Source: Glaucostegus cemiculus (taxonomy: Eukaryota). From it: DNA of 64,000 nt. The position numbers and the translations under genes are program-made. The notes under the pieces were generated by a model that worked only from the letters and a program-made list of their open reading frames with translations, ran no database searches and had not been told where the DNA came from. Shown here piece by piece: positions 1 through 64,000 of the stretch (position 1 is its first letter; each line of letters opens with the position of its first letter). The stretch covers positions 33,356,001-33,420,000 of the forward strand of contig CDPCPM010000180.1 of NCBI GenBank assembly GCA_976551045.1, in the 5' to 3' direction.

Positions 1-382
1 CTGTGACATGGTGGTAGCTGAAGCCTAGATTGTGGATCAGATGTGAAATGTCACACGTTGGGAGCATTTCTCATCCATAAAAGAAGCACAATATGGCGTG
101 ATTTATAAATATTTATGTTGTCTGATTTGAAATGTTTGTCAGTGGTGAAAATAGCTTTTTTCTCCTTACTGTGCTATAAATAAATATGCCCAGGGCACTT
201 TGCAGAGTTATCAGACATCAAAGTTCAACAAAAGTACACACTGTAAAAGAACAAAATAGAGAGCTGAACAATCTGTTAACTTTGTCTGCAGATATGACAG
301 TGAGAAATAGATGAGATCCTAGGAGGGTTAAAAATTGATAATGAGTATGCAATCGAAAGGCTGATTGCAGACAATATATATT

Positions 383-960
383 TAGGTATCGGTTATTGTT
401 GTCACATATAGCGAGATACAGTGAAAAGCTTTAATTTTGCATGCCATCCAGACAGATCATGCCATACATAAGTACATTGAGGTAGTAAAAAGAAAACAGA
501 ATGTAGAATATAGTGTTACAGTTACAGAGAAAGTGCAGTGCAGGTAGACAAATAAAGTGCAAGAGCCACATTGAGATAGGTTGGGAGATCAAGAGTTCAT
601 GTTTTAGCATAAGAGAAGTCCATTCAAGAGTCTAAATAACAGTGGGATAGAAGCTGTCCTTGAGTCTGGTGGTACATGCTCTTAGGCTTTTATATCTTCT
701 TCCTTATGGCAAGGAGGAGAAGAGGGAATGTCTGGGGTGGAGGGCTCTTTGATCATGCTGGCTGCTTTCCCAAGGCAGGAGGAAGTGTAGACAGAATCAG
801 TGGAGGGGAGGCTGGTTTACATGATCGACTGAGCTGTATTCACAACTCTCTGCTATTTCTTGCGGTCTTGGGCAGAACAGTTGCCGTACCAAGCCGCAAT
901 GCATCCAGAAAGGATGCTTTCTATGGTGCACCTATAAAAATTGGTAAGAATCTTTGCAGA
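383..960 (-). mobile_element. Rex1/Babar-type LINE 3' fragment
   Basis: Same 3' ORF end and tail (ggtttattgttgtcaca on +) as the copies at 10520, 31085 and 57940. Confidence 0.8.
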
Positions 961-3303
961 TAAGTCACCAGGTCCAAACAGGATTAGCGTAGGTTGCTAA
1001 AGGAAACAAGGGTTGAAGTTGTGGAGATACTGGTTGTGATCTTCCACCTTTAAACATGGAGATGGTGCCAAGGACCTGGAGAATTGCTTTGTAAAAGAAA
1101 AGATGTACAGACACATCCAGAGACAAGTCATCAGCATAATACTGGTGGGGGAACTCAGAAATCAGAACATGGGACAAAGTTAATAGTTATTTGGACACAT
1201 GGACTGGTAAAGAAAAGCTAACACAGATTTTTTAAGGCAATTCATAATTGTTGAACAACTGTGTGTTTTTCATGAGGTAATAGGAAGGATTAATTCGGGC
1301 AACAGAGTCAGCGAGTTGTGTGCATTGGCTTTCAAAAGACATTTGATAAAGGGCCCGATAAAGGAACATCAGTAAAACTGAAGTAGATGGTGAAAAGGGT
1401 CAGTAGCTGCATGAACCTAAAGTGTAGAACAGTGGCTGTGTTATCAGCTGAAGATTGTACTCATGTTAATGAACCAAAACTAGTCATGAGCAATATTATG
1501 GGAGATCTGTTCATATATCTGAAGAGAACATCAAAAAGCCCATGACTATAAAGTTGCCTGCAGGTGACTAATAAAGTAGTCAAACAATGAATGCTCCTGA
1601 GTGAGTTTTAGGAACAATAATGACCTGAGATTGCCATAAACAGGGTAGTGTGGACCATAATGTATATAACTACAGACTTCCACTTACATTTGCGGTCATT
1701 GTGGTAATGTGAGTCCAGATCGGAAGAGATCTTCCTGGGAGATGTGTCTACTGTGAGTTTGAGCCTGTTCTACCCATCTCTGTTTGAATGCTGACCCATG
1801 GGAGTTAAAAACAAAGCCACCCTTCTCACAAACACCTCATGCAACAATTATCTTACAACAATCAGGTGCTGCATGTCTATTTTTCTTTCCCTTTTTATCT
1901 GTCAATTAATTTCATTGGAATAGGTTTTAAAATAGCTTGAGATTCTTTGCAATTGCTGTACCCCCTATTCCCTCCCTGTAATTGTCCGCATCTGCTTAAA
2001 TTTCACCCATTTGCAATGTCCTGTTTCCACCACTGCCCTAGCTGCATCCATTCAAATCGACAGGTGGGGCTATAGATAGTATGACGATGGTTGACTCCAA
2101 AGAACCTGACTGCCATTTACCACCTTATCATTTTGGTAAAAGTGCAGCAACAGAACTTAATGACTTTAGCTGATAATTTGTCTTCCACGTAGATACACGT
2201 GTGCACTTCACTTTAAATGTGAGTCAAGAACGCACCGGGTAAAAAGTCTAAAATGAAACATTAAACTATACGTCTCCAAAAGTTGTGATAGGATGCACCA
2301 AACCCAATTGGAACAACTTCCTTTTGTAGATTAGTAGAAAACAATTAACATGTTTGGTGGATCATTTAAACCAAATAGCTTTCATCACCTCTCCTGTATT
2401 CTAACCCAAGCAGCTATCTGTATTACACCAGTGTATCAGTGTGTTTCTGTTCCAGTTTTCATCTGCTAAGTGCTAATCCAGAAGGGAGAAATCTTCTGAC
2501 CAATCTGCTGGTCAGTTTAGGAGAGGGACTTTCTAACACAAGAGGCTCTATCCTTGTCTCAGTCCACAGGATCACTTCAGAAAAAATGCTTATCATTCCC
2601 TAGAATTTTAAGAAACATGTGTATTAAATATCTTAACCACCTTTTATCTCAGTGTTTCACTTCAACATTTGTGGATGTACTTTGCAGTGAAAGTATTATT
2701 TTTCGTTCAGTGGGAAGTTGATCAAACATGCAAAACTGGGACAGTCACCAACGGAGCAAGTTTCTTGCTGCAAACCTGTCTTTGCAGCACTGAAAAAACA
2801 AAAGCAGGTGCATCTGCTTCTAACATTCAAGGGCATTTTGCACCACATGTTGTATTATGACCCCCAATTTCAAAAGGACTATGGGCTTGATAATAAACAA
2901 GGACCAGAGACCTTGGGCTTTAGCACTGTTAGGTAAGGAGTATCAAATTCAGGGAGGTGTAGCTGTTAATAAAATAATAAGTTGTTCTGGTAATCAGAGT
3001 CATGGACTTGTATAGTACAGAACCTTTGGCCCACCATGTCTATGCCAACACTTTTGCCCATCTACCCTAATCCCATTTGTCCAAACTATAACTGCACCCT
3101 TCTATGCTTTGGCTATTTAACTGCAATAAGCAGTCTGCTGGAGGAACTCAATGGGAGGGAAAGGACTTGCTGATGTTTCCGGTCAAAATCCTGCATCAGG
3201 ATGTAGATAGGGTGAATATACATCAATCTTTTTCCCAGGGAAAGGGAATAAAAAACTAGTGGGCATAGATTTAAGGTGAGTGGGGAAAGATTTAAAAGGA
3301 TGT

Positions 3304-3958
3304 TGTGAGACAAGTCCAAGGTCTTGAAAGTAAAGGACTCCAAACACAGTCTGGCAAGGAAGGATTTTATTTACAAAGACAAACGCAGGGAAAGGGTAAT
3401 GGGAACAACACACACATGCACCAGTGATAGCAAGCGTGGNNNNNNNNNNNNNNNNNNNNNNNNNNNNNNNNNNNNNNNNNNNNNNNNNNNNNNNNNNNNN
3501 NNNNNNNNNNNNNNNNNNNNNNNNNNNNNNNNNNNNNNNNNNNNNNNNNNNNNNNNNNNNNNNNNNNNNNNNNNNNNNNNNNNNNNNNGGAAAAGCAATA
3601 CATTACCCACCACCCCCCTTGACTCAGTGCAGGTACGGCTCTATGCTCCCATGGGTCCGTAACTAATTTCTCTTAAACAATACACAGCTTACCAACAGGG
3701 CATCCCTCGGAGACAAAAACAGAGAACCAAGCACACGTGGCACTCCTTATAGTGCTGGAGGTGGTCGAGCCTAGGTAGTTCAAAAGGGCCAATGGTCAAG
3801 TGTGTCAGGTACAGAGGTGTTTAAAGGGACCAGTAGTTGACACTGTCAATGGTTGACTTGATTGACAGTGCTGTGTCTTCTGACCAAGTAGGGGCAGTGC
3901 TGTCATCTGACCAGAAGGGGCAGTGTTGTCACATGATGGCCACAACCTCCACAATACA
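3304..3958 (-). mobile_element. Probable solo LTR (contains the assembly gap)
   Basis: TG...CA ends; splits a CR1 fragment; on - it has short tandem repeats, then TATAA near 3749, then AATAAA near 3370. Confidence 0.6.
3440..3588. other. Assembly gap (149 N)
   Basis: Run of n characters. Confidence 1.
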
Positions 3959-5092
3959 GACACAAGGGGCAATTTCTCCACACAGAGGGTGGTGCATATA
4001 TGAAATGAGCTGCCAGAGGAAGTGATAGAGGCATATGCAATAAGAACCTTTAAAAGACACTTGGACAGGTACATGGATGTGAAAGGTTTAGGGGGATATG
4101 GGCCAAATGCAAGCAAATAGAATTAGCTTAGATGGGCATCCTGGTCAGCACGGATGAGTTAGATCAAAGGGCCTGTTTCTATGCTGTAGAGCTCTGTGAC
4201 TGTGACTCTATTTAATGGCCTCAGGTTTACAGAGAATAGAGCAAAGGGGTGCCAGCCGGCAGTGCTTTGGGATAGGCTGCAGTAACAGAGGCTGGGGATC
4301 AGGGTTGCAAGAATAGATGAGCTGAGGCAAGAGAGGGAGAGATGGAGTGGGTGGCTGGAGAACAGAGATGGGGAAGAATTTGGTCTCCTCAATGATATAA
4401 AACTCCAATAATCCGCTATCTGACTGGTTCCCAGATCCTGCACTCCCTGAAGCTTACTGAGCTCATGGTAGAATTTGTTATAACACTAACATTCTTTTAC
4501 AAACTAATTAAAAATGGATTGAGGAGTAATATATAATAATATCCAATAGTCTCTAAAATCTGTCAGTCCAGCACCACCAAAGTCCCAAACTTTCCAGACT
4601 ATCAGAGTTAGTTATAGAAAATTTCTTTTTATTCAGGACTAGCTGTCAGGGAGCAGTGTTAGGGAGGGATGAAGAGGCTGCTTGTGCGCTATTTATTGAT
4701 CCTCATTTCCTAAAGATGTTATCCACTGCTGTAAAATTAGGGTATGAGTTTTGAATCAACATCAACACAGGATAATGGGGATCAGCGGACAATAAAATAA
4801 GGTTTGTTGGATGTTTGCCATTTATTCAGGACATGGAATAATATTTTCTTAAGCACAAATCTATTGACAAGTGGAACACATAAGTTTAATAGCTCCAACT
4901 GCAGGGAACGGCATTGAAGTGCACGGCAGTCCCTTCAACGCTCTTGTTAAGACTTTCTGCCAGCAAGTGGTATTACTGACTACCCTGGAGACCAATTTAG
5001 TGAGATAATCTCATAAAAGCTGTTTGATAAGCCACTCCAGCAAACATTGAGATACAATGTGAGGCAATGTGTTTCCTTATATATAAAATTAA

Positions 5093-5287
<195 letters not shown>

Positions 5288-5309
5288 TGAAATCGCGTAA
5301 GCTTACATG

Positions 5310-6028
5310 GTGGTTATTCACTTACAGGATGTGTGAGTGTCACTCTCAAGGCCAGTATTTGCTGCCCAAAATTAATTGTTTGGAGAAGGTGGAGCTGGGC
5401 CAGCTCTTAGAACTGCTGCAGTCCTTCTGGTGAAGACGCTGATGGGGAGGACATCCAGGATTTAGACCCAGTGATGGTGAAGGACCGACAATATATTTCC
5501 AAGATGGTGTGAAACTTGAAGGGGAACCTGCAGGCCTTCCTCATGCCTGCTGCCCCTGTCCTTCTCGGTGGTGGAGGCCAATGGTTTAGGAGGTGCTGTT
5601 GGAGTAGACAAGTAACTGCAGTGCATTTTGTAAACAGTACACACCACATGGACAGTGTGTCCATGGTTGAGGGAGGAAATCTTTTCAGGGTGGTGGAAGG
5701 TGTGCGAATCAAGTGGTCTGCTTTGTCCTGGGTGGTGTCAGCCTTCTTCAGAGCCGGACCCAGGCTCATCAGGGATCACGTTCCTGACTTGTGCCTTGTA
5801 GATGGTGGAAAGACCTTCAGGGTGTCACAAGGCAAGTCACTTGCTACAGGATATCCAGTCTCTGACCTGCTCTCGTAGCTGTGGTATTTAAATGGTGACA
5901 TGCATCACGTTGGCTCTGGGAGATTCGGTGATGCCAAAATCATTGAATGTCAGCTATAGGTGGTTTGACCTGCTGTTGGAATTGTTATTGTCTGGCACTT
6001 AAACTGGTACAAATATTACTTGCCACTT
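5310..6028 (-). mobile_element. Old LINE fragment (L2/CR1 group), continuing at 10030-10520
   Basis: Homologous to 16860-17070, 28200-28365 and 29300-31080; split by the CR1 at 6029. Confidence 0.55.
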
Positions 6029-9000
6029 AGAGTCATAGAGTGATACAGCATGGAAACAGGCCCTTCAGCTCAACACATCATGCCAACTGTGTTGCCCTGT
6101 GAATTAGTCCCATCTGCCTGCATTTTGCCTCCCCTATCCATGTACTTATTCAGATGGCTTTTAAATATTGCTAATGTGCCCACCTCAACCACTATTTCTG
6201 GCAGCTCATTCCAAATACGCACCACCCTTTGTGTGAAGAAGCTGCCCGATGTCTCGAAGTCTTTTGCCTCTGATCTTAAAGCTATGCCCTCTTGTTTTTA
6301 GCATCCCCTTCCTGGGAAAAAACTGTGCTTTCACCCTGTCTATACCCCTCATGATCTTGTAAACTCCTATCAGGTTACCCCTCAAACTCCTACGTTCCAG
6401 GTAATAAAGTCCTAGTCTACACAACTTCTCCTTTGTCACTCAGGCCCACAAGTCCAGGCAACAACCTGGTAAATCTTTTCTGCACGCTCTCCTGTAACAG
6501 TTTGACCAAAACTGTATGCAATACTCCAAGTGCAACCTCATCAACATCTTATATAACTGCATCATAACTTCTCAATTCCTATACTCATTGCCCTTATTGA
6601 TGAAGGCCAGCTTGTCAAACACCTTCTTCACCACCCTATCTACCTGTGACACCACTTTCAGTGAACTATACATTTGCACTCCTAGACCCCTCTGTCCCCT
6701 CTGACCCCCCTCCTAGACACTCCCCAGCGCCCTACCATTCACTCACTATATGTCCTACCCCGGCTTGACCTCCCAAAATGCAATACCTCACATTTATCTG
6801 GATTGAAAGCCATTTGCCAATCCTCAGCCCACATCATAGCTGATCAAAATCCCCCTGTAATTCTTCATAACCCTCTACGCTATCTACAACACCACCTATT
6901 TTAGTATCATCCGCAAACTTACTAACCGTGCCTTGTTCATTCACATCCAAATCATTTATATAAATTTACAAACAACAAAGGGTCCCAGCACCAACCCCTG
7001 TGGCACACTACAAGACGCAGACCTCCAGTATGAGAAACAACCCTTGACCATCACCCTCTGCTTCCTACCACTGAGCCAATTAGGAATCTAATCCGCTGTT
7101 GCCCCTGGATCCCATGCAATCTAACTTTCTAGACTAGCCTGCCATGAGGGACCTTGTTAAAGTCCTAGCTGAAGTCCATATAGACAACATCCACTACTCC
7201 ACCCTCATCTACGCTCTTGGTTACCTCCTCAAAGAACTCCAAGAGATTTGTCAGACACTACTTCCCACGCATAAAGCTATGCTGACTGTCCCAAATCAAA
7301 CCCTGTCTCTCCAAATGCTGGTAATTCCTGTCCCTCAGAATTCCCTCCAGCAATTTACCCACCAGACTCATCAGCCTATGGATTCCTGGCTTGTTATTGC
7401 TACCCTTTTTAAACAAGGGTGCCACATTAGCATCTCTCCAGTCCTCCAGAACCTCACCTATGAACAGAGATGAAGCAAAAATCTCTGCAAGGCCCTCCAC
7501 AGTTTCTTCTCTAGCTTCCCACAAGGTCTGAGAATGCACCAGCTCAGTCCCTGGGGATTTATCCACAGTGCACTTTAAGGCCTCCAATACCTCCTCCTTG
7601 CTCGATTGTAGGTGATCCAAGACAACACCACTCATTTCCCCCATTTCCTTAACTTCCATTGTTTTCTCCACAGTAAAAACTAAAGAGAAATATTCACTAA
7701 CAATCTGACCCATTTCCCTTGGGTCCGCACTTTGATTGCAATGCTGATCTTTAAGGGGACCTGTTCTCTTCCTAGCCTCCCTTTCCCTCTTAATATACCT
7801 ATAGGATCTCTGGTGATTTTGCCTCGCCTTGCCTGCCAGATCCTTCTCTTATCCTCTTTTTGCCCTCCTAACTCCTCTCTTAAGTGCATTCCTACACTTC
7901 TTGTAGTCATCAAGAGATTCACTAGTTTTCAACTGCTGATGTGCAGTCTATGCCTGCTTTCTCTTAACCAATATCACTCATCAACCAGGGTTCCTGAAAC
8001 CTGCTAGTCTTGCCTTTCACCCTAACAGGAACATGCAGGTCCTGAACTCTTGACATCACACTTTTAAAGGCCTCCCACTTGGCAGATGCTCCTTTCCTGC
8101 AAACAATCTCACCCAATCAACCGCAGCAAGATCCCACCTAATGGCCCCAAAATTTGCTCTGCCCCAGTTCAGGACCTTAACTTGTCAACAGGTCATGTCT
8201 TCCTCCATAACTATTTTAAAACTAATAGAATTATAGTCACTGGACCCAAAGTGCTGGCCGATGGACAATTCCGCCATTTGCCCCACCTCATTCCACAGGA
8301 GGAGGCCCAGTGCTGCTCCCTCTGTAAGTAGTTCCCTCTATATCTTGATCAAGGAAGCTTTCTTGGACATATTCCACTCTGTCCAAGCCTTTCACACAGT
8401 GGTTGGCCCAGTCAATATTAGCGAAGTTAAAATCTCCCACTAATACTACCCTATTACATTTACAACTAGCTGCAATCTGTCTACATATCTGCTCCTCCAA
8501 ATCCCACTGACTACTGGGGGGCTTATAATACAATCCCATCAGTGTGACCATCCCCTTTCTGTTTCTGAGTTCTACCCTTATGGCCTCGCTGGATGATCCC
8601 CCAAGAATATCCTCTCTGAGGACCCTATTATGTCCTCGTTCATCAAGAAGGCAAATCCCCCTCCTCTCCTACCTGCACTTCTGTCACACCTGTAGCATCT
8701 GTGTCCTGGAACATTGAGCTGCCAGTCCTGCCCTTTCCTCAGTCACGTTGCTGTTATGACTCTGATATCCCCAGAGCCAATCCACGCCCTGAGTTCATCT
8801 GCCTTACCTGTCAAGCCTCTTGTAGTGAAATAAATGCACTTTAAACCAATGGTCTTTCCTCTCCCTTTGTTGTGCTCCTGTCTGTCCTGACAACTAAGTT
8901 TTCTCTGATTGGCGATAGTACTATCCCCTGATTCCTCATCAGCCACTCCACTGCTCAGGACCCCACCCCCTGTGACTCAAGTTTAAATTCTCCCGAGTAG

Positions 9001-10030
9001 CACTAGCAAATCTCCCAGCCAGGATATTGGTCCCCCTCCAGTTTAGGTGCAATCTGTCTCTCTTGTACAGGTCACCCCTACCCTGGAAGAGATCCCAATG
9101 ATCTAAGAACTGAATTCCTGCTCCCTGCACCAGCTCCTCAGCAATCTTTCTATTTCTACCCTCACTGGCACATGGCACTGGGAGTAATCCAGTGATTACT
9201 ACCCTGGTGCTCCTGTTTTTTAGGTCCTCTTCTAGCTCCCTATATTCACTGTGCAGGACCTCATCCCTCTTTCTATGTTGTTGTTACCAACATGCACCAG
9301 GACCTCTGGCTGCTCACCCTTCCCCTTGAGAATGTTCTGCAGCCACTCCAAGACATCCCTGACCCTGGCACCCGGGAGGCAACACACCATCCTAGCATCT
9401 CTTTTGTAGCCACAGAATTTTATGTCTGTCCCCCTAACTATCAAGTCTCCTGTCACTATTGCCCTGCCTGACTTCTCCCTGACCCACTGAGCCTCAGAGC
9501 CAGTCTCAGTGCCACTGATCTGGCTACTGCTGCTGTGCCCAGAAAGGTCACCCTCCTGGCAGTATCTAAAGGGGTATCCCTGTTGCTGAGGTGAATGGTC
9601 ATAGGGGGAGCCTGCACTGTCTGTCTCTTCCCCTTACCCGTCCTAATGGTCACCCAACTATCTGCAGCCTGCCCCCTAGGTGTGACCACCTCACTAAAGC
9701 TCTTGTCTATGATGCTCTCAGCATCCTAGATGATCCTAAGTATGTCCAACTCCAGCTCCAGCTCCTCAACGCAGCCAGCCAGGAGCTGCAGCTGGGCACA
9801 CTTCCTGCAGATGAAGTCACCAGGGACACTGCCAGTCTCCCCAATCTCCCACATCCTGCAGGAGGAGCATCCCACGGCCCTAACTGACATCCCAGCTACT
9901 CTAATAGGAAGAATAATTCCAAGGAAAACCTTACCTGATCAGCCTCCTCTCACCAAAGCCTCAGCACTTATACCATGGCACTTACTGCACAAACACGGCC
10001 ACTCCCAAAAATAGCTGCTCCAAACTTGCC
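6029..10030 (-). mobile_element. Near full-length decayed CR1 LINE (ORF1 zinc finger and esterase; ORF2 endonuclease and RT)
   Basis: ORF1 pieces GDLIVRG/CCLPGARVRDV/VHVGNN; endonuclease VVLVGDFNF; RT pieces DWRDANVAPLFKKG and LYYLERRSLRGNLI; many frameshifts; CR1 tail at 6029. Confidence 0.9.
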
Positions 10031-10519
10031 AATGGATTAACAGCTCATTCCTGATGTTGTCCAGGTTGTGTTGCATGCAGGCATAGGCTGCTTCATTTTC
10101 TAAAGAGCTGCAAATGGAGTTGAAGATTATGCAGTTAGAAGTAGACGCACTATCTTACAATGGAAGGAAGGTCATTGATGAAGCATCTGAGGATGGCTGG
10201 GCCTTAGGAGCTCCTGAAGTAAAGTGCTGGGGTTCGGGTGACTGAGCTACAACAACTACAACCTCTGTGCGAGGTATGGATCCAACCACTGGATTGCTTC
10301 CCCTTGATACCCAGTGAATTCAGTTTTACCTCAGCTCCTTGATGCTTACAAAGTCAAGTGCTGCCTTGATGTCACCTCACCTGGAATTCAGGTCTTTGGT
10401 CAAAATTCCGAACAAGGCTACGTTGGGATCTGGAGTCGAGCACTTCTGATAAAACTCAAAGTGAGCATCAGTTGTCAGGTTGCTGTTAACTAGGCATTAC
10501 TTGCTAGTACTTCCAGTGG

Positions 10520-11130
10520 TAATTGGTTTATTGTTGTCACACGTACTGAGGTACCGTGAAAAACTGTTTTGCATGCCATCAAAATGGATCATTTCATACA
10601 ACAGTGGATTGAGGTAAATCAAGGGAAAAGCAATAACAGAATACAGAATATAGTGTTACACTTACAGAGAAAGTGCAGTGCAGGCAGACAATGAGGTGCA
10701 ATGCCATGACAAGATAGATTGTGAGGTCAAAAGTCCACCTTATCATACAAGAGGTCCATTCAATAGTCATAACAGTGAGATAGAAGCTGTCCTTGAGTCT
10801 GGTGGTACGTGCTTTCAGGCTTGTGTATCTTCTGCCCGATGGGAGGGGGTGAGAAGAGAGGATATGTGGGATGGGCGGGGTCTTTGATTATGTTGGCTGC
10901 ATTACTGAGGCAGTGGGAAGTGTAGACAGAGGAGGAGAGGCAGGTTTCCTTGATGTGCTGAGCTGTGTCCACAACTCTCTGAAAGTTTCTTGTGGTCTCA
11001 GGCAGAGCAGTTGCTGTACCAGGTTGTGATGCATCTGGATAGGATGCTTTCTGTGGTGATTCTGTAAAAAGAGTCAGCAGGGACATGCCAAATTTCTCGT
11101 GCATCCTGAGGAAGTAGACACTGGTGCATG
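10520..11130 (-). mobile_element. Rex1/Babar-type LINE 3' fragment
   Basis: ESILSRCITTWYSNCSA and NIIKDPAHP motifs. Confidence 0.85.
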
Positions 11131-11559
11131 AAATGGGAACCAGAATAAAAAGTAACACAGAAGAGGAGGCACCCTGTACTGAGGACCAGGAGCAGGATAT
11201 AGCACTGCAATAAACACAGAAAAATGGGAGGATGGAGCGTGAGGATAGTTTAACCACATAAATTCTGAGCAGGAGTTAAATTATACTCAGTTCCAGGCAC
11301 AAGATGTTAGGTAGGAGTATGTTATCACATCAGCAAAAAAGAAGGTGCATTACAAATTTAATCTTCCTACTTACAAGGTACCCAGGAAAGATAAGGAAGG
11401 AATAAATGGTGCTGGCAATATTGCCCAAGTAGAGGAGTTAAAATTAAGGTATTACAACACTTCTAGAGGTGTGCAATGGGCCACCAAACAGTAGGAAAGA
11501 AGTAGACAAACAAGCTCTTAAGGAAGTTCTAAAAAGATGTAACTGTAGAATTATGGTTA

Positions 11560-11845
11560 TAGAGTCATAGATTTATACAGCATGGAAACAGGCCCTTCAA
11601 TCCAAGTGATCCATGCCAGCCAAGATGCCCCATCCAAGCTAGTCCCATTTACCAGCATTTGGCCCATGACCTTCTAAACCTTTCCAAGCCATGTACCTGT
11701 CCAACTGTCTTTTAAAAGTTGTTATTGTACCTGCTTCAACCACTTCCTCTGTCAGCTCGTTCCACATAGATACCACCTTTTGTGTAAAAGAAAAATGATC
11801 CCTGAAGTTCCTATTAAATCTTTCCCCTCTCACCTGAAGCTTATG
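11560..11845 (-). mobile_element. CR1 3' fragment
   Basis: FTQKVVSMWNELTEEVVEAGTITTFKRQLD. Confidence 0.85.
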
Positions 11846-12289
11846 AGGGATTCTAATAGACTAGGAAATGGGGAGATGGGGATGAAGCCTTGAAATGTGG
11901 AAGGGAACTCTCTTGATCAGTGTGTTACAGCCCAATGCCAAACTGATCTTAGTTCTGGGGAATGAAGTGGGATGTGTTGTATGAACTTTTACTCAATAGC
12001 ACAAGAAAAGACAAAGTACAAATAAACACAATGTTGATTAACTAGGGGAGATTCAACTTAAGTAAGTTAGAGAAAAAAACACTAATTTCTGTACAATGAG
12101 ATCACAAATTGAGCAGTTGGAGGTATTTAAATAGGGTTAGTTCATGTAATGTTTAGACACATTTCTAAGGAAGGATATACAGAGCTAGAGGGTCTTGGAA
12201 GAAAGAAGAGGCTTTATGGGACTCATTAGACAATAGAGAAACAAGATGGTGATCGAAGGAAAAAGAACAGAACTAAAAATGGACATGAT

Positions 12290-12950
12290 AACACTTCCAG
12301 ACAACCTTGACCCACTGCAATTTGTCTACCACTGAAGCAGGTACACAGTGGACGCCATCTCCCTGGCCCTATACTCATCCAAGTTAGATTATTGTTTATT
12401 GAATACAGCTCCACCTTCAATACTATAATTCCAAGCAAACTCACCTCCAAACTCCTAGACCTGGGCTCAACGCCTCCCTTTACAACTGGATCCTTGACTT
12501 ACTGACCAACAGACTGCAATCAGTGAGGATAGGCAGCAACACCGCTGCCTCAATTATCCTCAACACGGGTGTCCAACTAGGTTGAATCCTCAGCCCCCTA
12601 CTTCCTATATACTCATGACTGCTTGGTCAAATGCTGCTCTAACTCCATCTACAAGGTTGTAAGATGACACCACTGTAGTGGGCTGAATCCCAAATAACGA
12701 TGTTGGAGTACAGGAAGAAGATAGTCTAGTGGCATGGTGTCATGACAGCATCCTTTCCCTCAATGTCAACAAGACTAAAGAGCTGGTCATTGACTTCGGG
12801 AAGGGGGCAGTGCACACATCAGTGGTGCTGAGGTCAAGAGGGTTGAGAGCTTGAAGTTCCTAGGAGTGAACATCACTAATAACCTGTCCTGAACCAGCCA
12901 TGTAGACGCCAGGGTAAAAGAAAGCTCACCAGTACCTCTCCTTCCTCAGT
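12290..12950 (+). mobile_element. Rex1/Babar RT fragment
   Basis: Decayed RT core ([16 protein letters not shown] regions) homologous to 43470-44200. Confidence 0.8.
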
Positions 12951-14491
12951 TGATATCTTTAAGAAGTTCATAAACAAAGTCAAAGGAAAACTGGTGCCAA
13001 AAAAGGAACTCTTATTGATCAATTTTTGAAAATGAAGGGAATCAAGAGATATGGGTCAGTGCAGGAAAGTGACTCTGAGGTAAAAGATCAGAAACCATCT
13101 GACTGAATGTTGGAGCAAGCACAATGGGCCAAATGGTCTTTTCCTCACTTGTATTTGTTATGTTCTTGTGGAGGCAAAGCACGTGGAATGAATACATTTA
13201 CTGATTTCAGTTGATTCCTGCCAAGCCAGCAATAAAGGAGGAAGAAAACGTAACATTGGGCAGGAGAAAAGTGGCTAATAAACGAGAGTCAGCCAGGATT
13301 TGTTAAAGGCTAGTTCTGAGGAACAGTTGTTGACCTGTAACGTTACACTCTGTTTTTCTCTCCCCAAATGCTTTTGGCATTTTTAGTATCTTTCTTAGAT
13401 TTCCAACATCTGCAGTATTTTGCTTCTATGTTTTCTAAAATCATGTTTGATCAAATTGGTTGATTTCTTTTGAGGAGTAACAGAGAGGGTTGATGCAGGG
13501 TTTGCAGTTAATTTTATTTGCATGATCTTTTAAAAGTGATTGATGAGATTCATACTCAGAAAAATTAAAGCAATAGGATTAAAGTGATGGTAGGAGAAAA
13601 ATAAATTAAAGGACTAAAGATGAGTGTGATGGAGACTGGAGGGAAATGTAGAGGGGAGTTCACCGGAGTTGTCTGACAGATTGGTCTTCATTCGGATTTA
13701 GAAGTGACCTGGACCCAGGAGTGAAGAGCATAAGCCAACAGACAGCACGGACATCAGGAATGAACAAAACCTTGGCATGTGTCAGAACATCCCAAACATG
13801 TGAAAGGGCTGGCACGTGACATTTGAAGTTTAATGCAGAAGGGTGTGAGGTCACTGACATGACAATATGAACTACACAGTACAATTAATAGGTAGTGAGG
13901 GAGCAGGGAGCCCGGTGGGTCTGTGTAGAAGGTGAACAGGGCTGTTAGAGAAACGCATAGGATCACTGGCTTTTTAACAAGAAGAACAATCTGTTTAGAC
14001 CTCATGTCAAAATTTTGTGTTCAGCCCAGGAACACTATTTTAAGAAGCTTATGAAGGCTATGAAGCAGAAAAAGTAATTTAATGGAATGGTCTCATTTAT
14101 AGTACTGGACATTAAAGGGGAACCTTGGAGATTTTCCCAGTGAATTACCAACAAGTATAGGATCTCCACAGATAATTAGTGAGACTTTTTCACAGCTGAT
14201 TTAACAGTAAATTTTCTAATTATGTTCCAGAATTGGTGTTCAGGAGGAACCATGGAGTGCTGACGTATCCACAGCATTATGTTAGGGAATTCTTCTTAAA
14301 CAGAGAGGTGGCTGTCAGGAACTCAGGCAGAGACCAGCGAACAGATTGCTAACAAGAACAACTAAAATAGGAACTCAGGAGAGGCTTCATTACACAGAAA
14401 GAAGTGACAATGAAAATCCTGCAGTAACAATGCATGATTGAGGTAAACAGCAGTGAAGTATTTAAGGGGAGACAGAAGAAACCCATGGGAA

Positions 14492-14715
14492 TATTGGTAA
14501 TTGGTTTATTACTGTCACATGTACCGAGACACAGTGAAAAGCTTTGGTTTTGCATGCCATCCAGGCAGATTATTCCGTACATAATTACTTTGAGGTAGTA
14601 AAAAGAAAACTGAACACAGAATATAGTGTTACAGTTACAGTGAAAGTGCAGTGCAGGCAGACAAATAAAGTGCAAGGGCCATGGCAAGGTAGATTGGGAG
14701 ATCAAGAATTCATCG
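14492..14715 (-). mobile_element. Rex1 3' tail fragment
   Basis: Similar to 383-600. Confidence 0.75.
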
Positions 14716-14891
14716 TTACAAAGAGGAAGAGGGAGCGGCTTGAGTGGAAATATAAACAGCCTGATTGACAGCTGAGTATTTTATGAGTAATCATGGAATT
14801 GACAAAGGATATAATTCTTACCAACATATCAGTAGAATATCTGCACATGACAAATATTACAGTATTTGCAGGTTGGTCTATTGTGGAATAA

Positions 14892-15032
<141 letters not shown>

Positions 15033-15325
15033 ATTGTAATCTCATGACCATGAAGGCAGAGTGAAGCTGCATTTTCTGTGGTGGCTCTAAGATATTTATT
15101 ACCATCAGCCAGCCGTCTGAACCAATGGACCGCATTTCCAAAACCTCACAGATCTTTTTTATATGTGTAAAGGAGACTTTACAAAACTGCGCTTTATAAA
15201 ATTAAAGTATTTCTAAACAGAAAACTATTTCATTATTTGACTGTTTCTTTGTGATTTCCCTGGTTTTTTGCTGGTGAGCTTTTATTCCACATATAATATT
15301 CTGTATTTATTTATTGGAAATATGA

Positions 15326-15342
15326 AATAAAAATAAATAAAA
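15326..15342 (+). terminator. Poly(A) signal cluster of the TMEM108-family gene
   Basis: Repeated AATAAA (aaataaaaataaataaaa) about 300 nt after the stop, at the end of an AU-rich 3' UTR. Confidence 0.7.
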
Positions 15343-15464
15343 CACCAACCACAAAACAGTTGAACCTTGATGACAGGAAGCTGCTAGAACTGCCACTCCT
15401 TGGTCATTCTGCAAAAATGTGTCATTGAACACTGTATTTAAATATACCTGCTACAATGGCGTCA

Positions 15465-15810
15465 GACACTGTACAGCGGGTAAAACTGCTGTCTTACAGC
15501 TCCAGTGACCCAGATTCAATCCCAATCTCAGGTGCTGTCTGTATGCAGTTTGCATGTTCTCCCTGTGACTGCATGTGTTTCCCTCAGGTGCTCTAGTTTC
15601 CTCCCACATCTTAAGGATGTGCAGGGTTGGTAGGTGGATTGGCTGCACTAAACTTCCCCTGGTGTAGGTGTACAGCAGGCCAATCGGGGTGGAGTTGATG
15701 GGCCCATTAGTGAGAATGGATTGGGGGGAAATAAGCAGTGGAAGGGATTGACCTGGGAGCTGGCAGAGACTTGATGTGCCAAATAGCCTCCTTTAACTTG
15801 TAAGAAAACA
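15465..15810 (+). mobile_element. tRNA-derived SINE (HE1/V-SINE-like)
   Basis: B-box-like gattcaatccc and central gagtttgcatgttctccctgtgac-type domain shared with several copies. Confidence 0.75.
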
Positions 15811-17386
15811 TGAAAATATGGAAAATTAGTAAACAAACATGGATTACTAAGGTTAATAAGGGACAAATATGGATTAGAGTCATAGAGTTATACAGCACGG
15901 AAACAGGCTCTTTGGCTCAACTCATCCATGCCGACCAAGGTGCCTACCTGAGCTAATTCCACTTGCCTGTGTTTGGCCTGTAAACTGTGAGGAGTGGATG
16001 CCAAGAGGGTACAGACAGGCTATCGGGATGGCAGACACATAGCAGATGAAATTTAATGCAGTGTGAAGTGATAGATTTTGGCAGGAAGGTCAGAGATTTG
16101 CAGTAAAGGATACGATTCTGTAGAGGTTGCAGGAAATCAAGGGACCTTGGGCAAAACAAAAGCAATTAGGAAAGCATGTGGGATTTATAAATAGAAGCAT
16201 TAAGTACAAAAGCCATGTTACATTATATATACAAGCATATGAGTTAGGAGCAGGAATAGACCACTTGGCCCCTCTAGCCTGCCCTGCAAAACAACTTGAT
16301 GATGGCTGAACCTTTATCTTAATATCATATTACTAACTCTCTCCCCTTGACATCTCTTGTGTCTAGAAATGTCTCTCTTACCTCCTTAAATATGTTCAGT
16401 TACTTGGGCTCCTCAGCTTTCTGGGATGGAGAACGTCACAGGTTCGCCCCTTGAGTGAAGAAACTTCTCCTCATCCCTGTCTTAAATTTCTTGTGCTTTA
16501 ATATATGAGGCTGCAACATTCCCCCACCCACCCCACCCCCCCTACCCCCATTACAACATCCTCACGTCAGCCAGCTGATACTTCCTCTGCTGAGGAGAAT
16601 ACAGTGTAGGGGTTTTATGAATGTGGGAAATTTCACCATGGAGAGATGATTTGGCATCCCTGTGGAGGTTCACTCGGTGGATTAATTCAGATCAGGTGTC
16701 AACGGTTTTCTTATTTTCCACTAATGAGCCCTCAGTGACTTTTTGGGACCTCCTCAAGCCTTTGTGTGAAGGAATGCTACCTGACATCACTCCTGAGGCA
16801 AACTAGTTCTGGCATAAGGTTATCCTTCAGTGTTTTGAATTCTCTTATCAGAGAAAGTCTTGAGCTCCAGGGTGCAGACTCTCTCTCTCATTAGAGATGG
16901 TCATTGTCTGGCACTTTTGCAACATGAATGTTACTTGTCACTTACCAGCCCATGCCTGAATGTTGACCAATGAGATGATCATTTAAAGCCACACAATTGC
17001 CAACCAACTTCATCAGTCCAAACCTGGGTGTTGTCCAGATGTTGTGGACATCGACTATTTCATTATCTCAGGCCATCTCAGTCCCAAGAAGCAGTGCAAA
17101 AATGTGACCTTTCTTTATTGACACTCCTAATGACGGAGGGTGACAGCCATCCAACCTAAATAAATGGTTGATGGGAACAGGATTGGTGACTTATCACAGT
17201 AGATCCCATAGATTCTTCACTATTGCACTAATAATGGTTGATTTATAGAAATGCACAGAATAAAATGGAATGTCTTATGTACTAATCTTTGCTTGATAAA
17301 CTAGAATGTTATTGCGGTGTCTATAATGTGGAATACAGCAAAGTGTAATAAAGGCCCGGACAGAGTGTTCACGAAAAGAATGTTAT

Positions 17387-17630
17387 GGTAGTGTAGTGGT
17401 TAGTACGATGCTATTACAACACCAGCGATCGGGGTTTGATTCCTGTCTCTGTCTGTGAGGAGTTTGTACATTCTCCCGTGTCTGCGTGGGTTTCCTCTGG
17501 GTGCTCTGGTTTCCTCCCACATTCCAAAGACGTACGGGTAGGTTAATTTGGGTTTAAAATGGGCGGCACAGACTCGTTGGCCAGACTCGTTACCACGCTG
17601 TAAATAAAATTATTTTAAAAATTTAAAGTT
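17387..17630 (+). mobile_element. Young tRNA-derived SINE inserted in a CR1 fragment (17350-17965)
   Basis: A box ggtagtgtagtggttag, B box gtttgattcc, CpGs retained, AT-rich tail. Confidence 0.75.
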
Positions 17631-18544
17631 TTAAAGGAATTTAAAGAAATTAGTAGGAGAGCCTGGGATCCAAGGGCACAGCCTCAGAATAAAGGGATGT
17701 CCCTTTAAAACTGAGATGAGGAAGAATTTCTTCAGCCAACGGGTGATGAATCTGTGGAATTCATTGCCACGGAGGGCTGTAGAGACCACGTCATTGGGTG
17801 TATTTAAGGCAGGGGTTAACAGGTTCTTAATTGGTAAGGGCGTTAAGGGTTATGGGGAGAAGGCAGGAGAATGGGGTTGAAAAAAATATCAGCCGTGATT
17901 GAATGGCAGAGCAGACACAATGGGCCGAATGGCCTAATTCTGCTCCTATGGTCTTCTGGACTTATGGAATCCCACCCTCTCACTCTTTGTGTCCGGGGTC
18001 CTCTGGTGGCTGGGTGAACCTTGCCTCTTGCAAGACCAAATTGGGACTCCACATTAAAATTAAAGTTCAGTGTAGTGTTCTGTTTTTCTTTTTCTGGAGG
18101 TCTGATGGAGGTCAAGGGAATCCTGCCTCGAGGTCTTCTCATTCTGTAGCAGCTGAACACGCTGGCCTGGTGGTTATCACAAAGCACTGGGGGTTTTGAT
18201 GCTATGGACAGTGATCTTCATGGAACTTCGGTTGTAACTGTGCAGCCATTGTGCACTTCATGCTGCTCGCCGAGCTGAGTTTTGCAGTTCCTTGTGTGTT
18301 GTGTGCACAGGTTGGAAAAGAGCCAAGTGAACAGTTGACAGCATCATCCTGCAATAATCCTGGTCCACCATCAGCCCTGTCAATTAGGGTCATAATGTCA
18401 ATACTCTTACTATAACACCACACAGTTATGATCATCTGCTCTCTTTTGTTCAGCACTACCAGACTGTGTGTTGATGTAACATAGCTTTAATGCTTCCAGT
18501 ATCAGCTATAACAGGATCTTGCTGGGAAGATGGTTCGCTATGTT

Positions 18545-18678
18545 TCAGGTAGACATATCGAGGAGATAGTTCTTGAGGAAAGTAGGCAGTGGTAAGTGGT
18601 GGATACTGTGAAGCCGAGAGACACCCAAACATCTTCGGATGTGAAGGCGACAGGCATTTTGAAGTAGTCTGGGATTTT
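18545..18678 (-). CDS. ASB1-like protein, coding exon 3 (SOCS box)
   Basis: Acceptor tgtgttttgcag, phase 1 compatible. Manual translation KNPRLLQNACRLHIRRCLGVSRLHSIHHLPLPTFLKNYLLDMST* shows a BC box and the LPLP Cul5 box. Confidence 0.9.
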
Positions 18679-18884
18679 CTGCAAAACACAACACTTTATG
18701 AATGAGACCTAAATAAAGTGAGTTACACTGAGGGGGAGGAGAACAGAGGTTAAACAGCTATTTAAAATTATTCTCCACCTCCCCACAAATTCTCTGTCTT
18801 GATTGTGCTGATGTATTTTAATAGAGGTCTTTGGAAAATGACCGATACCTGTGTGAAGCAAAAAACAAAATGCTGGAGGATCTC

Positions 18885-19830
18885 AAATTTGCAGATGATA
18901 CCACCTTGGTAGGCTGTATCTCAACAATGATGAGTCCAGGTACAGGAAGGAGATAGAGAGCTTAGTGGCATGGTGTCATGACCACAACCTTTCCCTCAAT
19001 GTCAACAAAACAAAAGAGCTGGTCATTGACTTCAGGAAAGGGGGTGGTGTACATGCACCGGTCTACATCAATGGTGCTGAGGTCAAGAGGGTTGAGAGCT
19101 TCAAGTTCCTGGGAGTGAACATCACCAATAGCCTGTCTTGGTCAAATCACATAGAGGCCACATGCCATGACCTAGAAAGTTCACCAGCGCCTCTACTTCC
19201 TCAGAACGCTAAAGAAATTTGGCATGTCTGCTTTGACACTCACCAACTTTTATCAATGGCCCATAGAAAGCATCCTATCTGGATGCATCATGGCTTGGTA
19301 CAGCAACTGCTCTGCCCAGGACCATAAGAAACCGCAGAGAGTGGTGGACACAACCCTGCACATCACAGAAACCAGCCTCCCCTCCTTGGACTCTGTCTTT
19401 ACCTCTTGCTGCCCTGATAAAGTGGTCAGCATAATCAAAGACCTCACCTACCCAGGTCATTCTCTCTTCTCTCCTCTTCCATCAGGTAGAAGCTACAGGA
19501 GCCTGAGGGCACATACCACCAGGATTAAGGTCAGCTTCTACCTCACTGTGATAAGACTATTGAACAATTCCCTTATACAATGAGATGGCCTGTGACCTCA
19601 TGATCTACCTTGTGACCTTGCACTTTGTCTACACTTTCTCTGTAGCTGTGACACTTTACTCTGTACTGTTATTGTTTTTACCTGTACTACCTCAATGCAC
19701 TCTGTACTAACTCAATGTAACTGCGCTGTGTAATGAATTGACCCGTATGATCAGTATGCGGTAAGTTTTCACTGCACCTCGATACAAGTGACAATAATAA
19801 ACCAATACCAATAATAAACTAATACCAATA
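18885..19830 (+). mobile_element. Rex1/Babar LINE 3' part
   Basis: WCHDHNLSLNVNKTKELVIDFRK, ESILSGCIMAWY; tail aataaaccaataccaat. Confidence 0.9.
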
Positions 19831-20799
19831 TTGGCTAACATACGCTATTTTTTTAGGTAAGGAGACCAAATTTTTACAGGTGTGATCACGCTAAAGCCCT
19901 GTATAATTGTCATATTTCGCTCCTGTTCTCAAACCCTCTTATAATAAAGTCCAAAGCACCATTACCTTCCTAATTAACCACTGCTGGCTTTCAGTAACTT
20001 TAGTTAATGTCCTTGAGAATATCAACATTCCACAAACTCTCACTGTTTAATAAATATTCGACTCTTCTGTTTTCCCTACAGAATGGCGTAACCCCATATT
20101 TTCCATGGTGTATGCCAGCTGTTGTGCTCTTTCCCACTCCTTCAGCTTGTCTACACCCCCTTGAAGCCTCTTTGCAGCCTCATCACTACCCATATTCCCT
20201 CTTTGTTCAATCATCAGCAAACTTGGAAATCACTGATAAAGTTTGTGAATGGTTGTTACCCAAGCACATATCCCCGTAGCACTTGGTAGCCACAGCCTGT
20301 CAAGCCTAGGTGTGCCCATTTATTCCTACTCTGTTTTCAACCAGCCTCAAGTCACTTTCAGACAGCACTCACCACCCACTGATTTCTTCTGGTCCTGAAA
20401 TGATTTTGCCCTGGCGTTTACAGCCTTGTCATTGTGTAACTCTGTTCTGGTTTGTCTGAGCATTGGCATATCTGCAGTTTCTTTGGAAAGGTTGCCTTGA
20501 CGAGTCAGGCAGAAGCAGGGACCCAGGAAGAGGTTAGAGGGTTATGGACCAAACGCAGGCAAATGGGACTAGCTCAGGTAGGCATCATGGACAAGTTGGG
20601 CTGAAAGGTCTGTTCCTGCGCTGTATGATTCTAACTGTATAACTGTATGACTTTATGCTGTGTGCTCAGGTTGAATGACTTGGCATGTCATTTCCCTCAG
20701 CTCCCATTTGGGGACAGCTTTGTCTTTATGCAGTAGTTTAAGAGGAGGTGTTTATGTGGCTCTTAGCCCCACTGATAACTTGTCAACTCTTGTTTGATT

Positions 20800-20990
20800 G
20801 TTTTTCCCCCACTTTTCTACACTTAGGGGCAAGTTAGTGCAGTCAGTTAATTTTCAGCATATCTTTAGGATGTGGGAGGAATCTGGAGCATCTGAGAGAA
20901 ACCCACATGGTCACAGAGAGAACATGCAACCTCCACACAGACAGCACCTGAGGTCAGGATTGAACCCAGGTTGCTGGAGCTGTGAGCCCC
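20800..20990 (-). mobile_element. HE1-like SINE
   Basis: Reverse complement of the 15465 family. Confidence 0.7.
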
Positions 20991-21326
20991 TGTGCTTCTC
21001 TGCTGGTGCTTTACTGGGAGGTGCAGGGATGATGTTTCCTCTTCTTGTACTGTCTAGGACCAAGAGTCACAGTGTCAAAATAAGGGGTTGCCATTCTACT
21101 CAGAATGGGAAGAAATTTCTGTACCCTGAAGGTAGTGAATCTTTGGATTATTCCACCCAAAGAGCTGTGGAGACTCAGTCACTGAGTATATTCATTTCAG
21201 AGAGCAATAGATTCTGACTAGTAAGGGAAATGGGGTTAGTAATGGAAAAATCAACCATGTAAACCAAGTAAAAGATCAGCCAGGGTCTTAATGAATGAGG
21301 AGAATGATGGGCTGAATGGTCTCTTT

Positions 21327-21460
21327 TGTCCTGGCTAATATTAATCCCTCAAACATACTGTGGCAGCTTACGGTGCACAAATATCCTGGGGCATTTCCTG
21401 CATTACAACAGTGATTACACCCCTAAAGCACTTTGGGACATCTTGGAAGTTCTATATAAG
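21327..21460 (+). mobile_element. DeuSINE-like 3' fragment
   Basis: tgtcctggctaatattaatccctcaa...cattacaacagtgattacac...aaagcactttgggac resembles the recalled Deu-domain SINE end. Confidence 0.55.
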
Positions 21461-21499
21461 TGGTAGACTTTTAAAAGTTTGCTAGCAGTGTAATCATAC

Positions 21500-21686
21500 T
21501 TTTAGATCTTTCAAAAAACAGTGCACAAGGGTTCTTGGAGAACATCTGACTCTCTCCGGGAGTTTGGTTGTAACTGAATAAGCTCAAGTCTGCTCCAAAT
21601 TCCACTAACAGCTTTGCATAGTCTTCACTGCAGTTCATCTTCACTACTGCATCCAGGAGGTTTGAAGCTGCATGAGGCATAGATTC
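21500..21686 (-). CDS. ASB1-like protein, coding exon 2
   Basis: Acceptor ttatattgtag, phase 0. Translates ESMPHAASNLLDAVVKMNCSEDYAKLLVEFGADLSL...FFERSK (ASB1 has LLVEFGANL). Donor A|gtatga, phase 1. Confidence 0.88.
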
Positions 21687-22526
21687 CTACAATATAACAG
21701 AGAAAAGTATCATTAAGTAATTCAGTGACAGAAGAGGAAAAATCTTCTTTTACTATATTCAACCTTTCAAATGTCATCAGCAGAAAATAGTTCAATAAAA
21801 TGCATTCATGTACTGAGCTGGATGTGCCTGTACCCCATCTGCACATATCTTAATAAGAGATAACCATATTTGTACATGCCACAGTTAATCTATACCTATT
21901 TTCTTGCACAGGTCATTGTGACACTACAATGAACCATGGTTGAACATAAAAGGTCCCTCCCCATCCATAACCAGTCCCTTGCAGTCCAGAGAATACTTTA
22001 CATTCATCTTGTTCTGGTCCCTTGTAGATCAAATATTTTCATTGTTCTACCATAGCAGCCCTGCCTTTAGCTATTTTGGGTCTAATCTGTGACATTTTCT
22101 CCCTAAAGTTCCCTCAAACTCTCTCTCTCTTTCTCTCTGTCTCATCTCTCTCTGCCTTATTAGCCCAGATTTTGGACACCTTTTCTAATTTCTCATAGTA
22201 AGATGAGATAAGAATACTGGCTATTGAAAGAACACCTTTTCTCTGACAATGACCCAATGAACAGAACTTCACATAGCATCCCCTCTTTTTTTAATCATTT
22301 TCTTACAATGGCACAGAAGGAGGCCATTCAGCCCATCAGCTCCATGCCAGGTTGCATTAGTTTCAATCCCCCCTCTTATTTTCCTGCACCCTTGCAACTT
22401 ATTTCTTCTCACATATGCCAATCAATTCTCCTTCATTTGTTCTGGCATTCACCTCTTGTGAGGGGTAGGTCTTAGTAGCCAATTAACAAACCACTAGTCC
22501 TTTGGAATGTGGGAGGAAATTGGAAT

Positions 22527-23528
22527 ACCATAGAACCATAGAACAATACAGCACAAAACAGGCCCTTTGGCCCACCAAGTTGTGCTGTCCTTGAAAGTCA
22601 CACGATCTAACTCTTTCCTCCCACATATCCCTCTATTCCACATTCCTCCATATGCCTATCTAACAATCTCTTGAACCTGTCCAACGTATCTGCCTCCACC
22701 ACCACCCCAGGCAGCACATTCCATGTGCCAACCACTCTCTGGATGAAAAATTTCCCTCTGACATCTCCCTTGAACCTTCCACCCAATATCTTAAAGCCAT
22801 GCGCTGTCGTCTTGAGCATCTGTGCTCTGGGCAAGAGGTGCTGGCTGTCAACTCTATCTATTCCTCTCAATATCTTATACACCTCTATCAAGTCCCCTCT
22901 CATCCTCCTCCTCTCCAACGAGTAAAGCCCTAGCACCTTAAGCCTCTCTTCATATTTCATACCCTCTAATCCAGGCATCATCCTGGTAAATGGCCTCTGT
23001 ACCCTCTCCAACACCTCCACATCTTTCCTATAATGCGGCAACCAGAATTGAACACAATACCCTAAGTGCAGTCTAACTAGAGTTTTGTAAAGCAGCATCA
23101 TCTCCTCTCGGCTCTTGAACTCAATCCCACGATTTATAAAAGCTAACATCCCATAAGCCTTCTTAACTGTCCTATCCACCTGCGAGGCAACTTTGAGTGA
23201 ACTCTGGATATGAATCCCCAGATCCCTCTGCTCCTCTACACTGCCAAGTACCTTGCCATTTACCTTGCACTCTGCCCTGGAGTTTGTCCTACCAAAGTGC
23301 ATCACCTCACACTTCTCCGGATTAAACTCCATCTGCCCAGCTCTGCATCCTATCAATATCCTTCTGTAAGCTCCAACAGTCCTCCACACTATCCACCACA
23401 CCACTGATCTTGGTGTCATCCGCAAACTTACCAACCCATCCTTCCACCCTTTCATCTAAGTCATCTATAAATATAACAAAGAGTAGAGGTCCCAGAACCG
23501 ATCCCTGCGGGACACCACTAGTCACAGC
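22527..23528 (-). mobile_element. Relatively young 5'-truncated CR1 LINE nested in a SINE
   Basis: [14 protein letters not shown]...KFADDTK plus a long open C-terminal frame; (TTCTATGG) tail; SINE halves at 22470-22526 and 23530-23640. Confidence 0.92.
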
Positions 23529-24319
23529 AAGAGTGCCCATAGGAAAGCCACATAGTCACAGAGAGAACATGTAACACCTGCACACAGGGCACCTGATGTC
23601 AGGATGGAACCTGGAACTGTGAAGCAACTGCACTAACTGCTTCTACCACAGTGTCAACAGTACAATTTTGCTCATTCACTGAAGCCAATTTTCAAAAGGA
23701 GTAGCAATATCTCCTCTTTCTGAAAAATGTGAGAGGGTAATATTCCAAGTAAAATTCTTTCATTGGGAAGACTTATAAATATCTGGGGCTTCAAAATTCC
23801 AAAGGAACTAAACCAGTTTACTGCTGCCATCTGTCTAGCTAAAATTCACACATTGCCAAATGTGGGCCAATTGATCCCAGAAAGTGTGTTCGACCTTACC
23901 TGTGGGAGCTTTTTGGAGATGCAGCTTCTTTGCAGTCATTTCTTTCTTCATCATTTGGAGATACCAACCATTCTTTAATTTACTTCTTCAGAGGATGTAG
24001 ACACAGCTGGAAATGTCAGCATTTATTGCTCATCTCTAAATGCCCCTGAACCAAAGAGGTGGGTGCAGGGTCACATATTGACCAGACGGAGTAAATATGA
24101 CAGATTCCCATCCTTGAACGATATTGTTCAATGGATGGGTTTTTTGAATGATCTAGTAGTTTACCTTTAATAAGGTTAGTCTCCTTTCTTCAGTTTGAGT
24201 GAAGGATCTTAAACCTGAAACATTAACTATTTCTCTTTTCATGGATGCTCTCTGACCTGCTGGTTCTTCCAGCAATTTCTGTTTTAATTTCAGATTTGCA
24301 GTTTTTTTAATATTTTAAT

Positions 24320-24475
24320 CGAAAACTGATTTGGTTGCCAAAAACAAACTTTCAATCCAGATTTAATTAATTTAAATTCTCCAGCTGCGAAGGTGGGATT
24401 TGAACTATCGCCACTGGATCAGCGGTTCTAACTCCAACTGCTAGTCCAGTAACTCAGTCACGTTGCCACCTTACC
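24320..24475 (-). mobile_element. tRNA-derived SINE head (same family as 33830)
   Basis: gttcaaatcccacc...gctggagaatttaaat on -. Confidence 0.6.
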
Positions 24476-24984
24476 CTGCCAGCAGAGCAGGCTGTGAAAG
24501 AGCTGGTATGGCCTTATCATTTCCATGCAAGCTTGCTAATAATTCCATCTCTGAGATGGAATCAACGTCAGGTATTTTTTGGAGGCTGGAAGTTCTCTGC
24601 CAATTTTCGGATAGATTAGGAGCTTCAGAATTTAGAGCCCATAGGACTGTAACATTTTACAGCACTCTAGAAATTACTTAGGATTACTGCATCTGTTACT
24701 GGCTCTCTGTGGGCAATCTACCAAATTTCTATGCCCTTACCCTTTCTCTACACTTTTTTAACTGGGAGACTGGGATTAATCTGAGCCAGTATAGGCTTGA
24801 TGGGCCAAATAGCCTCCAACATTGTCAAAAAATATAAAGAAGTCCTAATTTCAAATATTTATCTGCAGTACTTCCTTATAAAGTGGATTATGGATTCTGT
24901 TTTTAACACTCCAAAAAAACTTTGTAACATGTTTCTCCCAACATCTCTTCCTTTCTATACATAAGATAAATATAATAATAAGTA

Positions 24985-25640
24985 CATAGTTTCCTGAAAG
25001 TGGCAAGAGCAGACAAAGTGGTAAGGAAGGTGTATAGTATGTTCGCCTTCATCAGCCAAGCCATTGACTACAAGAGTTGGGATGCCGTGTTACCGTTCTA
25101 CAAATTGTTGGTTAGGCCACACTTGGAGTATTGTGTGCTGTTATGGTTGTCACACTACAGGAAGGATGTAATTAAGCCTAAGAGGGTGCAGAAAATATTC
25201 ATAAGGATGTTGCCCGGTCTGGAGGGCTTGAGTTATATGGAGAAACTGGACAGGCTGGGACTGTTTTCCCTAGAACAAAGATGGCTGAGATGTGGCCTTA
25301 TTGAGGTTTATAAAATCAAAAGGGGCATATAGATAAAGCGGATGATATCAGAGTCTTTTTCCCAGGGTAAGGGAGTCTAAAACTATAAGGCATAGGTTTA
25401 AAGTGAGAGGCGAAAGACTTAAAGGGGACCTGTGAGGCAGTTTTTTCACACAAGCTTCCAAAGGAGGAGGTGGAGGCAGGTACAAATAGAGTGATTAAAA
25501 ACATTTTGACAGCTACATGTATAGTAAAGGTGAAGAGGGATATGGGCCAAATGCAGGCAAGTGGGATTCACATAGATAGGCATCTTAATCAAAGTTGGGC
25601 TGAAGGGCCTGTTTTCATGCTATTTAGCTCTATGAATCTA
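24985..25640 (+). mobile_element. CR1 3' fragment
   Basis: LVRPHLEYCV and LFSLEQRWLR motifs; tail ctctatgaatcta. Confidence 0.9.
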
Positions 25641-25656
25641 TACACAAAACACTTAC

Positions 25657-26328
25657 CCCTCCAATGAAAAAATTCATCCTCTGGCATTTTCTCTGTTCCT
25701 TACAGTTGAAGTTTGGATTTGCACCACTTTGAAGAAGAAATTTGAAACAGTCCAGTTTATTATGTAAGGCACTCATAAGCAATGGGGTTTTGGTCAATGA
25801 ATTCTCAAATGGCTTTGGAGACAAGTGATCTGCATAATTCACATCTCCCCCGCATCTTATGAGCTCCTTGATGATCTCCACATTTCCATTCTGGGAAGCA
25901 AAAACTAATGGTGAGCATTTACTACCAGCCCTCCCATTGGGGTTGGCACCTCCTTTCAGTAGAATTTGTACACAGTTTAAGTTATTTTCTAATATGGCAA
26001 AGTAGAGCGCACACTCACCACCATCATTCAGGTAGCCTACATCAGCACCTTGTTGAATAAGGAACTTAACACACTCATCATGTCCCCCTATGACAGCGAA
26101 CAGCAGTGGTGTGCAAGGTAGCACCATTTCAGACCGGTTCAAATGCCTGCTGATCTGTGATTTCAAGCCCCAATCCTCAATTAAGAGTTTAAGTGTTTTT
26201 AGATCACCTCTGAAGGCAATGTCATACAATGATTCCGGCATGTTCTTGGATACATCGTTGTTGGTTAACCAAGTTAGCAGCTTCTTGTGCATTCTTGCAA
26301 TGGGATTTGAAGAATTGCCAAGCTTCAT
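25657..26328 (-). CDS. ASB1-like ankyrin repeat and SOCS box protein, coding exon 1 (about 5-6 ankyrin repeats)
   Basis: 224 codons with LPCTPLLFAVIGGHDECVKFLIQQGADV, GANPNG and CFKFLLQSGANPNFNC, colinear with ASB1 (LPCTPL...GANPDFNC). Donor GGG|gtaagt, phase 0; likely acceptor ttctctttttag just upstream of 26389. Confidence 0.88.
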
Positions 26329-28365
26329 TTAGTAATCTGTGATGTTCTCTGTTTTCCTTAGCATGTTTCATGGAGCATTTCTAAAACTCCTAAAAAGAGA
26401 ACAAAACGTTTTTCATTGATTCTTTTTTCCTGAAATGTTACCTTTAAGTTTTGTAATAAAGAAACAGAGCCCTATAACAAATATAGGTGGGAATTTCCAC
26501 TGAATTCCTCTCATTCTGCCACCAACATCACTGAAACTGTGGTAGTAGCCCTGTTCGTTCATGGAATTAAGTAGTTTCAAAGTACAACTAAACATGAGTC
26601 ATTTGTCCCTCAGGATAAGCTCCTGCAGCCATTCCACATTTTAAAGAACTAAATTTTTGATTTTCACAGCAATAATAAAATTAATAAGATTACCAGCAAA
26701 AGCGGCCTTCTTTAAATTTTTCCCTGTGATACCTTGGACTATTACAAATTGGAGATGGTTTCAAATTCATTTGACTCCAACATGCCAACCTTTCAACTTT
26801 AGTATCAGCAAAAATCACAGTGAATCCATAACATCTCAGACATGGAGAAAGTATCATGGACAAATCTCCAAAAAGGATATTTCTCTGAGTGGGGTTACAG
26901 GGTGGAGTTACTCATTGTCATATATAATTGATTCAAGGCAGAGATAACCACCAGCAAGAGGGATTTGACAATGAGCAGAATCTTAATGATGCTGTCACAA
27001 AAATCAAATGAGGCAAAAGTGATCTGAAGATGGAACGCAAGCTTCCACCTGACGGCATCTGCTGAGATAAGGCCTGGAGCCAGTGAGTGTGGGAGGCTGA
27101 CTTAGAGCGGGAGAAACATCATTTCAAGAGCTCCTTCTTTCATTGAGGAATTTTTAAGTTTCTTTCCAGGACCTTCCATGTGTTCGCCATAGGAACAGAT
27201 GGGCAATCCTTTGGGGACCCAGGCTGTGCTACCCCACTACCTGTTCCATGTGGCTGGCAGGGTAAGAATGGTAAGCAGTGCTTGTCCTTGTGGAGCACCT
27301 GCATCAGACAAGTGCAGTGCATCTAATGCCTTAAATGTTCTATTATTTCCCATTGTTTCAGAAGAGATCAGGAGAAAAGAATACAGCTCATGGCGAAATA
27401 TCAACATCTTGCTGTCAAATCCTTACATTTCATATTTCACTTGCAATCAAGGAAGCTAAATAAATACAGTAATATCAGCAGCTCCTATTTTTCATGTTTC
27501 TTTATGACATAGAAGGCCATTGAGTCTATGCCAACTCTCAGGGGAATCCCATTCCCTCATTTACTACTCTGTAAGCTATTCTCTATTTTTTGCTAAATTT
27601 TATGAAAAGGAATTTTATTCTATATCTCAAATTTTGGGCAGTGATTTGTGAACTCTGTAAGGACAAACTTTCATGACCCAAATGGCAGCATGAGGGGGTC
27701 ACCTGCATTGAAAACAATAGGATACATTCTGGCCACAAACAACTGGCAGTTTAGAGTTGAATTTTGCAATCTATTCTCTATATTTCTTAAATATACTTCA
27801 TTATTAGATTCAACTTTTCCACCTATTCCCTGAAAGATCAAAACTTACTGTTTCTCCTGGGAACTGAGTATAAATTCTTGTTTTGAACGCTGAGGAGAAA
27901 ATCCGGTTAAACGGTATCATAGTTGGCCCTCTGTGAAGTCACAATGATGCAGTAACATTACCACAAAAAACAATGAATTAAAATCCTTAGAATTACTTTC
28001 TGAAACACATTATTACAGACTGAACATTGCAATTATCTTTGTAACAACATCATGTTTTAAAAGGACTTTTAAAGAATGATAACATGTCTATTCCAAAGTT
28101 GCTGCATTTCATTTTTCAGTAATTGGGTTAATGGTGTCACAAGGGCCTTGAAATCTATGAAGATCCTCCTTGATTCAGGTACAAAATACTTTTATTTTTT
28201 TCAGGATGTGCATGTTGCTGGCAAGACTGGCATTTATTTATTGCTTATGCCAGAAAGATGCCTTCTTGAACCACTGCAGTCCTGCTGGTGAGGGTGCTGC
28301 TGCAGTACCATTGGGGAGGTGCCTACCGTTCTAACCATTGTGACAATGAAGAAACACGTGATGTA

Positions 28366-29299
28366 TGACACGATGAGTCGGACTATAGAGAGGAGGTGAA
28401 CCAACTAGCCGTGTGGTGCCATGACAACAACCTCTCCTTGAATGTGGATAAAACCAAGGAGATGATAGTGGATTTTAGGAGGGGTCACCGTGTGCACGCT
28501 CCGCTGACCATCAACGGGTCTGCTGTGGAACAAGTACGCAGCACCAAGTTCCTGGGGGTGCACATCACCGACGACCTGACCTGGTCCACTAACATTACGG
28601 CCCTCACGAAGAAGGCTCAGAAACGCCTCTACTTCCTGCGGAGACTGAGGAAAGCGTACCCACACCCCTCAGTCATGAAATCCTTCTACAGGGGGACCAT
28701 TGAGAGCATCCTAACTCAATGTATCTCTGTTTGGTTTGGAAGCTGCTCAGCTGCTGGGCGGAAGTCCCTCCAGAAGATAGTCAAGGCTGCGGAGTGGATC
28801 ATAGGTGTCTCGCTTCCATCCCTCGCAGACATATACAAAGACCGTTGTGTGAGGAAGACCAAAAGCATAATGGCCGACCCCTCTCACCCCTCCCACCACC
28901 TCTTCACAATTTTGCCATCAGGGAGGAGGCTTAAATGTATCAGGGCAAGATCGTCCAGGCTGAACAATAGCTTCTTTCCGCAAGCCATAAGAACTGCAAA
29001 CTCTCTCATCCCTCCATCTTCCTTTGTTAACACTAGGAGACGCTAGGCGCACAGAAATGCACCAGCACTTTAAATGCCCGACACCAGCCCGTTCACTTTA
29101 AGATCTATTTATGTAAGAACTAATGGGTAATGTTTTGTACTGTGTATTCTGCCAAGTGTGTATGTGTCTCTCTGTTGGTTGTTATGTTATTCTTTTTTTT
29201 ATGAGACGTGTTCCTGTGGAGGACGGTATCTCGCTCCTATGCGTACCATGTATGTATATGGTTGTGACAATAAAACTGATTCTGATTCTGATTCTGATA
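28366..29299 (+). mobile_element. Young Rex1/Babar LINE 3' part with open 216-aa frame
   Basis: WCHDNNLSLNVDKTKEMIVDFRR...AQKRLYFLRRLRK; AATAAA followed by (CTGATT)n tail. Confidence 0.92.
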
Positions 29300-31080
29300 T
29301 TCAAATTAGAACAGTAGGCACCTTGGAGAGGAGCCTGTAGGTGGCGGTGCTGCTAGCCTCGTCATCCTTAGTGATTGTGGACACGGGATTAGGAAATGTA
29401 GTCGGAGGACATGCTACCCATGCAATCATGGTGTACTGATGGTGCAGGGAATATTTAGGTAGTGCCTATGGTGCTAATAAATGGGCCGCTTTGTTCCGAT
29501 GGTGCTGAGATTCCAGAATGTTTGAATTGCACTTGTTCAGGCAACTGGGGAGAATTCCAACACTTGTGCCTTGTGAATAATAGAAAGGATAAGTAACTCA
29601 CGTCTGACCTACTCTTGTAGCCACAGTACTTATGTGACTGGACCAGTTGAGCTTCTGGTCAGTGGTGATTCCAATGATGCCAATGATGGGGGTTTCAGCA
29701 GTGGCAATGCCAATGAATGTCGGGGATGTATGATGAGACTCTCTTTTATTGGTATTTATCAGCTTATGCCTAAATGTTGTCTGGATCTTGCTGTATGCAA
29801 TCATGGACTAGTTCATTTGCTGAGAAATGAAATAAAGATTATGCAATCCTCAGTGAACATTACCATTTCTAACCTTACGATGAAATGTCATTAATAAAGC
29901 AGCTGAAGACGTTTTACTCCACAACATTATATGAAGTATGACTCCCACCACTGGAGTGCTTTCTCTGTGATGCCTACTGACCTCAGTTTTACCAGGGATC
30001 ATTAAAGCTACACTGAGTTAAAGGCTCCTTGTTGGCAAGGGTAGTCACTCTCTTTTCACCTCTGGTAATCAGCACTTAGGCCTATGTTTGGACCAAGGTT
30101 ACGATGATATGTAGAGTCAAACGGTCCTAGAGAAAACGAGTAGGTATTGAGCAGGCTATTGGTGACTAAGTGCCACTTGATAGTATTTTTCAATGACACC
30201 TTCCAATACTTTGCTGATCATTTGAAAGTACTGATTGAGAATAATTAGTTCAATTGGATTTGGCCTGATTTTTGTAACTCTGGGCAATTTTCCACATTGT
30301 TGGGTGAATGCCAACCAGATGATAATTGTACTGCTTACTGGGTAAAAACATGGCACATTCCAGAGCCCAGGTCTTCAATCCCAACGCCGAGATGTTATCT
30401 GGCTCCATAGCATTTGCAGTATGCAGTGCTCTCAGCCGCTTCTTGATATCATGTAGAGTTAATTGAATTAGCTGAAGACTGGCCTCTGGAGGAAGTTGAG
30501 GTGAGTTCTGAGTGTACCTGCAAACACTTCAGCCTCACATTTAGTACCACATGCTGCGGCCCATCATTGGTAAGGATGGAGATACTTTTGGAGTCTCTGC
30601 CTCCTGTTACCTGCTTAATTATTCACCACCATTCACAACTATGTGAGACTGGATGGTAAATGGTAAATTATTGTCACATGTACCAAGATACAGTGAAAAG
30701 CTTTTGTTTGCATTCCATATATAAGTACATCAAGCTAGTACAAAACATAAAACATTAACAGAATGCTCCACTAGTTGTGGGATTGCTCAGCTCTGTTGCA
30801 CATAGTTTTTGCAGTTTAGTATGCAATTAGTTCTGTGTTGTATTTTCAGCAGGTTGGTATCTCTTTTTTAAACATGCCTGATGCTTCTCCTAGTAAGTCC
30901 TCATGCACCCCTAACTGAACCAGGGTTGATCCCCTGGTTTGATGGTAATGATAGAGTGAGGGATATGTCAAACCATGAGGCTATGAGATCGTGGTGGCGT
31001 AAGTTTCATCTGCTGATTGTCCAGAGTGCCTCATGGATGCCCAATTTTGTGTTGTCAGATCTGTTCTGAGTCTATCCCAT
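29300..31080 (-). mobile_element. Old LINE (same family as 5310/10030) with nested Rex1 tail at 30655-30765
   Basis: GITTDQKLNWSSHI and ISKVLEGVI RT-like remnants. Confidence 0.6.
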
Positions 31081-31084
31081 TAAT

Positions 31085-31695
31085 TGGTATTGGTTTATTA
31101 CTGTCACTTGTATTGAGGTACAGTGAAAAACTTGTCTTGCATACCATTTGTACAGATCAATTCATTACACAGTGTATTGAGGTAGTACAGGGTAAAAACA
31201 ATAACAGAATATAAAGTGTCACAGCTAGAGAGGAAGTGCAGTGCAGGTAGACAATAAGGTGCAAGGTCATAACAAGGTATATTGTGAGGCCAAAAGTCCA
31301 ACTCATCGTATAAGGGAACCTGTTCAATAGTCTTAGAACAGTGGGATAGAAGCTGTCCTTGAGCCTGGTGTAACTTGCCCTCAGGCTGCTGTATCTTCTG
31401 CCTGATGGGAGAGGGGAGAAGAGAGAATGTACTGGGTGGATGGGGGTCATTGATTATGCTGGCTGCTATACCAAGGCAGCGAGAGGTACAGACAGAGTCC
31501 ACGGAGGAGAGGCTGGTTTCCGTAATGTGCTGGGCCACAACCCTCTGCGGTTTCTTGCAGTCTTGGGCAGAGCAGTTGCCATACCAAGCCATGATGCATC
31601 CAGATAGGATGCTTTCTAATAGTACATCGATAAAAGCTGATGAGTGTCAAAGGGGACAAGCCAAATTTCTTTAGCCTCCTGAGGAAGTAGAGGTG
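31085..31695 (-). mobile_element. Rex1 3' fragment (left arm of inverted pair)
   Basis: AWYGNCSAQDCKKPQRVV; LPSGRRYSSL. Confidence 0.88.
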
Positions 31696-31756
31696 CTCAC
31701 TGATTGCGGTCTGTTTGTCAGAAAGTCAAGGATCCAGTTGCAGAGGGAGATGTTGA

Positions 31757-32197
31757 GCCACAGCCAAGAAAGCTCACCAGTGCTTTTACTTCCTCAGGAG
31801 GCTAAAGAAATTTGGCATGGCCCCTTTGACACTCACCAATTTGTATTGATGTACCCTAGAAAGCATCCTATCTGGATGCATCATGGCTTGGTACAGCAAC
31901 TGCTCTGCCCAAGACCACAAGAAACCGTAGAGAGTTGTGGAAACAGCTCAGTACATCACGGAAACCAGCCTTCCCTCCATGTGCTCTGTCTATACTTCTC
32001 ACTGCCTTGGTAAAGCAGCCAGCATAATCAAAGACCCACCCACCCCAGCCATTCTCTCTTCTCCCCTCTCCCATTGAGTAGAAGATGCAAAAGCATGAAA
32101 CCATGTACCACCAGGCTTAAGGACAGCTTCTATTCCACTGTTATAAGACTATTAAATGGTTTCCTAGTATAATAAAATGGACTCTTGACCTCACAAT
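31757..32197 (+). mobile_element. Rex1 3' fragment (right arm of inverted pair)
   Basis: Same segment of the element in the opposite orientation. Confidence 0.88.
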
Positions 32198-32739
32198 CAC
32201 ATACTGGCCAGACCAGATAAGGGAGGCAGATCTCTTCTCTCATCATCAATTTTTTTTAAAAGAGAGGAGCTGAAGTGTCTAGCTTTATTAAATGAAGTTG
32301 GCCCAAAAGGAAATGAGGGCTGGTTAATTATTATAAAAAAGTTCCTGGGCATCAACCCTGGTGTGTGGTCACAATAAATATCATCCATTTGGGAGACTGG
32401 AGTATGCACCTGTGTAGGAACAGCCCAATTTTGTTTTCATAGTGAACAGATAAGCTTGGGTGTTTTCCTTTACAGACAAGACATTTCAATCTGCTCAAAG
32501 GGTCATTCATTGAGCCTGGGCAGACTTGGAAAAATCTCCACTGGTGTGTTTAATCCCACAGTATCAGCCTTCCTCAGCAGCAGTCTCACCAGTAAGGCAA
32601 AGGGTTGTAAGTTTTAGTGCTGACCCAGAAACCTGAGCACACGATCTGGGCCAATGTGTCAGACCCTTACATGCAATATCACAGGGTTTAACAACTTTGC
32701 CATCCCACAGGTTTATCCAAGATAATGCCAGATAATGAT

Positions 32740-33070
32740 GGCATTGATAAGCTGGATGGTCACCCTCTTTATCCCAGGGTAGGGGAGTCTAATACTAGAG
32801 GGCATAGGCTTAAGGTGAGAGAGGAAAAGTCTAAAGTGACCCAAGGGGCAACTTTTTCACACAGAGCGGTGAGTATATAGAATGAGCTGCCAGAGGAAGC
32901 TGTAGAGGCAGGTACAATTACAGATGTTTAAAAGACAGGTACGTGGATAGGAAAGGTTTAGAGGGACATGGGCCAAAAGCAGTCTAATGGGACTAACACA
33001 TGTAAACAACTTGATATGGACGAATTAGGCTGAAGCAGCTGTTTCTGTGCTGTATAACTCTATTACTATA
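32740..33070 (+). mobile_element. CR1 3' fragment
   Basis: Homologous to 25330-25640. Confidence 0.8.
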
Positions 33071-33209
33071 TAATAAGTAAGCTGCAAACCACTGCAGTCA
33101 ATTGACTAAAGATTTAATGCTTTTATTAAAATGAATATATAAAATTATAAACAGAAGCACTACACAATATTCAAGCTGCCATCTTTATTTTCTGAGTCCT
33201 TCTGAGAGA

Positions 33210-33520
33210 GTGCTGCCTTTCAGGGTGAGGTCATTTGAGATGAGTCCTGCAACCCATATGACAATGATTACCCCACATGCTCACACAGTGGGATGTAAAA
33301 GATTCTATGCCACCATTCAAAGAAATACAAGTTCTCCCAAATGTCCTGACCAATATGTATTCAACAACCAACTCATGAAAAATGATATTCTGATTATTTA
33401 TTCTATAGCTGTTTATTGGATTTTCCTGTGTACAATTCGATTGCCCCGTCTCCTGTGTTACAGCATAGTCTGAAATTCAGAAGTACTTCATTCACAGTAA
33501 AACTACAAATTAATGCAGGT
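33210..33520 (+). mobile_element. DeuSINE-like body (AmnSINE1/SacSINE1 type)
   Basis: ggatgtaaaagattctatg...gttctcccaaatgtcctgaccaatat...aagtacttcatt resembles the recalled Deu domain. Confidence 0.6.
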
Positions 33521-33524
33521 GTTA

Positions 33525-33800
33525 TAATACTCAAGGGCACGTATTTAAAGTGAGAGGGGGAAAGTTCAAAGGAGATGTGTGGGGCAATTTTTTTATTTTA
33601 CACAGAGTGTGATGGATGGTTGTGGAGGCAGATATAATAGAGGCATTTAAGCAGCTCTTAGATAGGCACATGAATATGCAGAGAGCAGAAGGATATGGAC
33701 TATGTGCAGGCAGAAGGGATTAGGTGTTATTATCTTAATTAGTTCAGCACAACATCATGCGCTGAAGGGCCTGTTCCCATGCCATTCTATGTTCTATATG
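33525..33800 (+). mobile_element. CR1 3' fragment
   Basis: CR1 3' UTR with ttctatgttctat tail. Confidence 0.8.
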
Positions 33801-33824
33801 AATTCAATTTTTTTAAGCTCATTC

Positions 33825-34110
33825 AGTGGTACAGTGGCATTGGGGTTATAGAACTGGTATCTGGGCAGCTAGACCGCTGAGTTTGACACTTGAGTTCAAA
33901 TCCCACCGGGCCAGTTGGAGAATTTAAATATAATAAATAAAAGGTGGAGGGAAATATCTGTGATGGTGGCCACAAAAAAATTGTTGGATTGCCATGAAAA
34001 GCAATCTGGTTCACTAATGACCTTCCAGAAATGAAATCCAACACTGTCACCTGATCTGGTCTGTACATGACTCCAAACTCACAACAAGGTGGTTGTCTCT
34101 GAATCGGACT
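33825..34110 (+). mobile_element. tRNA-derived SINE (related pieces at 55345 and 56080)
   Basis: gagttcaaatccc B box; ctggttcactaatg...gaaatc...acctgatctggtctgtacatgactcc core. Confidence 0.6.
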
Positions 34111-36486
34111 GGCTGCTTAGTTCAGAGTTAGGTGACAAATGAGATCAAATATACCAAGAAACACATTTGTATGTCATGCTGGCTTTGACACTGGTTTGGA
34201 GCTTAAGGCCAATAGTGCTAATCAACAGCCTTTCCAAACCTTTAATAGGAAAGGCCAGTAAATAAGGACAAGTAGACTGAGTTAATTGAGCTTTTGGAAC
34301 TGAATTGCCAAGGGCTTATGTTTACAGGTAGCCTACTGAAATTTAAAAGATCCTTTGGAGTAGAATCACAGTATTAGGATTTCTACCAACAACAATTAAG
34401 ACTCAAGGATGTTTCTCCAGACCAGAACTATAGTTGGCAGAGAGTGCAGATAGTCAAAGTCAAAGTTGAGTTTACTATCATATGCACAAGTACATGTATG
34501 CACAGGTGCAATGAAAAACTTACTTGCAGCAGCATCACAGGCACATAGCGTCATATAAGCAACATTCACAAGAAAAAACAAATTAAATATAAATGTTTAC
34601 ATACATGTGACAGATGTGCTATGAAACATTTAGGCACAGACTATTTTGCAGTAGCTCAGAATTCACTGCCACTGGTGAGACATCTGCATTCACCACTAAC
34701 CTATGCATTAATTCTGCACTTACTTGGTGTCAATGTGTTACCAAATTGGCACAATCTTCAGAAACATTCAAAAACTATTAAAAATCAAATTATTACAATA
34801 ATATAATTATTACACAATTTTTAAAACGATCCACAAACAAACTGCTTATACAAAGTAAAGCAATTAAAACCTGTATATTACCTAGAACTTACCTTTGTCC
34901 CTTGCTGCTCCTCTCCATGCAAATGGAATTACTGTTCCTGTGCCAGGGAATTGCCCAACTCCATGCTCTTCTCCTGCCTTGGCTGAACGTGTGACAACAT
35001 TGTTATTATCATGGAAATCCCAAAGTTGCTGTGGGGAAAGTGTCTGATACCTGCTGATATTTTCCCTCAAAATCTGGACAACACATCAGAGACTGCACAC
35101 TTTCATGCAGTGTCACAGTACTTAAAAACATTTTTCTTACCCCATGCAAGCTATTTTGCAGGCTGCAAACCAGGGGACAAATAATATCAGTCAATTGGCT
35201 AAAGATTTAACATATTTTATTAAATATATAAAAGTAGCACTGTGCAGCATTCAAGCTGTTGTCTTTATTAAGCTGCTAAAAAAACACATTATAATGTACA
35301 CCAGTGAGTAAGTAACCCAGTATTTCAATGCATAAAATAACTTTACCTTTCTTCCAGTCACATGATCAGTATAATGCATTTGGATATATCATGAAGACTT
35401 CTAATTGCATTATCTGATGTCAATCTACAGGGATCTGAGGCAGTTGTCTATACTGGTAAGGCACCCAAGCTTACATATGCAAGACTTGTTATTAGGTCTT
35501 ATTTGACCTTAACAGGACTATTTATACAATTCAACAGGAGTAGAAGATGTGGCACAGTCTCTGGGTTCAAATAACTTGCATAAAACTCTTCAGCCAAGGA
35601 TAGTACAGAAGATTAGCAACTCCTTTTTATTTTCTGGGGTGCATTTGAATTTAAGCCAGTTAACGGCTGGGAGGAGTGTATGTGAACTAATTGGGCATTT
35701 TCATCCCAGACTCTGGATAGGTGTTCCACTTCACCACCTCATATTGCTCATAATTTCTGATCACCACACTAAATTGTTCATCTTACTCAAAAAAAGCTTG
35801 TCTGGGAAATGCTAATGTCAAAAGCTGCCCTAAAATTAGAGTTAAGGCAAATTATTGAGACCATAAAGTGCAAGGTTTACCCTCCTCTAACTCCATGCAG
35901 CGCAATACCTGGGAATGGGAAACACTTGATGCTGACACCAAACTGTAAAAAGAACAGAATTTTACCATTTTCTTGCACTGACTTCTCAATCAGGGGATTA
36001 CAAAATTCACCAGTTTAAATAAAAACAATAATTGAAAAACAAGACCTCGAGTTTCACTGATTTATCACTGTTTTGCAACTAGCTCCTAGCTTTATTCCAT
36101 GTAAATTAATATTTTTTTAAAACAAACTGGAATTTTTTTCATAGTAAAAATTTAGGACTTTGAAGGACGATTCAAGCATATAACTTTTAAGGAATGTGTT
36201 TGGCCATGTTTTGTCTTTCAAAATAATTAAAAGCAGTACAACATGAAAAAACATATAATTAATATATTAAGTTATCCACAGAAATCAACCAACATTTTTA
36301 ATGTCTTAAAAATATATATATATTACAGTGGCAGGTGAGCACCCTATCAAAAGTGCATGCATTTTATAAAAGGATTTTTAAATATATTACATTTCTTTAT
36401 CCTATATACTTGTTTGATCTTGGTATACAAAGGCAGGAATAAACATATGCAATCCATTAGTTCATTAGACCATGAGGAACACACTT

Positions 36487-36812
36487 TCAAACTGTTGTTA
36501 CCCTCATTACCACTTCAGCAGAACTGTTGTCATCATACTCCTCATCTTGGGGTCTGAATCGGGTGAGCAAATGTAACAAAGTGTAGCTGCAGTGAAATGG
36601 TTCAGACATTAACCTGGTGGAGCCAACAGGCCTCCGTGTTCTGAACTGATTCAGAGATGACCAAAGGGTCTGATTAACTGAGCTTTCAGCGTGGTTGCTG
36701 TTTACTTCTAGGTCTTTTGCTTTATCATAATTTAACACGGTCCAGTGCAGATTAACAGCTCTCCAGCGTTTAAACACTCGATAAATTGCTGCTCCTTCGT
36801 GAATGATCAGTC
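36487..36812 (-). CDS. MARCHF11: MARCHF11-like, exon 4 (cytoplasmic tail with YxxL and PDZ-binding motif)
   Basis: Acceptor tttccacag, phase 1. GLIIHEGAAIYRVFKRWRAVNLHWTVLNYDK...YTLL...EVVMRVTTV*. Spliced CDS is 1035 nt. Confidence 0.93.
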
Positions 36813-37819
36813 CTGTGGAAACAGTATCAGATTATCAAAGCGAATATGATCACAGATCCTCCTTGCATTGTGTACATGTCACAGGTCTCTATTAATAATT
36901 GTGTCAGAGGGAGTAGCCTGTTTCCTGTTAGAGGACACCCCATCCCCTCAACCTTTACAACAGCTGTACGACACATCCTGGGTTACTGTTATTTGACTAG
37001 GAATTGAGCAGACTGCAGAAACTGAATCTGCAATCTTTTATCAGAATGTTTGATGTACTGGGTTCCAATCATTTTTTCACTAAATATAAGGCTATTTAAC
37101 AACTTATCAACTTTATTCTATGGATTAGATTCTGCAAGTCACTGGGCATGCACAATATTAAATATCAATGTGACCTTTTAAGTGGCATGTAAAAGGATTC
37201 ATATTGTTAACATTAAAATAAAAATATTTGATTCCTAAACTACAACTTTTATAATATACAGTATATATATAAAATCTTCAATCAGCAGAAATTTTATTTT
37301 TAAAAATTTAACATCATAAAATAATACTTAACTTACTGGTTACCGAGGCTAAAGGGAAAAGTGACAAATAACACCATGAATAGAACTGGGTAGAATTAAG
37401 TTCTATGCTTTATTGCTATATGGATTGTACATGTGTGGCTAAAATTTATAGGGACCAGTAAAAGTAGCTTTAAGTTAATGAATGTGGATTCTGTGCATGG
37501 AGTCCAGCATCTAAAACCTTCTGCAAATTAGGAGGCCACAGCAGAGCTAAAGGATTCTACCACCAATGAAAAGAACCTTATATGTTTCAGTAAGATCACC
37601 CCTCATTCTTCTATACTCCAGTATATAGTCCCAACCTGTTTAGCCTCTCTTGATAGAATCCTCTCATCACAGGAATTAGCCTGATGAATCTTCTTTTACT
37701 GCCTCCAGTGTTACCATACCCTTTCTTAGACTAGTGGTCTGGAACAACACATGTCTCCAGTTAAATTGTACCTTTATAGCTATAATACTAGCACCTATCC
37801 AACAATGTGCAAGCTATTG

Positions 37820-38260
37820 CTGTGCTGGAAATCTGAATAAGACAAAGATACAGAAAATGCTGGGGATTTGGGCAGGCAACATCTGTGAAGAGAAAACCAA
37901 GTTAACATTTCAGGTAAATTAGCTTTCATTAGAACTAAGGAAAGGTCAAAGTTGCAGAGAAAGTGGGGAGGGACAGAGAGATCAAAAGAGAAGGTCTGTG
38001 AAAAGGTGGAGATCTGAGAGGCAGCGTTGATAGTGCTGGCTGAGAAAAGGTGGAAAACCTGGTGAATAAGAAAAGACATAAATGAGAGAAGATGAATGAC
38101 ATCTTAAGATATCTGAAGAGGAAAGAGGGAGAAAGAATGCATGTGGAAAATGTGAGATGCAAGACTGAAAAGGCTGATTTGTCTGAAGTTGCTGAGTTCA
38201 CTGTTGAGACCTGAAGGCTATAATGTGTCTTATTTGAAGGTGAGGTGCCATGCATTATGT
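37820..38260 (-). mobile_element. Penelope-like element terminal fragment
   Basis: On -: cagccttcaggtctcaac...aacttcaga-type ORF end, pyrimidine tract, decayed CT(A)ATGA...GAAA motif and cagatgttgcctgc tail. Confidence 0.55.
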
Positions 38261-38727
38261 TGATATTTCATTGAAACAGCATACATACAGAAGTACACAA
38301 GCAAACTGGAGCAGCGGTGGGCCACTTGGCCCCTTGGAGAGATGGGTGACTGCCAGCAGGGACGGTCAGGTAGTGTTGAAGTCTCCTGTAGCTGTTCACT
38401 TCTCTGACAAGTACACAATTACCAAACTTCAGTTCCACTTCCACTATGTTTTTGCCCATCCTTTGATCAACCAATATTCTCTTATAATTAGAGGGAGGGA
38501 AGTACCACTCAAGGACAAAAGGGGGAATTTATGCCTGGAGCTAGAGGAAATGGGCGAGGTACTAAATTAAACCAGCAAAGTGCTGGATTTGTGGATGAAT
38601 GCTATTAAACTTCAGTGACATTTTGCTCTCTGCTATTTTTATGCAGCATTTAGTTTCATCAGTGGTAGTTCATAGACTTTAACATGCTGGCAAAAATATG
38701 CATTCAGTTCTCTTGCATTCAACCTAC

Positions 38728-38920
38728 CTATGCAAACAAGGTCCATAAATCCATACATCCCATAGCAGATCTGAAATAAGATGTCTCTTCTCTGCCAGAC
38801 TGCAGCAGGACTGAAGGCTGACCATAAAAGCCAGGTCACACTTGCTATCAGGAAAAGGCAACCAAGGATCACTGCTATGATTTGAACCTTCTCAACCAAG
38901 GTCACTGTGATAGGCTCCCA
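38728..38920 (-). CDS. MARCHF11: MARCHF11-like, exon 3 (two TM helices)
   Basis: [38 protein letters not shown]...[12 protein letters not shown]; acceptor cttcctgtag, donor G|gtaggt; 193 nt. Confidence 0.93.
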
Positions 38921-40783
38921 CTACAGGAAGAAAAGAAAGCATATTAGATTAAAACAGAGAGAATCATCAAATAAAACTTAGTCTTTTTTAAGCAATACAT
39001 GTGCTATAAGTTACCATCTGCAAAAATTCAGATGCACTTTACACTTGCAACAAATAATTATATGTATATAGTTAGCAAAGTTCTGTAATGCAGATATGGC
39101 AAACACTCTCCCCACACAAGTACTGTATCACAAATTACTGTCAACCACTTCCTCCTTCCACAGATCTCAATTCCTGATTCTCACTGCCAATCTCACTCAA
39201 TATTTCTCCATTGGCCTGGATTTTGAAATCAGCCAGGAGTTGACAGCACTGCCAACCTTGTTAATTTAAAAAATTGCCTTTTCCTTTGGTGATCCTTCCA
39301 CTGTGAATTTAGAGAAAATGATCAACAGAGAAGGACAGGGTGAGATTAAGAGGGCAAAAAGTAGAGATTATATAGTAGGAGCTAGGAAGTTAGTAGAACT
39401 CCCATTGTGCAATCTTCTGAACCACAAGATTGATCTTGGTGGATGTGGAGAACCGCATTTTGCTGCAAGCCAGACCACAACATATCCACAACACATCAAT
39501 GGCCATGTAGACGAATGCAAGGTTAGAATATATAAAAATAAAACAGTATGTGCAGTATTAATTTTTACTTAATTATATCCAATTATCTCCCATCTTGTAA
39601 ACTGATTCACCTAAAGAATAAACTTATTTCCTCCATCTTCTATGTAATGCACTTAGAAATCAATCAGTACTTAATTCAAAGTTATTGCAAGTGTATCTTC
39701 ATCTCCTGATTTCCTTATACCTTTGCGAATTTTACTCTGAAGTAAAGATTTCCTTCTCTTTTCCCTTAAATACATTACTTCACAATTACCAAACTTCAGT
39801 TTCACTTCCACTACATTTTTACCCATCCTTTGATCAACCAGTAGTCTCATGTAATTTCACACATTTTTCTCAGAGTTCACTATGTTCCTTAATTTGGTTT
39901 TGTTACCCTCCCTCCAGGCCCAAGGCTAATATATTGAGACAAGATCATAAGAGCACAACCCTCAGTATAAACTGCCAATCTGAGAAACATCATTCCTGAA
40001 ATTCGACAGGTGTTTTCCTGGTCTTCCAAAATAACTTTGACATATGGTAGAAAGAGAATATTTGTTGGCATCCTATCATCTGTGGGAACAAACTATAATT
40101 TACAACAGTACATACATGACAATATTATATTTAATAGGTAAATGACCACATTTCAAAGTGCAGTACAAGTTCCTATTCTCTGGAAAACTCCAGAATACGT
40201 GTCTACATTTACTTGTGTATTGTTTTACCTGCAGGGGTACCTGCACTAGCTACAGGGGTCTTCAAAGTAATGTACTCCAGTCATCCATGTCTCTGCCTGC
40301 CCATATTTATCCCTGCTGCGTTTATGCCTTGCAGGCTTCATCCACTATGACTTCACTGGGCTGTTCTCAATTTTATAGCGATTTTACTAATACCCTCCTA
40401 AATATTCAGCAAAAAACTAGCAAGACCCCCAAGGAAAATTTGGTTGAAACATCTGGGGTCTTCTTTTCACCTCTGATCATATCTTCTAACATCATAGAAA
40501 CTTGCCCACATTTGCCACATAACTATGTAGTAAGCACAAATTTGCCTTTGCAGTTCTGCCATTGTTAACTTGCCCACCTAAGCTGTCCTGATCTCGATAG
40601 CAGCAGGGTTGTCCGGTGGTGGGCCAGAACAAACCCCACCCATGAAACAGCAGAAACAGACTAACAACTAGAAAACCACACTGGTATTCAGAATATTGAA
40701 GAAATATTAAGCATCAAAATATAAAGTTCAACAAAAACTGAAGGGCATAAATCACTAAAGAATACTTCTAACATTTATCTGGA

Positions 40784-40860
40784 CTGATGAAGGGTCCTGA
40801 CCCAAACATTGACTGTCCATTTCCCCCCACAGATGCTGCCTGACCTGCTGAGTTCCTTTA
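40784..40860 (+). ncRNA. Degenerate Penelope-type hammerhead ribozyme relic
   Basis: CTGATGA-A-GGGTC-CT-GACCC-AAAC: intact first core box and stem II, but the G of GAAA is missing. Confidence 0.6.
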
Positions 40861-42644
40861 CTTTAAAAGAAAGCTGTATATTATACAGAATTTATGTCTT
40901 CAGTGACAATGAATACTGCTACTATTGGCCAACCCCTCATGTTCCTGGTAATCAATGTTCAGAAACTTGCGTGGACAGGTACTTAATTTCTGCAACAGAA
41001 AGAGTATGTCTGAGGCTGAATATTTTGAGTTCATAAAGATTTTCCATCATCTACAAGACACTTCTCAGGGTTGCTGAAAAAGATACCCTGCTTGCTTTGT
41101 TGAGTGCAACTCCAAACCCAATAAAAAAATGTTGTCAACTCCCCTCCACAAGTGAAGCTCCAAGCTTGAGTTTGTTCAACATAAAGCAGCATGTCTGATC
41201 GCCACCCCATCAACTGCCTCGCAGGACTGTGACATCCCAGTGCACCATTCACAAAATGAATGGCAGAAACTTAACCTCAGCAGTGCTATGAAAAGCCACA
41301 ACTTCAGCACCAGAAAGATAAGGACAGCAATCACCTGCTTACTCTATTCTTGCAAGGTAACCAATTCGAGGTCACACTCTACTCTTAGATGGAATTACAT
41401 ATTGCTGTTCCTGTGTGGTCTTTTAAAGAACTACCTGCACTGTCGGAGTTCCTTCATGATAAGCAGGAAGGTTGCTCTTTACTACCCTGTATGGCAATAA
41501 GGGATTAGTCAAATACACTGACCACACAGCAACACTCACAGGAGTGGTAAAAAATACAGTAGATTCCCAATTCCCGTTACCTTCCCCATACTTATCACCT
41601 CCAATATTCACCCAAGCACAAATCTTGAAAACAAGAAACAAGGAAAGCAAATGCTGAACATTTTTATACATCCAGTCACTAGTCCTTAGTGCTCATTTTC
41701 CATTTGCCTTTGCCAGCCCTGCTACTTCCATGCAATGCTACCTGTGACTACAGTCAAGCTGCTCAGTGACTGCTCCCTTCTATTCAGCGCAGCATTGCTC
41801 AGCTCTGTGGCTCAGTCACCTCTGTTTGGTTTGTGTCATCTAACCAACAGCAGTCTGGGCAAACTGGCTCACAGACAAGAGTGAAGACACCATCAGAGTG
41901 GCAGTGAAAATTCATGAATCCTGTCAAGCTGATAAACCGCAATAGATTTGTAGTCAACTGTGCCAACACCATCCCAAGACAGGACCTCTGTATTTCCTAT
42001 AATTTGCTGGAGAATTGATTGGTAAAGAGTTGTAACATCGTCAAATCCCCTGCCAATATGACAGAAATGGTGAGCTTCCAGTATAGTGGCTGGCTTCTGC
42101 CTTATTGCAATGGAAATTGAAATGTTAGCTGTCATATACTGACCAGCGATTGGGCCCACAGTTGTTGACATGGGATGGGCCACTACTTTCATACTGAAAA
42201 TGATGGGTTCAAGGTTCTGTGCAGAGCCTTATACAAAGTCAGAGCTGGACTCCCAGAACATTTCCTGTAGACTTTCAGTCAGATCTGACTGCACTTCAGG
42301 CACCTCAACACTCATGTACATCTCCTTTCATCTTTAGGGTACAGCATCATGGTCCTCATCTGAGATCTCCTTTTCAGAACTAGTGTGAAATCTTGCCTTC
42401 CTCTCAGGTGCTGACACTTGAGCTACCATATCTCCATTATATGGGTAGAGGCCATGTGTGCCTGATGATTCACCACGTGCCGATCAGGTATCTAAGTTAT
42501 ACAGTGTTGTGAATGGAGTGGCAGCATTTGAATTGGCATTGTGAACATCAGGTGCAGTGGTATGTTGCCACTTTCTTCACAGTCTTGCTAGTCAGCAGCC
42601 TAGACCTGGTCAAGGAGAGTTCACCCAGAAAAGGGAAGGCACAA

Positions 42645-42985
42645 GCTTGTAGAGCCACAGCCTCACAACACCAGAGATTCAGTTTCAGTCCTGACCAGAT
42701 GCTGTGTGCAGTTTGTGTTTTCTCCTTGTGACTGCGTAGGTTTCTTCAGGGTGCTCCGGCTTCTTCCAATATGCCAAAGATATGCAGGTTGGTAGGTTAA
42801 ATGACCACTGCAAATTGCCCCCAAAGTATTGGTGAGTGGTAGAATCCTGGGGGAGTTGATGAGAATATGGGGATAATTTAAAAATGGTATTAAAATAGGA
42901 TCAATGCAAATGGATGGTTGTTGGTCAGCATTGGCTCAATTGGCTGAAGGGCCTGTTTCTATGCTGTATCTCTCTATGACTCTAT
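42645..42985 (+). mobile_element. HE1-like SINE with CR1-type tail
   Basis: V-like domain followed by gggcctgtttctatgctgtatctctctatgactct. Confidence 0.75.
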
Positions 42986-43469
42986 AAAGGGTATGGATAT
43001 GTGAGGGGAGGGCAAGGGAGAAGAGCTTAAGCCACCTGGATCTTGCAAAGAAGAGACTGTATGATGATGGGGAAAGTGGGATGAGGTGGAAAAGATATGA
43101 CCATACCTCCATCTTCCATAGTTAGACAACTGAAACTGTGTACAAAATGAAATACAGTGAATTGGTGAATCACTTGAATGTCAGAAAGGAGTGGTAGTTT
43201 ATAGAAATTGTTGGTAGCCAAGTGATGGAGACGTAATGTGTGGGCCAATGGGCCTACCGGGGAAGTTGTTGGTAGGTGGGATTTGTTGATGTGTTTGCTG
43301 GCTTTCAACACATGGTAATTAAAACACTGTGATTATTTGACTCAAAATCCCACAAAACACTGCGGGCAAATACCAGATAACTTAGGTCTTGGCTGCAGAC
43401 CATAATATGAGACTACAGATTGATGCCAATATCTCAGATTTTGCCTTTATTCTATCTGCATCCCATCCC

Positions 43470-45122
43470 ATCAGGTTGGAAATGGACAGAATTTGCTCAT
43501 GCCTGAGCAAGGACCTGGATCCGCTGCAGTTTACCTACCGACACAACAGGCCTACAGCGGACACAATCTCATTGACTCTCCACTCTTCTTTGGAGCACCT
43601 AAACAGCAGCAAAACATATTTCAGGCTGCTGCTTATCAATTACAGCTCAGCATATAACACCATCATCCCCTCAGTATTATTCATGAAGCTTCTAAACCTG
43701 AGCCTGCACCTCCCTCTGCAACTGGATCCTCGACTTCCTCATCGGGAGACCACAGTCAGTGCAGATCAGTGACAGCATCTCCCTCTCACTGACAATCAAC
43801 ACAGGTGCACTTCAAGGATGTGTGCTTAGCCCACTGCTCTACTCTCTCTACACATGGCTGTGTGGCTAAGCACAACTCAAATGCCATCTATAAATTCATA
43901 GATGACACCACAGTTGTTAGTAAAATCTCATATGGTGACAAAGAGGCATACAGGAGTGAGGCTATCATATGATATTGAAACAACAACCTCACATTCAACA
44001 TCAGTAAGACCAAGGAATTGATTGTGGGCTTCAGGAAGGAGAAGCTAGGAGAACACACACCAGTCTACATTGAGGGGTCAGTGGTGGAAAGGGTGAGCAG
44101 CTTTAAGTTTCTGGGCATCAACATCTCAGAGGATCTGTCCTGGCCCAATACATTGATGCAATCACAAAGAAGGCACGGCAACAGCTCTGCTTCGTAAGGA
44201 GTTTGATGAGATTTGGTATGTTACCAAAGACTTTAACAAATTTCTATAGATGTACGGTGGAGAGCATTCTGACTGGTTGCACCACAGCCTGGTATGGAGG
44301 CTTCAATGCACAGGATTGTAAGAGGCTGCAGTGGGTTGTAAACTCAGCCAGCTCTATCACAGGCACAACCCTCCCCACCATTGAGGACATCTTCAAGAAG
44401 CAGTGCCTCAAGAAGTTAGCATCCATCATTAAGGACCCTCACCATCCGAGATATGCCCTCTTCTTGTTACTACCATCAGGGAGGAGGTACAGGAGCTTGA
44501 AGACCCACACTCAATGATTCAGAAACAGCTTCTGTCACAATGTTGATTGAAGAGCAAGCTCACAGAGAACCCAAAAGCAGCACACTGGTACAAGACTGGA
44601 GTCAGGATACTTCCTCAGGACAAAACACAGGCAGCAACTGGAAGGAAATCTTGCCTCAGAGATCTGAGTAGTAATCCCAACACAAACTGAATCTTCAAGC
44701 AAGACTAGAGAACGCAGGACGGCTCTAGAGTAGACCACTCTAAGCAGCAAGGAGCCAAAGTATACCCGAAGGTTGACCAATACTCTGGCAACTAGTGCTA
44801 CGAAAACCCAGGTACTTATGCTAGGGCCCTGATGGGGCTCAGGTGTATGTCATTATGCAATCAGTCCACATGGAATCCATGTGCTGTACAACGAGGCATC
44901 CAAGGAGCCAAATCAAGGGCCAGTACTCAGAATCATGACAGCTTCTTGCTCTCCGCCATCAGATTTCTGAACGATCCTTGAACACTACTTCATTATTCCT
45001 TTTCTTTTGCATAATTTATTTATTTTGTAATTTATAGTAATTTTAAGTCTTTGCACTGTACACCTGCTGCAAAACAACAAATTTCACATCATAGGGCAGT
45101 GATAATAAATCTGAGTCTGATT
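43470..45122 (+). mobile_element. Rex1/Babar LINE (RT to 3' tail) interrupted by a solo LTR
   Basis: LDPLQFTYRHNR, YSSAYNTI, ESILTGCTTAWYG; tail aataaatctgagtctgat. Confidence 0.9.
44533..44940 (-). mobile_element. Solo LTR, 408 bp, with 5-bp target site duplication
   Basis: TGTCA...TGACA ends; GCTTC at 44528-44532 and 44941-44945; the host LINE reads through when the insert is removed. Orientation is tentative. Confidence 0.85.
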
Positions 45123-45554
45123 CCATACCCTACCATCCTTTCCCATCCACTAACCCCATATTCATTTTTCCCTCATTCCTCCATTTTGTCATTTATCTCC
45201 CAAGTTTTACATACTTCCTGATCCCAACCTGTAGTATTTGCCTCTGCCTTACTTCCCCTCACCTATTCTCTCTTCATCCCAACTCCTTCTCCCTATCCCT
45301 TCGTGATTTGCTGCACCATCTTCAGATCATCTGTTAGGTCTAAGATCCAACTGAGTACTCAAAGCCATGTGAGAATAATTATTTGTTTTTATTTCCACTC
45401 CCCCTAAGATAATCTGCCAAGGAATGCCAAGGGAATGCTGACAAAGTATAATCACTGCAATATTTTTATTCTTATTAGATCAGCTTATGTCAATACAAAA
45501 ATTAAAAAATATATATAACAATATGTAAGTGCCATATATATCATGATCTCCAAG

Positions 45555-45900
45555 TCATAGAGATACAGCACAGAGCTATGCCCTTCAGCCCATCGAGTCC
45601 ATGGCGACATTAGCCACCCATCTACATCAATCCTACTTTAATTCTATTTTGTAATTCTCCCCACATTCACATCAACTCCACCCAGATTCCACCACATACC
45701 TACGCTCTAGAGGCAATTTACAGGGGTCAATTAACCTACCAACCTGAATGATTTTGACATGTGGAAGGAAACTGGAGGAAACCCAGGCAATCACAGGGAG
45801 AACATGCAAACTCCACACAGACAGAACCAGAGGTCAGGATTGAACTTGGGCATCTGGAGCTGGGAGGCAGTGGCTCAACTAGCTGCACCTTCCAGTACTG
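45555..45900 (-). mobile_element. HE1-like SINE
   Basis: Reverse complement of the 42645 family. Confidence 0.75.
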
Positions 45901-47156
45901 CTTTTCCTTTCTTCCCCCACCAACCCCATGCCCACACACTGATGCTTGTCTGCAGTACCATTAATAGCACCATATTGTGCCCTGCTTCTGAATTTTGCTT
46001 ACTGTCCACTGACTTCAGTGGAATTGAAATTTTGGAAGCAGAATACAATATGCTTCTACTATATTATGTTATATTCAGTGCAAGTAACTAGGGATGAATT
46101 TCTAGGCATGTCTTTACCCTTTCCATCAGCTCTAACACCATCTTTTCCTTAACCCATTTCACCCATAGTGCTGAACTTCCATCTGATTTCTTCTGACCAC
46201 CAGCACTGAGGTTCTCCCTTGGTCCTGGTCAAGTTATTCCTTGTTTTCTCAATCAGAATATTCAAAGATTAGTCTTCTGTCTGCAAAGTCTCCAGGAATG
46301 ATTTGGTTATCTTAGAGTATGAATTGGAAAATGCCTACAATGTCACTGAAATGTTGTGCACACTGAATATGATACACAACTGTAAAGGATTTAGGGACAT
46401 GTCCCATAGTTCTCAAAGAAGTTCTGACATATCCACCACATATATCTGACTCCATGAAGGTTGGAATCATATTCCAGTGTGGCACATGCACAACTGATGG
46501 TGTCTGTAACCACTACATTAGGAAATAATCCACAACAATAAGGCTGAAGAATGCTAAAAATGGGCTAGGGAATGTTTACAACCACGTTTAAATTAGGACA
46601 CAAACATACTGAGTCTCCAGAGATTGAATACCCCCATTCTTCATGCTGTTGGGCTATAGCAGTGAAAATGAAGGAAATACTCCACTGGAGTGTAATGTTT
46701 TTAAGCAAGTGACTGCTTATTGAAGGAGGCCTTTGTACAAGAAATTGCCTTTTCAAATAACTTTGTGTCCTTTATTCCAAGGCTTTGTCTACTGCATCTT
46801 CTTCTGTGAGATCACACCACTGAGGATGAAGGTGGGATGACTTGTTAGGAAGTTGAGGACTACTGAAAGATGCACAAGGACAAAAAGAATAAAATGAAAA
46901 TGGTTATACAGATATGAAATGTCATTATGGATGTGCTGAATATATCAAATTGCTTAAAAGTCTTGCAAAGCAAATCATTGAAATTCATCTCACAAAGTTG
47001 AGGCTGTAATGTGTGAAGTTCTTAAGATAACCCTGCAAAAAAAAAAACTCACCAGAATCAGTCAAGTTAGAAGGGGAATCAAACCCCGGCTATACTGTTT
47101 GGGCTGGCTTCATTGTTGCTCTGGTCTCAGTCTGCAGTCCTGATTGGACCTTTGTT

Positions 47157-47450
47157 TGGCACAGTAGCATAGCGGTTAGCATAATGCTTTACAGCGCCAG
47201 TGACCTGGGTTCAAATCCAGCCACTGTCTGTAAGGAGTTTGTATGTCCTCCCCATGTCTGTGTGGGTCTCCTCTGGGTGCTTCAGTTTCCTCCCACATTC
47301 CAAAGACATACAGGTTAGGAAGTTATGGGCATGCTATGTAGGCACTGGAAGCATGGTGATACTTGCAGGCTGTCCCCCAAAATCACTACACAAAAGATGT
47401 ATTTCATTGTGTGTTTTGATGTACATGTGACTAATAAAGATCTTATCTTT
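47157..47450 (+). mobile_element. tRNA-derived SINE
   Basis: A box tagcatagcggttag, B box ggttcaaatcc, tail aataaagatcttatc. Confidence 0.75.
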
Positions 47451-48899
47451 CTTAGTGGACACATTTTTTTTTATTTTTCCCATGGCTAAATGGTAGAAAT
47501 TGTCTTGAATACAAAATTACATTTGTCTGGAGTTGTACTAATTTTATATAACTTGTTATATTTGCAGCAACCCAGCTCTAATGTGAGGTTTTAGTTCTCC
47601 TGTTGTTATTCTCAATATCTGCAGCAAGATGTTAGAAACTCCAGTTTCTTCCTTATCTGTATTCAAGGACTTTTTTGTTTTGCACTGGTTAAGTGGGTCT
47701 CAAATGCAGTTGGCTTGACTACATTTTTTTTACTAAGTGAATTCTTATTGACAGTTTTCTTTCCTCCCATTGACACCTATAAAGCACATGCTGCTGTCAT
47801 CATAGTGGGCTCAGTGGTGAAAACAAAGGGGTTTGGTCTTCATTTTCTTCCCAGCCCCCTTTTTAAATTGGTGGAAAATCGGATCTTTGTAAAAGAGGTT
47901 TTCTCCACTTTTGCATAACGTGGCAGATGAAGAAAAGACAGCAAATGTGGCATTTTGATTAAAACAAGAGAAATAAGATTTTTGATTAAAAGTTGTAAAC
48001 GGAGAGAAATATGACCATTCTTCAAGGACTACTTGCAAATCAACAACTACAATTATAACAATGGTGTATGCTGATGGTTTATATCTGATGGCTAATAACT
48101 TGAACAAAGTTTGAATTTCCATCCATAATTTCAAGATCCTGTAAAGTGTTTTATAATTAGTCATTTTTCAACAAAAGCTGTTGATTTTCTCAGCCTTCTG
48201 TATCTACAACGTGGGCTTTTGGTTGCTCAGCACTGAATGGGAAGTGTGATCCTGAGAAGTACAGTGCTCCAGGAGCCTGCATCTCAAGAAATTTCAGACT
48301 CTTTGACTTTTCCCACCAGTTTCAACACAGCAAGGAACTCACAGCTCTTCCCAGCTCAGGTCCCACTTGAAATGCCATCAGCATCTTAATGACACCAGAG
48401 GATATCGATTACTACAGAGTTGTGGTTGCAAAATAACATAGTTTGAGAACTAAATACTCCTGGATACTTAGCCTCTAGAAAGGACAGGCAAAATGTAAAA
48501 AAGGAGAGGTAGCCACTGAATAAAAAGGCAAAGAATCTTAGTAAAGAAACAGAAATAGTATTAGATTGGGTAGAAGTAAGAAACAGCAAGTGGCAGCAAA
48601 CAATATTGGGAATTGCCCATAGCCTCCAAACAAAAGCGATAATGTAGGTCATTTTATAAATAAGGAAACTGACACAAAAGTGCAAGACAAGTAATATAAT
48701 AATCACGAATGTATACAAGATCATTTTCTAGATCAGTATGTTGTGGAACAGTCTATGGAACAGGCTAATGTAGATACTGTATTGTGCAATGAAGATGGAT
48801 TAATTAATTGTATGGCTGGGACCTGTAAGGAAAAAACATCATATGATATAACTTTAGATAAAGACTGAATATGATTTAATTATATTTGAAATTGAAGTG

Positions 48900-49200
48900 G
48901 TGCACCAGGTAATGCTGCTACCTCATAACCCCAGCAATCTGGGTTCAATCCAGACCTCCAGTGTATTGAGTTTGGACATCCCTGTGACTACATGTGTTTC
49001 CCCAGGTGCTCCCAGACCACAAAGATGTGTGGGTTGGTAGGTTATTTTGCCTGGTGTAGGTGGGTGGTAGGAGAATCAGGGTGGAGTTGATAGACATGTA
49101 AGGGAGAAGTGGATACGGGGAAATAGGTGGGATAATGTTTTGCTCCAAGAGCTAGCATAGACTTGATGGGCCAAATGGCCTCCTATGTTGTTAGTAAATT
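48900..49200 (+). mobile_element. HE1-like SINE
   Basis: gggttcaatcc B box and family core. Confidence 0.7.
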
Positions 49201-49209
49201 TGAGATAAA

Positions 49210-51800
49210 TCTCAAAAAAGTGAATCATGAAGGCTTGAGACATAACATGACAACAGTAGCTTGAGAAATGACATTAAAACTCTGACATTAAACAAGCAAA
49301 TGGTTAATATTTAAAGAATTAATAAATAGTATACAACAAGTATATGAACCTTGAGGCATAACTATCCAACAGAAAAAATAGTCCAAGCAGAGCTAACAAG
49401 TTAAACACAGCATGAGATCAAAGAAATTATTTTTTTTGCCAAAAAAATAAAGCAGTTCAAGTCTGATGATTGGGAACATCTCAGAATTCAGCAAAGGAGG
49501 CCAAAGTCATTGATAAAGAAAGGGAAACTAGAATACAAGCGTGAAAAGCACACTTTGAAAGCATTTGTATGTATATAAAGAGGAATAGATTGGCAAAAGT
49601 TATTGTGCTTTCCATGGAGACTGAGATAAATTATATTGAGGAACAAAGAAGCAATAGAGAGCTTAAACGATATTTTGTGTTGGTCTACACAAAGTCACAA
49701 ATAATTTCAGAAACATTGGCCATATCTGTAACAAATGGAGAGCTCAAAGAAATGAGCGTTAGTAACAAAAAAATAATACAGAGAAATGAATGGGACTGAA
49801 AGCTAATAAATCTTCAGCACCCAATGATTGTACCCAAGATTTTGAAAGAGGTTGCAACTAAAACAGTAGATGCACTGGTTAGCATGTCCTAAAATTCCGC
49901 AGATTCTGGAAGCGTTCCCACAGATTGTAGACAGTAAATGTAGCCCTACTATTAAGAAAGGGAGGAGAGAGAAAACAGAACCTCATATCAGTTAGTCTAA
50001 CATCAATAGTAGGAAAAATGCTAGAAGCAAATAGGGCACCTAGAAAATAACAACAGGATCGGGCAGTCAACGTGGATTTATGAAAAAAAAATCAAATTTG
50101 AGAAATTTGTTAGTTTTTTGGAAATAACCAGAAGATAAATGGGAAAGAGATGAAACACATTTGACCTTACAGACCTTTATTTAATAATCTCCTGGATGGC
50201 ACCATATCAAAGTCAGTCCACACAGATGGATATAGCATGTAGTGGCATGCCTGTAGGATTGTCTAATGGACATAAAACAGAGAATAGGAATAAACAAGCC
50301 ATAATTTAGCTTGGCAGGCTGTGACTAATGGGGAGTCACAGAGACTTGAGCTGGGGCACTAGTTGTTCAAGATCTATGTAAATGATTTGGATGAGGGACC
50401 AAGAGTTATAAATCGATGTTTGCCAATGATACAAAATTGGGTGCCTGTGCAGGTTAAAAGGAAGATACAGAGAGGCTTCAGTGGGATACAGGCAGGCTAA
50501 GTGAGTGGGCAAGGACATGCTAGATAAAATATACTGTGGAAAAATATGTTATCTATTTTCATAGAAAAAATAGAAATGTGCAGGTATAGCAAACTATTAG
50601 GAATGTTGAGCTTTATTGCAAGAAGAGTGGAGACATCTTCCCAAAATTATAGAGGGTCCTAGTGAGGCTGTACTTGGAATTTGTGCACAGGTCTTGCCCC
50701 CACACACCCCCACCCTGTAATATACTAGCGATGAGGAAAGTGAACTCCCACCCTTCCATCATGAAAATGTTCTATAGAGGAACCATTGAGAGTATCCTGA
50801 CACACTGCATCACCTTCTGGTATGGAAGCTGTTCAGCTGCTGGACGGAAGTCCCTGCAGAGGATAGTGAGAGCTGTAGAGAAAATTATAGGTGTCTCTCT
50901 ACCCTCTATTGCAGACATATATATGGACTGATGTGTCAGAAAGGTCACAAACATAATGTCTGAACCCTCTCACCCCTCCTACCACCTCTTTGCACTCTTG
51001 CCATCTGGAAGAAGGCTCCAGTGCGTCCCGGCCAGGACTGCCAGACTGTGCAATAGCTTTTCCCCACAAGCAATAAGAACTATGAGCTCCCTCATCCACC
51101 CATCCCTCCCGCCAACACCAAAGGATGCTAGGCGTACAAGAATGCACCAGCACTTTAAATCTGCATCAGTGCGTTCATTATAAGAATGCTTTACTCGAGT
51201 CACTTCTTAAATTTTGTGGTTCCAATGTCGTTAATGTCTGTCTATCTTTGCGTCTCTCATTATTTTTAATGTGACCAGCACCTTGAGCTGTGGAGTATGG
51301 TATTTCGCTCCCATGCATGCTGAATGTGTATATGGAAGTGACAATAAAACTGATTCTAATTCTGAGGAAGACTCACCACATTCATTCCTGGAAATGAAGG
51401 GGATGGGTAGAAATTGTCCTATGAGAAGAATTAAAAAGACCGGGCCTAAGCTTTCTAGAGTTAGAGGACTATAAAACTTTTATACAGCTTGACAGGATCA
51501 GAGCAGGGATGATGCTTTCCTTGAATGGGGTATCTAGAATCAGGGATCAGCCATTCAGGAATGAAATCAGAAGAAATTTCTTCATCCAGACAGTATCAAA
51601 TTTTTGGAAATCTTCACCCAAGGGGGCCGTAGAGACTTGGTCACCGAGGAATGTCAAAGCAGAGATCAACAGATTTTTGAGTACCAAGGGAATCAAGTTA
51701 CATGGCATAAGCAGAGTAAAGTGGCAGAGCCAAAAGATTAGTCATTATCATCAAATAGCAGAGCTGGAACGAGAATCTGCTTCTATTTCTTATATTCTTT
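49210..51800 (+). mobile_element. Old CR1 ORF2 remnant, interrupted by Rex1
   Basis: Remnants such as gtaaatgtagccctactattaagaaaggg, tttgccaatgatacaaaattgg and agaaatttcttcatccaga. Confidence 0.7.
50725..51365 (+). mobile_element. Rex1 3' fragment, same subfamily as 28366
   Basis: HPSIMKMFYRGTIESILTHCI; tail aataaaactgattctaattctga. Confidence 0.88.
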
Positions 51801-54800
51801 TAAGCATTTATGCATAGGAGGGTTCCTATACAAATCCAATTGGCATCTCATCCCCATCAAAGCTGGTGCTGTTAAAATCAAAGGTTGATAGGGTAAAAGC
51901 TGGAAATGAAGCCTTCATTTCAGTTGCTCTTCTACTTCATATCCTTTCCAGAAAATCTGTCATTAAGGAAATAAACTTATGAAAAGCACCTGATCACTTG
52001 AAGGCTCCTGTCAATACCAAGAATACCATGAAGTATACAATAAGTTGCAGTACCTCTCAATACTAAGAAGAATGATTAAGTACAAGCTTGCTCTTATTAA
52101 AGCTTCCTTATACATAAAGATGAGTTAAGTTGAAACACCAGACAGACAATTACCAATAAACCCTTGGTCTCTTAGTGCTGATATCAGCAGGCAGATTTAG
52201 GATGTGATTCTTTCAAAACAATATCGAGACGCATCAACTATTAGGTCAAGCTACCTGTTGTGTCATTATTGTGCATTCTGATGATTTCCGATATCCTCCC
52301 ACACTGGCAACTAAAATGATACTTTCAGCCAATTTCCTTCTTTGGTGAACATCCTGACTCCTTCCACAGTCTGCTTCTCATTCAGTCCTTCCACAACTAT
52401 GGCATCAAAACCTTGGTATTCACCTGTGCTAAGTATGGAATTTTGGAAATAGCGATCCAATGTACTCCCCAAGACCTTTGAGGATTTGTATCCATCAGCA
52501 CACTATTGTGAAGGTTGAATATGGTACCATTCAAGATTCCAGGAATGTTTAGGGTGGCCACTTTGTCCTGGATAGTATTGAGCTTTTTGAAAGCTGTTGG
52601 GGCTGCATTTGAGTCATGGAAATTTTGTGGCATTGCTCCCAGATCCATGGTGATTTGTTCCTGACTTGCTCCCAGTGTTCACTCATTCCATCTATGACCA
52701 TAAGTCTGAGGATCCTGGCTCTATCCAACTGAACTTCCCTCACACTGCCACATAGCAGTCCAAAACAACACGCATCCATGTACAGTTTATGGTCAGATGC
52801 CTTTAAGAACACAAGCCTGATGTTAATTAGCATGGTCCACAGGCATAGATATCCATTTACTAACAGTGGCTTACCACAGCTAAGATAAAATAGGTAAAAT
52901 TAAGTGCTAGCTATGAAAAATGCATACGAGTACTTGTACTAGGATCAAAATAAATTGTGTGCCAGCAACACTGGGATAAACAAATGTGGGTTACATGCAT
53001 TGCACCAGTTTACCATTAGAACTTCTAGCCACCACACTCCCACAATTAAACTTTCAGTGGCAAGCACATTGTTGTGCAGTAGTCATCACTTATGTTACCA
53101 CAGCTGCACTTGCAAAGGCAGCAGCACTTTTTCTTTTCGGCATTTATGGTGTGGAGCATGTGGACAAGTATTCCAAATACACTTCATTGCAATGCCAAGC
53201 CTAATAGTAAGGACTGCACCAGTGCAGTTTGTGAAGGAGCAGATATTTCTGACTGTGACTATGGATCACACACATATCTGCGTACGTGGAAACTAGAAGT
53301 TGCTGTATGGTTTACACCGTTATCAAGATGAAAGCTGTTATATTCAAATGTCAAATCCAGCAAAGAAAATGTAAAATAAGAGGAAAATACAGAATGGATT
53401 AAGACAGAAAAAAGAGAAAATAGAACAAAAATCTTACTTTTTCTTAAATTCTCCAACAGTAACTCAAGACTGAAGGACTGAAACTATACATTTAAATTTT
53501 CAGAGAGATAATTTAGCAGTGATTGAGACTTACTGCACTATTAAAAAAGGTACTTAGTCTGGAATGGATAAATATAACTTTGTCTGGTGAGTTCATAATA
53601 CCATAGCTTTAGAGCAACTTCAAGTTGATCAGCTGCAACATACTGTATTTATTTAGCAATTTTAACTTGGTTTAATGACTTAAGATATTTCACAGAACAT
53701 CATCAAAATTTGACACATTTAAGGGTGAAAATGTGGTAGGAGACCAAAAGTTTAGCAATGGTTTTAGGAAATGCCTTAAACAAGCTGAGATACTTAAGGA
53801 GGAAATTCTAGAACTGAGCCTTTGTGGTGAAAGACATGTCCACCAATAGTAGAGCAAATAAATTTAGTAATGGACAGGAGGGCAGAAGTAAAGGAATGAA
53901 AATACCTCCAGAGGTTGCAAGGCCAATGGGGGTGATACAGAATGCAGGAGAGAAACAAAAAAGAAATTTGAAAACAAATATCAGAATTTCAAAGCCAATT
54001 GCTCACCTGAGAACCAATCTACAGCGACAAGCAATGAATGATGGCTGAACAGGTAAGAGTTAACATGCTGACAGGAGCATTTTCCAGTGAGATTATGTTT
54101 ATGAAAGGCAAAAGTTGGGAGGTTGGCTAAAGGTACATTGGAATAGTTAATTCTAAGATAATAAAGGCATGGATGAGGATTTCAGCAGCAGGAACTGAGG
54201 CAGAGTCAGGTGAAATGACAGATGTGGAAATAGTCTTGACAATGTTGCAGATTTATGTTCAGAAACTCATCTCCGAGACAATGATGATAACAACATTGTA
54301 AATAGCCTGCTTCATCTTCAAAAAGCTGCCAGGGAAAAACTGGAATGCAATGTGGATTGGAGTCTGCAGTGGGATGAAGAACCACAGCCTTGATCTTCAA
54401 AACAAACATATGGAGTTGCAACTGAACAATGAATGCCTGTACTAGTTACCATAATCACACTGTTTTTGGAGGAGCAGGACATCTCAACACCACAAATTAT
54501 TTCAGATGCATGCATGGTCATCAGATGTCACTATCTAATTTTCATGTTAATTTTTCATCACTAAATCTAATCCAGTGACCCACAGATCTCAGGAACTAGC
54601 TTCATTGGTGTATTTTAATCCATCAGGTTTTTATTTTATCAGTACTGATACCAGGTTTAATTATTTTTCTAAGCATCAGATAGAAATAAAGGGCTGGCTT
54701 TGCCGTATAATTAAAGCTCCTCTGCTATACCATTTAATTTCACCATCTGGAGCTTGATACATGCTCTGTACACTTTCACGTCTGTAGCAGCCTCCATATT

Positions 54801-56680
54801 CCCATGTTACTAAATTGGTTATGCATATGGTGTTGTTGAGACATCTTTAATAGCCCTGTGGATTGAGTGCCACAAAACATCATTTTATATCTCATGAAGA
54901 AGCAAAGCCCTGTACACACATTACATTCATGATCACTTGAAAGATGAAATATTCAGTTACAATTCCTCAATGTCTGACATCATCAGCTTTGGTTAAAATT
55001 GAAATACGATATATTATTGGACTAATTGCATCACTTATTTAAAGTGAAAACCAGAACAGCGAGGATACTAGAAGTCAAAGTCACATTTTATTTTACCCAT
55101 TCATATAAATGATTCAATGTATAGATGTAGAAAGAGAGACTCTGGGAGAGAGTATGAAAATTTTATGTTCATAAAATTTCTAACGGTACCAAACAAAGTA
55201 GAATCACATCGCATTCTTTACTTTCGTATTCTATATAATGCTATTTTATATTCAAAATTGCTACAATTACCATGAGCTTAACTGGGCCATCATCGAACAG
55301 TGAAATACTGAAACACATATTTGTCATGTCAGGTTACTGTAGAAAACTGGTTATATTACTCAACCAGTAATCCAGAGGCTGGTCTAATGAATCGATGAAA
55401 CAAATTCAAATCCTAACATAGTAGTTGGGGAGTTTGCCAGCATAGGTTGTAATAGAAATCATTAAGACCATCAAGCATTAAAAAAATTGTAAGTTAATCA
55501 GTTTTAATCATACTGTTGAATGAAAATAGAATTACAATCTCTTGCCTATTAAACAATTGAATGTCTTGCTCTCTCATGCTCTGTCTCTCTTCCTTTCTGA
55601 AAACTCATTCGACTAGTTACAATACTGCTACCCATTCTTTGACTGGGTGCAATGGTTTACTTAAGTTCTGAATATGACTTTATCCTAATTTTACTTAGGA
55701 ATCTCATTTTAATAACAATACATTCCTTTGCCTAGCACTGGACAATTGAAGCACAACCTTGATGATGGGTGGGATACATAACAGCTGAAAATCAAACAAG
55801 TTTTCATTAACTCACGTTAACAAAGTTAGCAGTTTAACATGGTGGAGTTTAGGACTATACAGAATCCTTTGTTTCAATTATTGAGCTGTATTTAGAACCT
55901 TGGTGTGGTTGAAACTCACAACACTTGGCTGTCCGTAGGAATCAGGATGGAGGAATGGGTAATGTGATTGTTCATATTTTTAATGTGATTTCTTTTATAT
56001 CAACAGACAAAAATAACATTAAAATTAACATTTTGATTAACATTTACAAATAAATGCATCTGTTAACTGCAATAAATTGATAATGCCAGTAACAATAAAT
56101 CTACCAGACTGGCATTGAAAACCTATCTTGTTCATTACTTTTCTTTAAGGAATGAAATCTTCTGTCATTACTTTATCTGGCCTATTTGCTTCTTTGGAAT
56201 AATGACAAGTTAATGGCTTTTAACTCTGCTCTAAAATAGCTTTGCATGTCACTTGTTTCAGGGACAATTAGGATGCCAGAGAATCTTGCATTCCATGAAT
56301 GAATAACATACACTAAAAAAATACCTTGGCTAAATTAAAGCAGCATGAATAATTGTTCTGCTCAGCCCATACTGTAAACAGAACAGAATGCATTTGTTTG
56401 AGGTTTTGTAAACATTTAATGCAGTAATTGCAGGCTTGTTGTTAATATTTAGGATAGCTCATTTTTGTCAGCTAGCTCAGCAATATCATCACATGAATCC
56501 TTATGACAAAGTTTGCTTGACATTAATGGGGTTCTAGCATAACTAACAAATGAATGGAAAATGTATTACCGTGACATACCCTCCTTGACATTAGGCTTCC
56601 TGATCCAGTGCACAGAAATTTCAACCAATGGATTGGAATGGACTTTATTAATGAAGGTATTTTGTATGGTGACTCTTTAC

Positions 56681-56836
56681 CTGGCATGGTCTTTTCATTC
56701 TTATTGCTACCACATGGTATCTGTAACAGCAAATCTCACAGCTCCATGACCCTCTTTCACTAATCCATTTCAAAAGGCATGGCTGATGGGAGTAGCGTAC
56801 TGAGCCATCACATCGGCAGGGACTCAGCAATTCACC
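56681..56836 (-). CDS. MARCHF11: MARCHF11-like, exon 2 (RING-CH)
   Basis: [52 protein letters not shown]; ag/gt boundaries; 156 nt, phase 0 at both ends. Confidence 0.93.
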
Positions 56837-57147
56837 CTTGGAGGTACAAAAGGAAACCAAAGTTTATTGAAGGTGTAACAAATTACAACATGGTTAACAT
56901 CAGCCAGTATAAATAGTACAGATGACCACATGGACCAAACATATCTTCAGATTTCATTTTATTCTCAAAGTATGCTTTAGAACATGCTTTGTGGATAATG
57001 TTTGTGTCACTTTCATTGCATACTTTTGTTCCCACCGAGTTTTGAAGACTGGTAGAATGCAAGCAGTTAAATCCTTTTAATTGACATACAAGTGTGAAGT
57101 ACCTTTTAGCTTAAACACAAACGCTGTAAGTGCTAGGAATCTACAAT

Positions 57148-57345
57148 AATAACAGAAAATGCTGCAAATACTCAGTAGGCCAGGGAAAATGTGTAGAGAC
57201 AGAAACAGAATTAATATTTCTAGTCAATAAGGTTTCACCAGAGCTGTTCTGATGAAAGCTATCCACCCGAAATATTATCTCTGTTTCTGTCCCAACATAA
57301 TGCCGTCTGACCTGATGAGTATGTCCAGTGTTTTTGATTTTATTT
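57148..57345. repeat. Imperfect palindrome of Penelope-type terminal repeats
   Basis: gacagaaacaga..taatatttc on the left pairs with gaaatatta..tctgtttctgtc on the right; centre near 57245. Confidence 0.7.
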
Positions 57346-57942
57346 TACATTTTCTTGTTTTAGAGAATAGAGGACTGCAGTCTTGTGATCATTATGAGGT
57401 ATGCGTGTAGTTATTTATAATTGATTAACCATACATGAGGGAATAATTTTCCAGCTAGTCATTCTTTTACATGCTTAATTCCTGACCTCAACCAAGTGTC
57501 AATCTTACAAACAGAAAATAGAAATAAAATCACAATTATGCAGCATTCTTCATAAATCAGGCAACATTCTTGCTAAAAGTGAACTTACCCTGAAAATCAG
57601 GAGTGCGCACAACACCCCAATGCACTCTTTTCAGTTTAAATGCATACTATGTGCATTCAATGCGTCTCTCTAAAAGGAGTTACTTAAATTACTATGCACA
57701 CTGCTGCTGAAAAGTTAACAATCAACTATTTGCAATTAACTTCATAAGATCTCTGTCAAACTTCATGGAATCCCAGATACATTAGGTACTTGCTATGAGG
57801 CATTTCTGGGGTTGTGGAATATCTGCAATACACATAAAGTAATTGACCTGAAAATCCACATCAAGAAGTTAAACAGTCCTATTTCTTATTTATTCAGTCC
57901 TTTAACTATTCCATAACCATTGTAGACCTCAGTGAATTGATG

Positions 57943-58390
57943 TATTGGTATTGGTTTATTAGTGTCACTTGTACCAAGGTACAGTGAAAAGCTTGTCTTA
58001 CAAACCGATCGTACAGGTCAATTCATTACACAGTACAGTTACATTGTTAGTACAAAGTGCATTGATTAGTACAGTAAAAACAGTAACAGTACAGAGTAAA
58101 GCATCACAGCTACAGAGAAAGTGCAGTGCAATAAGGTGCAAGGTTTCAACAAAGTAGATCCTGAGGTCATAGTCCATCTCATTGTATAAGGGAACCGTTC
58201 AATCGTCTTATCACAGTGGGGTAGAAGCTGTCCTTAACTCTGGTGGTATATACCCTCAGGCACCTGTATCTTCTACCCGATGGAAGAAGAGAGAATGTCC
58301 CGGATGAGTGAGGTCTTTAATTATGCTGGCCGCTACACCAAGACAGCAAGAGGTAAAGACAGAGTCCAAGGAGGGGAGGCTGGTGTGGTG
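57943..58390 (-). mobile_element. Rex1 3' fragment
   Basis: Reverse complement of 19400-19810. Confidence 0.85.
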
Positions 58391-58519
58391 ATACGTTTGA
58401 ATAAAATCTCTATGTTGGGTCCTGCTGGCTGTTCGTTCTCAATATATCCTAAAAAATACTTACATAGTTACTCTGCCGCATCATATTCTGTCTGGGTAGA
58501 CTACGACCCAAAGGCATGA

Positions 58520-59000
58520 ACACTGAGTTCTCCAATTTCGGGTAAATTGCCCCCCCAATCCCATCCCTTTTCTCTGTCCTCCTGATCTACCCAGTTTCTC
58601 CTACACCCACCCGGCATCCATCACCCTGTTCTTTCTCTTCCTCCGCCCACTCCATCTGCCCATCACCCACAGCCTCCCCCTACTGTTCCCATCTGCCCTC
58701 CCCACCTCCCTTATTTGATTCCACCTTCCTTTCCTATCAGTGTCTTCCATCTGTAGCCCTTTGTCACCTCCACCTATCACTTCCATCTTCCCTCCTCCAC
58801 CTGCCCATCACCTCTCCTCACCTGGATCCAACTATCGCCTGCCAGCTATTGCTCCACTCCTTCCCCTCACCTCTTTATATCAGCTAGCTCCCATCTATCT
58901 TTCAGTCCAGATGAAGGGTCTCAACCTGAAACATTGACTGTCCATTTCCCTCCACAGATGTGTCCTGACTCACTCAGTTCCTCCAGCTTCTTGTTTGTTA
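58520..59000 (+). mobile_element. Penelope-derived element end with hammerhead-like motif
   Basis: Pyrimidine tract, then CAGTC-CAGATGA-AGGGTCTCAACCT-GAAACATT-GACTG (58903-58940). Confidence 0.65.
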
Positions 59001-60049
59001 CTCTGTGACCATAGTGTTTACAATCACAGCTTATTCAGTTTTCCATATGATAGCGCATTTGTTCCCTTACTCATAACTTACCAATCAAGAATTGTTTTCT
59101 TCCTCTGAATTTTGAACACGTTGATCTATTCAGATCATACTGCCTTATTACACATATATTAAAGCCACTTTTTTTGTACAATTGTAGCATATACTTTATT
59201 GGCTAGAAATTAATATTGCACAACCTTGTGAGCTACACTGGTGAATTTTGTGTGCAAGTTGCACAGTTACAATAAACTCATGATACTTATGCAGCCAGCA
59301 AGACTGCACCCAACTTTTCCACATTCAAAACAATAGAACATGCAGGATATTTAGTGGACAGAGTGCACACAGACAACATCTATCAGAGTCTAATGCATCA
59401 GCATCACCAGTGAAATTACATCACGTTTGTCTGATTAAAGATTTTACCTCACTGGTTAAACTTCCTCCTTATTGTAGCATAATTGCTTCTGCATTTTGTT
59501 TCTAATCTAACAACATTTTCTCTCCCCCCCCCCCATGTGATCTATAAAATGCTCCTAATGAAGTACCATCTCCTTTCTTATTCCCAATAGATTCTGTTTT
59601 AACATTGCTAAATTGGCTTGATTTTCCGGTTCTATCTTTCTTGATAACCAAAGATTTCCTGCTTCTAGCTTTGCTCAAGCTCAGACTAATGCATCTCTTA
59701 ATATTATCCACGATATTACGATTGAAATATAACTGCAGCGTGAACCTTAATAAGTACAAAGTGAACACAGCACAGAAATTATTAAATACATGTAAATGAG
59801 CGATGTTGAGCCTGATGTGATTTGAGAATCTGCCTTTCCATTGGTTAATTATCAGAATCTGTTAGAATAATATCAATATTTTTCAGATAAACGCAGCATC
59901 AGCGTAATAATCTAACTACGATTCCCTTGCAGATATCTGAAAATGGCTAAAATTGATCCCAGGCAAGTGTAGATGTCTCTGTTGACGAAAAGGCTGGCCT
60001 TGCTCGCTGTGTAGACGACTGTCAAGACCTTTCGCTGAGTTTAAGACGG

Positions 60050-61190
60050 GGCCAGTCCTTGTAAGTTGCATGTGGTCAGCCTCTTGAAAAAGGGTGGGGA
60101 AATGAACCGGCGGCGCTGACCAGGGTGCTGAAAGCGATCTTCGAGCCGCATCGACCCGCTGTGCAAAGTGCGTCCAGCCACACGGGTGTCAGAGACGGCC
60201 AATATGTTAAAATGCAACATCTCCCAGCTGTTGCATAAGTTGATCGAAACATATATAAAACAAATGCAATGCTCAGGTGCAGGAGGCAGCCCATTCATTG
60301 GTAATTTTATGAATGAAGGTGCATTTTGGGCGGGAAGTGTCACCTTGCAAACCGATGCAGCCTGCGGGATGTGCACCGCTGATTTCGCAGGGACGGCGTG
60401 GGGCGCGGATTGCGGAGTCCCCCTCCCGGTGCCCCTTACCTGCTCGGAGCCCTGGAAGCAGATCCTGCAGGTGGGGGTGATACCCCCGTTGCGGCAGCTG
60501 CCGTTGCTGCTGCACACCGACTCGGCGTCGTTGGCGGCCGTGCCCGGTTGCTCGCGGGCCCGCTCCTCCTCCCGGTCCAGCCCGCCGAGCTCCCTCGCAT
60601 CCCCGCCGCCCGCTCCCTCCTTCTCTTTCTCCTCCGCCTCCTCCTGCTCGGGGCCGGCCGCCCGCGACCCTCCGTCGAGAGCGCCCCCGTCCGGGCTCGG
60701 GTTCGGGCTCCGGGCGGCGGACGGCGCTGCCGGCGGCGGCCCGGTGCCGCTTCTCTGCTCCCGCTGTTGCTGCAGTTGGAGCGGCAGTCGCTGGCTCATG
60801 GCGTCGGGGGCGGCGGCGGGGACCCCGGGGCCTTAGCGGGGGGGGGGGGGAATAGGTTAGTCAGAGGCGCGAGCAGGAGGAAGGCGGGGCCCGGGGCTCC
60901 GCTCTCCCTCACGGAGAGCCGGCGGCTGCGGCGGTTTGAGCGGACGGTTTCGCCTCGCCCGGAAACCCCCGGGTTCAGATCATCACAGCCGCGGCGCGCG
61001 CGAAGGGGCCGCGTCACACTGGCGCCTCGCGCTCTGGAACCCGCCGCCCGGGGCTCGAGCGGCGATTCAGCGCGAGCCCGGCCACCATTGTTTCGTCACA
61101 AGCGGGGTGGGCGGGCGGGGGGAGACTGGGCTCGCGAGACCCGCCGCACGCGGGGCCGCTTCAGCCCCGACTCGCTAATCGCCCCCTTAA
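60050..61190 (-). promoter_or_regulatory. CpG island and promoter of the MARCHF11-like gene
   Basis: Very GC- and CpG-rich against a CpG-depleted background; GC boxes (gggcgggcggg near 61110) and CGTCA half-sites near 61013 and 61095. Confidence 0.85.
60440..60799 (-). CDS. MARCHF11: MARCHF11-like RING-CH E3 ligase, exon 1
   Basis: gacgccATG start context; low-complexity N-terminus ending CRICFQGSEQ; donor CAG|gtaagg; 120 codons. Confidence 0.88.
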
Positions 61191-61194
61191 ATCC

Positions 61195-61640
61195 CCAGAC
61201 AACACCCCTCCTCTATACACCCCCATCTTCATCACGCCCTGCCTCCTATATACCCCCCAAATCATATTCCCAATAACCCTCATCCTCCCCTCCCATCTCT
61301 GAGCCCATTACACCCTCTCCTAACCCCCACATTCTCATAGCTTCCTCGTGTCTCCTCTCCCAATTCTCAATAGCCATCTCCCCAATTTTTCCCCAGTTTC
61401 TCCTATCTCGCTCTCCCCATAATTCCCTTATCCTCATATCACCCTCCCTACCTTCTTTCCCCAGTTCTCCATAAGTCACTCTCCCCGTAACTTCCAGATC
61501 CTCATAACTCCCTTCCCTGCCCCTACCAACCATGCCTTTGTGCCCTTGTCCCAATGGCGGCTTCCTTGCCTATGCACCTTCCTCCCAACTCCCCAATATT
61601 TCCACCAAACCGCCATCCCACCCTCCCCAGAATGTTTCAT
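61195..61640. repeat. C/T-rich low-complexity tract upstream of the promoter
   Basis: Almost no G on +; recurring ccc/ctcc/ccca units. Confidence 0.7.
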
Positions 61641-62394
61641 CCTTCCTCTGTTAATAGATTCCATATTACTCCTGAAGAGTGGGATATTTCCAATTTCAGC
61701 TTCATCTTCTATGCTGCACTAATGATATGCCTCAGCTCAGCACAGTTAATTGTATGCACAATTTTCCATGCCTTCAACCCCATCTGAGTAACCTTAACAG
61801 CTGTGCAAAATTTAAATTCAACCTAGGCAACCAATGCTAAACATCAATATTTATTGCAACACTGGAAAGGTATGCAAATCAAACTGAAGAAAATTGTGTT
61901 TGATCACTAGCACTGAACTAGCGCAATAATATGGTGTATTCCTGCTGTATTCTGAATAGCCAGCTCCAGTTAAAGTCATTGGAACTGAATGTCAACAGAA
62001 AAGTACAATAGATGGCACCTGTTCACCATCAGTAACCAATTTTAAAAAGCAGTAACTTGCAATTATACAGTACTTTTAGATGCGTGCACACAGGAAATGA
62101 GGAGGCAACCCATTTAGTCCCTCAAGTTTGCTTGGCCATTAAATAAGATTGTGACTGATCTGATCCTGGCCTTGGCTCCATTTTCTTGCCCATTGCCCCC
62201 TAACCTTTGATTGTACTGTAGATGAAAAATCTATCTTTGTTGGTGTTGAATCTATTCAATGATGCAGCCTTCTCATTTCTCTGGGGGGTAGAGAATTCCT
62301 CATCTCCATCTGAAATGATGCCTCCCGTCCATCCCCACCCCCACGCCACAGCTCTTCATTCCCCAATAAGGGGAAGCATCCACTTTCGCAAGGG

Positions 62395-62860
62395 ATCAGG
62401 CCCTGAATGTGTACCTGGCCGGGCACTGAAAATTTGTACCGACCAACTGTGGAGTGTTCAAGGACATCTTCAACCCCTCAGTGCTGCAGTCTAGGTTCCC
62501 ACCTGGTTCAAAAGGCCAGCAATCATACTGGTGCCCAAAAAGACTAGGGTAAGCTGTCTCAATGACCATTGCCCTGTAGCACTCACATATACTGTGATGA
62601 ACTGCTTTGAGAGGTTGGTTATGGCTACAATTAACTCCTGCCTGAGCAAGGACCTGGACCAGCTGCAATTCACCTACCACAACAGGTCTACAGCAGGCAT
62701 AATCTCATTGGCTTTCCGTTCTGCTTGTGAGCACCTAGACAACCGCAAAACATATGTCAGTCTGCTGCTTATCGATTACAGCTCGGCATTCAACACCACT
62801 ATCCCTCAGTATTAATCACCAAGCTTCAAAACTTGGGCCTCTGTACCTCCCTCAGCAACC
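62395..62860 (+). mobile_element. Rex1/Babar RT N-terminal fragment
   Basis: PKKTRVSCLNDHCPVALTYTVMNCFERLV; LLIDYSSAFNT. Confidence 0.88.
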
Positions 62861-63134
62861 CTCAAAAGCTTATACAACACAATAACATCACCTCTCATTC
62901 AAATTAACACAGGCCCAACCTGTTCAACCTCTCATTTATCGATGTTTTCATTCCCAGGAGTCAACTTCATGAACCTCCTCTGCATTGCCTCTGCATCCTT
63001 CCTTAAATTTGGAGATTAAAGTTATTTGCATGAGCCACTGCTGTTTGGTTGAGTTCTGCCTTCAATAACATATTTTGTAGTAGTTCTGTTATTTGCCTTA
63101 GTTTGCAGCAACACTAAAGAGACTTACAGACTTT

Positions 63135-63460
63135 ACAAGAGGGCAAAGGAAGAAGCCAGTTGGAGACTGGGTGACCATTTTGCAGAACAACTCCATTCAG
63201 TCTACAATAGTTATCCTGAGCCTCCAATTTTCTCTCCCACCTCCCTGTATTTGGCCTCTTACAAAGCCCAGTGTAATCTTGGGGATCAGCATCTTTTCTT
63301 TCTAAGTCCTCTGTTTTTACACTTTGAATTCAACAATTTCAGAAAAGTAACCTTTCCAGTTTGCAACAGAACTATCTGGTTCCGATGAAAGATCAAATTT
63401 GAAACAGCAACTTGGTTTCTCTCTTTACAGATGCTGCTTGATGATTTTCCTGATGTTGTC
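63135..63460 (+). mobile_element. Penelope-like element, decayed GIY-YIG end plus terminal repeat
   Basis: agactgggtgaccattttgcagaacaactccattcagtc translates RLGDHFAEQLHSV, followed by ttgaattcaacaatttcag and ccgatgaaa...gaaac. Confidence 0.65.
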
Positions 63461-64000
63461 CAGTTGACAGAAGTACCACCAATTGTAGACTTGTTAACAA
63501 AGTCACAAGTAGAAGTGACTGAATGGATACAAATTGACTAGATTGACTGGAACAGACTGGGAAAGAAATCCACCAAGGTCCTTACTACTTATTTCTCCAA
63601 TGATGCCCCTCCCTTTGTAAATCATTCATAGCATTATTGATAGGCTGGGACTAAGTGATGTTCTTCTCAGCCCAGAAAGAATTTAATCACATGACGATAT
63701 GGACAAAGTGCCAGGGCAAAGATGGAACCTAGAAAACTGTACACCAGCATGAACCCAATAACTACAAGAGAGCGAGAGAGAAAGATGAGAGAGTGAAATA
63801 GATGATTTCTGCTTTGATGCTTGTTCACAGGACATTTCAAGTAGACTGACAAGTTGTAGATTCTCATGTTATTGAGGTTACTTTTAAGAGTAAAAGATGC
63901 AGATAGACTTTTCCATTAATTACAGAAGAGAAGATACAATTGTAATGAGGCAAAACCTTCAGATGAACTGCTCATATGGTTATAGCTATTGGGTGTTCCA

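Follow-up and report, generated by a model that had tools for sequence, protein, structure and literature searches.

An ASB1-like gene of Glaucostegus cemiculus is probably an intact and ancient third member of the ASB1/ASB12 group

The gene described here lies on the minus strand of the window (the whole analysed stretch of 64,000 nucleotides) and is best explained as a third lineage within the vertebrate ASB1/ASB12 group, ancient and still intact, which has its orthologue in the Callorhinchus protein annotated as 'ASB1-like', predates the split between sharks and bony vertebrates, and most likely encodes a substrate receptor of an Elongin BC-cullin ligase. We estimate the probability of this reading at about 0.7. 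In the proposed mechanism the ankyrin repeats would hold the proteins to be ubiquitylated in their concave groove, and the SOCS box would serve as docking site for Elongin BC and Cul5-Rbx2. The gene may have arisen by early genome duplication, with subsequent loss in bony vertebrates.

The three coding exons (Table 1) join into 993 nt, corresponding to 330 codons and one terminal stop, without internal stop or frameshift, and all four splice sites are canonical with GT donors and AG acceptors. A three-exon GT-AG gene with a 330-aa frame had been proposed in a sequence-only reading of the window, and this model is borne out, both junctions being continuous in the Callorhinchus protein P0005. 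As to the span then proposed (18545..26389), the coding exons stand, while 26389, given as the 5' limit, is no more than a putative acceptor site. The view that nearly all ankyrin repeats sit in a single large exon also holds, with only the probable sixth repeat falling in exon 2. The position of intron 1 is the same in the chimaera gene, and that of intron 2 corresponds to the last breakpoint in ASB1 isoforms (residues 293-294) and to that at the C-terminus of the ASB12 read-through record P0205. The first ATG (26328) has a weak start context, and the 61 bases 5' of it contain an in-frame stop immediately upstream as well as three ATGs (frames of 6, 49 and 11 codons). ATG 26292 has a better context and is aligned with the chimaera N-terminus, and translation may start there (318 aa) instead of at ATG 26328.

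Table 1. Positions in the window of the ASB1-like gene, its motifs and its upstream neighbour
Feature	Position	Strand	Remarks
Presumed 5' UTR part of exon 1	26329..26389	minus	61 bases; candidate AG acceptor upstream (sequence)
Coding exon 1	25657..26328	minus	672 nt, 224 codons; N-terminus and ankyrin repeats 1-5; open frame, GT donor
Candidate start, alternative, within exon 1	ATG 26292	minus	gives 318 aa
Intron 1, phase 0	21687..25656	minus	GT-AG; repeat-derived DNA by self-comparison
Coding exon 2	21500..21686	minus	187 nt; probable degenerate sixth ankyrin repeat and linker; AG/GT
Intron 2, phase 1	18679..21499	minus	GT-AG
Coding exon 3	18545..18678	minus	134 nt; SOCS box and stop
BC box	18638..18667, residues 291-300	minus	L-x3-C-x3-hydrophobic kept (sequence against PMC3355856 consensus)
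Cul5 box LPLP	18584..18595, residues 315-318	minus	fits LP-hydrophobic-P; present in chimaera too
Upstream neighbour, RING-CH (MARCH) ligase gene, four exons	36487..60799	minus	exon borders; Pfam RINGv E 3.1e-11
MARCH neighbour exons	about 60799-60440, 56836-56681, 38920-38731, 36814-36487	minus	

Five ankyrin repeats are clear in the protein and a sixth is probable, followed by a SOCS box, in agreement with the domains first read from the letters. Exon 1 contains four stretches matching Pfam Ank (E 1.1e-28) and exon 3 matches SOCS_box with E 5e-14 (52.7 bits, cut-off 23.5); exon 2 alone has no Pfam match. The AlphaFold2 model of exon 1 shows five helix-pair repeats with a mean pLDDT of 83, and in a fold search it matched the ankyrin fold of ASB9 (E 2e-8, rmsd 2.3), the identity being 28% with ASB9 structures and 22% with those of ASB11. 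The best PDB matches of the SOCS box are likewise the SOCS boxes of ASB9 (E 6e-6) and ASB7. ASB9 in complex with Elongin B/C (PDB 3zkj, 3zng, 6v9h) is a structural model for both parts of the protein, but it belongs to a different subfamily and has creatine kinase substrates. Searches by sequence were less specific: no ASB was among the best 60 of 447 PDB matches, the 150 matches listed in a representative search were all long multi-ankyrin proteins and uninformative, and one of 41 metagenome stretches (L001) matched, to generic ankyrin only.

The architecture of ASB proteins and the location of the groove are taken from PMC3779351, and the BC-box consensus (S,T,P)LXXX(C,S,A)XXX-hydrophobic and the Cul5-box rule LP-hydrophobic-P from PMC3355856. 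The first position of the BC box departs from the S/T/P of the consensus, being Leu in Glaucostegus and Ile in chimaera. From the SOCS box with its BC-box core and LPLP we infer that the Glaucostegus protein would form a ligase complex. The cullin partner is not certain, since in an ASB1 study CUL2, but not CUL5, was recovered with ELOB by co-precipitation from mouse testis (PMC11743861).

The proposal that the gene is a separate paralogue and not the ASB1 orthologue is supported by the phylogeny. Canonical ASB1 was retrieved separately from Chiloscyllium, Mobula and Leucoraja (3 among the 120 matches listed). Identity among these shark, ray and skate proteins is 84-88%, against 35-36% with the Glaucostegus protein, and the shark and skate proteins are 66-71% identical to coelacanth ASB1. 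The identity of the Glaucostegus protein is 34-39% to ASB1 (17 rows) and 28-30% to ASB12 (5 rows). A tree of 28 rows, which of the named ASB subfamilies covers ASB1 and ASB12, the latter from teleosts and one further record only, groups the Glaucostegus and chimaera proteins in one clade (100/99), outside both the ASB1 clade (100/98), in which the shark, ray and skate ASB1 are nested, and the ASB12 clade (100/100). In AU tests with 15 rows, grouping with shark/skate ASB1 was rejected (p-AU 0.007), as was a position as sister of skate ASB1 (5e-51). The chimaera protein is still outside ASB1 in a tree of 12 rows without the long Glaucostegus branch. No other ASB subfamily (2-11, 13-18) was named among the best 120 of 264 matches, and no second ASB1-like locus was found within the 64-kb window.

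Comparison with ASB1 gives a similar length and repeat layout, the same last intron position and a SOCS box with LP-hydrophobic-P. The ASB1 landmarks named in the sequence-only reading (LPCTPL, GAxPxFNC, LLVEFGA) do occur both here and in the ASB1 sequences that were retrieved, and of the segments reported as missing, VWCCGW and VDVKGQTALY, neither is present in the Glaucostegus protein in the alignment. However, ASB1 exon borders at residues 63-64 and 164-166, as estimated from breakpoints of aberrant isoforms, are absent in the Glaucostegus gene, where both positions lie inside exon 1, and one border of the Glaucostegus gene is without matching breakpoint in the ASB1 isoforms examined. ASB1 also differs in gene neighbourhood.

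The closest relative is the Callorhinchus milii 'ankyrin repeat and SOCS box protein 1-like' (P0001, P0002, P0005, P0183), a name given by automatic annotation, with 176 of 318 residues identical (55%) and 142 different. P0005 matches exons 1, 2 and 3 at 61, 62 and 74%, and P0001 matches exon 1 at 55%; P0001 and P0002 run into intron 1 at the junction, which P0005 splices. With this identity, both junctions shared and a common clade (100/99), it is the likely orthologue of the Glaucostegus gene. The literature search found no paper on ASB1-like or ASB12-like names or on the Callorhinchus protein, so the description of the gene as uncharacterised is correct for the literature searched, but the chimaera orthologue is already in databases under its automatic name. 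Simulated neutral substitution left the frame open in 22 of 1000 runs at 10% and in none of 1000 at 40%, and an open frame despite the 142 differences from chimaera was counted in favour of an intact gene.

The differences are unevenly distributed between the ankyrin scaffold and the substrate face, whose positions were chosen by the usual ankyrin convention. Between Glaucostegus and chimaera 38 of 52 scaffold positions are identical and only 9 of 28 face positions (Fisher p=0.0007), while shark and coelacanth ASB1 have 43/52 and 26/28, and the ASB1 pairs compared 26-27/28 on the face. The scaffold is conserved as well as in ASB1 (38/52 against 43/52, p=0.34). The Glaucostegus protein has 35/52 scaffold and 6/28 face positions identical to shark ASB1, and 36/52 and 1/28 to ASB12. 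Because the binding face is changed relative to shark ASB1, the protein would be expected to have its own substrates, different from those of ASB1, but a face that is unconserved between two orthologues is as compatible with relaxed constraint as with new substrates. It is tempting to go further and to see in the gene an ohnologue of ASB1, lost in bony vertebrates and retained in cartilaginous fishes, whose groove is under positive selection while the ASB1 groove is frozen, as in a germ-line or immune adaptor tracking a fast-changing target; we consider this quite unlikely, and if true it would provide a natural pair with ASB1 for studying substrate switching by E3 adaptors.

With respect to origin, the gene could instead be a segmental or retro-copy of ASB12 and not the genome-duplication sister of ASB1, which we regard as somewhat unlikely. 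In ASB12, judged from the single read-through record P0205, most of the ankyrin region lies unbroken in a large exon and the last intron is the same, and the Glaucostegus gene likewise lacks the internal ASB1 breakpoints at 63-64 and 164-166; the AU test rejects neither order of the three lineages (p-AU 0.35 with ASB1, 0.23 with ASB12). Such a single large exon may, however, be the ancestral state, and the identity to ASB1 is higher than to ASB12. The neighbourhood also argues against an ASB12 copy. The upstream MARCH neighbour is presumably MARCHF11, and through its presumed neighbourhood the region would be linked to the skate HoxA chromosome; the last exon of this neighbour gave no usable match in the Atlas. 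The ASB12 rows, for their part, are without the LPLP motif that the Glaucostegus protein has. According to PMC10115646, Asb1, Asb12-1 and the Znf622/Retreg1 region each occupy a separate id block or chromosome in skate, Asb1 with HoxD and the Znf622/Retreg1 region with HoxA, where skate gene ids are out of positional order and their closeness is a chromosome-level hint only.

A distribution that also includes some bony vertebrates, with orthologues under names such as 'ASB12-like' or 'ASB1-like', is unlikely. Even elasmobranch copies escaped the searches, which work by shared words, and the chimaera protein has chordate clusters as its top matches in the Atlas, two named ASB12-like, with 154 and 57 members, and one named ASB1, with 51. 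On the other hand, among the best 120 of 264 matches the vertebrate rows that carry a name are, apart from chimaera, ASB1 or ASB12 at 37-45%, and both teleost 'ASB12-like' proteins group with ASB12 (71% to ASB12b). Hagfish supplementary tables gave no match. From the sequences compared, the gene appears so far to be restricted to cartilaginous fishes.

It is also improbable that the gene is a real paralogue decaying in elasmobranchs, in which the face drifts under relaxed selection and the open frame is a late survivor. This would be in line with the absence of an elasmobranch orthologue among 88 candidates or the best 120 of 264 matches, from a protein collection in which elasmobranch proteins do occur, with the weak context and upstream ATGs of the first start, and with the longer Glaucostegus branch (1.17 against 0.19 for chimaera in the 28-row tree; relative-rate test significant with 2 of 4 outgroups, p 0.02 and 0.016). 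The chimaera genome evolves slowly, which would also yield such asymmetry. In a related species 27% of sampled exon 1 31-mers are present, which fits a divergence of about 4%, close to the 63 differences counted over the 1338 bases of the whole contig piece, but the word-share estimate of 22 to 39 changes does not separate moderate constraint from none. No reads fell on the bins of exons 1-2 in three of three RNA runs of a related species (18-24% of each, tissue unstated), where reads were placed at 88% likeness over 19.3 kb and were swamped by repeats; the last exon of the neighbour is also near zero there. Neither junction foreseen in the sequence-only reading (25657/21686 and 21500/18678) was confirmed in these runs, none being among the 15 of 5071 read joints listed. 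A search of sequencing runs had no RNA run among the matches listed and was given no weight. The expression may be restricted, with testis as a guess from the relatives, mouse Asb1 and Asb12 being testis-enriched (PMC11743861, PMC8899140). Against decay stand the uninterrupted 993 nt with four canonical splice sites, the scaffold kept as in ASB1 and the 74% identity of the SOCS box to chimaera.

An extremely accelerated ASB1 orthologue of Glaucostegus cemiculus is scarcely credible, although ASB1 is the most similar named family and no canonical ASB1 of Callorhinchus was among the 120 matches listed, since the mutual identities of shark, ray and skate ASB1, the AU tests and the exon structure speak against it and the divergent form, being common to chimaera, predates elasmobranchs.

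If there is such a third lineage, a distinct gene is concealed under what automatic annotation calls 'ASB1-like' in cartilaginous fishes. These fishes are familiar for having retained old duplicates, and the gene would add a further paralogue to a family that is already well known, with a mechanism that is not new. The ASB family has been counted as ASB1-18 from mammals (PMC11743861, PMC3779351), and with a third ASB1/ASB12 lineage the ancestral jawed vertebrate would have had at least one more such gene. The two proteins are alike in how well the scaffold is conserved and differ in the face, which is frozen in ASB1 and changes fast in the Glaucostegus gene, and they would offer a clean case for studying substrate change in a ligase adaptor.

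The relation of the window protein to ASB1 and ASB12 was analysed with two profile searches and a tree. In the first search 264 of 8000 candidates passed, and the best 120 of these included bony-vertebrate ASB1, teleost ASB12 and two invertebrate 'ASB1-like' proteins. An elasmobranch orthologue was found neither among 88 candidates nor among these first-profile matches listed, elasmobranch proteomes being present in the collection. The second profile, built from three early-branching bony-fish ASB1 proteins, gave at least three elasmobranch ASB1 proteins (Chiloscyllium, Mobula and Leucoraja) and no canonical Callorhinchus ASB1 among the 120 matches listed of 2667. Pairwise identity among these three is 84-88%; against coelacanth ASB1 the shark protein reaches 71% and the skate protein 66%, and the window protein has 35-36% identity with each of the three. 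The tree comprised 28 hand-picked rows, the named ASB subfamilies covered being ASB1 and ASB12 (window, 17 ASB1, 5 ASB12, 3 outgroup and 2 chimaera rows; the labels of P0202 and P0205 as ASB12 and of P0207 as outgroup are our own). The window and chimaera proteins formed a clade (100/99) outside both ASB1 (100/98) and ASB12 (100/100), and all three were separate from the outgroup (98/98), with a program warning of long branches meeting. The chimaera protein still fell outside ASB1 once the window row was removed. With 15 rows, grouping this clade with shark and skate ASB1 was rejected (p-AU 0.007), which together with its separate position upholds the sequence-only reading of a paralogue distinct from the ASB1 orthologue; sister placements with ASB1 (p-AU 0.35) and with ASB12 (0.23) were not rejected. 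The separate clades and the AU tests suggest a third lineage in the ASB1/ASB12 group, which would predate the shark/bony-vertebrate split.

The gene model proposed from sequence, three exons with GT-AG introns and an open frame, proved correct: the joined exons give 993 nt, i.e. 330 codons and a single terminal stop, with introns in phase 0 and then phase 1. Exon 1 was modelled with AlphaFold2 from an alignment of 35 rows (mean pLDDT 83, pTM 0.80); the model has five helix-pair repeats and in a fold search fits ankyrin structures, ASB9 and ASB11 among them. The start codon position is uncertain, as judged from the sequence. An in-frame stop lies immediately 5' of ATG 26328 and three further ATGs lie upstream, while ATG 26292 has a better context and aligns with the chimaera start. 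The upstream ATGs could damp translation. Near 26880, just upstream of a candidate acceptor, the contig of a related organism (run X1) is longer by about 88 bases.

Features of the window (window positions)
Feature	Position	Strand	Evidence or remark
Exon 1	26328-25657	minus	Pfam ankyrin repeats, E 1.1e-28
Exon 2	21686-21500	minus	no Pfam hit alone
Exon 3	18678-18545	minus	Pfam SOCS box, E 5e-14
Upstream ATGs	26329-26389	minus	6-codon frame; 49-codon frame overlapping main start, out of frame; 11-codon in-frame ORF, stopping just 5' of ATG 26328
Upstream neighbour, four-exon RING-CH (MARCH) E3 ligase gene	36487-60799	minus	exon borders and Pfam
CpG-rich interval with first exon of neighbour	60001-61000		GC 0.66, CpG o/e 0.94
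Two inverted copies of one repeat family	31281-32197		about 920 bases match own reverse complement at 79%
LINE-like remnant, long open frame	22610-23455	minus	also in many other places
LINE-like remnant, long open frame	28369-29043	plus
Assembly gap	3440-3588		149 N

The exon 1 query found six proteins among the 88 candidates, three of them Callorhinchus milii 'ASB1-like' models (best match 55%), and such models align to all three window exons. One of them, P0005, is unbroken over both junctions, with exons 1, 2 and 3 at 61, 62 and 74%. All four chimaera models (P0001, P0002, P0005 and P0183) appear partial or mis-spliced, and thus no correct full-length model of the chimaera orthologue was found in the protein collection. 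Part of exon 1 is present in DNA contigs of two other organisms, and one such contig, from the related organism, covers both exon 1 and exon 3 (about 95%). The frame has clearly been under selection over the long term, since the window and chimaera proteins differ at 142 of 318 residues and a simulated neutral frame with 10% divergence stayed open in 22 of 1000 runs. A recent relaxation is possible, as the window branch is faster than that of the chimaera with two of four outgroups and exon 1 in the related organism seemingly changes little slower than its flanks (an estimated 22-39 changes in 733 bases). Speaking against a working gene, three RNA runs of a related species (tissue unknown; 18-24% read) had depth 0 over the bins holding exon 1 and exon 2, and likewise near zero over the neighbour's last exon. 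The LINE-like families have heavy coverage by RNA reads of this related species.

The window protein is predicted to be a working adaptor. According to PMC3779351, the ASB SOCS box binds Elongin B/C, Cul5 and Rbx2, and substrates lie in the concave groove that the inner helices and hairpins form; the window protein would likewise dock the ligase by its SOCS box and take substrates in the ankyrin groove. In the window protein the BC box retains Leu, Cys and the hydrophobic position, and the Cul5 box, LPLP, is also kept; position 1 of the BC box is Leu against the consensus S/T/P (PMC3355856). For repeats 2-5, with positions picked by ankyrin convention, window and chimaera are identical at 38/52 scaffold and 9/28 face positions, window and shark ASB1 at 35/52 and 6/28, and shark and coelacanth ASB1 at 43/52 and 26/28. 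The window-chimaera pair thus differs from the ASB1 pair in the face (p=4e-6), with p=0.34 for the scaffold. In a mouse testis study the ASB1 substrate is SQOR, and ELOB is accompanied by CUL2 without CUL5 (PMC11743861). We infer that ASB1 substrates such as SQOR are probably no longer bound by the window protein; testis expression is a guess by analogy with Asb1, Asb12 and MARCH11.

ASB1 borders were read from breakpoints in 29 isoform models picked as likely aberrant, which cluster at residues 15-17, 63-64, 164-166 and 293-294. The window gene lacks the borders at 63-64 and 164-166 and shares that at 293-294. In one ASB12 record the sequence continues without a break up to the equivalent last position, so the large exon is common to the window gene and ASB12. 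The Mobula ASB1 model P0339 has a 39-residue insert (residues 184-222) resembling a repeat family recurring in the window (six weak matches, E 3e-4 to 0.04), which may reflect either misprediction or exonisation of a repeat where ASB1 has an exon border. Taken with the Callorhinchus relatives of the gene, these weak repeat matches suggest that the window belongs to a cartilaginous fish, probably an elasmobranch.

The RING-CH neighbour, which may be MARCHF11, adjoins the window gene, thereby placing two ubiquitin-ligase genes in tandem about 10 kb apart. Mammalian neighbourhoods are MARCHF11-ZNF622-RETREG1 and ASB1-TRAF3IP1. Supplement rows of the skate genome paper place Retreg1-1 and Hoxa11 on Leri_2C, and Traf3ip1 and Hoxd11 on Leri_7C with Asb1 in the same id block, and Asb12-1 ids adjoin those of Fgf16, Arhgef9-2 and Thoc2 (PMC10115646). 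Combined with the mammalian order, these rows fit indirectly with the window gene and ASB1 having arisen by genome duplication, the former on the HoxA chromosome and the latter on the HoxD chromosome.

In the literature searched, no paper on this gene or under the names ASB1-like or ASB12-like was found. The window gene thus appears to be an unnamed third ASB1/ASB12-group lineage of a known family, so far found only in cartilaginous fishes, whose expected mechanism would be ordinary for the family and whose binding face is unusually changeable.
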